Source: an archaeon (lineage in GTDB: Archaea; Iainarchaeota; Iainarchaeia; Iainarchaeales; 1-14-0-10-31-34). From it: a DNA stretch of 32,000 bases. Under the pieces are notes generated by a model. That model saw nothing but the letters and a program-made list of their open reading frames with translations, was not told where the DNA came from and made no database searches. The stretch spans positions 1-32,000 of the forward strand of contig JAJRVL010000011.1 of the NCBI GenBank assembly GCA_024277355.1, read 5' to 3'. How positions within the stretch are numbered: position 1 is the first letter of the stretch; every line of letters begins with the position of its first letter. The position numbers and the translations under genes were made by a program. This document shows, one piece after another, positions 1 to 32,000 of this stretch.

Positions 1-1
1 A

Positions 2-358
2 CTATTCTTTTCTTTTAATAATTTTAACTTTTGACGGAGTAACTAAAATTCTTTCAGTTGAAATTCTTGCAATGTCCCCGTTAATTTCGTCTACAACGCC
101 TTTAATGCTCTTAACCATTTCCATTAATTTAATTGCATTTCTTTTTGACATGTCTCCAATATTCAACAAAAGAATGTTTCCTTTTCTTAATTAATCTATT
201 GCCATAGTTGTATCTTCATCGTTTAATAAAGAAACTGGTTTAACATAAGCATCTGCATCTTCAACCATTGTTTCTTCTTCTACATCAAGATTGTTTAAAA
301 ATTCCTCAATGTCTACATTGTCCTCTGTTTTCTTAAAAATTTTATCCATAAAAGCCAT
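2..358 (-). pseudogene. sepF: SepF-like cell division protein (DUF552-type core), interrupted by an in-frame TAA at 191..193
   Basis: The likely start is ATG 358 (MAFMDKIFKK..., with GGTGG about 8 nt upstream), followed by an acidic linker. Reading the same frame past TAA 191..193 gives LRKGNILLLNIGDMSKRNAIKLMEMVKSIKGVVDEINGDIARISTERILVTPSKVKIIKRKE, ending at stop 2..4. That is the conserved SepF C-terminal domain pattern (GNIllln...GDIarI...ilvtP). Confidence 0.7.
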
Positions 359-483
359 GAAAATTCCACCCCAATAATAATAATCCTGCAATATCATCTG
401 AAAAGAACATATTTTAAAATAAATAGACAAAAATCCAGAAAAGAATAGTTTGATTTAAATTAATTTTTCAATTAAGTTAGTTT

Positions 484-1683
484 ATGGCTAATTTATTTGA
501 AAAAGAATTACAAAAAGAAAGTATTTTCAAAGACAGAGATGCAATAAGCCAGCATTACTTTCCAAAAGAACTTCCATTTAGAGAAAAACAAATATCTGAA
601 ATAACAAAAATTTTAGCTCCTTCATTAAAAGGAAAAAAACCAGATAACTTGTTTTTATACGGCAAAGTGGGAACAGGAAAAACTACTGTAACATTTCATG
701 TAATGAAAGATTTAGAAGAATTTACACAAAAAAACCAAGGGAAAGCAGTATGCAATTATATTAACTGCAGAAATCATAACTCAAAATATAAAGTTTTAAT
801 TAAAGCAGTGAAAAAATTTTTTCCTGAAAAAAATTTTATTGGTTATTCAGCAGGATTTATTCAGGAAAAATTAATGGATTACTGCAGCAAAGAAAACCAA
901 GTTATTTTAATTTTAGATGAAATAGATAAAGTAAAAGATTTAGATGAATTAATTTATTCTTTAAGCAGAAGCAATGACGAAATAGAAAAAGGAAGCATTT
1001 CAATTATTGGAATTTCAAATAACTTAATGTTCAAAGAAAAATTAGATCCAAGAACTAAAAGTTCTTTATGCGAAAAAGAAATGATTTTTCCGCCGTATAA
1101 TGCAGAAGAATTAAGAGCAATATTAAATTCAAGAGTGAAATTAGCGTTTATTTCCGGCAGTGTATCTGATTCAGCAGTAAATTTAGCAGCAGCCATTGCG
1201 GCACAGGAATCAGGAGATGCAAGAACTGCAGTAATGTTATTAATGCGGGCAGGAGAAATAGCAGAAAATAGTGCTTCAAAAAAAATAACTGATTTAGAAG
1301 TGCAAAAAGCAAAAAAGAAAGTTGAAGAAGACATAATTTTTAATATGATTTCAACTTTGCCTGAACAACAGCAGTTAGTGTTAAAAGCAATAGCTTTGCT
1401 TTCAATGTCAACTAAAGGAATAAAAAAAATTACAGGACAAGAAGAACAAGGTGTGCTTTATTCAGGAGAAATATATGAAAAATACAAGCAATTAGCATTA
1501 AGTTTAAAGGAAAGCGTTGTAAGTTCACGATGGTATAGACAATATATCAATGAATTAGAAATGTATGGTTTAATTTTAACTTCTGCTTCAGGACCAGGAA
1601 TTAAAGGGCAAACAAAATTAATTAAATTAGGTTTTCCTCCTGAAAAAATTAATTCAATTTTAGAAAACCAGTTAAATAAATAA
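484..1683 (+). CDS. orc1: Orc1/Cdc6 replication initiator (AAA+ ATPase with C-terminal winged helix)
   Basis: Walker A LYGKVGTGKT, Walker B ILILDEID, sensor-1-like IIGISNN and sensor-2 GDARTAV are all present. The 399-aa length is typical. Stop is TAA. Confidence 0.95.
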   Translation: MANLFEKELQKESIFKDRDAISQHYFPKELPFREKQISEITKILAPSLKGKKPDNLFLYGKVGTGKTTVTFHVMKDLEEFTQKNQGKAVCNYINCRNHNSKYKVLIKAVKKFFPEKNFIGYSAGFIQEKLMDYCSKENQVILILDEIDKVKDLDELIYSLSRSNDEIEKGSISIIGISNNLMFKEKLDPRTKSSLCEKEMIFPPYNAEELRAILNSRVKLAFISGSVSDSAVNLAAAIAAQESGDARTAVMLLMRAGEIAENSASKKITDLEVQKAKKKVEEDIIFNMISTLPEQQQLVLKAIALLSMSTKGIKKITGQEEQGVLYSGEIYEKYKQLALSLKESVVSSRWYRQYINELEMYGLILTSASGPGIKGQTKLIKLGFPPEKINSILENQLNK

Positions 1684-4600
1684 TTATTCTGCAATGCATT
1701 CTGATTCAATACCTGTTTCTCTTGCAGTTAATTCACTTAATAATTTTTCTTTATTCCAGACAATATAAGTGAAATTTCCTTGATTTTTAACACATGCATA
1801 TTCAGAATCAATTAAATCAAATAATTCCTTTAATGAATCTGCACTTGAATTTGGAGCAGAATTAAAATGAGTTCCTGAAACTCCTTTTAATGGAATCCAG
1901 TTTCTTAAAGGTTCAGATGGATTGCTTGTATCTCCTGAAGAATAAAGTTTTATTTCACTAAAAGGATTATTTGAATAATCATTTATTTTAAAATAACTTA
2001 AAGGAACATTAACAGGAGAAAATAAAACTGAATGTAAAAAAGTTTTCCCTGTGTTTAACGGATTACTCCAAGATAACTTAAATACATTATCATAATCTAA
2101 ACCTAAATTTATGTTATCTGCATTAATTGTTTTTCTGTCAGAAAACAAAGTTCCTTCCGGATTTCCTGAAAAATCAACACAAGAACTTCCAATAGTTTTC
2201 CATTTAGTTAAATTGTCTGCTTCAATTAACTGCTTTTTATTTTCTGCATCAACTATTGAATAATAAATTAAAGCATTGTTTAATTCAGTTAAATCTGCTT
2301 TCATTAAAATCGGAGTAGCATAACTTGGATAAAATTTTGCTGTTCTTAAATTAGTTGAAACATCTCTTGCTAACTCCATTAAAGTTCCTTTATTTAAAGT
2401 AGAATTAAGTTTATTAAAATCATCAAACTGCCTTAACCATAAAGTAGTATAACCAGACAAACTAGAAGAAGAATAAATATCATTTCCTAATTCATTTAAT
2501 CTGAATAATCCATTAGGAGAAGTTACATCAAAACTTGAACCATAATTAATTCTGTTTAATTCACTTCCTTTTAATCCAATTTTTCCATCAAAAGGTATAT
2601 AATAAAAAACTGAATCTTCTGAACCCATTTCTGGTTCTAATTCAGAAGAAGGCTTAATTAAAGTAAATGAAAGAGAAATTAAATCAGCCTGAACATCAAC
2701 TGTTACATTATACCATCCTGGTAATTCAATTTCAGTTGAAGCACCTGAACTTAAATAAGAATCAACTGTTATATCAAATTTACTTTCAGCAAAATACTTT
2801 CTTACTAAATCATAATCTCCTTTATATGAAGTAGGCGTGTCATTGTTAACATTATTAGCCCAGTAATCAAAATCTTCAAAAAACTGGGAAGAAAAATTAT
2901 CTGTTATTAAAGTTGAATTAAAACTAAAAGAACCAGTTTTAGTTGCATCGCCTGCTTTAAACTGGATTAATCTGTAAATTAATTCCATTGAAAACTGCGA
3001 GGCATCACAGTATTTATAATCAACATAAGCTAAATTTTCTTTAGTGCATTTTCCAATTTCACTACTGACATTAAAAGAAGAAAAATTCCAGTTTAATTCA
3101 ATTTTTGGTTTTTGCAAAGAACAATCAGTTGATGCTGTTTCTTCGATACTGCATCCAACCCAAAAACTTACATCAAAGTTTGTTCCTGTTTCATTTAATG
3201 AACCTTCTCCAATACAAGCTTTTAAATCAAATGACTCTGATTCAATTGTTCCTGCAGAAGTTAATAATGAAACTTTAACTGGAATTGTTTTAGTGAAATC
3301 CCTTCCTTTAACAGAATACAATAAATCCAAAGAACCATTAATTATTCTGCTTGTCTCTAATGTTTGTCCTTCAGAAGTCAAAGTTAAAGTTAAACCAACA
3401 TTTCTTCCTTCGCTGTTTATGTCAATTGATTCAGCAAAAGAAGGAACTGAAACAAAAAATTCATTTAAATCAAAAATAACATCAGTTATTAAAGAAGAAT
3501 AATTATTCGAATAACTTTTTGCAAAAATATTTTTTTCAATTAAATTATCTGAATCAAGATAAAAAACATAATCAAGTCTATCAGGAGAAATTTCCATTGG
3601 ATTATCTGAAAGAATTACTGTTTCAAAAGGAACAACCAAAAAGTCTGGTGAATTATTTGCATCAAAAGTAAAAAGAATTGTTCCTGATGCAGTTTTTGTC
3701 TGAGTTATAGTTGAAGCAGAAGAAGCTAAAACTGAATCAAAATCAATTATTAAATCAGAAGAAATTATTTTTCCTTTATTTGTTTCTAATGATTCCTGCA
3801 TTGCAGTTAAATCAAGATAAATTGAATTAGAATCAATTTCAACTTCAGTTATTTTAATTTCAGGTACTCCATTATTTTTTTTCAAAGCAAACTGTTCAGT
3901 TAAATTAATTTTATTAAAAAATAATGAACCTGAAACAGGGTTTTCAGTACTTACTTGGGTTCCTCCAACAGGAAAATAAGCTGTTGCATAGTCTGAAACC
4001 CCTGGAACAGCATTAATTAATACAGTAAAAGGAATTGTTTCAAATAAAACATAGCTTCCTAATTCTATTTCTACATCAAGATTTCCATCAACTGAAACAT
4101 TTGAAGTTAAAGCATTTGTTTCAGCTGTATTAAGAGACAAATTTAATTCAGTTATTATTCCATCAGAAGTAAATGTCTGCCCTGAAAAACCAGTAAAAGA
4201 ATTTTCATCAAAAAATTCTAAATTAGAAAATAAACTTATTGAATAAGAATTAATTTTCTGGTTTAATAATCCATTAGATGAATCAAAAAAAGTAACTTCT
4301 TTTGATTTAATTCTTGAATCAGAAGAAGAAAAAACAAAAACTAAAGATTCAGGAGAAAAACTAAAAGTATTTGCATCTTGTACAATAACTTCTTTTGATG
4401 CAATTGCATCATCAAACTCTGCTGTTACTTCAATTAAAGAAAGAGGATATAATCCAGTGATTTTTTCTGCTCCGTCAAAAACTGCTTCACCTGATTCATT
4501 TGTTTCTTTTGGACCAAATAAAGTTTCTGAATTAGATACTGAATCAGTTATTTTTAGTTTTACTTCTGCTCCATTAACTGGATTTCCTTTTTCATCTAAT

Positions 4601-7600
4601 ACTTCAACTGTTAAAGGAGTTTCAGTAAAAGCATGGATTTCCTCAGGCAGTAAATTAATATTAAGGTTTAAATCACTCCTGATTCTTAATTCATGGAAAT
4701 TACTGTCAGAAAATCTTCCAGAATATACAGTTGTTTTTATTCCAGGAATTCTTCCCTCTAAGTTTTTCACTAATTTTACAGGTATAAAATTTGCATCAGC
4801 ATAAACTAATTCTTTTTCATTTAAAGAAAAAGTTTCAGTTATAATTCTGTCATTTGCTGTTCCTGAAAAAACATCTGATTTTGTTTTAATTAAATAATCA
4901 TCAAAAATTAATGCATTTAATGCTTCTGAAATTAATCCAGCAGAAGAATTTTCAACTGAAAAGTCAACAGAAGAGTAATCTTTATCATTGTTTAAAACAA
5001 AAGAAGATAATTTATAAAGACAATTAATTCTAATGCTTGAAACAGAACCAAAATCAAGAACTTCGCATAAAGTTTCAGTTGAAATGTCTGCAACTGAATA
5101 AGAATAACAAAAATCAGTATTGCATAAACTTAAGTCTTTTGTTTTATGATTTGAATAAGTGTAATCCTCTAAAGAAGTGAATTCTGTTTCATCTTCCGGA
5201 TCTAAAAAATATTCAGGACTGCTTCTGTTTTCTACAGCTAAAGCCTTGAAAAACAAAACTAAATTATTTGCATCAAATAAGCTTTCTTTTACTTTGATTT
5301 TAACTGGAACAATAAAAGAAGTTTCAGTGAATTCATCTTTATCATAATCAAAGTCATCAAATTCAACTAAAATTGCTTTTGCGTCTGCCTGAGTTGAATT
5401 AGATACAAAATCATTCTGGTAATTTCCTGTAAAAGAAGTTGTTTTTTTTACTTCAAATTGAGTAAAAGAAGTAAAAGGACTATCAAAAGAAGAAATAAAA
5501 ATTGAATCTTTTTCAATTGAATTTTCTCTTCCGGTTCCAATCAAAAAATTAAAATAAAAAATATTTGAATCAGGATTAACAGTAAATAAAAGATCTGCTG
5601 AATATTCCTGTCCTAAATTAATAGAAGTTGCAGGAAGCCCGTTTTCTTTAAATAATCCAATAAAATCAATTGAAACTTTTTCTGAAGACGAAATTTTTTT
5701 CAGAACAACATTAACTATTATTTTAGATTTAGGCAAAACTTCAAAGTCTTTTGTTTTAACTGAATAATAAGTTTCTTTTGAAATTACTGCATAATAATTT
5801 CCTTCATCAAAAGCAAAAGAATTAGTTTTTGGATTAAAAGAATATTTTGAGTCAGAAATTTTTCTTGCAGTTACTGCATTAAAAAATTCAATTTCAAAGT
5901 TTTCTATTTTTGCATTGGATTTTAATTCAGTTACATTTAATTCAATTATTCCTCTTATTTTTTCCATTTGAACTTCAAAAGCAGTTGTTTTGTTTGCATC
6001 AATTACTTTAGAAGAAGAAATGCCTTTCATGTCATTTGTTACTGCTTCAGCATAATACGTTCCAGGTTTAATGTTTTCAATTAAAGATTCTCCTTTAAAT
6101 CCAATTGAAGCAGAATAAGGAGTTCTTAAATCTTTTAAAGGACCTGAACCATATTTCAAAAACACGTTTCCTGAAGAAGCAGTGTTTCCTTTGTAATCCA
6201 AAACCTTAATTTTTGCTGAACCTGAATTTTGTTGTGTTGCTTTAACTAATTTAACAATTAAAGAATCCCCTTTTTTCAGTAATTCAGTTGTATTAAAATA
6301 AGGCAGATAACCCTGACTTGAAACTAAAACAATATATTCTCCGTCTTCTACAGCAAAAGAAGCATTAGAAACATTTTTTTTAACTGAAACAAATTCAAAT
6401 ATATTTCCGGTTTTTTCTCTTAATTCAACATCAGAAACAATAGATTCATTTGAAACAGAATCAACTACATTAATTGAAATTAAATCTTCTGTTCCGACAG
6501 CAAAACATTTTGCATTAAAAGTTACTTCTTCTCCTGTGTTAAGTGTTTGAGTTTTAGAAGGATTTTGACAGGAATAATTTGGAATTTCAGCTGAATCATA
6601 AACTTTAATGAAATAATCTCCTGCTAAAACATTAATGCTTTTTAATCCTGAATAAACTGAAACATTATCAAATCCTGAAACAGGACTTGAATTTCCTGCT
6701 TCAAACAAAGAAAATTTCATTTTATCTGAAATCAATGAATCTGATTCATCAAAAATTTTAACATGAATTGTTCCTGTTGGATCTTCTTTTTTAGTTAAAT
6801 ATAATTTAGTTCCAGCTAAAACTTGTTTTTCTATTTTTTTATAATCAGCTGATTCTGCACTAACTAAAACATTACCACAGCCTGATTTTTTTACTTTAAT
6901 TTGAATCATTCCATTAGTAGTCTGGCTTATTAAACCTCCGTCAGAAACTTCAATAAAAGAATTATCTTTAGAGCAATCAAATTCAGCTCTAATAAAATCA
7001 GTGATAACTGTCCCTGATTTTTTGTCATAAAACTTAATTGTTTTTGCTGCCCAGCTGTCTTCAAAAGAAATAACTTCTTTTTTCTTTAATTTAACCGTAA
7101 AAAATTGTTCTTTTTCTGTTAACTCAATTGTTTCATTAAAGTCATTAAAATCAGAAACATTTTTTACTTCAATTTTAATTACAGAAAATAAATCTAAATT
7201 AATTAATACAATTTGAGCATTTGCATCTGTTATAAATTTATTTTTATTTCCATCAATTGAAACAAAAACCTCAAAATCTGAAAGAATTTCATCAGAATTT
7301 TCTTTTTCTAAAGTAATAGTTAAAACAGCTTTTTCTTCTGCTGTAAAAAACAAAGACGAAAAAACCAAAAGCAATAAAACTAAAATTAATCCTGAAAATA
7401 AAACAAAAGAAGGAACAATTTTGTCTATTGGATCAATTACAGTATAAACTGGGATTTTTTCATTTAATTTATCTAAAACAGAATAATATTTATCTTCAAA
7501 AAAATAATAAAAAGCAGATAATTTTTCTTTTAAATTAACTGGTTCTTTTTCTTCTTTTTCCTGTTTATTTAGATCAAATGCAAATTTTCCTTTAAGTTCT

Positions 7601-7788
7601 GTTTTTTTGACTTCTTTACCTCTTAAAATTTCCTGTATTTGTTTTTTCTGCAAAAGCTTTTTTTCTGTTTTTTTGTTGTCTTGAGTTTGTTTTGATTCTT
7701 CTGTTTTTTCTTCAGGTTTTTTTTTCACTAATCCTTTTAAGGCATTTAATTCTTTTTCTAACTCAGCCATTACCATAACCTTCTCCAA
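1684..7788 (-). CDS. Giant (about 2030 aa) membrane-anchored surface protein with tandem beta-sandwich modules
   Basis: This is a single 6.1-kb ORF. It has a Lys/Glu-rich N-terminal segment of about 135 aa and one TM helix (VPSFVLFSGLILVLLLLVFSSLFF). About 1870 aa of Ser/Thr/Asn-rich sequence follows, with recurring G-[DEN]-Y strands (AGDYFIKVYD, DGEYIVLVSSQGY, PGTYYAEAV, EGNYYAVISKETY) typical of carboxypeptidase-regulatory/Ig-like folds. The ORF-track start is TTG 7788. ATG 7776 or ATG 7770 is more likely; ATG 7770 forms a TAATG overlap with the upstream stop. Confidence 0.85.
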   Translation of the reverse strand: MEKVMVMAELEKELNALKGLVKKKPEEKTEESKQTQDNKKTEKKLLQKKQIQEILRGKEVKKTELKGKFAFDLNKQEKEEKEPVNLKEKLSAFYYFFEDKYYSVLDKLNEKIPVYTVIDPIDKIVPSFVLFSGLILVLLLLVFSSLFFTAEEKAVLTITLEKENSDEILSDFEVFVSIDGNKNKFITDANAQIVLINLDLFSVIKIEVKNVSDFNDFNETIELTEKEQFFTVKLKKKEVISFEDSWAAKTIKFYDKKSGTVITDFIRAEFDCSKDNSFIEVSDGGLISQTTNGMIQIKVKKSGCGNVLVSAESADYKKIEKQVLAGTKLYLTKKEDPTGTIHVKIFDESDSLISDKMKFSLFEAGNSSPVSGFDNVSVYSGLKSINVLAGDYFIKVYDSAEIPNYSCQNPSKTQTLNTGEEVTFNAKCFAVGTEDLISINVVDSVSNESIVSDVELREKTGNIFEFVSVKKNVSNASFAVEDGEYIVLVSSQGYLPYFNTTELLKKGDSLIVKLVKATQQNSGSAKIKVLDYKGNTASSGNVFLKYGSGPLKDLRTPYSASIGFKGESLIENIKPGTYYAEAVTNDMKGISSSKVIDANKTTAFEVQMEKIRGIIELNVTELKSNAKIENFEIEFFNAVTARKISDSKYSFNPKTNSFAFDEGNYYAVISKETYYSVKTKDFEVLPKSKIIVNVVLKKISSSEKVSIDFIGLFKENGLPATSINLGQEYSADLLFTVNPDSNIFYFNFLIGTGRENSIEKDSIFISSFDSPFTSFTQFEVKKTTSFTGNYQNDFVSNSTQADAKAILVEFDDFDYDKDEFTETSFIVPVKIKVKESLFDANNLVLFFKALAVENRSSPEYFLDPEDETEFTSLEDYTYSNHKTKDLSLCNTDFCYSYSVADISTETLCEVLDFGSVSSIRINCLYKLSSFVLNNDKDYSSVDFSVENSSAGLISEALNALIFDDYLIKTKSDVFSGTANDRIITETFSLNEKELVYADANFIPVKLVKNLEGRIPGIKTTVYSGRFSDSNFHELRIRSDLNLNINLLPEEIHAFTETPLTVEVLDEKGNPVNGAEVKLKITDSVSNSETLFGPKETNESGEAVFDGAEKITGLYPLSLIEVTAEFDDAIASKEVIVQDANTFSFSPESLVFVFSSSDSRIKSKEVTFFDSSNGLLNQKINSYSISLFSNLEFFDENSFTGFSGQTFTSDGIITELNLSLNTAETNALTSNVSVDGNLDVEIELGSYVLFETIPFTVLINAVPGVSDYATAYFPVGGTQVSTENPVSGSLFFNKINLTEQFALKKNNGVPEIKITEVEIDSNSIYLDLTAMQESLETNKGKIISSDLIIDFDSVLASSASTITQTKTASGTILFTFDANNSPDFLVVPFETVILSDNPMEISPDRLDYVFYLDSDNLIEKNIFAKSYSNNYSSLITDVIFDLNEFFVSVPSFAESIDINSEGRNVGLTLTLTSEGQTLETSRIINGSLDLLYSVKGRDFTKTIPVKVSLLTSAGTIESESFDLKACIGEGSLNETGTNFDVSFWVGCSIEETASTDCSLQKPKIELNWNFSSFNVSSEIGKCTKENLAYVDYKYCDASQFSMELIYRLIQFKAGDATKTGSFSFNSTLITDNFSSQFFEDFDYWANNVNNDTPTSYKGDYDLVRKYFAESKFDITVDSYLSSGASTEIELPGWYNVTVDVQADLISLSFTLIKPSSELEPEMGSEDSVFYYIPFDGKIGLKGSELNRINYGSSFDVTSPNGLFRLNELGNDIYSSSSLSGYTTLWLRQFDDFNKLNSTLNKGTLMELARDVSTNLRTAKFYPSYATPILMKADLTELNNALIYYSIVDAENKKQLIEADNLTKWKTIGSSCVDFSGNPEGTLFSDRKTINADNINLGLDYDNVFKLSWSNPLNTGKTFLHSVLFSPVNVPLSYFKINDYSNNPFSEIKLYSSGDTSNPSEPLRNWIPLKGVSGTHFNSAPNSSADSLKELFDLIDSEYACVKNQGNFTYIVWNKEKLLSELTARETGIESECIAE

Positions 7789-9365
7789 GTGAAAAAATCA
7801 AAAACAAACTGTTCACATAAACTTCCATTGCTGTTGCATACTTTAAAATAAATTTTATAAGCAGTATTAGAATAAAGATTTGCATTTAAAACAGAAGAAA
7901 AAAAACCATTAAAGAAATCTTTCTGGCTTAAATCCTCAAATTCTGTTTGGCCTGTTGCAAAATTAACTATTTTTATGTCTTTTATAAAACCTTCCTGAAT
8001 ATTATGAATTCTTCCTTCAAAAGGAATCTGCATATCATATTTTGGATTTAAATTACAGGAAAAATTTTTATTAACAGACAAACTAACACCAGCTGTAAAC
8101 AAAACTCTGTCAAAAAATTTCAAAGGATTCCATACATTAACATCAAAAGCTGCTGCATTAATTTTAATTTGTTCAGATACTTCATTTCCATTAACACTTA
8201 ACTCCATTCCCGCACCCCCTAACCTGCAGGCAGTAAAATCAAATGTTTCGGAAGACGAATAAATAGTATCAGGAAAAAAATCAATATTTCCTAAAGGTTT
8301 AGCTTTAATCATAATATTTTTTGCAGTAATGTTCCAAGGAGAAAAACCAGTTAAATCATACAACAAAGCATCACCTGTTCCTGTTCCTGATAAACCATTT
8401 CTTCCTTTATCTCCATTACAACCGCAAATTCCTCCATCATCAGTTCCTCTTTTTCCTCCAATTCCTTTTAATCCTCCATTAACAGTAATATTTATTTTTG
8501 ATGATTTATTAACTGTATTAAATACTTTTACTTCCCCTGAATTTCCTCCGTTTCCTGCGTCTCCTCCGTCATGTGCTCCGCCGCAACCATTATTATTTCC
8601 TCCTTTTCCGCCATTTCCGCCATTTCCGCCTGAAGTATTTAAATTAATGCTTCCTTTTACTGCAATTAAATTATCAATAATTAAAGAATTTCCATTTCCT
8701 CCTTTTCCGCCATTTCCTCCTCTGATTGCATCCTGGCCTCCGCTGCCTTCATTGTTCCCCCAAGTCCCATTTCCTCCATGGCCTCCTGCACTAGAAAAAA
8801 CAGCATCAGCTTCTACTAAAACATTTTTAATATATAAAATTCCTGCATTATTTCCTGAAGTTGCTCTTCGCGAATCATTATCAATACTGCATCTTGTATC
8901 ATAATTTCCACACCTTCCACAACCTCCTTCATCTTTTGGACCATGCCAAACTCCATTATTTCCGTCTTCTCCAGAAGAAGAAATAATTGAATTTCCTTTA
9001 ATTAATAAATTTGCATCAATTGTAAGATTTGTATTTCTTGCATGAATTACAGCAGGACTTCCTGAAGCACCATTCATTATCACAGTAATACTTGAATCAA
9101 TCTTTAATGCAGTTCCTGCTTTATTAATTAACTTTGAATCAGCTCCAAAAATCAAAAAAATGTTTTTTGAATAACCTGCTTCTTTTTTTATTGTAAAGTC
9201 AGTTGCTTCAACTGTTTCCCCTGATTTTATAGTTAAAATAAAACTTTCATCATCAGTAATTTTTTCAAATTTTGGGGTATCCCAGTCTAATCCTGTAAGA
9301 ACTGCAGAATAAGCAAAAGAACAAAAAAACAAAACAAAAAATAAAAATAAAAATAATTTTTTCAT
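7770..9365 (-). CDS. Secreted glycine-rich (GGxGG) repeat protein, paralog A
   Basis: ATG 9365 gives the signal peptide MKKLFLFLFFVLFFCSFAYS, with GGTGA at 9371-9375, 5 nt upstream; the ORF-track start 9386 is probably over-extended. Gly tracts (GGNGGKGGNG, SGGNGGNGGKGGNNNGCGG, GGDAGNGGNSG) alternate with short hydrophobic strands such as LIIDNLIAVKGSINL. Confidence 0.8.
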   Translation of the reverse strand: MKKLFLFLFFVLFFCSFAYSAVLTGLDWDTPKFEKITDDESFILTIKSGETVEATDFTIKKEAGYSKNIFLIFGADSKLINKAGTALKIDSSITVIMNGASGSPAVIHARNTNLTIDANLLIKGNSIISSSGEDGNNGVWHGPKDEGGCGRCGNYDTRCSIDNDSRRATSGNNAGILYIKNVLVEADAVFSSAGGHGGNGTWGNNEGSGGQDAIRGGNGGKGGNGNSLIIDNLIAVKGSINLNTSGGNGGNGGKGGNNNGCGGAHDGGDAGNGGNSGEVKVFNTVNKSSKINITVNGGLKGIGGKRGTDDGGICGCNGDKGRNGLSGTGTGDALLYDLTGFSPWNITAKNIMIKAKPLGNIDFFPDTIYSSSETFDFTACRLGGAGMELSVNGNEVSEQIKINAAAFDVNVWNPLKFFDRVLFTAGVSLSVNKNFSCNLNPKYDMQIPFEGRIHNIQEGFIKDIKIVNFATGQTEFEDLSQKDFFNGFFSSVLNANLYSNTAYKIYFKVCNSNGSLCEQFVFDFFTWRRLW

Positions 9366-9366
9366 T

Positions 9367-10845
9367 TTATTCACCGCATACCCCAATAGTATAATCAGTT
9401 AAAATAAAATTTCCTTTAGAAGAATCAGAAAAAACAGGAATTAAAGTGTTAATTGTAAAAGATAAAAGATAAGTAAAAGGACCAAAATTTAATTTTTGGT
9501 TTGAAAAAATTAATTGGTTTTTGCCGAAAGAAAAATTAAAAAAACCATTATAAAAAGAATAAGAACCTGAATCAGAGTTAATTGTTTCAGTTGAAGTAAT
9601 TAAATCTTTTTCTAAAATAAAATTATTAAAATTTCCTGCAAGAAGATTTCCTGTAAAAGTTTCTGCTGTCCCAGTTAAAGAAAAAAGTATGTCTGTTTCA
9701 GTTGAACCTGACTCAGAATAACAGTCACAATTTAATTTTGGCTGAATCTGAGTTCTTGGTCTTTCACAAACAGCAGGTTCTCCATTAGAAAGTGAATTCA
9801 TTAATTCAATTGAATCATTAGAATAAATTCTTACTCTTTCTGCTTTACATATCTGGAAAGTTAAATTCTTTAAATCACATCCTTTAAATGAAACAATCCC
9901 GTCATTTAATTCACTTGAATCAGAATTAATTCCAGTTCCCTTAAAAGCAGTAAAACCCAGAGAAGGATTTCCTGTAATTATCATTTCTTTTAAAATGATT
10001 TTTCCTGCACTTTCAGCTAAACCGTTTTTTCCATCTGCACCGTCCACAGCATAGTTAGTTCCACTGTCTTCATCATAAACTTGTCCGCTTGCGCCTGTTC
10101 CTCCAATTCCACCGTTTCCGCCATTAACATTAAAGAAAATTCTTGAAGTTGAATCAGCAAAAACTAATTTTTCAATTAAAATTTCTCCTCCAGCTGAACC
10201 ATTTCCTCCATTAGTTGCATCTAAATGCTGACAACTGCTGTTGCTGTCAAAACCATTTCCTCCAGTTCCTCCGCTTCCACCGGAAGAATCAATAGTTAAA
10301 CTTGAATTGCCCAAAACAAAAACTTCTTCTTGAATTTCAATATTTCCTGTTTTTCCTGCATTACTTCCTGCAGTTAAAGAACAGGCAACTTTTTTTCCAT
10401 TTAACCCGTTTGCTCCAACAGAATTAATTTCAGCTGAATTTTTTGCAGTTAAATTTCCTTCAATAATTAAATTAAGTGAATCTTTTAATGAAGAATTATT
10501 AAGATTTAATTTTCCTCCATCAATAATTATTCCATTAATACTTGAATCAAAAATCACATAATTTGAAGGATTAGCAGAAGAAAAAGTACAGTCTGCTTCT
10601 GCTCCACAAGGAAGCAAAGTTGTTCCTGAAGGAATTACAATTGAATAAATGTTTTCAGGAGTTGAATCAATAACAGAAATTGACTCAGAAAAAAAAGGAA
10701 TTAAACCTGAATTTAAAGTAAAAGTTACATTATTTCCTGAAACTGTTTTAGTGTAAGCAGAATTAACTCCTAATAAAATTGAATCATCAGAATAAGCAAA
10801 AGAACCCAAAAATAAAAATAAAAATAAAAATAATTTTTTCTGCAT
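9367..10845 (-). CDS. Secreted glycine-rich (GGxGG) repeat protein, paralog B
   Basis: The signal peptide is MQKKLFLFLFLFLGSFAYS. Gly tracts include SSGGSGGTGGNG, NGGNGSAGGE and NGGNGGIGGTGASG. The architecture is the same as the downstream paralog, and its 3' end carries the SD of the next gene. Confidence 0.8.
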   Translation of the reverse strand: MQKKLFLFLFLFLGSFAYSDDSILLGVNSAYTKTVSGNNVTFTLNSGLIPFFSESISVIDSTPENIYSIVIPSGTTLLPCGAEADCTFSSANPSNYVIFDSSINGIIIDGGKLNLNNSSLKDSLNLIIEGNLTAKNSAEINSVGANGLNGKKVACSLTAGSNAGKTGNIEIQEEVFVLGNSSLTIDSSGGSGGTGGNGFDSNSSCQHLDATNGGNGSAGGEILIEKLVFADSTSRIFFNVNGGNGGIGGTGASGQVYDEDSGTNYAVDGADGKNGLAESAGKIILKEMIITGNPSLGFTAFKGTGINSDSSELNDGIVSFKGCDLKNLTFQICKAERVRIYSNDSIELMNSLSNGEPAVCERPRTQIQPKLNCDCYSESGSTETDILFSLTGTAETFTGNLLAGNFNNFILEKDLITSTETINSDSGSYSFYNGFFNFSFGKNQLIFSNQKLNFGPFTYLLSFTINTLIPVFSDSSKGNFILTDYTIGVCGE

Positions 10846-10911
10846 AAACTTCCCTTAACTAAATAATTTATTTATAAAAATAGGGTATTTAGATATAAAA
10901 AAGTAATGCAA

Positions 10912-12786
10912 TTAGTAATTTCCTAAATTAGTCTGCACAGGAGTAAAATGCTTAAAAGACTTTAATTCTTTTTCACTTAAGCCTAATTGTTTTTTTATTT
11001 TAAATGCGGTTTCATTTCCTATAATTCCGGCTAAATCATTTAATTCAGTTTTTTTTAGCAAAGCAATTGAATTAATATTTGAATTAAATAATTTTCTTGC
11101 TCTAACCCTTCCAATTCCTTTTAATTCAGTTAAAACTAATAATTCTTCTTTTATGCCGTATTTTATTCTTTTTCTTAATTTTGAAATCAAAGAAATAACA
11201 GATTTTTTTCCTGAAATTAAAGCTAATTCAGAAAAGCAATATAATAACCAGTCAGCAATCATTAATTTTGAACGAAGTATTCCGGGCTGAACATTAAATT
11301 CTTTCCTTAAAGTTTCTTCAGGAACTTCACTAATCCATTTGTTTAGCAATAAAGCAGAATTATATTTTTTTAATAAAGAAATATCAGAATAAAAGTCATC
11401 TGAATCAATTGGAAGAGAATCTGCTTCAACATTCATCTGTTCCCATAATTCTGTTTCTTTTGCTCTTGGAACAGAAAATAAAGGAAAAAATTCAAAAGCT
11501 GAAGTCAGCAAAAATAAAAAAGAAAAATTATTTAAATCTTTTTTAAATGAATCTAAAATCATTTTTGCAGTTAAAGGATCCAAAAAAAGTTCTGCAATTC
11601 TTTTGCCGATTAAAGTTGCCTTAAAAGATTTTTCATTTCCTTCAATAAACTTTAATTCCTTTAATTCAATTAAAACAGAATTAACTTTCAAAAATAATTC
11701 ATCTAATCCATTAAACTGAAAAGCATAAAAAGTCTTGGAAAAAAATTTTTCTAATGACTCTAAATCAAAAGCAAAACCAGTTGCAATTGCAGCTAAAACA
11801 TGGGTTCTTAAAACAGGTTCAATTCCTAATTTAGATGAAACTTCTTCTACATCCCCTAAAATAAATTCTTCTTTTAATTCATCCATTTCAAATTCATTCC
11901 CTGCAATTAACACGCTTTCCCCAACAGAATCAAATTTAGGCCTTCCGGCTCTTCCGCTCCATTGTTTATATTCTCTTACAGGAATTTTCTGATGCCCAAA
12001 AGCAGTATAACGAAAAACAGAAGGAATAATTACACGAAACGCAGGCAAATTAACTCCTGCTGCTAAAGTAGGCGTAGCAGAAATAACTTTAATTAAATTT
12101 TTTTTAAATAATTCTTCAACAACATCTCTTTGCTTTGCAAGCATTCCTGCATTATGAAAAGCAATGCCAGACTTAACTAAATTAGATAAAATTCTGCATT
12201 GTTCTGTTGGGTTTTCTAAGGCATTAAGAATTTCAAGAGATTTCTTAGACAAAAACTCTTTTTCCTTTACTAATAATGTCTTTTCCACTGTTTTTGCTAG
12301 TTTTTTTGCCATGCCAACAGTTCTTGGACGAGTATTGCAGAAAACTAATGCCTGCTTATTTTTTTCTAACGCATCTTTAACTAAGGCTTCAACTGGATCA
12401 GATATTGGATTAATTTTTTGTTTTCCTCTTAAAAAATGAATTTGGTTTTCAAAAAAAACTCCTTCATTTAATTTTACAGGACGAAAAGAACTTTCAATTA
12501 ATTTTGCATTAAGCCATTTGCTTAATTCTTTTGAGTTAGGGATTGTTGCACTTAAGCCCAACACCTGAATTTCAGGATTTAAAATTAAAAGTTTTGTTGT
12601 CATTATTTCAATTGTCGGACCTCTATCTGAATCAATTTCATGGATTTCGTCAATTATAAGCAGACCTATTTGTTTAAGCCATTCTGATTTATGCCTTAAT
12701 AATGATTCAGTTTTTTCATAAGTAGTAAAAATAACATCATAATTATGCAGATATTTAGAAGAAGAATCAAAGTCTCCTGTTGACAT
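10912..12786 (-). CDS. hel308: Hel308/Ski2-like DNA helicase, C-terminal 624-aa fragment (frameshifted from the N-terminal fragment)
   Basis: Helicase motifs are present: DEIH (LLIIDEIHEI), SAT (LGLSATIPN), ATPTLAAGVNLPA and QWSGRAGRP, plus a C-terminal HhH-like LKGIGRVRARKL. It begins at STGDFDS, which normally follows motif Ia. Confidence 0.9.
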   Translation of the reverse strand: MSTGDFDSSSKYLHNYDVIFTTYEKTESLLRHKSEWLKQIGLLIIDEIHEIDSDRGPTIEIMTTKLLILNPEIQVLGLSATIPNSKELSKWLNAKLIESSFRPVKLNEGVFFENQIHFLRGKQKINPISDPVEALVKDALEKNKQALVFCNTRPRTVGMAKKLAKTVEKTLLVKEKEFLSKKSLEILNALENPTEQCRILSNLVKSGIAFHNAGMLAKQRDVVEELFKKNLIKVISATPTLAAGVNLPAFRVIIPSVFRYTAFGHQKIPVREYKQWSGRAGRPKFDSVGESVLIAGNEFEMDELKEEFILGDVEEVSSKLGIEPVLRTHVLAAIATGFAFDLESLEKFFSKTFYAFQFNGLDELFLKVNSVLIELKELKFIEGNEKSFKATLIGKRIAELFLDPLTAKMILDSFKKDLNNFSFLFLLTSAFEFFPLFSVPRAKETELWEQMNVEADSLPIDSDDFYSDISLLKKYNSALLLNKWISEVPEETLRKEFNVQPGILRSKLMIADWLLYCFSELALISGKKSVISLISKLRKRIKYGIKEELLVLTELKGIGRVRARKLFNSNINSIALLKKTELNDLAGIIGNETAFKIKKQLGLSEKELKSFKHFTPVQTNLGNY

Positions 12787-12800
12787 AGTTGATTTAATGT

Positions 12801-13055
12801 TTAATTCAGAATACTTTTTTTGAATTCACGGAAATGCTCTGACGCCAAAGCCTTTAACGGACAGGCATAAATAACTTTTTTTTTCTTATTTATGACTGAA
12901 TTTAATGCAGTTAATTCTCCAATTAAAGTTTTTCCTGAAGCAGTAGGAGAAGAAACAATAACATTTGAATCAAATAAACCAGCTTTAATTGCTTTTTCCT
13001 GCATTGGATTAAATTCAATTGAATTGATTTCTTTTACTTTTTGAATTACATCCAT
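12801..13055 (-). CDS. hel308: Hel308/Ski2-like DNA helicase, N-terminal 84-aa fragment (Q motif and Walker A)
   Basis: From ATG 13055 the sequence is MDVIQKVKEINSIEFNPMQEKAIKAGL...SSPTASGKT...ACPLKALASEHFREFKK. The 5' part of the ORF-track call (13056..13184) looks like spurious extension. The fragment ends 14 nt before the C-terminal fragment, in a different frame. Confidence 0.85.
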   Translation of the reverse strand: MDVIQKVKEINSIEFNPMQEKAIKAGLFDSNVIVSSPTASGKTLIGELTALNSVINKKKKVIYACPLKALASEHFREFKKSILN

Positions 13056-13158
13056 TAAAGAAAGAATAAGAAAAGAAAATAAAAAGGATTTGACAGTTAA
13101 CTGCAGGTGAAAAACATAATAATTAACTTTAAAACTGTTTCTACATAATAGTTTTTTT

Positions 13159-13284
13159 ATGGTTTCAGAAAAACAAAAAAACACATTTCTAGTTTTAGTT
13201 ATCCTGCTTGTAATATTTATTTCATTGTTTTTTGCTTACCAAAACGGAGTAATAGGAAAAGCAATAATTTCAGGTTTTAGTTAA
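13159..13284 (+). CDS. Possible 41-aa single-TM micropeptide (speculative)
   Basis: ATG 13159 to TAA 13282-13284 encodes MVSEKQKNTFLVLVILLVIFISLFFAYQNGVIGKAIISGFS, a charged N-terminus followed by a 20-aa hydrophobic helix. No nearby SD is present. It lies in the 225-bp gap upstream of hel308. Confidence 0.2.
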   Translation: MVSEKQKNTFLVLVILLVIFISLFFAYQNGVIGKAIISGFS

Positions 13285-13949
13285 CTTTCAGCCCATTTCA
13301 TTATTTCTTTTAAGCAGTTAATGTTTTTGTTTATTGATTCAAGTTTTGCTGTTAATTCTTTTATTTTTGTTTCAGATATTTCTTTTCTTAATTCCTGTAA
13401 ATGAGACGCATGTTTTGCAAGTTTTTTGTCTTTTTTGTATACAACTGAATTTTCAAATGCTTCAATTAACTGCCTTCTGTATTCAGTGTCATTAAGAAAA
13501 GTTTCAATCATTGCCTTGTATTTTTTATCTGCAACTAAATCAACAGGCAATTTAACTCTTTCAGTTGAATGCTTGTATTCTTTGTCTGTCATTGTTTTCA
13601 TTAAATGCTTCCAGTAAACTGGTTCAGCAAATTTTTTGAAAAAAATTGTTTTCTTGTAATTTTTTGCTTCAGAATTCTTTTTTTTCCAGTCATTTAATTT
13701 TGATTCAAATAATTTCCTGCTTAAATCCAGTTCATTTAACTGAAAAATAATTCTTTGTTTTGACGGATAAATTAATTTAGGCCACCCATTTCCTGAAGGA
13801 AGCATTGAAAGAAAGCCTCCAAAAGCAAAATAATCTTTTAATGCATTAGCTCTTTCAGAATTTGATTCAGTGTTTAAATCAGGATTTGCATTAACAAAAT
13901 TTTCAAAAGAAGAAATAATCCCTCTTTGAACAGCACTTTCTTTTGTCAT
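13281..13949 (-). CDS. Hypothetical protein (222 aa, Lys-rich, C-terminal coiled-coil-like)
   Basis: This is a long ORF with the codon bias of its neighbours. I recognise no motif. Confidence 0.6.
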   Translation of the reverse strand: MTKESAVQRGIISSFENFVNANPDLNTESNSERANALKDYFAFGGFLSMLPSGNGWPKLIYPSKQRIIFQLNELDLSRKLFESKLNDWKKKNSEAKNYKKTIFFKKFAEPVYWKHLMKTMTDKEYKHSTERVKLPVDLVADKKYKAMIETFLNDTEYRRQLIEAFENSVVYKKDKKLAKHASHLQELRKEISETKIKELTAKLESINKNINCLKEIMKWAES

Positions 13950-14043
13950 AAAAAAAGTAATTCAATCAAGGTTAATAAATTTATTGGAACAACAAAAAAA
14001 GAATTAAAAGGGTTTACCCTTAAAAATTGTTTTAGGTGATTAA

Positions 14044-14382
14044 ATGATTCCAGGATTAGGAAAAATGAATCCAAAACAAATGCAGGGCATGATGAAGCAA
14101 TTCGGCATAAAAACTGAAGAAATTAATGCAAAAAAAGTAATATTTGAATTAGAAAACGGAAACAAATTAGTAATAGATAATCCTAATGTTTCTGCTATGA
14201 ACGCACAAGGACAGAAAATTTATTCTGTCGTAGGAGAAGCAAAAGAAGAAAAAGGATTAAACGAAGACGACTTAAAAATGGTAATAGAACAAACTAACAC
14301 AACAAAAGAAGAAGCAGTAAAAGCATTAGAAGAAAGCAACGGCGATTTAGCTGAAGCCATAATGAAATTAAAGAAAGAATAA
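14044..14382 (+). CDS. nac: Nascent polypeptide-associated complex protein (NAC domain plus UBA)
   Basis: The sequence MIPGLGKMNPKQMQGMMKQFGIK...VIFEL...KLVIDNPNVSAMNAQGQKIYSVVGE is followed by the UBA-like tail VIEQTNTTKEEAVKALEESNGDLAEAIMKL. GGTGAT lies at 14034-14039 upstream of the ATG. Confidence 0.93.
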   Translation: MIPGLGKMNPKQMQGMMKQFGIKTEEINAKKVIFELENGNKLVIDNPNVSAMNAQGQKIYSVVGEAKEEKGLNEDDLKMVIEQTNTTKEEAVKALEESNGDLAEAIMKLKKE

Positions 14383-14388
14383 AATAAA

Positions 14389-14505
14389 CTTTTTAGAAAA
14401 AAGCTTTACCAAAAAAACAAGTTATTCTTCTGAAGCAGTTATTAAACCTTTTTTAGAAAAAAAGCTTTACCAAAAAATAAAAGCTATTCTTCTGAAGCAG
14501 TAATT
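14389..14505. repeat. Imperfect tandem duplication (2 copies, period about 59 bp) that includes the last 22 nt of the 14484..15824 gene
   Basis: Copy 1 (14389-14443) is ctttttagaaaaaagctttaccaaaaaaacaagttattcttctgaagcagttatt. Copy 2 (14448-14505) is cttttttagaaaaaaagctttaccaaaaaataaaagctattcttctgaagcagtaatt. Identity is about 90% with small indels. Confidence 0.8.
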
Positions 14506-15824
14506 GAAGTAATTTTTTTTCTATGATAAATGCTTGATTCAATCTGAATCTTTAATTCAACTTCTTCGCCTTCTTTTCTTTCAGGTTTAACAAAAACTTG
14601 TGTTGAAGTTAAATCATCTGCAATAAATTCTGCTCCATTTTCAGCTGTAAAAACATCAAATAAAACAACTGCTTCCTGCTGGAATTCCATGTTAATAAAA
14701 TTTAATTCATCAAACAAAGCAGTTAACTTCAAAATAATTTCAGATGAATCAGATGAAATTAATTCAACTGAACCAAACAATTGCCCTCTTGCTTCAGAAA
14801 CAGAAATATTTGAAACATTATTGTCTTTTAAAAAATCAAGTGTATTTTGTTCTAATTCTTTTATATTTAATCCTTCAGCAAAATTTAATTGAGCAGAAAA
14901 ACCATTTCCTACTTTAGAAACATCAATTGAACTAAAAACAGGGTGCTTTTCAAGGAAAACATTAAATTCTTCTTTTAAATCTGAATCAGCATCAAAGAAA
15001 ACCACAAAATAATTTTCAGGAGCAAACCCATTAATATTTACATCAATTATTCCATCAAACTCAAGGATTTTTTCTTTTAACTCCTGTTCTTTTGGAAAAT
15101 CAGAATAATCAGCAAACAATCCAAAAATTATTCTTGGAAGTTTTGATTCAATTGATTTATTTAAATCAAAAGAAAAAAACCCAGGTCTTGTTTCAGAAGC
15201 AATTGAATTAACTAAAGTTTTTCCAGTAAAATAACCGTCAATTCTTATAGTTAAAAAATCTTCTTTTTGTGTTCCAGGAATAACATAAGCTAAATTTAAT
15301 GGATCAGTAAATTCATAATTCACATCAAAGCCTTGTTCATTAGAAAAATAAACATTTTTTGGCACAGAAACCAAAACCATTTCATTTGCAACAGAATCAA
15401 ACAAAAAATCTTTTGTTGCTTCATTTATTTCTGAAATTACTTCAACTGAATCTCTTTTTTTATCAAAAGAAACTTCAGCTGCATAAATCAAAGAAGTTCC
15501 AAAAGAAGAATTATTTAACTGCTTGTATCTTGAATCAATTTTATAAACTCCTTCGACTAAAGCAATTTTTTTGTCTATTACAGTAATGTCTGCTTCATTA
15601 GTAAAAGCAGTGAAAAAGATTTTTGGAAGTTTATCAACAACTTTTGCTTTAACTTCAGTTGCAGTCATTTGAATTGTAGTTGAATCAGGAAGATTACTGT
15701 CATCATAAACAAAATCAGAATCATCTGTGTTTTCACTGCCGTCAGTAAAATAAGTAGTAAAACCAACAATTGAACCAATCATTAAAATTATAATAAATAT
15801 TCCCATTAATTGTCCTGAATTCAT
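14484..15824 (-). CDS. Hypothetical membrane-anchored acidic protein (446 aa)
   Basis: It has an N-terminal TM (LMGIFIIILMIGSIVGFTTYF) followed by an acidic Asp/Glu/Phe-rich ectodomain. Stop is TAG. I recognise no motif. Confidence 0.7.
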   Translation of the reverse strand: MNSGQLMGIFIIILMIGSIVGFTTYFTDGSENTDDSDFVYDDSNLPDSTTIQMTATEVKAKVVDKLPKIFFTAFTNEADITVIDKKIALVEGVYKIDSRYKQLNNSSFGTSLIYAAEVSFDKKRDSVEVISEINEATKDFLFDSVANEMVLVSVPKNVYFSNEQGFDVNYEFTDPLNLAYVIPGTQKEDFLTIRIDGYFTGKTLVNSIASETRPGFFSFDLNKSIESKLPRIIFGLFADYSDFPKEQELKEKILEFDGIIDVNINGFAPENYFVVFFDADSDLKEEFNVFLEKHPVFSSIDVSKVGNGFSAQLNFAEGLNIKELEQNTLDFLKDNNVSNISVSEARGQLFGSVELISSDSSEIILKLTALFDELNFINMEFQQEAVVLFDVFTAENGAEFIADDLTSTQVFVKPERKEGEEVELKIQIESSIYHRKKITSITASEE

Positions 15825-15960
15825 AAAAAAACCTCAAAAAAAGCAATAAATGCAATAAAAAGCTTTAGCATAAAAGGTATTAAAAGAATTGAGTTTTAGT
15901 AAATATTATTACTAAAATCAAATTTAACTGATTTTTATTTTTTAATTTAAAGGTGAGATA

Positions 15961-16704
15961 ATGCAGAAAGGAGATATAGCAGTAATTAATTACACTGCAA
16001 CAGATAAAACAAACAACAAAATATTTGATTCAACTGAAGAAAAAAAAGCAAAAGAAGCAGGAATATTTAATGAAAGAATAGCTTATCAGGCATTAAATGT
16101 AATAATTGGAAACAATGAATTAATGAAAGCATTAGAAGATGAAATAATAAAAATGAAAGCAGGAGAAGAAAAAAAAGTTGCATTAACTCCTGAAAAAGCT
16201 TTTGGAGAAAGAAAAAGCGAATTAATTAAAGTAATGCCAATGAAAGAATTTATTTCAAGAGATATCAGACCTGTTCCTGGATTAACAGTTGAATTAAACG
16301 AAATGAGAGGAAAAATTCAAAGTGTTTCAGGCGGAAGAGTAAGAGTAGATTTTAATCATGAATTAGCAGGAAAAGAAGTAGAATATGACGTTAAATTAGA
16401 AAAAGTTTTAACAGGAAAAAAAGATAAATTAAATGCATTAACAGAAAAATTCTTTTTAGGAACAAACGCTAAATTAAAAGAAGACAAAGATAAAATTGAA
16501 GTAGAATTTAATTTAATTCTGCCTGAACCAAGACTAAAAGGAAATTTTGTTCAAACAGTTTTTTCTAACTTTGATGACATAAAAAAAGTGAATTTTATTG
16601 AATCAATAGAAAAAATTGAAGAAAAGCCAGCAGAAAAAAAGGTTAAAGAAAAAACAAAAATTGAAGAAAAAGAAGCAGTAAAAGAAGAGAAAAAAACGGG
16701 ATAA
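15961..16704 (+). CDS. FKBP-type peptidyl-prolyl cis-trans isomerase (archaeal long form with insert-in-flap and C-terminal domain)
   Basis: The sequence MQKGDIAVINYTATDKTNNKIFDST...GNNELMKALEDEIIKMKAGEEKKVALTPEKAFGERKSELI...VDFNHELAGKEVEYDVKL matches the SlyD/FKBP pattern. GGTGA at 15952-15956 precedes the ATG. Confidence 0.88.
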   Translation: MQKGDIAVINYTATDKTNNKIFDSTEEKKAKEAGIFNERIAYQALNVIIGNNELMKALEDEIIKMKAGEEKKVALTPEKAFGERKSELIKVMPMKEFISRDIRPVPGLTVELNEMRGKIQSVSGGRVRVDFNHELAGKEVEYDVKLEKVLTGKKDKLNALTEKFFLGTNAKLKEDKDKIEVEFNLILPEPRLKGNFVQTVFSNFDDIKKVNFIESIEKIEEKPAEKKVKEKTKIEEKEAVKEEKKTG

Positions 16705-16757
16705 CGACAACAAAAAACATAAATATCTTAAGAATATAATTTTATGGGAAGGAAAAC

Positions 16758-17015
16758 ATGGAATTTGAAGAAATCCATAATGTTGTTGCAGGCCAGAGGT
16801 TTGGAGCAATTTTAATCGGAATAGGAGTAGGATTAATTTTTGCAGATTTATTAGGAGATGCTGCTAAAGTAATAGGACTTTTTATTCTGGCACCTATTGG
16901 AGGAATAATAACTGTTTATTATTACAATAAACACTTAAAACTCTTCAAAAGAAAAATGCCAAATTTACCGGGACAAATTCCTCCTAAAGAAGAAAAAAAA
17001 GGAATAAAATCTTAA
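16758..17015 (+). CDS. Small membrane protein (85 aa, 2 predicted TM)
   Basis: Two hydrophobic helices (FGAILIGIGVGLIFADLL and VIGLFILAPIGGIITVYYY) are followed by a basic tail. GGAAGG lies upstream of the ATG. Confidence 0.55.
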   Translation: MEFEEIHNVVAGQRFGAILIGIGVGLIFADLLGDAAKVIGLFILAPIGGIITVYYYNKHLKLFKRKMPNLPGQIPPKEEKKGIKS

Positions 17016-17055
17016 ACACCAAAGATTTTTAATTCCTTAAACCTATTTTTATTGG

Positions 17056-18051
17056 ATGATAAATAAATTAGTAAATTTAACTAAACTGCATAGTTCCCCT
17101 GACACTGCTTTTCTAATGGGATTTATTTATGCATTAATCGGAATAATTGTTTCATTCTTTTTATTTCCAAGTTATATTGGAATAGTTTCAGTTTTTTTTA
17201 CTTCAATGGCTTTGATTCCAATAATAAGCAAATTAATGGAAGAATTAGCTTTAAGAGAAGGAAGAGAAAAAAAAATTCACGAAGGCGGAATAACTTTAAC
17301 TGAACTGCAATTAAGATCCAAAAAATTTTCAATTAAAAGTTTATGGACAGATCACAAAAATTTAATTGAAGTTTATTTTTATTCTTTTTTTGGAGTGTTT
17401 CTTTTGTTTTCTTCAATTATTTTTATTTTACCTCAGGAAAACGGAGATTATAACGGAATAATCCAAATTAAAATTGAAAGAAATGGAACAGAACAACTTG
17501 TTTCAGATGAATATATTTTAAGCGAACAATTTCAGGCATATAAAAGAATAACCGGAAACACAGGAGAAGCAATAGGACAGGCAACAGAACAATGTTTTCT
17601 TGGAAGCTGTGATAAATGGGATTTTTTTCTTGGAATAATTAAAAACAATTTATGGGTTTTAATTGTAACTTTTTTAGTTTCATTAATTTATGGTTTTGGA
17701 GCAATGTTTATTATTACATGGAATGCTTCAGTTTGGGGGATGGTTTTTGCTAACCGTTCACTTGAATTAGCACCAATTGCAGGAAAAAATCCAGTAGTAT
17801 TTTTTGGTTTGTTAATGTTAACAGTATTGCCGCATACTGCATTAGAAGCATTAACTTATTTTACTGCAGCAATTTCCGGAGGAGTAGCCTCACAAGGAAT
17901 AACAAAAGAAGACTTTGAATCAGAAAGATTTGAAAGAGTTTTAATGCATTCAATGCTTTTAATGGGAGTTTCATTAATCCTGCTTATTTTAGCTGCATTT
18001 ATGGAAACATATATTATATCAATCATAGATGAAATGATACCAAAATACTAA
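17056..18051 (+). CDS. Polytopic membrane protein, SpoIIM/DUF95-like
   Basis: The C-terminal half (IIKNNLWVLIVTFLVSLIYGFGAMFIITWNASVWG...LPHTALEALTYFTAAISGG) resembles the SpoIIM family signature (nN..v....PHg.fE..a...aG). An N-terminal 2-TM extension and a soluble insert are also present. Confidence 0.55.
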   Translation: MINKLVNLTKLHSSPDTAFLMGFIYALIGIIVSFFLFPSYIGIVSVFFTSMALIPIISKLMEELALREGREKKIHEGGITLTELQLRSKKFSIKSLWTDHKNLIEVYFYSFFGVFLLFSSIIFILPQENGDYNGIIQIKIERNGTEQLVSDEYILSEQFQAYKRITGNTGEAIGQATEQCFLGSCDKWDFFLGIIKNNLWVLIVTFLVSLIYGFGAMFIITWNASVWGMVFANRSLELAPIAGKNPVVFFGLLMLTVLPHTALEALTYFTAAISGGVASQGITKEDFESERFERVLMHSMLLMGVSLILLILAAFMETYIISIIDEMIPKY

Positions 18052-18066
18052 AAAAAGAAAAAGAAA

Positions 18067-18088
18067 AGTTTCTGCAAATGCAGAAACT
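18067..18088. terminator. Perfect 10-bp inverted repeat between convergent genes (bidirectional terminator-like hairpin)
   Basis: agtttctgca-aa-tgcagaaact sits in the 43-bp gap between the stop at 18051 (+) and the stop at 18095 (-), flanked by A/T runs. Confidence 0.5.
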
Positions 18089-18094
18089 ATTTAT

Positions 18095-18871
18095 TTAAAT
18101 TCCTGGGCACAAAACCCATTGCCCTGTTTCCTTGTCATAATAAGGACAATCACTTGAATCAGAACTATTGTCATCTGTTACTGTAACTGTAGTGTAAGCA
18201 AAAGCTATTCCATTTTGCGCTGATACTTTTAATGAAACATTAAAAGTTCCCTTTGAATTAAAGGTAAATACTGGATTTTGTAGTGTTGAATTCATATCTA
18301 AATTATTTAAGTCAATATTCCAAAAGAAATTTGCTGTTCCTAAAGGATATAATGCAGTTCCATTCAACATTATGCTTTGTCCTGTTAATGCAAAATAAGG
18401 TCCATTTGCTTCTGCTCCAAATTTTGGGTAAGCTGAAACAGTATCAGACCATTGACTGCAGGAACCTAAAATACATGCTCTTACTTTATAGTAATGCAAT
18501 AATGCTGTTATTGGAGGGGTTGGGGTTGTATGAACTAAATAAGTAATATTTGAATTTAATGTTCCATTGTAATCACTACTTAAATTGAAATCATCTGTAT
18601 GCCAATTAACTTCAAAGTTAATATTTGAATCTGAAACATTTTCATCTGAATAATTCCAGTCTAAAGTAATCTGCCCTGTGTTTGGTCCAGAAGTAGCAAT
18701 TAAATTTGTTGGAACTTAAGAAACTGCAGTCGAAACTGAAATTGGTTCAGTTACAACTGTTTTCTTTGTTAAAGTTTTAAATGCACCTCCGGTTGAATCA
18801 TTTTGCTGTAAAACACATCCTGATAAAACTATTGCTGCAATTAATAAAACTGCAAAAAATATTTTTTTAAT
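18095..18871 (-). pseudogene. Secreted lipoprotein-like Fn3 + PKD domain protein with an ATT at the start position and an in-frame TAA (18716..18718)
   Basis: AGGTGAT at 18876-18882 is followed 4 nt later by ATT AAA AAA..., encoding (I/M)KKIFFAVLLIAAIVLSGC, a lipobox-like signal. One frame then continues through TAA 18716-18718 into GQITLDWNYSDENVSD...YYKVRACILGSCSQWSDTVSAYP (Fn3-like) and NGPYFALTGQSIMLNGT...FTFNSKGTFNVSLKVSAQNG...TVTVTD (PKD-like). The ORF track calls only 18095..18499, from a TTG. Confidence 0.65.
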
Positions 18872-19063
18872 TTAAATCACCTCACAAATTCAATATAATT
18901 AAAATTAATAATTACAAAGATAAAAAAAAAGTGATTTTCTTTGTTAATAAAAGTTTTCTTTTAGTTTAATGAAATTTCTTTAAAAAAGTGCTTTTCCCTT
19001 AACTTTTTAAATAGTTAGTAAGCCATTAAATATAGGCACACTGACTAATTTTATGGTGATTTA

Positions 19064-19690
19064 TTGGAAGCAAATAAACAACTTAAAACAGGAACAACAA
19101 CAGTTGGATTAATAACAAAAGAATCAGTTATATTAGCAGCTGATATGAGAGCATCAATGGGCCACATAGCTTATGATGAAGAAGTAAACAAAATACATAG
19201 AATAACAGATAATGTTTCAGTAACTATTGCAGGTTCGGTTGGAGATGCATTAGCTTTAATTAGATATTTAAGAAGTCATTCAAGATTATTTGAAATTGAA
19301 AGAGAAACAAAAATAACTCCAAAAGCAATTGCAACTTATGTTTCAAACATATTAAACTCAAACAGATTTTATCCTTTCTTTGTTCAGTTTATTATTGGCG
19401 GAGTAAATACTAAACCAGAAATATTTGATGTAGACCCTTCAGGCGGATTACTTGAAAGAAACAAGTTTGCAGTAACCGGTTCTGGAACAGAATTAGCAAT
19501 GTCAGTTTTAGACCAAAGTTATATTGAAGGATTAAACACAGAAGAAGGAATAAAATTAGCAATTAAAGCAGTTAAAGCATCAAAGAAAAGAGACATTTAT
19601 TCAGGCGGAGTATCAGTAAAAGTAACAGTAATAGACAAAAATGGAACAAGAGAATTAAACGAAACAGAAATACAAAAATACGGCAACTAA
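19064..19690 (+). CDS. psmB: Proteasome beta subunit (Ntn hydrolase)
   Basis: The propeptide MEANKQLKTG precedes the active-site TTTVGLITKESVILAADMRAS, and GSGTELAMSVLD is also present. It starts at TTG 19064 with GGTGAT at 19055-19060. Confidence 0.93.
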   Translation: MEANKQLKTGTTTVGLITKESVILAADMRASMGHIAYDEEVNKIHRITDNVSVTIAGSVGDALALIRYLRSHSRLFEIERETKITPKAIATYVSNILNSNRFYPFFVQFIIGGVNTKPEIFDVDPSGGLLERNKFAVTGSGTELAMSVLDQSYIEGLNTEEGIKLAIKAVKASKKRDIYSGGVSVKVTVIDKNGTRELNETEIQKYGN

Positions 19691-19769
19691 AAAAAACAAT
19701 TTAATAAAAAATTTCCAATTTTTTTAATTAACACAGTCATACATTAAACAAAAAAAAGAGAGTGACTTA

Positions 19770-21656
19770 ATGGACATACAAAAAGAAGTAAAAGAAATAG
19801 TCAAAAAAAATCTTCCACCAGAAACACAAATAACTAATGTTGAAATGGAAGGACCAGAAGTAGCAATTTATACAAGAAATCCAAAAGCTTTTTTTGAAAA
19901 CGAAAACTTTGTTGCAAAAATTGCATTTGAATTAAAAAAAAGAGTAAACATCAGAACAGACAAAAGTTTACTTTCAGACGAACATTATGCAAAAAATTTA
20001 ATTAAAGAATTAGTTCCAGAAACAGCAGGAATAAAAGAAATTTATTTTAATCCATCTTTCAGCGAAGTAGTAATTGAAGCAATAAAACCTGGATTAGTTA
20101 TAGGAAAAGGCGGAGAAACCTCAAAAGAAATTATATTAAAGACCGGCTGGACTCCAAATATTTTAAGAAGCCCTACTTCTGAATCAGAAATACTAAAAGG
20201 AATAAGGCACCATTTACATAAATACAGTTCAGAAAGAAAAAAAATTTTACAGGAAACCTCTAAAAAAATTTACAGAGAACTTCCAAAAAATAACGGGTGG
20301 GTTAGATTAACTGCTTTAGGCGGCTTTAGAGAAGTAGGAAAAAGTTGTATGTTAATTGACACTCCTGAAACAAAAGTTTTATGCGATGTAGGAGTAGATG
20401 TAGCAAATCAAGATCAACCTTACCCTTATCTTGAAGCATTAAGACTTCCACTTGACAGATTAGATGCAGTAGTAGTAAGCCACGCACACTTAGATCATGC
20501 TGGATTAGTTCCATTATTATTTAAAATGGGTTATAGAGGGCCAGTTTATTGCACGGTTCCTACAAGAGACTTAATGGCTTTACTGCAGTTTGATTACATT
20601 GATGTTTTAGTTAAAGAAGGAAAAGAACCTCCTTATACTGAAAGAGATGTAAAAGAAATGCTAAAATACTGCATTACAAGAGAATATAGGGAAGTAACAG
20701 ACATTGCACCAGATATGAGAATAACATTACATAATGCAGCTCATATTTTGGGGAGTAGTTCAGTTCATTTCCATATAGGACAAGGAGCACATAATTTAGT
20801 TTATTCAGCTGACATAAAATTTGCTTTTACAAGATTATTCAATAATGTTGATATTAATTATCCAAGATTAGAAACATTAATTATTGAATCAACTTACGGC
20901 GGAAAAGATGCAGTACAACAGGATAGAAATTTAGCTGAAGAACAATTAATCAGAATCCTGAAAGAAACAATGCATAAAGAAGGAAACACTTTGATTCCTG
21001 TTTTTTCTGTTGGAAGAGCACAAGAAATAATGTTAGTAATAGAAGAATATTATAGAAAAGGAATGTTAGACGGCAAAGTTTATATTGATGGAATGACAAG
21101 AGAAGCAAGTGCAATTCATACAGCTTATCCTGAATATTTAAGAAAAGGAGTTCAACGAAGAGTTTTACAAAATGATTCTCCTTTTACTTCAGATTTATTT
21201 CAGATTGCAGACTACAAAAACAGAGATAAAATTTTAGAAGAAAAAGACGCAATAATTATTGCTTCATCAGGAATGCTGACAGGCGGTCCTTCAGTTCAAT
21301 ATTTCCAAAAAATGGCTGAAAACCCAAACAACAGTTTAATTTTTGTTGGATACCAAGGAGAAGGTTCATTAGGAAACAGACTGCAAAAAGGTTTAAGAAA
21401 AACTCCAATAACAGACAACGGAAAAACAAGAGAATTACCAATAAACATGAGAGTGGAAACAGTAGAAGGCTTTTCAGGACACTCAGACCGAAACCAGTTA
21501 GTTAATTATTTAAGAAGCTTAAATCCAAAACCAAAAAGAATCATAGTAAACCACGGAGAAAAAAACACTGCAATAGAATTTGCAAGATATGTTTCAAATA
21601 AATTCAGAATTAATGCAACAGCATTAAGAGATTTAGATGCAGTAAGATTGAAGTAA
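19770..21656 (+). CDS. fttA: aCPSF1/FttA: KH-domain beta-CASP metallo-beta-lactamase ribonuclease (archaeal transcription termination factor)
   Basis: The N-terminal KH-like region (IGKGGETSKEI), the MBL motif VVVSHAHLDHAG, beta-CASP motifs and the C-terminal GFSGHSD and VNHGE are present. The 628-aa length is typical of aCPSF1. Confidence 0.93.
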   Translation: MDIQKEVKEIVKKNLPPETQITNVEMEGPEVAIYTRNPKAFFENENFVAKIAFELKKRVNIRTDKSLLSDEHYAKNLIKELVPETAGIKEIYFNPSFSEVVIEAIKPGLVIGKGGETSKEIILKTGWTPNILRSPTSESEILKGIRHHLHKYSSERKKILQETSKKIYRELPKNNGWVRLTALGGFREVGKSCMLIDTPETKVLCDVGVDVANQDQPYPYLEALRLPLDRLDAVVVSHAHLDHAGLVPLLFKMGYRGPVYCTVPTRDLMALLQFDYIDVLVKEGKEPPYTERDVKEMLKYCITREYREVTDIAPDMRITLHNAAHILGSSSVHFHIGQGAHNLVYSADIKFAFTRLFNNVDINYPRLETLIIESTYGGKDAVQQDRNLAEEQLIRILKETMHKEGNTLIPVFSVGRAQEIMLVIEEYYRKGMLDGKVYIDGMTREASAIHTAYPEYLRKGVQRRVLQNDSPFTSDLFQIADYKNRDKILEEKDAIIIASSGMLTGGPSVQYFQKMAENPNNSLIFVGYQGEGSLGNRLQKGLRKTPITDNGKTRELPINMRVETVEGFSGHSDRNQLVNYLRSLNPKPKRIIVNHGEKNTAIEFARYVSNKFRINATALRDLDAVRLK

Positions 21657-21671
21657 ACATAACTCCTAAAG

Positions 21672-21690
21672 TTTCTTTTTTTATTTTTTT
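21672..21690 (+). terminator. Oligo-T tract downstream of aCPSF1 (archaeal-type intrinsic terminator candidate)
   Basis: tttcttttttttattttttt begins 16 nt after the stop codon. Archaeal RNAP terminates at oligo-T runs. Specificity is weak in a genome this AT-rich. Confidence 0.3.
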
Positions 21691-21943
21691 AATACACCTT
21701 ATTCTAAAAAGTATTTTTACATAATTTTATTGTTGTTTTTATGAAAAATTTCCTTGTTTTTTTTAAGAAAAACAAACCACTGCTTTCTCAACCGAAACAA
21801 ATAAAAACAAAAAACATATTACTAATTCTGGATTGAAATGACAAAAGAAAAAATTTTAGAATTATGCAGTAAACTGGAAAAAGGCTGCAAAAAAAAAAGA
21901 CAATGATTTTGCTTTAAGCAAAAAAGCATGTGCTGAATTTAAA

Positions 21944-23584
21944 CTAATTTATTTCATAAATTCTTGTTTCTTTATTCTCAAAAATTTTATCAAAAGAATT
22001 ACTATCATTAAATTTTCTTAAATGCGTTGCAGGTTTCATTAATTCATTTGCAGGCTGAACCATTAAAGAATCCATGTCTTTAGTTAAAAGCAAATGCGTT
22101 GCTTCATACTGATTTAATCTTAATACAGCCTGAAAAATATTTGAATCAAAATAAATAGGAATAATTTCATTTTCCATATAATCACCAAACTCTAATTTAG
22201 CATTAACAACACTTAATCCTGTTTTTAATCCAACTGCTTTAGCCATTTTAACATCGCTGTAAATTCTTGATTTTTCATTTAAGTTTTCTTTAATCCATTG
22301 AATTGAATTCAAATGCTTTTCATTAAACTGTTCATATTTATATTGAGGAGTTTGAGTAAAAAATACAAAAGGAATTAATAAAACAAAAACAAAAAATACA
22401 GCTAAAAAAGAATGCTTTAGAAAACTTGTTTTCATTTCATTTAATCCAATAAGGCAAAGTATTGACAAAAAAAAGAAAATCATTGATGCTCCTCTGTTAG
22501 AAATAAAAGCAAAAGAAAAAAGCATGAAAAGCCCTATAATAGAATAAAGTATAGCTTGAGAAAAAATAAAAGATTTAATTAAATTGTTTTTTAAAATAAA
22601 AGATTTTATTTTATTGAAATTAAAGATTAATAAGCTTAAAACAACAAAAAAAGGAATAAAATACCTTAAAATACTGTAAGAGAAATCTTTTTCTAAATAA
22701 TATTCAGAAAAAGGCAGATTAGGAAACAAAAAAGAAGGCAAAAAATTCATTTCAGAGAAATTATATATTAAAGCACCAATATTCCATGAAATCTGATTTA
22801 AAATATTAACAAAAGAAAAGACAAGAAGCAAAAGAAAAATTAACAAAAAAGAATTCAAATGAATCTGCTTAACTTTAATTTCCTTTTTTTTAAAGAAAAA
22901 ATAAATCAAAAAAAACAGCAGTAAAGGAAGAATACTTAATGCAAAAGCACTTTTATCTGAATAAACTGAAAGAACAGAAAAAAACAGCAGTAAAAACAGG
23001 TTTTTTGATTTAAAAGAAAAACCTTGTTTAAGGAATTTCACTAAAAAATACAATGACATTGCCCCGAAAATTCTAACAAAAAACCAGCCGTGAATTGAAA
23101 TTTTATAGTACAATGGTTCAAAAGGAAATAGTACTACAAGCAAAGACAAAGTTAAAGCAAGAATATCTTTCCTGAATATTTCTCTGAATAAAACAAAAAA
23201 AGCCAAAGCTGCAATAAAAATCAAAAAATAAAAATGATTAAATAAAAAATACAAATCCAAGCCTGATAAAAAATTAAATATTGCCGCTGAAAGAACAGGA
23301 ATAGTAAAAAAAATAAGGTTTTTTTTTGAAAAAAACCTGTCAAAAAAATAGAAGTTAGTTGTATTTTCATTTCTTAAAAAAGACCATCCGGAAAACCTAA
23401 TGGCCTCAAATTTTTCACCTATTGTATCTGCTTTATTTTTTTCTTTAATAAATTCTGCTGCACTAAAATGCCTAAACATATAAGGGTCTCTATAAAGCGA
23501 AGTGGGAGAAGTCAATTCAATAACTAACCCTGAAATAAGACAAAATAAAGCCAGTAGAAAAATAATTTTAGTTTCTTTTTTCAT
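21944..23584 (-). CDS. Polytopic membrane protein with C-terminal soluble domain, GT-C-like glycosyltransferase or polymerase candidate
   Basis: It has about 12 or more hydrophobic helices followed by a soluble tail of about 130 aa. It overlaps the GT1 gene by 17 bp (23568..23584), which implies co-translation. The fold assignment rests on architecture alone. Confidence 0.45.
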   Translation of the reverse strand: MKKETKIIFLLALFCLISGLVIELTSPTSLYRDPYMFRHFSAAEFIKEKNKADTIGEKFEAIRFSGWSFLRNENTTNFYFFDRFFSKKNLIFFTIPVLSAAIFNFLSGLDLYFLFNHFYFLIFIAALAFFVLFREIFRKDILALTLSLLVVLFPFEPLYYKISIHGWFFVRIFGAMSLYFLVKFLKQGFSFKSKNLFLLLFFSVLSVYSDKSAFALSILPLLLFFLIYFFFKKKEIKVKQIHLNSFLLIFLLLLVFSFVNILNQISWNIGALIYNFSEMNFLPSFLFPNLPFSEYYLEKDFSYSILRYFIPFFVVLSLLIFNFNKIKSFILKNNLIKSFIFSQAILYSIIGLFMLFSFAFISNRGASMIFFFLSILCLIGLNEMKTSFLKHSFLAVFFVFVLLIPFVFFTQTPQYKYEQFNEKHLNSIQWIKENLNEKSRIYSDVKMAKAVGLKTGLSVVNAKLEFGDYMENEIIPIYFDSNIFQAVLRLNQYEATHLLLTKDMDSLMVQPANELMKPATHLRKFNDSNSFDKIFENKETRIYEIN

Positions 23585-24713
23585 TTAATGCTTCCTCAAA
23601 TAAATTAATTAGTTTTTTTATTTCTTTTTCTGAAGAAAATTCTTTTGCTTTTTTTAATGAATTTAATCCCATTTCTTTTGCTTTGCTTTTGTTTGTTAAA
23701 ATAAAAGAAATTGCTTTAGTCAATTTTTTCGTGTTTTTTGGTTCCACAAGAAAACCATTAAATTTGTCTTTAATTACTGCAGGAATTCCTCCAACAGTAC
23801 TTCCTATAACTGGCTTGGAAAAAGCCATTACTTCCAATAAAACTAAACCAAATCCTTCTGAATCATTAATTGAAGGAAGAATTAATGTTTCACATTCAGA
23901 ATAAAAAAACAATAATTGTGATTGATAAACAGTTCCTGCAAAAAAAACATTTTTTTCTATTTCAAGATTTTTTGTTAATTTCTTAAAATAATTAATATTG
24001 TTGCCTTCTCCTATAACCACAAGCATTAAATCAGGAAAAGCGTTTTTAAGTTCAGCAACTGACTTAATTAAATAATTTAATCCTTTGTATTTTTGTCCTT
24101 TATTTAACGCTCCTACAAATAAAATAATTCTGTTTTTAGAAAAAATCTGTTTTTTGGTTTTTAAAGTGAATTCATTTAAATCAATAAAAGGATGAATAGC
24201 CATAGTTTTTCCTGAAAAAGATTTAAGCAAAAGAGATTTTTTTGCATAATAATCAGATAAAACAATTATTTTTCTGCTTAACTCAAAAGTTTTTTTTAAA
24301 ATAAAAGAATAATAAAAATTAAGGAAAATTTTTTCAGTGAATTTTTGTTTTACATAATCATTGAAATAAAACAAGAAAAAAGGAATATTTTTTTGTTTTG
24401 CAATTCTTGCAGCAGAATCAGCCATAAAAGGAGTGGATAATGAACCTGCAATTATTTCAGGTTTTTCTTTTTCAATTACTTTCTTTAAAGAAAAATTCCA
24501 GAAATTAAAAGGCGTATTAGAATACTTAAACATGTAATTTTCTGAATAAATTTTTATTCCATTAATATTTCTTGCAGTCTTAGTTGAAGTAAAAACAATT
24601 ATTTCATGATTTTTTTTCTTTAATTCTCTGCATATTCTAAGAATATGGTTTTCTGCCCCTCCAATAAAAGGAAAGAATTCAGGGGAAACAAACAAAATCT
24701 TCATTGACATCAC
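23568..24713 (-). CDS. Glycosyltransferase, GT1 Pfam family (GT-B fold, CAZy GT4-like)
   Basis: The N-terminal MKILFVSPEFFPFIGGAENH and the C-terminal EX7E region PSINDSEGFGLVLLEVMAFSKPVIGSTVGGIPAVI are both present. Confidence 0.88.
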   Translation of the reverse strand: MMSMKILFVSPEFFPFIGGAENHILRICRELKKKNHEIIVFTSTKTARNINGIKIYSENYMFKYSNTPFNFWNFSLKKVIEKEKPEIIAGSLSTPFMADSAARIAKQKNIPFFLFYFNDYVKQKFTEKIFLNFYYSFILKKTFELSRKIIVLSDYYAKKSLLLKSFSGKTMAIHPFIDLNEFTLKTKKQIFSKNRIILFVGALNKGQKYKGLNYLIKSVAELKNAFPDLMLVVIGEGNNINYFKKLTKNLEIEKNVFFAGTVYQSQLLFFYSECETLILPSINDSEGFGLVLLEVMAFSKPVIGSTVGGIPAVIKDKFNGFLVEPKNTKKLTKAISFILTNKSKAKEMGLNSLKKAKEFSSEKEIKKLINLFEEALNEKRN

Positions 24714-24772
24714 TTTTTCAGCATTATGTTATTAATTAAGATTAAAGTAAAATATAATAAAAAAGTGGTTTA

Positions 24773-25054
24773 ATGAATTCAGAGGAAAGACTGTTTATTG
24801 CATTAATTAAAGGCAATGTTACAGCAAAAGATTATGAAAACATTGACTGGAATGAATTTATTAAACTGGCTTATTACCACAGAATAACTGGTTTTATTGC
24901 TAAAAAATTAAATAAAAAACTTATTTCAGAAAAAACAATAAAACAAATAAATAAATTAAATAAAATAATTATTTCAAAAAACCTTATTTTGAACAATGAA
25001 ATGATTTCATTATTTAAAGAATTTAAAAAAAAAGAATTGAATTTATTGCAATAA
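24773..25054 (+). CDS. Uncharacterised nucleotidyltransferase family (NTP_transf_5-like), N-terminal fragment
   Basis: The N-terminal helical region contains LAYYHRITGFIAKKL. It terminates just after an A9 run, and the family's KG.AL...YP..R..DiDlL core continues in the -1 frame. Confidence 0.7.
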   Translation: MNSEERLFIALIKGNVTAKDYENIDWNEFIKLAYYHRITGFIAKKLNKKLISEKTIKQINKLNKIIISKNLILNNEMISLFKEFKKKELNLLQ

Positions 25055-25059
25055 AAGGA

Positions 25060-25818
25060 ATGGCATTAAATAATTTTATTTATCCTGAAAGTTTTTTACG
25101 GGTTTCAAGCGATATTGATTTTCTGATAAAAGAAAAAGAATACTCTGAAATAAAAAAAACTACAGAAAAAAAAGGATTTAAGGAAAGTAACTTCTGGTTA
25201 TGGGAAAAACAGTTGTTTTATCACCATTACCCTATACTTGAAAAAAATGTTAATGGATTAAATTGCATGATTGAACCGCATAAAGAATTAATTTTTCCTG
25301 TTAATCCTTTTGAAATAGATTTAAAAGAAATATGGCGTGACAGAATTGAAATTAATGATATTTTTATTCCTTCAATTGAAGATTCACTTATTTTAACTGC
25401 ATTAAGTTCAGTTTATCAGCATAATTTTTACGGAATGTTTGAAGGGTTGATTGATGCAAAAAATCTTATGAAAAAAAACATTAATTACACAAAACTAAAA
25501 GAAAAAACAGAAAAATATAATGTAATTGAAATAATGATTTATTTTAATGAATTAATAAAAGAAATTTTTGGGAATGGAATTAAAGGAATAAAAGAATTAG
25601 AAGAAAAGGCAGATAAAAAAAAGCTGGATTATTTAAAGGAAAAATCATTAGAAAAAATAATTAAAATTCAGGATAAAAAAGAAATTGATTCTGAAATAAT
25701 CAAAAACAGGTTTTATTGGGCTAAAGGAATAAAACAAAAAACAAAAGTATTAATTTTTGTTTTAAACCATAAACTTTTATCTGCTGTGTGGAAAATAAGA
25801 AAAAGAAAAAAAATTTAA
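25060..25818 (+). CDS. Uncharacterised nucleotidyltransferase family (NTP_transf_5-like), C-terminal fragment
   Basis: The frame is open from 25027 and reads (KKRIEFIAIKG)MALNNFIYPESFLRVSSDIDFLIKEKEY...FYHHYP...IEPHKELIFP, matching the PF14907-type signature as I remember it. Confidence 0.75.
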   Translation: MALNNFIYPESFLRVSSDIDFLIKEKEYSEIKKTTEKKGFKESNFWLWEKQLFYHHYPILEKNVNGLNCMIEPHKELIFPVNPFEIDLKEIWRDRIEINDIFIPSIEDSLILTALSSVYQHNFYGMFEGLIDAKNLMKKNINYTKLKEKTEKYNVIEIMIYFNELIKEIFGNGIKGIKELEEKADKKKLDYLKEKSLEKIIKIQDKKEIDSEIIKNRFYWAKGIKQKTKVLIFVLNHKLLSAVWKIRKRKKI

Positions 25819-25852
25819 TAACTTTGTGTTAAATATAATTAAAGCTGATTTT

Positions 25853-26734
25853 ATGGAAATTTTTAACGCAAAAATATCCTTAGCAGGAAAAACAATTTTA
25901 ATTAAAACAAACAACAAAAAACTAAATACAATATTAAAATCATATTTTCCTGAATTCTCTTCAAAAAAAAAACCTAATTTAACAATAGAATATATTTTTA
26001 AAGAAGGGAATTTTGATTTAAATTTATTTATTGTAAAAGATGAATGGCGGTCAAAAGAAAAAATAAAAGAAACAAAAAAAAATTTGTTTTTATTTAAACA
26101 CAAAAAAGGAAAAAATGGAATGCTTATTACAGGTTATTTAGATTTAAACCGGAAAAAAAGCAAAATGAAAATAATTTCAGATAAAAATTTTTTTTGGGGT
26201 GCGTTTGTTTTTAATTTTGCTAAATGCATTTCAATTTACTTTAATGAATTTAATGCAAATTTAATTCATTCAGCAGCAATAGCAGAAAAAAACAAGGGAT
26301 TTATGTTTATTGGAAAAAATAATGCAGGAAAAAGCACAATACTTAGAATTTGCCCAGAAGCATTAAATTTAGGAGAAGACCTAAACATTTTGTTCAAAAA
26401 AGAAAAAAAATTCTTTATTCAAGCATTCCCTTTTATTATGATGATTACTGCAATAAACAAAAAAAATTCGCAACCAGTGGAAATACAAAATATTTTTTTC
26501 TTAAAAAAATCAAAAGAATTAAAGCTTAAAAAACTAAGAAAAACAGATGCAATAACCTTGATGCTTGAAAACGATATTCAGGGAACATTTAATTTCCAGC
26601 AAATAAAGACAGAAAAAAGAATATTGTTGTACCACAAACTTTTTTCAGAAATTTCTGCATTTAAAATTAATTTTCCTTTAGAAAAAAAGTTATGGAAAAA
26701 AATCAAAAAAGAACTGAAAAAACAAAAAATTTAA
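25853..26734 (+). CDS. HPr kinase C-terminal-domain-like P-loop kinase (HprK-related)
   Basis: LIHSAAIAEKNKGFMFIGKNNAGKSTILRI...LNLGEDLNILF matches the HprK-like pattern H.sav...g.g.l..G.sG.GKST followed by an acidic DD/ED. Start is ATG 25853; GTG 25826 is an alternative. Confidence 0.7.
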   Translation: MEIFNAKISLAGKTILIKTNNKKLNTILKSYFPEFSSKKKPNLTIEYIFKEGNFDLNLFIVKDEWRSKEKIKETKKNLFLFKHKKGKNGMLITGYLDLNRKKSKMKIISDKNFFWGAFVFNFAKCISIYFNEFNANLIHSAAIAEKNKGFMFIGKNNAGKSTILRICPEALNLGEDLNILFKKEKKFFIQAFPFIMMITAINKKNSQPVEIQNIFFLKKSKELKLKKLRKTDAITLMLENDIQGTFNFQQIKTEKRILLYHKLFSEISAFKINFPLEKKLWKKIKKELKKQKI

Positions 26735-26768
26735 AATTAGATTCACTTTAAACAAATAAGGAGATTAA

Positions 26769-27026
26769 ATGAATAAAGCAAAAAATATTGAATCAAGAGA
26801 AATTGACGGGGAAACAATTCTTGTCAGCCCTAAAAAAAACGAGTTCTTTATTTTAAACAAAACAGGAACATTTATATGGAAAAACATAAACGGAAAAAAC
26901 ACTGAAAAAAATATAGCAGAAAAATTAGCTAAAAAATACAATTTAAAAGAAAAAATTTCTTTAGCAGACACAAAAAAATTAATTAAAAAACTGGCTTCAA
27001 TGAAGCTTATTACAAAAAAAAATTAA
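26769..27026 (+). CDS. Stand-alone PqqD-family protein (RiPP recognition element-like)
   Basis: The 85-aa sequence is ESREIDGETILVSPKKNEFFILNKTGTFIWKNINGKNTEKNIAEKLAKKYNL...DTKKLIKKLASMKLI. It has the typical PqqD layout (3-strand wing followed by helices). AAGGAG at 26758-26763 lies upstream. Confidence 0.8.
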   Translation: MNKAKNIESREIDGETILVSPKKNEFFILNKTGTFIWKNINGKNTEKNIAEKLAKKYNLKEKISLADTKKLIKKLASMKLITKKN

Positions 27027-27047
27027 TTGTTCATCTTAAAAAATTCT

Positions 27048-28121
27048 TTATTTATTTACACTTTCTTTTGCGATTTTCTTTTTGTTTTTAAGTTCAGTTT
27101 TTGCAATTTTCTGTAATTCAATATCTTTATTTAATTCATTTAAAAGCATTTTATTAATGCTTTTTTTTTCATAAGGACTCAAACTAAAAACACAAAAATC
27201 ACATAAACTTGCATACCCTTGTAATACTTTTTTTACTTTATTCACTTTTTTAAGTTTGTTTTTTTTTGCGAGATCAAAAATAAAAGCAGGGCCTTTATGT
27301 CTCAAATAAAAAACAAAAATATTTTTTCTGTAAGCTTCAATTGATTTTTTATGTGAATCAGTATTAAAATCTGCAAACTTAAAAGCCGTATTTGATCCTT
27401 CAAATCCATTACAACAAACAAACATTTTACCATCGTGATTTATTGTTGGTTTTCCTAAGAAAGGGCATTTTTGTTTAAGCAGTTTTTTATTTGAAATAAA
27501 ATAGGTTTTATTAGAGACATTTTTAGCTGCTCTTCCTGCCGGAACAAGAATTTGACTTAACACATGAAAAGGCTTTTTATCTGCATGTATTTTAGTAAAA
27601 TATTCTTTATTATTTACTAAAAAATCCAAAAAAGAATAATCTTTTGAAACAGCAACCCTTAAAATAATTTGAAGTTTTTTATATTTCCTTGCAGCATCAA
27701 AAATATTAATTATATTTTTTTCAGGAATAAATTTAACGTGAAAATTATCTGTGCTTATATTAAGACACATTAATCCTGCAGAAACAAGCTTTGAAAGCAT
27801 TTTTTCTGTTTTTTCAGGACTTGAACCCCAAAAACCGTTGCTTATAAGTTTAGGGTTTACTTTGTTTTTTTTTGCAGCAGAAAAAAGAGCAATCATTTCA
27901 TCAAAATATAATAAAGGTTCTCCTCCTGTAAACCCTATTTCTTTTATTCCTTCTTCTTTTAACAAAGGCAAAACACTTAAACAAGTATTCAAATCTACTT
28001 TAGATGTTTCAAAAGGCCCGCAGTTATTAATACAATGATCACATTTGATATTGCATTTTTTTGTGTAAATAAATTCCAAAGAAATAATTGGATTAAATAT
28101 CTTTAAATTTTTAGTATCCAC
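27048..28121 (-). CDS. Radical SAM enzyme with C-terminal partial SPASM/twitch-like Cys motif
   Basis: CNIKCDHC is the CX3CX2C motif, and GFTGGEPLL is the SAM-binding GGE motif. The C-terminal motifs are C-x11-G-x4-CC (CPFLGKPTINHDGKMFVCC) and CDFC. Start is GTG 28121; there is no in-frame ATG upstream of the cluster motif. Confidence 0.85.
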   Translation of the reverse strand: MDTKNLKIFNPIISLEFIYTKKCNIKCDHCINNCGPFETSKVDLNTCLSVLPLLKEEGIKEIGFTGGEPLLYFDEMIALFSAAKKNKVNPKLISNGFWGSSPEKTEKMLSKLVSAGLMCLNISTDNFHVKFIPEKNIINIFDAARKYKKLQIILRVAVSKDYSFLDFLVNNKEYFTKIHADKKPFHVLSQILVPAGRAAKNVSNKTYFISNKKLLKQKCPFLGKPTINHDGKMFVCCNGFEGSNTAFKFADFNTDSHKKSIEAYRKNIFVFYLRHKGPAFIFDLAKKNKLKKVNKVKKVLQGYASLCDFCVFSLSPYEKKSINKMLLNELNKDIELQKIAKTELKNKKKIAKESVNK

Positions 28122-28253
28122 AAAAAAAAAAGAGAATGAGAACTGTTTAAAAAATTATTGAATAAACAGCAACAAGTTAGGAAACCCTTATAAAAAAACA
28201 ATAGCATATTTATTTAAATATAAACTGAGTTATATTTTAGAGGAAGTATTAAT

Positions 28254-28358
28254 ATGACTTATGAAAAACCAGCTATAAAAAAACTTAATATAAAAACAGC
28301 ATCAAGCGGAGGGACTACCTTCCTAATAGAGGTTGCACCAAGCACTACTTCAGCTTAA
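28254..28358 (+). CDS. Candidate RiPP precursor peptide (34 aa), not in the supplied ORF track
   Basis: ATG 28254 to TAA 28356-28358 encodes MTYEKPAIKKLNIKTASSGGTTFLIEVAPSTTSA. AGAGGAAG lies 8-15 nt upstream and an AT-rich TATA-like tttaaatataaa lies at 28213-28224. The ORF is divergent from the radical SAM gene (132 bp) and 25 bp upstream of the next gene. It has a YxxPxI leader motif, and the core-coding DNA is visibly GC-richer than its surroundings. Confidence 0.55.
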   Translation: MTYEKPAIKKLNIKTASSGGTTFLIEVAPSTTSA

Positions 28359-28383
28359 TTCATAAATTAAATATGTTTTGCTA

Positions 28384-29346
28384 ATGACTAAAAAAATTTT
28401 TATTCTGGCTTTAATTCTGCTCATATTTTTTTCAGGATGCACTAAAAAAACAGAAGAATCTGAAAACCAAAAAATAGACTTAAAAGAATATTCTGCGGAT
28501 TTTGAAAAAAACACAATTGAATTTACTGTATTTTCTGAAAAAGAAAATCCAAAAGTATTATTTGAAATTTTTAACTCAGAAAAAAAACTTAAATGTTTTA
28601 AATATTTTAATTTAAAAAAAGGAAAAAATCTGCTTTTAATTAACTGTCAGGAAATAACTTCAAAAAATTTATTTGTTTCAGTTACTCCTTCAAAAACAGA
28701 AACAGAAGAATTTGAAATTAAATTAAATCCAAAACCAAAACTTGAATTAAAAAAAGGATTTAAATACACATTTATTCAAAAAGCCCCTGAATATAATCTT
28801 GTTTTTGATTATGAAGTTTTTGTAATTGACAAAAATGAAGAGTTAATTAAAGTACTGTCAAAAACAGCAATAAATGAAAAAGACACATTTGATTTGCTTT
28901 TAATTGACAATAATTATTTTATTTATTCAAGCGGGCTTAAAGACACCTGTGAAGAGGCTTTTTCTTCTGAATTAACAAGAAAGTTTAATGACGATGAATC
29001 TAACATAATTTATCCTTTTATATTTTTTTATTATCAGAATAACGGCAGTTTTTTATTAAATGAATTTATTGAAAAAAGAAATTATGAAAAATATTTTCCT
29101 AAAATTAAAAAAACTGTTAAATTAACTTTAATTCAGGAAACACTCTTAAAAGGAAGAGAAACTTATGAAATAAATTTTAAGGTTTCTGAGACTCCTGCTT
29201 TTTTAGCGAATATTCAGTCAAAAGATCCTAAAATACTTCTTTATTACAAAACAGCACATACTGAATTTGAATTCAAGAAAGAAATAAAAGAAGAATTTGA
29301 TGAAGAAAAATACGGTTGTCTCAGAACAAATTTAGTGGTTGAATGA
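28384..29346 (+). CDS. Lipoprotein-like secreted hypothetical protein (321 aa)
   Basis: MTKKIFILALILLIFFSGC is a signal peptide with a lipobox-like SGC. The rest is Lys/Glu/Phe-rich with no motif I recognise. Its stop overlaps the next start (ATGA at 29343-29346). Confidence 0.7.
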   Translation: MTKKIFILALILLIFFSGCTKKTEESENQKIDLKEYSADFEKNTIEFTVFSEKENPKVLFEIFNSEKKLKCFKYFNLKKGKNLLLINCQEITSKNLFVSVTPSKTETEEFEIKLNPKPKLELKKGFKYTFIQKAPEYNLVFDYEVFVIDKNEELIKVLSKTAINEKDTFDLLLIDNNYFIYSSGLKDTCEEAFSSELTRKFNDDESNIIYPFIFFYYQNNGSFLLNEFIEKRNYEKYFPKIKKTVKLTLIQETLLKGRETYEINFKVSETPAFLANIQSKDPKILLYYKTAHTEFEFKKEIKEEFDEEKYGCLRTNLVVE

Positions 29347-29756
29347 AAGATAAATCTATTGCAGAAGCCATTAAAATATTTAAAGAAAAAAATTCAGAAA
29401 AAAAAATTAAATTAAAAACAAAAGGAAAAAGCATGTATCCTTTAATTAAAGATAATTCTGAAATTGAAGTGAAAGTTTCAACTGAAAAACTGAAAAAAGG
29501 AGATATAATTCTATACTTTAAAAATAAGAAATTTTTTGTACACAGATTACTTAAAAAAAAAGGAAAAAAACATTTGCTTAAAGGAGATAATAACTGGGAC
29601 TTTGATGAAATTACAAAAGAAAAAAATATTATAGGAAAAGTTGAAAAAATAAACGGAAAAAAAACAGATTCAATTGGCTTTGAATTAATTAAAATGCCAA
29701 TTATTGCTTATTCTTATTTTACTGGAATTATTTTAGAACAAAGGCGGAAAAAATGA
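29343..29756 (+). CDS. Sec11/S26B-type signal-peptidase-like serine protease lacking the usual N-terminal TM anchor
   Basis: KGKSMYPLI provides the catalytic Ser in the SM.P box. FFVHRLL has His where bacterial SPases have Lys, and LKGDNNWDFDE is the KGDNN box of archaeal/eukaryal Sec11. GDIILY is also present. The N-terminus is hydrophilic, and the only hydrophobic segment is C-terminal (MPIIAYSYFTGIIL-EQRRKK). Confidence 0.7.
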   Translation: MKDKSIAEAIKIFKEKNSEKKIKLKTKGKSMYPLIKDNSEIEVKVSTEKLKKGDIILYFKNKKFFVHRLLKKKGKKHLLKGDNNWDFDEITKEKNIIGKVEKINGKKTDSIGFELIKMPIIAYSYFTGIILEQRRKK

Positions 29757-30226
29757 AAATATTAATTACAGGAACTCCTGGAACAGGAAAAACAGAAATT
29801 GCAGAAATACTGAAAAAAAAATTAGGGTATAAAGTAATAAATGAAAAAGATTTTGCATTGAAAAGCAAAAGCGGAAAGAAAAAAAATAAAGAAATTGAAA
29901 TTGACGCAAAAAAATTTGAAAAAAAAATTAATGAATTCTTAAAAGAAAAAGACAACTTAATAATTGAAGGCCATGTTTTATGCGAAATGAAAATTAAAGT
30001 TGATTTAGTGTTTTTACTTAGAACTAAATCTGAATTACTGGAAAAAAGACTGAAAAAAAGAGATTATTCTGAAGTAAAGATTCTGGATAATGTTTTCTGT
30101 GAAAAAACAGGTTATTGCAAAGAAAAATCACTTAAAAATTACAAAAAAGTGATTGAAATAAAAAACGAGAAAACTTTAAACAGTTCCATACAAAAAATAA
30201 TTAAAAAAATAAAGGGGAAAAAATGA
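29753..30226 (+). CDS. Fap7/AK6-type adenylate kinase-like NTPase (small-subunit rRNA maturation factor family)
   Basis: MKILITGTPGTGKTEIAE is the P-loop. IIEGHVL, VFLLRT...LEKRLKKRDYSE.K..DN..CE match the Fap7/hCINAP pattern. It shares ATGA overlaps with both neighbours. Confidence 0.8.
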   Translation: MKILITGTPGTGKTEIAEILKKKLGYKVINEKDFALKSKSGKKKNKEIEIDAKKFEKKINEFLKEKDNLIIEGHVLCEMKIKVDLVFLLRTKSELLEKRLKKRDYSEVKILDNVFCEKTGYCKEKSLKNYKKVIEIKNEKTLNSSIQKIIKKIKGKK

Positions 30227-31365
30227 AGAAAATTGTTTTTATTTTAGTTTTATTGATGTTAAGTTTTGTTAATGCTGAAACCATTAAAGAGGAAACTTTT
30301 GCTTTGATTGGTTATTCAGATTTTTTAGTTGAAGGAACAAACCAAAAACAATGCAATGAAGTTATTTTTTATGATGAGTTTAATGGAGAAGAATTCACAA
30401 TAATTTCAATTCATTCTGAATTTGTCCCAAAAATCAAAGGAGAAGCAAATATTACTGTTCACTTAAACAATGAATTAATTTCAGTTATTGATTCAGAAAC
30501 TGAATTCGGAAGAATTATAATTAAAAAAGAAAAATTAAAGGAAAAAAACATAATTAAATTATGTGCTTTTACTTCTGATGCAATAACAAAAATTTCAGTT
30601 AAAGATGATTCAACAATAGGGAATTACAAAACAGCTTTTTTTCCTGAAGGAAGCCTTACAAAAAAAGTTTTATCTGAAGAAATAATTATAGGAAAAGAAA
30701 TTACAATTAAGACTTCATTAAAGAATTATGGGAACGAAAAAACTTCCATTGAAATCATTGACGGAGATGCAGATAGGGAAGACATTGAATTAATCAAAGG
30801 AAAAAGTTCATTTAAAGGAGAAATTCTTTCAGGAGAAGAAATTTCATTTGAATACACTTACAGATTAAAAGATGAAAGAACAAGAATTCTTCCTAATGCA
30901 AAAGCTTACTATTTGAATGAATTCGGAGAAAAAAAAGAAATTGAATCCAACTACCCTGAAATATTTCCTTTAACAAAACAGGCATTAGAACCAATAATAA
31001 TGCTGAAAAAACAAATTAATTTTATTGGAGAAGAAAGCGAAATAGAAATTGTAATAATAAACAATTCAGAAAATACAGTTTATAATGCAGAAATCAAATT
31101 AATTTCTGAAGTTATTACCGGTGAAAAAACAACTGAATTTGAATCAATCCAGCCAAAAGAAACAGTTTACTTTAAAACAAAAGCAAAATCTAATTCAGCA
31201 GGAGAATTTGAATTAAAATGCGAATTAAGTTACGGCAAAGAAAAAACTTTATGCGATAAAACAACAATCCTGTTTGAAGAAAACACAATAGACCAAAAAC
31301 TGATTATTGGAAGTGTAATGGTTTTAATTGGAATAATAATTTACAGTTACCTTTATTTAAGATAA
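30223..31365 (+). CDS. Secreted protein with C-terminal TM anchor (S-layer/CARDB-like beta-sandwich repeats, tentative)
   Basis: The signal peptide MKKIVFILVLLMLSFVNA and the C-terminal anchor LIIGSVMVLIGIIIYSYLYLR are present. Two segments (ITIKTSLKNYGNEKTSIEI... and IEIVIINNSENTVYNAEIKL...) resemble archaeal COG1361/CARDB-type domains. Confidence 0.65.
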   Translation: MKKIVFILVLLMLSFVNAETIKEETFALIGYSDFLVEGTNQKQCNEVIFYDEFNGEEFTIISIHSEFVPKIKGEANITVHLNNELISVIDSETEFGRIIIKKEKLKEKNIIKLCAFTSDAITKISVKDDSTIGNYKTAFFPEGSLTKKVLSEEIIIGKEITIKTSLKNYGNEKTSIEIIDGDADREDIELIKGKSSFKGEILSGEEISFEYTYRLKDERTRILPNAKAYYLNEFGEKKEIESNYPEIFPLTKQALEPIIMLKKQINFIGEESEIEIVIINNSENTVYNAEIKLISEVITGEKTTEFESIQPKETVYFKTKAKSNSAGEFELKCELSYGKEKTLCDKTTILFEENTIDQKLIIGSVMVLIGIIIYSYLYLR

Positions 31366-32000
31366 ATTATTTACACATCTGTTTTTCATTAAAGAATCAG
31401 AAATCATATTGCATAAACTTATGTCTTTATTTTTTTCTGCAATTCTTGTAATGCAGTCATATTTAATTGAAGGTAAAGAAAAAGCAGTGCATAAATCTGC
31501 ATTGCCTATTGATAAAGCAGCATTAAACTTGCAGGTTTCTGTTGCACTTCCTTTAATTAAACTGCATATTTCCAGGTCTTTTTCCTGTGCAGCTAATTCA
31601 ATTAAACAGGAATTTTGTTCTATTGATTCAGAAAGAGTACTGCAAATGCTTGGATCAGAAGCATTTAATGCAATTTCCTTAATACAGGAAGCCTGATCAA
31701 ATTTAGTTATAAGTTCACTGCATTTACTTAATTCCTGTGAAACAACCACATATTCTTTCCAGACTAGTCTTTTGCATTTCTCTGAATCAAGATTAACTAA
31801 CTCCTCACATAAAATATCCTTATTTGATTCAATTGCTAATTTTTGTAAACATTCATCTTTTTCCTGAATTAAAGTTTTATCCATGCATGATTCATATTTT
31901 TCTTCAGGAGTTAAAGGAATTTCTTCCTGGATACAATCTTCTTCTGAAGCAACAATACTTCCATCAGGACAAGTAAAAGTTTTTTCTTCAGTTGTTTTGG
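31357..32000 (-). CDS. Cys-pair tandem-repeat protein (5' end outside the window)
   Basis: The frame stays open from ATG 31884 upstream to the window edge (...TFTCPDGSIVASEEDCIQEEIPLTPEEKYESC-MDKT...). It contains 16 Cys with alternating spacing, mostly about 10-11 and 13 residues (with a couple of longer gaps), so the unit is about 26 aa. It overlaps the convergent gene end by 9 bp. Confidence 0.7.
   Translation of the reverse strand, partial: KTTEEKTFTCPDGSIVASEEDCIQEEIPLTPEEKYESCMDKTLIQEKDECLQKLAIESNKDILCEELVNLDSEKCKRLVWKEYVVVSQELSKCSELITKFDQASCIKEIALNASDPSICSTLSESIEQNSCLIELAAQEKDLEICSLIKGSATETCKFNAALSIGNADLCTAFSLPSIKYDCITRIAEKNKDISLCNMISDSLMKNRCVNNLS

Follow-up and report, generated by a model that had tools for sequence, protein, structure and literature searches.

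What does a compact group of genes for a PqqD-like protein, an HprK-like kinase, a nucleotidyltransferase and a radical SAM enzyme produce in an archaeon? The initial annotation of the 32,000-nucleotide stretch analysed here (the window) read positions 24773-29756 as a candidate undescribed archaeal RiPP-like system. The DNA is archaeal, as the window encodes Cdc6/Orc1, NAC, FttA/aCPSF1 and a proteasome subunit; among named relatives a Candidatus Iainarchaeum MAG is nearest, and the host is a tiny-genome (DPANN) archaeon. We propose, by analogy with characterised pathways, that this region (Table 1) is probably a biosynthetic locus for a RiPP, representing a cyclase-less relative of the phosphorylated lasso clusters to which the Iainarchaeota branch has added a probable epimerase. 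All of its genes except the PF14907 nucleotidyltransferase gene are intact. The observation underlying the initial annotation was confirmed, with every gene lying at the coordinates given there, and its interpretation is supported overall.

Table 1. Features of the locus and their positions in the window.
Feature	Positions	Strand	Residues, motifs and scores
PF14907 (NTP_transf_5) nucleotidyltransferase gene	24773..25818	+	frameshift-interrupted; D-x-D motif (SSDIDFLI) intact
A9 homopolymer, site of frame loss	25025..25033	+	sequence read directly; A10 would restore frame
ScmC-family PEPCK/HprK-fold P-loop kinase	25826..26734	+	His148; P-loop G163, G168-K169-S170-T171
Stand-alone PqqD-type RiPP recognition element, lasso-B1-like	26769..27026	+	PF05402 49.4 bits
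YydG/EpeE-family radical SAM enzyme	27048..28121	-	C23-x3-C27-x2-C30; C219; C236-C237; C307-x2-C310
TATA-box-like element TTTAAATA	28213..28220	+	41 nt upstream of peptide ATG; sequence read directly
Precursor peptide MTYEKPAIKKLNIKTASSGGTTFLIEVAPSTTSA	28254..28358	+	34 aa; leader ~residues 1-19; probable core GTTFLIEVAPSTTSA
Lipoprotein-like extracytoplasmic protein	28384..29346	+	signal peptide, lipobox FFSGC
Sec11/S26B-like Ser/His peptidase, candidate leader peptidase	29343..29756	+	Ser30, His67, Asp82; PF00717 36.8 bits

The Cys-free 34-aa ORF, proposed as a hidden peptide gene by the initial annotation, has no counterpart elsewhere in the window, and in all related loci that were examined (L001-L005, L085, L086, L099 and L100) a homologue adjoins the radical SAM gene. 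Across these nine loci a 12-residue leader block (Y-x-K-P-x-I-K-K-L-N-I-K) shows a mean pairwise identity of 69%, compared with 12% for the peptide outside this block. The codon differences among the nine orthologues comprise 139 synonymous-only and 134 nonsynonymous ones, many of the synonymous changes falling at conserved residues. Judged from these sequences, the ORF is a real, conserved gene with a RiPP-precursor signature, under protein-level selection and with a leader/core pattern. Conserved gene order in the Iainarchaeota-type loci is weak evidence alone because the flanking genes are syntenic there as well. In L085 the peptide and radical SAM genes have moved as a unit and now lie between AAA_18 and a 380-aa protein, and in L100 the peptide gene is inverted and placed directly upstream of the radical SAM gene. 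The TATA-box-like element is aligned in five of six orthologous upstream regions and presumably acts as a promoter element; a GAGGAAG sequence lies at 28240-28246, upstream of the peptide ATG. Ile, Val and Leu are abundant in the cores of the nine loci, which contain no Cys apart from the Cys-x4-Cys of L099. Ser and Thr account for 28-45% of the Iainarchaeota-type cores and are scarce in those of L004, L099 and L100; this scarcity speaks against the proposed phosphorylation, as does the end of the window peptide, which is Ala, not Ser.

The leader carries the motif Y-x-x-P-x-[ILV] recognised by lasso-type PqqD (B1) proteins, and the PqqD protein matches the lasso PqqD family NF033530 (5e-10). 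Its family profile finds TbiB1 (5v1u, 5e-14) as best PDB match, followed by 9x8z, 9x90 and TfuB1, with PqqD proper reaching only 2e-3, and by these comparisons it is most like lasso B1 proteins. In lasso leaders the motif YxxPxL occupies positions -17 to -12, and the recognition element assists the kinase as well as the leader peptidase (PMC10368454).

The PqqD and NTP_transf_5 assignments made initially are borne out by profile searches, and the HprK-like one is confirmed at the fold level only. The kinase had been called HprK-C-like; it shows no match to PF07475 at E<=1 in the Pfam profile search, its precomputed Pfam family is PF27840 (ScmC), and the NCBIfam matches to HprK_rel_B (9.6e-7) and ScmC (1e-5) are both far below the cut-offs. 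The His and the P-loop do not vary among 28 relatives, the kinase profile matches ATP-PEPCK across His, P-loop and DD, and the AF2 model (pLDDT 87.1) retrieves PEPCK (2e-8) and HPr kinase/phosphatase 1knx (2e-6) in Foldseek, confirming, for the model, a PEPCK/HprK-like fold. Kinase-driven dehydration is established chemistry of class II-IV lanthipeptides, whose kinases set a precedent for a reading in which Ser/Thr would be activated for elimination, yielding dehydro-amino acids and no stable phosphate, with the nucleotidyltransferase being accessory. The high Ser and Thr content of the Iainarchaeota-type cores fits such a reading, but Pfam and NCBIfam profile searches found no lyase domain, and characterised kinases of this type give lasso precursors that bear stable mono- or polyphosphates (PMC8498205; PMC10368454), making elimination improbable. 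We favour a stable phosphate on the peptide, as lasso precursors receive from HPr-kinase homologues a phosphate to which a PF14907-type enzyme attaches a hexose (PMC8498205).

The nucleotidyltransferase gene, initially given as a single gene on the + strand, is a genuine PF14907 member interrupted by a 1-base frameshift in the A9 run. In the Pfam profile search the ORF at 24773-25054 covers PF14907 positions 2-73 and that at 25060-25818 positions 81-249, and the motif IAIKGMALNN... quoted in the initial annotation spans the frame upstream of the second ATG. Reading A10 yields a merged 348-aa protein matching positions 2-249 of 249 with 96.9 bits (cut-off 31.2), colinear with the intact 354-365-aa orthologues in L001, L002, L005, L099 and L100, which read ...K-K-(R/K)-I-(D/E)-F... 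straight through the site. The frameshift might be real, the full product no longer being made from a decaying or inactive copy, and most of the 59 other homopolymer runs of at least 8 bases in the window leave genes undisrupted, indicating that errors are not rampant. We consider decay unlikely, since the remaining genes and the orthologues are intact and both halves still match PF14907 well. A Hel308-like, housekeeping-type helicase gene in the window is likewise split at a poly-A run, which argues for slippage or an error in the length of the homopolymer. No in vitro demonstration of biochemical activity exists for PF14907 enzymes (PMC8498205; PMC10368454).

The radical SAM/SPASM enzyme of the initial annotation proved to be a radical SAM enzyme (PF04055, 49.9 bits) showing no match to SPASM PF13186 in the Pfam profile search and belonging to the YydG/EpeE family instead. 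Its best NCBIfam family is the YydG epimerase TIGR04078 with 139.5 bits (E 1.6e-40; family cut-off 300) over the full length, the next family scoring 45 bits. The profile matches the YydG PDB entries 8ai1-8ai6 (E 2e-34), and the Cys pair aligns with the P-C-C-S of YydG, i.e. Cys222/Cys223, with Cys223 donating the H atom (PMC13012085). In seven homologues none of the eight Cys varies, and the upstream Cys-Pro is conserved as is the Cys pair; for Asp210 of YydG, the proposed proton relay, no clearly conserved counterpart is seen. By its profile matches the enzyme is a member of the YydG/EpeE peptide-epimerase family of the T-SPASM/twitch type with one auxiliary cluster. It is possible, at clearly less than even chances, that in the same RiPP cassette it is not an epimerase and would instead modify the Cys-free core by C-C/C-O cross-links or some other kind of C-H functionalisation. 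The score well under the equivalog cut-off, the low identity to YydG, the lack of a visible Asp210 counterpart and the occurrence of the nearest bacterial relatives in different multi-radical-SAM clusters (L006) point in this direction, whereas the full-length match with its distance to the next family, the conserved Cys pair with the H-atom donor and the upstream Cys-Pro, and the abundance in the cores of the residues that YydG epimerises (Ile, Val and Leu; PMC13012085) argue for epimerisation, which we retain as the preferred activity.

The lipoprotein and the Sec11-like peptidase, noted initially as neighbours of the small ORF, are both present and, by their conservation across loci, are co-conserved members of the system and not chance neighbours. 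The peptidase has archaeal signal peptidase I TIGR02228 as best family (44 bits, below the cut-off of 51.85) and its profile matches SEC11C (2.6e-8) and SEC11A (2.7e-7); 12 homologues share G-x-S-M-x-P, H-R and G-D, no N-terminal TM segment was found in the protein, and homologues adjoin the kinase in L088, L090, L092, L096, L097 and L099-L103. For the lipoprotein neither Pfam nor NCBIfam gave a match; in both low-GC lineages the cassette is followed by its homologues, whose lipobox is conserved. Encoded in a reduced genome, the peptidase might conceivably act as the housekeeping signal peptidase, which would suit a reading without any peptide natural product, the enzymes acting on protein or cell-surface glycans and the small ORF being incidental or regulatory. 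Consistent with it are the family of the peptidase, a GT4 and a multi-TM DUF2206-like protein flanking the cassette and a glycosylation-type island upstream in L099 and L100. We regard it as very unlikely given the selection and leader/core pattern of the small ORF, the lasso-type recognition element with its cognate leader motif as a specific peptide-recognition pair, and a peptidase that lacks the N-terminal anchor of signal peptidases and recurs in bacterial cassettes, whose hosts presumably have their own LepB-type signal peptidase.

A RiPP locus of this composition resembles the phosphorylated and phosphoglycosylated lasso clusters (paeninodin, pseudomycoidin and Bradymonas bsf) in its discrete PqqD/B1 protein, YxxPx[L/I] leader, PF14907-type nucleotidyltransferase and HPr-kinase-like kinase, the latter acting in lasso systems on the linear precursor aided by B1 (PMC8498205; PMC10368454). 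In agreement with the initial annotation, no Asn-synthetase-like cyclase or transglutaminase-like B2 protease, and also no ABC exporter, was found among the scanned long ORFs of the 32-kb window, so that no lasso fold is expected. In contrast to the lasso clusters, the locus carries a Sec11-like Ser/His peptidase and, in the Iainarchaeota branch, a radical SAM enzyme, and resides in a DPANN archaeon; many cores contain no acidic residue with which a macrolactam could form. An ordinary lasso cluster with cyclase and B2 encoded elsewhere in the genome would account for the lasso-type recognition element, leader motif, kinase and nucleotidyltransferase, and the window peptide, if cleaved 17 residues past the Tyr, offers Gly1 and Glu7. 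Yet neither cyclase nor B2 appears among the called genes or ORFs that were examined around L001, L099 and L100 (20-kb neighbourhoods) and in the bacterial cassettes, Asp/Glu are wholly absent from four of the nine cores, and a different, co-conserved peptidase fills the B2 role, leaving this explanation highly improbable. The cyclase-less RiPP locus, which we prefer, shares with the epipeptides (YydF/EpeX with YydG/EpeE) of Bacillota the YydG-family enzyme with CX3CX2C cluster, Cys pair and C-terminal Cys for one auxiliary cluster, and a short, Cys-free, aliphatic-rich core. It differs in the radical SAM score below the family cut-off, the Asp210 counterpart not being evident, the lack of EpeP membrane protease and EpeAB transporter, and the presence of recognition element, kinase and nucleotidyltransferase. 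Epipeptides have been described as restricted to Bacillota (PMC13012085).

The comparison of gene neighbourhoods shows that the small ORF is conserved and that the genes co-occur in unrelated genomic contexts. A second low-GC lineage and bacteria, among them records of Butyrivibrio and Prevotella, also carry the kinase, the lasso-B1-type PqqD and the Ser/His peptidase as a group. These three are the constant parts of a widespread archaeal and bacterial cassette of which the window locus is one branch; the system is not archaea-specific, which corrects the initial annotation. PF14907 usually accompanies the cassette, each cassette with a recognisable precursor encodes the Y-x-x-P-x-[ILV] leader, and the radical SAM partner varies (YydG-like, SPASM, B12 or absent). 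The gene order is S24, kinase, PqqD, peptide and radical SAM/SPASM in L088 and L090, followed by the nucleotidyltransferase in L088; nucleotidyltransferase, PqqD, radical SAM, peptide, kinase, S24 and ABC in L097; nucleotidyltransferase, kinase, PqqD and S24 in L101; kinase, peptide (MKKAYVKPELK...), PqqD and S24/S26 on a Butyrivibrio fibrisolvens plasmid (L102); and kinase, S24 and PqqD in Prevotella (L096, L103). L099 and L100 contain the full archaeal-type set; the Cys-x4-Cys core of L099 lies beside a CefB-like radical SAM enzyme, and L100 has an added B12-radical SAM enzyme.

We found no paper describing the combination of kinase, PqqD, nucleotidyltransferase, radical SAM enzyme and small peptide, in line with the claim of an undescribed system, but uncharacterised NCBIfam models for SynChlorMet and HPr-rel-A exist, with the window proteins below their cut-offs. 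The SynChlorMet (SCM) cassette (TIGR04248-TIGR04251: ScmD, ScmC, ScmE and ScmF), for which no paper was found in the literature either, shares an ScmC-type HprK-like protein, a PqqD-family protein and radical SAM enzymes; it has two SPASM enzymes in place of one YydG-type enzyme, and all scores fall far short of the equivalog cut-offs (ScmC 25 vs 125, ScmD 32.7 vs 100). The HPr-rel-A and HprK-related kinase B families (TIGR04352, TIGR04353 and TIGR04355) share the HprK-related kinase with a PqqD-family chaperone, again with scores far below the cut-offs (28 vs 200); bacterial cassette members match HprK_rel_A (1.6e-8) and PqqD_rel_X (2.4e-4) weakly.

These data are compatible with a model according to which PqqD would bind the leader and present the peptide to the other enzymes, and the kinase would phosphorylate a Ser/Thr hydroxyl, either in the C-terminal tail (STTSA), which is rich in Ser/Thr, or on the conserved Thr/Ser that immediately follows the boundary between leader and core. 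The PF14907 enzyme may then, as for pseudomycoidin, add to this phosphate a group derived from a sugar or a nucleotide. The YydG-family enzyme, an add-on that would be specific to the Iainarchaeota branch, may abstract a C-alpha hydrogen and return one from the conserved Cys pair, converting aliphatic core residues (Leu, Ile, Val) to the D-configuration. The cytoplasm-facing Sec11-like peptidase, in place of the lasso B2 protease, would finally cleave off the leader at the small-small-Thr junction, which lies some 17-18 residues beyond the Tyr, and no macrolactam would be formed.

As a summary, the locus appears to represent a RiPP family combining enzymes known from lasso-peptide and epipeptide pathways, whose chemistry we infer from the genes. 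Related versions of the cassette occur in cultured gut bacteria.

The window has a G+C content of about 25% and we assign it to an archaeon because it encodes the archaeal markers Cdc6/Orc1, NAC, the FttA/aCPSF1 termination factor, a proteasome subunit and an archaeal-type helicase. Among named relatives, the one nearest to the locus at 24773-29756 is found in a Candidatus Iainarchaeum (DPANN) MAG, which shows the same neighbourhood and encodes a radical SAM enzyme (rSAM) with 51% identity. All genes described for this region by the initial annotation were found, and neither an Asn-synthetase-like cyclase nor a transglutaminase-like protease nor an ABC exporter had a match among the window ORFs scanned; gene content and these absences therefore confirm its observation.

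Table. Coordinates of the features in the window and in related loci
Locus	Feature	Position	Strand	Remarks
Window	2034-aa ORF, then overlapping 538-aa and 492-aa ORFs	1684-10845	-	weak Big_1 match (2034-aa ORF); no Pfam family (538-aa, 492-aa)
Window	Hel308-like helicase	10912-13184	-	127-aa and 624-aa ORFs, split at A7 run near 12815
Window	GT4 glycosyltransferase and 546-aa multi-TM DUF2206-like protein	21944-24713	-	flank the cassette
Window	PF14907 (NTP_transf_5) nucleotidyltransferase	24773-25818	+	96.9 bits after frame correction (gathering score 31.2)
Window	A9 run within nucleotidyltransferase gene	25025-25033		frame lost
Window	P-loop kinase	25826-26734	+	PF27840 ScmC
Window	PqqD protein, 85 aa	26769-27026	+	PF05402, 49.4 bits (cut-off 23.4)
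Window	rSAM, convergent	27048-28121	-	YydG family, 139.5 bits
Window	Short intergenic region between divergent rSAM and peptide genes	28180-28253		conserved AAACCC and TTTAAATA
Window	34-aa ORF	28254-28358	+	conserved in 9 loci
Window	Lipoprotein	28384-29346	+	signal peptide and lipobox
Window	S24/S26 peptidase, 137 aa	29343-29756	+	PF00717, 36.8 bits
Window	AAA_18 small kinase-like gene and 380-aa protein	29753-31365	+	start/stop-coupled to peptidase gene
Window	175-aa Cys-rich ORF	31357-31884	-	no Pfam family
L087	PF14907 domain fused to HisRS-like (class II aaRS core) domain	4244-6545		Asp/Glu racemase gene immediately upstream
L099	Cys-x4-Cys core NICEVFDCTTI beside 442-aa rSAM/SPASM	10874-12376		CefB family, 292 bits
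L099	Larger glycosylation-type island	1-9000		upstream; GT2, DegT, B12-rSAM, methyltransferase
L100	Larger glycosylation-type island	1-7550		upstream; GT2, DegT, B12-rSAM, methyltransferase

Homologous small ORFs adjoin the rSAM gene in every related locus that was readable. Comparison of nine orthologous ORFs yielded a mean pairwise identity of 0.69 for the 12-residue block starting from Tyr versus 0.12 for the remainder, so that a short precursor whose leader is conserved and whose core varies, as is characteristic of RiPPs, is located beside modifying enzymes. Within the leader block, 139 codon pairs differ only synonymously and 134 nonsynonymously; as synonymous-only differences are as common as nonsynonymous ones, this indicates protein-level selection acting on the predicted precursor. 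On sequence grounds the 34-aa ORF, present only once in the window, is a real precursor gene. Its leader reads Y3-E-K-P6-A-I8 with identical spacing in all orthologues, and the Y-x-K-P-x-I motif of the archaeal peptides has exactly the spacing of the lasso YxxPxL motif, located at -17 to -12 in lasso leaders (PMC10368454).

Table. Precursor peptides of the window, related loci (L001-L005, L085, L086) and a second low-GC lineage (L099, L100)
Locus	Precursor
Window	MTYEKPAIKKLNIKTASSGGTTFLIEVAPSTTSA
L001	MKVYKKPSIKKLNVKMGLTGGTIGIIWSVSTTST
L002 and L003	MNYEKPKIKVLNIKIANAAASISTKIVASSSTST
L004	..RYEKPSIKKLNINMRQAHGATGIGPADTIG
L005	MEYKKPLIRKINIKSVGASLNFTVTQSAGIVQT
L085	MAYEKPTIEKLNIRIGITGSTIGTIFDPGASATTST
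L086	MDYEKPSVKKLNIKFAHITGTAIAKTTPTVDSSQIVVPDASLA
L100	MKKKKYKKPSIKKLSIKAARGATGIATNV
L099	MEKKKYLKPKIEKTNIKLFINVIGGATSNICEVFDCTTI

A TTTAAATA box is positioned 35-45 nt 5' of the peptide ATG in five of six loci, and the AAACCC and TTTAAATA elements of the window are common to L002, L005, L085 and L086; both are probably promoter elements. In L085 the peptide and rSAM genes have been relocated as a unit among the neighbouring genes and lie between the genes for the AAA_18 protein and the 380-aa protein, while L100 has its peptide gene in inverted orientation, directly upstream of the rSAM gene.

The PqqD protein is the PqqD-like RiPP recognition element (RRE) expected for a RiPP pathway, its PF05402 score exceeding the cut-off. 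In the PDB the family profile matches best to TbiB1 (5e-14), followed by two further lasso chaperones and TfuB1, with PqqD proper being far more distant (2e-3). The proposed RRE assignment is thereby borne out, the nearest solved structures being lasso B1 proteins, and the lasso-type combination of a YxxPxL leader and a B1-type RRE is present. For Bradymonas it was reported that the B1 protein speeds phosphorylation by the kinase and also helps leader removal (PMC10368454).

The kinase had been described as HprK-like, which is correct at the fold level and finds no counterpart in a sequence match to PF07475 (Hpr_kinase_C; no match at E<=1). The window protein and all relatives returned carry a precomputed match to Pfam PF27840 (ScmC), and NCBIfam 'HprK-related' models match weakly (HprK_rel_B 9.6e-7, ScmC 1e-5). 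An exhaustive HMMER search yielded 1,851 representative relatives, only two of them below 1e-30; across 28 diverse relatives His (H148) and the Walker A residues G163, G168 and K169 are invariant, and the kinase profile matches ATP-dependent PEPCK over the His, the P-loop and the DD. A sequence search against the PDB with a four-sequence input gave no meaningful match, and an AlphaFold (AF2) model from a four-sequence alignment (pLDDT 33) was discarded. The AF2 model from a 16-sequence alignment (pLDDT 87.1) matches PEPCK (2pc9, 2e-8) and HPr kinase/phosphatase (1knx, 2e-6; 1ko7 and 1kkl near 1e-4) in Foldseek, supporting the 'HprK-like' label and a predicted PEPCK/HprK P-loop fold in which a His precedes Walker A.

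The nucleotidyltransferase (NTase) is encoded in two ORFs matching PF14907 positions 2-73 and 81-249. One extra A restores a 348-aa protein covering the entire Pfam model, so that the NTP_transf_5 assignment holds for the frame-corrected protein. This aligns gap-free to intact orthologues; at the site of the frameshift these have K-K-(R/K)-I-(D/E)-F. The Hel308-like helicase, its pieces matching DEAD model positions 1-68 and 89-164, is the second case of a poly-A frameshift in the window, suggesting either that homopolymer lengths are wrong in the assembly or that the genes are prone to slippage. Since the helicase is likewise broken at an A run and the NTase orthologues are intact and align gap-free, a homopolymer length error or slippage seems to us more likely for the NTase than a dead gene. 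In L087, a further low-GC locus, the fusion to a HisRS-like domain and the adjacent racemase gene hint at an NTase chemistry related to amino acids.

The initial annotation had proposed a SPASM-domain rSAM. PF13186 SPASM has no match at E<=1 in the window rSAM, nor in the precomputed domains of seven close homologues, while the rSAM of the bacterial L088 cassette does match it; the window enzyme belongs to the YydG type instead. The missing match is explained by the single auxiliary cluster of YydG, which resides in a "T-SPASM" domain (PMC13012085). The best family is the YydG peptide epimerase TIGR04078 (E 1.6e-40; next family 45 bits), matched over the full length (residues 20-319 versus model positions 8-297 of 309), with the score being below the cut-off of 300 bits, and the family profile matches solved YydG/EpeE chains at 2e-34. 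Eight Cys residues are invariant, including C219, C307 and C310, and the invariant C236-C237 aligns with Cys222-Cys223 in the P-C-C-S of YydG, of which Cys223 is the H-atom donor (PMC13012085). Counterparts of the H-atom-donor Cys and the auxiliary-cluster Cys are thus present. For Asp210, the proposed proton relay of YydG, no obvious counterpart is seen: a conserved Asp is not found 4-5 residues past the Cys-Pro, and the one invariant Asp, D230 of an N-x-D-G motif, aligns with YydG Asp216. Judged from its sequence, with a score short of the equivalog threshold, we classify the window rSAM as a YydG-family homologue rather than as an equivalog or a proven epimerase. In an rSAM-anchored genome scan kinase, PqqD and NTase were present in only one of 80 loci (L005), so that the link of rSAM and cassette is lineage-limited as seen from the rSAM side.

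The window peptidase shows the catalytic Ser/His(/Asp) motifs of signal peptidase I (G-K-S30-M-Y-P, V-H67-R, K-G-D82), and G-x-S-M-x-P, H-R and G-D are kept in twelve archaeal and bacterial homologues; the best solved relatives of its profile are SEC11C (2.6e-8) and SEC11A. We reject the reading as a housekeeping signal peptidase. The window protein and its homologues have no membrane anchor at the N-terminus; the window protein lacks a hydrophobic segment there, with a weakly hydrophobic one at 110-132 towards the C-terminus, and does not reach the score required by the NCBIfam model for archaeal signal peptidase (44 versus 51.85 bits). We interpret the window protein as a dedicated leader peptidase that faces the cytoplasm and takes the role of lasso B2. 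A conserved small-small-Thr/Ser motif is located 17-18 residues past the Tyr in most archaeal peptides (16-21 over all nine). Lasso precursors are cut at this position, and signal-peptidase-like enzymes favour small residues at -1 and -3; by analogy, we infer that the leader may be cut at this motif.

Phosphorylated lasso clusters are the closest characterised relatives, sharing leader motif and RRE type; their defining cyclase and B2 protease, however, have no counterpart among the ORFs scanned here. Neither an Asn-synthetase-like C protein nor a transglutaminase-like B2 protease was found in the scanned window ORFs or in the called genes/ORFs examined of L001, L099, L100, the bacterial L101 and the Butyrivibrio L102, the Sec11-like peptidase being present instead. 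As to the macrolactam Asp/Glu at core positions 7-9, Glu7 is possible in the window, and the cores of L001, L002, L005 and L100 contain no Asp/Glu. A true lasso cluster is rejected on the cyclase and B2 results in the ORFs scanned. Epipeptides, described as confined to Bacillota (PMC13012085), share solely the rSAM family. That curators have already noticed HprK-like/PqqD/rSAM cassettes is evident from the SynChlorMet and HPr-rel families of NCBIfam; the window proteins are below the cut-offs of these models (SynChlorMet TIGR04248-04251: ScmC 25 versus 125 bits, ScmD 32.7 versus 100), and the top matches listed for the window rSAM include neither ScmE nor ScmF. Our literature search returned no paper on the SynChlorMet/ScmC/ScmE and HPr-rel families and none combining rSAM, HPr kinase, nucleotidyltransferase and RiPP, the archaeal survey of Makarova et al. 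2019 being outside this search; searches for PF14907 and PF27840 were uninformative. A PADLOC scan gave generic P-loop and rSAM matches and no specific defence-system protein, and on this basis we reject a defence system. We rate the locus as a RiPP pathway with a new architecture, assembled from enzyme families that are known.

A kinase-anchored comparison revealed a cassette distributed far more widely than the Iainarchaeota lineage. Compared with the initial annotation, the system extends further and has one component more. Kinase, PqqD and peptidase are constant across the cassettes, PF14907 is usually present, and the rSAM module is interchangeable. The YydG-like rSAM of L099/L100 is 35% identical (E 2e-60). 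The best family of the 442-aa rSAM/SPASM in L099 is the 'Cys-every-fifth' maturase CefB, and it looks as if this cassette had exchanged its rSAM module for one of thioether type. The Butyrivibrio cassette additionally encodes a split ABC exporter and a two-component system, its genes carrying only generic RefSeq labels; its 57-aa peptide is Cys-rich with a YVKPEL leader, and its layout resembles true lasso clusters of the genus but lacks cyclase and B2. Records from cultured bacteria with kinase, PqqD and S24/S26 peptidase are L102 and L103.

Table. Gene content of the further cassettes
Locus	Source	Genes
L099, L100	second low-GC lineage, 34% G+C, different flanks	NTase, (B12-rSAM), kinase, PqqD, YydG-like rSAM, peptide, lipoprotein homologue, peptidase homologue
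L087	low-GC contig, truncated	HisRS-like/NTase fusion, B12-rSAM, kinase, PqqD
L088, L090	bacterial contigs, 65% G+C	peptidase, kinase, PqqD, peptide ..KRKYEPPEILSQEVFETTALACGK..KNS, rSAM/SPASM; NTase next in L088
L097	bacterial contig	NTase, PqqD, rSAM, peptide ..KKVYVKPSIDM..., kinase, peptidase, ABC exporter
L101	bacterial contig	four-gene operon NTase, kinase, PqqD, peptidase; without rSAM
L102	Butyrivibrio fibrisolvens D1 plasmid pNP243 (NZ_CP146964.1, about 179.5-194 kb)	NTase, ABC genes, kinase, peptide MKKAYVKPELK..., "PqqD family protein", "S24/S26 family peptidase"
L096	metagenome contig	kinase, peptidase, PqqD
L103	Prevotella sp. oral taxon 299 (NC_022111.1)	kinase, peptidase, PqqD

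Downstream of the peptidase gene, the AAA_18 gene and the 380-aa protein (signal peptide, C-terminal TM segment, weak TRAP_beta match) are kept in Iainarchaeota-type loci and not in L099/L100, and for this reason they are probably mere neighbours. Conservation of the flanking GT4 and DUF2206-like proteins (E 1e-150 to 1e-180) far exceeds that of the cassette. Elsewhere in the window, the 2034-, 538- and 492-aa ORFs look like an operon of large proteins. An Rfam scan returned nothing, tRNA genes were not found, the repeats found are AT-rich chance matches and a sigma-70 promoter/terminator scan, a model not meaningful for an archaeon, was at background level.

Onto the gene content, conservation and fold assignments established here we project, by analogy with characterised systems in every chemical step (PMC8498205, PMC10368454, PMC13012085), a model according to which PqqD would bind the leader and the kinase would phosphorylate a Ser or Thr of the precursor. 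The acceptor could be the conserved Thr/Ser beside the junction, comparable to Ser3 of BsfA, or lie in the Ser/Thr-rich tail, comparable to the C-terminal Ser of paeninodin; a C-terminal Ser occurs in three bacterial cassette peptides and a C-terminal Thr in four archaeal ones. The PF14907 enzyme would next decorate the phosphate, in the Iainarchaeota branch the YydG-like enzyme would epimerise aliphatic core residues, and the peptidase would finally take off the leader. Tentatively, and with somewhat less than even confidence, we propose that these cassettes form an unrecognised RiPP class, an evolutionary sister of the lasso peptides. Its hallmarks would be an RRE of lasso type, a kinase with PEPCK/HprK fold and a serine leader peptidase resembling Sec11, in most cases together with PF14907, and it would make linear phospho-decorated peptides with interchangeable rSAM modules in DPANN archaea, Bacillota and Bacteroidota. 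The Iainarchaeota product would be, at the same level of confidence, the first archaeal D-amino-acid (epipeptide-like) RiPP, possibly used for host interaction, because the pathway is kept in a very small symbiont genome.

The locus joins two separately studied RiPP enzymologies, i.e. lasso-type leader recognition/phosphorylation and YydG-type radical epimerisation, with a Sec11-like Ser/His peptidase, unreported as RiPP leader peptidase in the literature searched, as third element. Cultured organisms are available for tests, since Butyrivibrio fibrisolvens D1 pNP243 and the Prevotella record carry related cassettes. If confirmed, the lasso "tailoring" kinase and nucleotidyltransferase would be the core of an independent, widespread peptide pathway and YydG-type chemistry would reach past Bacillota into archaea, a natural-product pathway being notable in DPANN because of their minimal genomes.

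Follow-up and report, generated by a model that had tools for sequence, protein, structure and literature searches.

The 34-residue open reading frame (ORF) that lies beside a radical SAM gene in the 32,000-nucleotide stretch of archaeal DNA analysed here (the window; Table 1) appears to encode the precursor of a new archaeal RiPP (ribosomally synthesised and post-translationally modified peptide) system, in which a lasso-style leader and its recognition element would be combined with an EpeE-like enzyme, probably an epimerase, and possibly with tailoring of Ser/Thr residues. We give this reading a probability of roughly 0.6. The original prediction for this ORF was a lasso peptide with a seven-membered macrolactam ring between Gly1 and Glu7 of the core; the alignment of the family contradicts this ring.

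The ORF is a genuine gene, conserved within a small group of DPANN archaea. We found 12 distinct homologues of the peptide, all on Iainarchaeota-like (DPANN) archaeal contigs, and each of them adjoins the same radical SAM gene in divergent orientation. Since the 12 homologues hold the same position beside the same gene, the ORF and its Y3/P6/I8 motif are far beyond what chance would produce. The peptide gene starts with ATG in 10 of 11 loci. It is unannotated, as had been noticed, the source carrying neither name nor accession for it, and exact-sequence look-ups with the radical SAM protein and the peptide of the window found a record for neither. When ten of the peptides were scanned against Pfam and NCBIfam at E ≤ 10, no precursor family was matched, the sole match (TLTLP, E = 0.058) being meaningless.

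Table 1. Positions of the peptide gene, its parts and its neighbours in the window.
Feature	Positions	Strand	Description
NTP_transf_5 (PF14907) protein, nucleotidyltransferase fold	24773..25818	+	Pfam matches on both halves
HprK-related / ScmC-family P-loop protein	25826..26734	+	302 aa
PqqD-family protein	26769..27026	+	85 aa; Pfam PqqD, E = 6e-13
Radical SAM enzyme, YydG/EpeE-like	27048..28121	-	357 aa; divergent from the peptide gene
TATA box	28213..28220	+	TTTAAATA; archaeal consensus, 41 nt upstream of the peptide start codon
Putative precursor peptide gene	28254..28358	+	34 aa and stop; encodes MTYEKPAIKKLNIKTASSGGTTFLIEVAPSTTSA
Leader in the lasso register	28254-28310		residues 1-19
Conserved leader block	28260-28295		Y3-K14
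Variable core in the lasso register	28311-28355		residues 20-34
Lipoprotein-like protein	28378..29346	+	322 aa; N-terminal hydrophobic segment ending ...FFSGC
S24/S26 signal-peptidase-I-like protein	29343..29756	+	137 aa; Pfam Peptidase_S24, E = 3e-9

The N-terminal part of the peptide is basic, with the consensus M-x-Y-E/K-K-P-x-I/V-K-x-L-N-I/V-K. In an alignment of ten peptides, Y3, K5 and P6 are invariant and I8 and N12 are about 90% conserved; the two homologues beyond this alignment likewise keep Y, K and P, so that the ORF is conserved and its motif residues do not vary freely. Divergence at codon positions 1, 2 and 3 of the leader is 0.27, 0.12 and 0.41, respectively, with 152 synonymous versus 174 non-synonymous codon differences, and the leader is under coding constraint. 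Lasso precursors have a YxxPxL leader motif at positions -17 to -12, which binds the RiPP recognition element (RRE), and in these systems the RRE stimulates a tailoring kinase (PMC10368454). The YxxPxL-like motif that had been read in Y3-x-x-P6-x-I8 is conserved in the family as Y-x-x-P-x-I/V, beside the gene for a PqqD-family protein. With Tyr placed at -17, position -2 is Ser or Thr in 7 of the 12 members (Thr in three), otherwise Ala or Ile, and Gly is found at -1 in six; the semi-conserved [S/T]-G pair at residues 18-19 possibly marks the vicinity of leader cleavage.

The C-terminal 16-29 residues of the family are hypervariable, free of Cys and rich in Ser, Thr, Ala, Gly and Ile. These cores are neutral and most of them are Ser/Thr-rich (34% Ser/Thr); their length differs even among close relatives, and loci L004 and L090 share a nucleotide identity of 0.70 across the core versus 0.83-0.86 in the flanks. 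Ile, Val or Leu is present in every core and a conserved cross-link partner in none. The first core residue reads G,G,S,A,G,G,L,D,D,R,P,G across the 12 members, so that five of them have L, D, R or P there, Asp or Glu stands at core positions 7-9 in only 3-4 of the 12, and acidic residues are missing altogether from four of the post-leader regions. The predicted 'Gly1...Glu7' pair is therefore no better than chance: G20 and E26, which form it, are not conserved in the family. At the C-terminus we observed A, T, G, N or F, and Ser in no member.

The radical SAM enzyme is matched best, among the radical SAM models, by the NCBIfam model of the YydG epimerase (TIGR04078; 139.5 bits over 8-297 of 309), below its equivalog cut-off of 300 bits. 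Searched against the PDB, the family profile found YydG with E = 2e-34 and next SkfB with 5e-9; identity to YydG is 22-23%. The CX3CX2C, C-P, C-C and CxxC motifs of the enzyme all align with those of YydG: C23, C27 and C30 are invariant, as are C219, C236, C307 and C310, which align with C-P, C-C and CxxC. By this alignment the archaeal enzyme has both the radical SAM motif and the cysteines predicted to hold the C-terminal auxiliary [4Fe-4S] cluster, as EpeE does. A further invariant residue, C237, aligns with the second Cys of the YydG C-C pair (chain position 248) and would be the equivalent of EpeE Cys223, if the 344-residue chain consists of a 25-residue tag and the 319-residue protein; Cys223 is the H-atom donor of EpeE (PMC5682303, PMC13012085). 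At the position of EpeE Asp210, which is mutated in 8AI6, the archaeal enzyme has a Gly. In a Foldseek search with the AF2 model of the enzyme (pLDDT 81), the top nine matches are all EpeE (E = 6e-20, TM 0.70/0.77) and the next family has a TM of 0.48. Both alignment and model thus describe a full-length homologue of YydG/EpeE, which is probably the core-modifying enzyme and a predicted epimerase. Because CX3CX2C starts at residue 23, the enzyme has no N-terminal RRE.

We also considered the Cys-Cys motif as a diagnostic of epimerases and rejected it, as it is common to relatives beside Cys-rich peptides; one such relative (L094, 27% identity) keeps the motif and adjoins four tandem Cys-rich peptides. 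Since relatives of probably other chemistry have it, C237 would be necessary and not sufficient. The radical SAM enzyme had been set aside on the argument that the peptide contains no Cys. The 34-residue peptide does contain zero Cys, but EpeE epimerises Val and Ile at C-alpha without needing a substrate Cys (PMC5682303; PMC13012085), and the argument does not reach chemistry of this type. In locus L003 the radical SAM gene and the peptide gene have been relocated together, without PqqD, ScmC or NTP_transf_5 genes alongside.

No protein of the module is better conserved than the PqqD-family protein, with 57-67% identity. Its best NCBIfam models are those of lasso PqqD chaperones (B1), at 39 bits and under cut-offs of 70-80, and in the PDB it matched TbiB1 (E = 0.015); it is a probable stand-alone RRE for the leader. 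The HprK-related/ScmC-family protein matched NCBIfam HprK_rel_B (E = 1e-6) and ScmC (E = 1e-5), both far under the cut-offs, its homologues have a precomputed Pfam match to PF27840 (ScmC), and H148, G168-K169-x-T171 and D185 are invariant. Its AF2 model, built from four sequences, had a pLDDT of 33 and was discarded. PDB sequence searches with the profile of this protein and with NTP_transf_5 returned nothing relevant and one spurious DEAD-helicase match. From its weak HMM matches and P-loop, the protein is possibly a Ser/Thr kinase acting on the peptide. The gene for the NTP_transf_5 protein, possibly a tailoring enzyme too, is interrupted by a frameshift at an A9 run (25033-25041), which leaves the halves 24773-25054 and 25060-25818; it is intact (346-365 aa) in five other loci (L001, L004, L005, L008 and L124).

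Phosphorylation of a Ser/Thr-rich tail by an HprK-type kinase had been part of the original prediction. An HprK-related protein is present and most cores are Ser/Thr-rich, as that idea supposes, but the C-terminal Ser is lacking. The lasso kinases that were characterised first target a C-terminal Ser, and those of PadeK/ThcoK type are recognised by a substrate with a conserved C-terminal Ser and by a His-Lys-Asp-Asp motif in the kinase. Work on BsfK indicates that an internal Ser can be the target (PMC10368454), and Ser in lasso precursors is modified by K and N enzymes (PMC9266682; PMC8498205).

The lipoprotein-like gene, which begins 20 nt past the peptide stop, is downstream of the peptide in most loci. 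Its product is the fastest-evolving neighbour (31-46% identity) and belongs to no Pfam or NCBIfam family. In L003 this gene stays with the S24 and AAA18 genes while the radical SAM and peptide genes relocate; since it is left behind there, tight linkage is disfavoured, and its membership in the system is uncertain. The S24/S26 protein scored 44 bits with the NCBIfam archaeal signal peptidase I model (cut-off 51.85). Its gene is syntenic in all long loci and so are the flanking housekeeping genes, hence much of the synteny is uninformative; a role as leader peptidase would be speculative, a housekeeping role being equally likely. We identified neither an exporter nor a dedicated protease. Loci L003 and L007 have their radical SAM gene away from PqqD, ScmC and NTP_transf_5, L007 also lacks an adjacent peptide, and in L126 a second radical SAM gene is found at the expected place of PqqD.

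Taken together, these observations suggest the following pathway. The leader would bind the stand-alone PqqD protein, as the leaders of lasso peptides and PQQ bind their recognition elements, and PqqD would hand the hypervariable core to the YydG/EpeE-like enzyme, which itself has no recognition domain. The enzyme would then abstract an H atom from residues of the core. Most likely, Ile/Val-type residues would thereby be epimerised from L to D, with quenching by the conserved Cys that corresponds to EpeE Cys223. The ScmC-like and NTP_transf_5 proteins may phosphorylate Ser/Thr of the core and decorate it further, in the manner of lasso K and N enzymes. The leader would finally be cleaved off by some protease, possibly near the [S/T]-G pair, and the product presumably exported.

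Four known systems resemble parts of this locus. In EpeX/EpeE (YydF/YydG) of Bacillus subtilis, a short Cys-free precursor likewise adjoins a radical SAM enzyme of the same fold, both enzymes share CX3CX2C, the cysteines of the C-terminal auxiliary cluster and the Cys223 equivalent, and the archaeal core contains Ile/Val, the residue types epimerised by EpeE. The archaeal enzyme differs from EpeE by its low identity, its score under the NCBIfam equivalog cut-off and the replacement of Asp210 by Gly. Unlike epeXEPAB, the archaeal system has a stand-alone PqqD, an HprK/ScmC-like and an NTP_transf_5 protein, it lacks the EpeP protease and the EpeAB transporter, its precursor is unrelated to EpeX, and its host is an archaeon, whereas epipeptides have been described as restricted to Bacillota (PMC13012085). 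The lasso clusters of paeninodin (PadeK), pseudomycoidin (PsmK/PsmN) and Bradymonas (BsfB1/K/N) share with it the Y-x-x-P-x-[L/I/V] motif, equally distant from a small [S/T]-G junction, a Ser/Thr-rich core, a discrete PqqD-type RRE, and HPr-kinase-related and nucleotidyltransferase-fold proteins, which may correspond to lasso K and N. In contrast to these clusters, the archaeal locus has a radical SAM enzyme instead of a cyclase, no B2 and no conserved ring-forming residues, and its peptides never end in Ser.

The uncharacterised SynChlorMet (SCM) cassette (ScmC/ScmD/ScmE/ScmF) also combines PqqD-like, ScmC-family and radical SAM proteins, and the ScmC and ScmD models are the second-best and third-best matches for the ScmC-like and PqqD proteins, respectively. 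These scores are low (ScmC 25 bits versus a cut-off of 125, ScmD 32.7 versus 100), and the archaeal radical SAM enzyme is YydG-like, the ScmE/ScmF SPASM pair not being among its best 25 radical SAM models. A literature search for the SynChlorMet cassette gave no paper, and we know of no precursor for it. With PqqA/PqqD/PqqE the locus would share the recognition of a small peptide by PqqD and its hand-over to a radical SAM partner without an RRE of its own. It differs from PQQ in having no conserved Glu/Tyr pair, a hypervariable core and no pqqB/C genes, and its PqqD protein scores 22 bits with the PQQ PqqD model versus 39 bits with the lasso models.

To our knowledge, RiPPs have been barely explored in archaea, and our literature search on DPANN and archaeal radical SAM RiPPs retrieved no description of RiPPs in genome-reduced DPANN symbionts or of the present system. 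We tentatively raise the possibility, at clearly less than even odds, that these loci represent an undescribed archaeal RiPP class, so far confined to Iainarchaeota-like DPANN, in which a lasso-type leader/B1 module, an EpeE-like epimerase and a kinase/nucleotidyltransferase pair would yield short hypervariable linear D-amino-acid peptides, possibly decorated by phosphate or sugar. If true, these loci would extend epipeptide-like systems beyond Bacillota for the first time and provide the first example with a trans-acting RRE, and the fast-diversifying core would point to interaction with the host of the symbiont or with competitors. Should the proposed pathway hold, EpeE-type peptide epimerases would not be confined to Bacillota and could be RRE-dependent, and the lasso leader/B1 pair would be a portable module, coupled in the course of evolution to a different core-modifying enzyme; the pair could then be useful for engineering leader-guided epimerisation. 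It would also supply an identified substrate for uncharacterised sets of PqqD, ScmC/HprK-like and NTP_transf_5 proteins, whose chemistry would then become directly testable. A hypervariable core in host-attached organisms suggests a molecule at the symbiont-host interface.

Several other explanations were weighed. The same RiPP precursor could undergo a different radical SAM chemistry (an ether or C-C cross-link, or an attack on the beta- or gamma-H of Thr/Ile), or only the PqqD, kinase-like and nucleotidyltransferase proteins may act on it. This is unlikely, though it has some grounds: chemistry varies at such distances in the YydG-like superfamily, as the L094 relative beside Cys-rich peptides illustrates, the score is under the YydG cut-off, EpeE Asp210 is not conserved, and the high Ser/Thr content of the cores would suit it. 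Epimerisation is favoured over it by EpeE being by far the closest full-length match, in sequence and in fold, by the absence of a conserved cross-link partner from the hypervariable core, and by the joint move of the radical SAM gene and the peptide in L003 without PqqD, ScmC or NTP_transf_5. We consider it improbable that the ORF is a small non-RiPP protein or a regulatory uORF, for example for the lipoprotein gene that begins so closely after it, with the proximity of PqqD and radical SAM genes being coincidental. The broad synteny makes adjacency weak evidence, and L007 has the radical SAM gene without the peptide; however, a conserved N-terminus followed by a hypervariable C-terminus with indels is the signature of a RiPP precursor and the reverse of what arrest-peptide uORFs show, the leader bears a known RRE-binding motif and adjoins an RRE protein, and in L003 the peptide goes with the radical SAM gene and not with the lipoprotein gene. 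A lasso peptide with the Gly1-Glu7 macrolactam, whose cyclase and leader protease would be encoded elsewhere in the genome, is very unlikely. It would account for the leader and its spacing, for the [S/T] at -2, for a PqqD closest to lasso B1 models and for the K- and N-type genes, which some lasso clusters have. We rejected the ring because neither its donor nor its acceptor residue is conserved and because no cyclase or B2 was found: in agreement with the lack of a nearby cyclase that had been noted, Pfam detected no Asn_synthase or transglutaminase domain in ORFs of at least 80 aa of the 32-kb window, the syntenic loci L001, L008 and L124 (11-17 kb) contain no cyclase or B2 protease, and the called genes of L001, L004 and L124 include no such domains. 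Just as unlikely is a PqqA- or mycofactocin-like cofactor precursor serving the PqqD and radical SAM pair, for which the leader offers some grounds, as it presumably resembles the N-terminus of PqqA (W-K-K-P-A-F-x-D-L-R-L; aromatic-x-K-P-x-hydrophobic). The reacting residues of cofactor precursors are strictly conserved, whereas the whole core is hypervariable here and no Glu-x3-Tyr is conserved in it, neither PqqA nor another precursor model was matched at E ≤ 10, and PqqB/C/E-type genes are absent from the window.

The DNA of the core invites yet another reading. Its GC content is 0.50 at 28302-28355 versus 0.27 for the window, within the top 0.6% of 54-nt windows, and in all ten loci examined the core is GC-richer (0.35-0.57) than the leader (0.17-0.36). 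The GC-rich patch that had been noticed is therefore real and recurrent, but it does not reflect constraint on a particular amino-acid sequence, as had been proposed, since the core sequence is not conserved; because the patch recurs without conservation of sequence or RNA structure, it reflects amino-acid composition, that is, Gly/Ala/Ser/Thr/Pro codons. That the patch is a structured RNA, or that the true gene lies on the opposite strand (antisense ORF 28259-28345, which runs in the direction of the radical SAM gene), is extremely unlikely. The copy of the window folds better than shuffles (z from -2.0 to -2.6); in the other nine loci, however, z ranges from -0.9 to +0.75, so that the folding signal is limited to the window and a conserved RNA structure, once named as what could undo the coding interpretation, is not borne out. 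The lack of conservation of the core DNA also argues against an RNA, and neither Rfam, at the gathering threshold and at E ≤ 1, nor a tRNA scan found anything. The antisense frame shares third-codon positions with the sense frame and is largely open in most loci, because stops in it require sense Tyr, His or Gln codons; as third positions coincide, codon-position statistics cannot separate the strands, and we made the strand call from start codons and amino-acid conservation. In 6 of the 11 loci the antisense frame lacks an ATG, and in L123 it offers no possible start codon at all; its amino-acid conservation is lower than that of the sense frame (identity 0.56 versus 0.68, BLOSUM 2.5 versus 3.9).

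The sense gene has its own TATA element. A scan for sigma-70 promoters and terminators was uninformative, the host being an archaeon. Of 11 loci, eight have an exact TTTAAATA in the 80 nt that precede the start codon, and in six of these it lies between -37 and -41; with a background of 2.1e-4 per nt this gives a binomial P of about 5e-13, which is optimistic since the loci are related. The element is the probable promoter of the peptide gene.

We observed that positions 28254-28358 of the forward strand translate to MTYEKPAIKKLNIKTASSGGTTFLIEVAPSTTSA, with the coordinates and peptide of the original prediction; the ORF was predicted by the collection's gene caller and carries neither accession nor name in the source. 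The radical SAM protein encoded next to it has six homologues (44-56% identity), and a small ORF stands at the same divergent position in their contigs and in loci recovered by profile scans of genomes and metagenomes. With peptide-profile searches included, twelve distinct peptides of 30-43 aa were collected. An alignment of ten of them showed no variation at Y3, K5 and P6 and about 90% conservation at I8 and N12, and the two found afterwards retain the Y, K and P; past about residue 15 the peptides vary in both sequence and length. Over the 12 codons of the leader block, pairwise divergence at the three codon positions is 0.27/0.12/0.41, with 152 synonymous and 174 non-synonymous differences. 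The start codon is ATG in 10 of 11 loci, and the exact archaeal TATA consensus TTTAAATA (background rate 2e-4 per nt) lies upstream of it in eight of the 11, at -37 to -41 in six. Among 1.84 billion representative proteins, scanned exhaustively with HMMER, there were eight matches, all from this peptide family and none from another, and Pfam and NCBIfam scans placed the peptides in no curated family. The loci are labelled Candidatus Iainarchaeum (locus L008) and 'Micrarchaeota' (GCA_043820085.1), both DPANN archaea. Since third codon positions are common to the sense and antisense frames, the antisense frame was tested separately; it is open only because an antisense stop would require a Tyr, His or Gln codon in the sense frame. 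It was rejected as a gene: ATG is missing in 6 of 11 loci and any start codon in one, and its amino-acid identity is lower than that of the sense frame (0.56 vs 0.68).

Predicted peptide locus, in gene order from upstream to downstream
Feature	Position	Strand	Remark
NTP_transf_5 (PF14907) gene	24773-25054 + 25060-25818		split in two
HprK-related/ScmC-like protein	25826-26734
PqqD protein	26769-27026
Radical SAM enzyme	27048-28121	-	divergent from ORF; YydG-like
ORF (34-aa peptide)	28254-28358	+
Lipoprotein-like protein	28378-29346
S24/archaeal signal-peptidase-like protein	29343-29756
AAA_18 kinase			after S24-like gene

The best curated model for the radical SAM enzyme is the YydG peptide epimerase, TIGR04078, with 139.5 bits across almost its full length, below its cut-off of 300 bits. 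Searched against the PDB, the family profile retrieved the YydG (EpeE) structures 8AI1-8AI6 at E 2e-34, the next protein being SkfB (5e-9). Identity to EpeE is only 22-23%. In a pairwise alignment over residues 10-316 the CX3CX2C motif, the C-P motif, the C-C pair and the C-terminal CxxC all align. The second Cys of the pair is the equivalent of EpeE Cys223, the H-atom donor (PMC5682303; PMC13012085), a numbering which assumes that the 344-residue PDB chain is the 319-residue protein plus a 25-residue tag. Opposite EpeE Asp210, which is mutated in 8AI6, stands a Gly (residue ~223) of a CPFLG motif found in most archaeal family members, and the alignment is gapped nearby. For an AF2 model (pLDDT 81), the nine best PDB matches are all EpeE (TM 0.70/0.77), the next family reaching 0.48. 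The radical SAM motif starts at residue 23, therefore the enzyme has no N-terminal recognition domain.

The C-C motif is necessary and not diagnostic, because it is also present in distant relatives adjoining Cys-rich peptides. At one such bacterial locus, L094 (4973-5483), four small ORFs for Cys-rich peptides, e.g. MTNILSRYSVWKDNSVSSEVEVAPCSGCDDVCGCPGACSDQ, stand in tandem after a YydG-like radical SAM gene (27% identity); the locus is probably a RiPP cluster of the thioether type, evidence that chemistry diverges within the YydG-like superfamily. At locus L093, a 106-aa ORF (1051-1371) upstream of a further YydG-like radical SAM gene (26% identity) has an N-terminus that is long, helical and leader-like, and a C-terminus rich in Gly, Ile and Thr (...GRGGPGIGPIATDSRGTIM) that resembles the archaeal core GATGIGPADTIG of locus L002; the ORF may encode a proteusin-like substrate.

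Adjacency alone is weak evidence of linkage, since synteny extends to the housekeeping flanks (beta-CASP, 89% identity); the remaining window genes are archaeal housekeeping genes (Cdc6/Orc1, Hel308-type helicase, NAC, FKBP, proteasome subunit, FttA). More telling is locus L003, in which the radical SAM gene and the peptide moved jointly to another slot, between AAA18 and p380. The radical SAM, ScmC-like and NTP proteins are 43-59% identical between loci vs 60-89% for the flanks, indicating faster evolution of the module genes; PqqD is the most conserved module protein (57-67%), in parallel with the conserved leader. The ScmC-like protein keeps His148, a G-x4-GK-S/T-T P-loop and Asp185 invariant, a pattern which we take to resemble the HPr kinase core. 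Two loci are exceptions to the linkage: in L007 (1-300) the radical SAM gene stands between AAA18 and p380 with a 96-nt spacer that contains no peptide ORF, and locus L126 (3-1252) has two tandem radical SAM paralogues in the place of the PqqD neighbour, one cut at the contig end.

The original prediction had read the ORF as a lasso precursor. Its leader motif was borne out: Y-x-x-P-x-I/V is kept across the family and matches the YxxPxL found at -17 to -12 in lasso precursors (PMC10368454), and with Tyr at -17, position -2 is Ser or Thr in 7 of the 12 peptides and -1 is Gly in 6. The proposed Gly1...Glu7 macrolactam pair did not hold. Five of the twelve peptides have L, D, R or P at core position +1, only 3-4 have an acidic residue at positions 7-9, and four cores lack Asp and Glu altogether. 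Of the residues singled out for a conservation check, Y3 and P6 are invariant, and the pairing of Gly20 and Glu26 in the window is coincidental. As had also been noted, no cyclase lies nearby: we found no Asn-synthetase or transglutaminase domain in the 32-kb window, and neither the window nor the loci L001, L008 and L124 (11-17 kb) showed a lasso cyclase or B2 protease. The lasso reading was thus rejected in spite of the fitting leader.

The system is best read as a putative RRE-dependent radical SAM RiPP with predicted chemistry. The leader would bind PqqD, which would deliver the core to the EpeE-like enzyme for abstraction of hydrogen; the most likely result would be epimerisation of Ile/Val-type residues. 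Three points favour this outcome: no enzyme is closer than EpeE, a Cys in the substrate is not required, and a core this variable contains no conserved residues to serve as cross-link partners. The HprK/ScmC-like and NTP_transf_5 proteins may parallel the K and N enzymes of tailored lasso clusters, in which a Ser of the linear precursor is phosphorylated and then hexosylated, the kinase being stimulated by the B1 RRE (PMC9266682; PMC10368454; PMC8498205). Paeninodin-type substrates end in Ser, whereas no peptide of this family does. The downstream S24-like peptidase and lipoprotein are only candidates for leader protease and export.

The archaeal system works like a hybrid without belonging to either known type: its leader, RRE and K/N set are as in tailored lasso clusters, its core enzyme as in epipeptides. 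The ring-forming residues that define lasso peptides are not conserved, and the searched loci have no lasso cyclase or B2 protease. The enzyme is EpeE-like, but falls below the EpeE equivalog threshold, and precursor type and accessory genes differ; moreover, the host is an archaeon, whereas the literature confines epipeptides to Bacillota (PMC13012085). The uncharacterised SynChlorMet cassette is similar in gene composition, but the window proteins score far below its models. A literature search found no paper describing the system, whose interest lies in its host lineage and modular recombination.

The GC-rich patch at 28302-28355 is real (0.50 vs 0.27 window-wide, reached by only 0.6% of 54-nt windows) and the sole one of such GC in the 3' two-thirds of the window. 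It had been attributed to constraint on the amino-acid sequence, which does not stand: each of the ten loci studied shows a GC-richer core-coding segment (0.35-0.57; leader 0.17-0.36), with sequences that are not alignable. A conserved RNA structure, the alternative then named, found no support either, since a tRNA scan and Rfam (E of 1 or less) gave no overlap with 28254-28358 and only the window copy folds better than shuffles (z -2.0 to -2.6; the other nine loci, -0.9 to +0.75). Because it recurs in unalignable cores and gives no fold signal in those nine loci, the patch reflects a Thr/Ala/Ser/Gly/Pro-rich core composition (Thr 19%, Ala 15%, Ser 15%, Gly 11%), not an RNA element or constraint on a specific sequence.

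The window's NTP_transf_5 gene (24773-25818) consists of two ORFs in different frames, broken at an A9 homopolymer (25033-25041), and is one intact gene of 346-365 aa in every homologous locus; the break reflects either a homopolymer error in the assembly or recent pseudogenisation. The Hel308-type helicase gene (10912-13184, minus strand) is likewise split in different frames (12801-13184 and 10912-12786), with an A7 run near the junction (~12815-12821); two breaks of this kind in 32 kb, each associated with a homopolymer, suggest that the assembly contains indel errors. Immediately upstream of NTP_transf_5 (21944-24713, minus strand), a GT4 glycosyltransferase and a 546-aa polytopic membrane protein (weak DUF2206 match) are syntenic in all long loci and may serve the peptide system, e.g. 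in glycosylation, or general surface glycosylation. A 2034-aa ORF (1684-7788, minus strand), matching only Big_1 and CarboxypepD_reg, both weakly, is probably a giant surface protein and is followed by two ~500-aa ORFs of no family. Finally, the 1100-aa FttA/beta-CASP of GCA_043820085.1 (L124, 46-3348) carries an intein with Intein_splicing and LAGLIDADG domains, interrupting a sequence that otherwise shares 90-93% identity with the 628-aa copy in the window.
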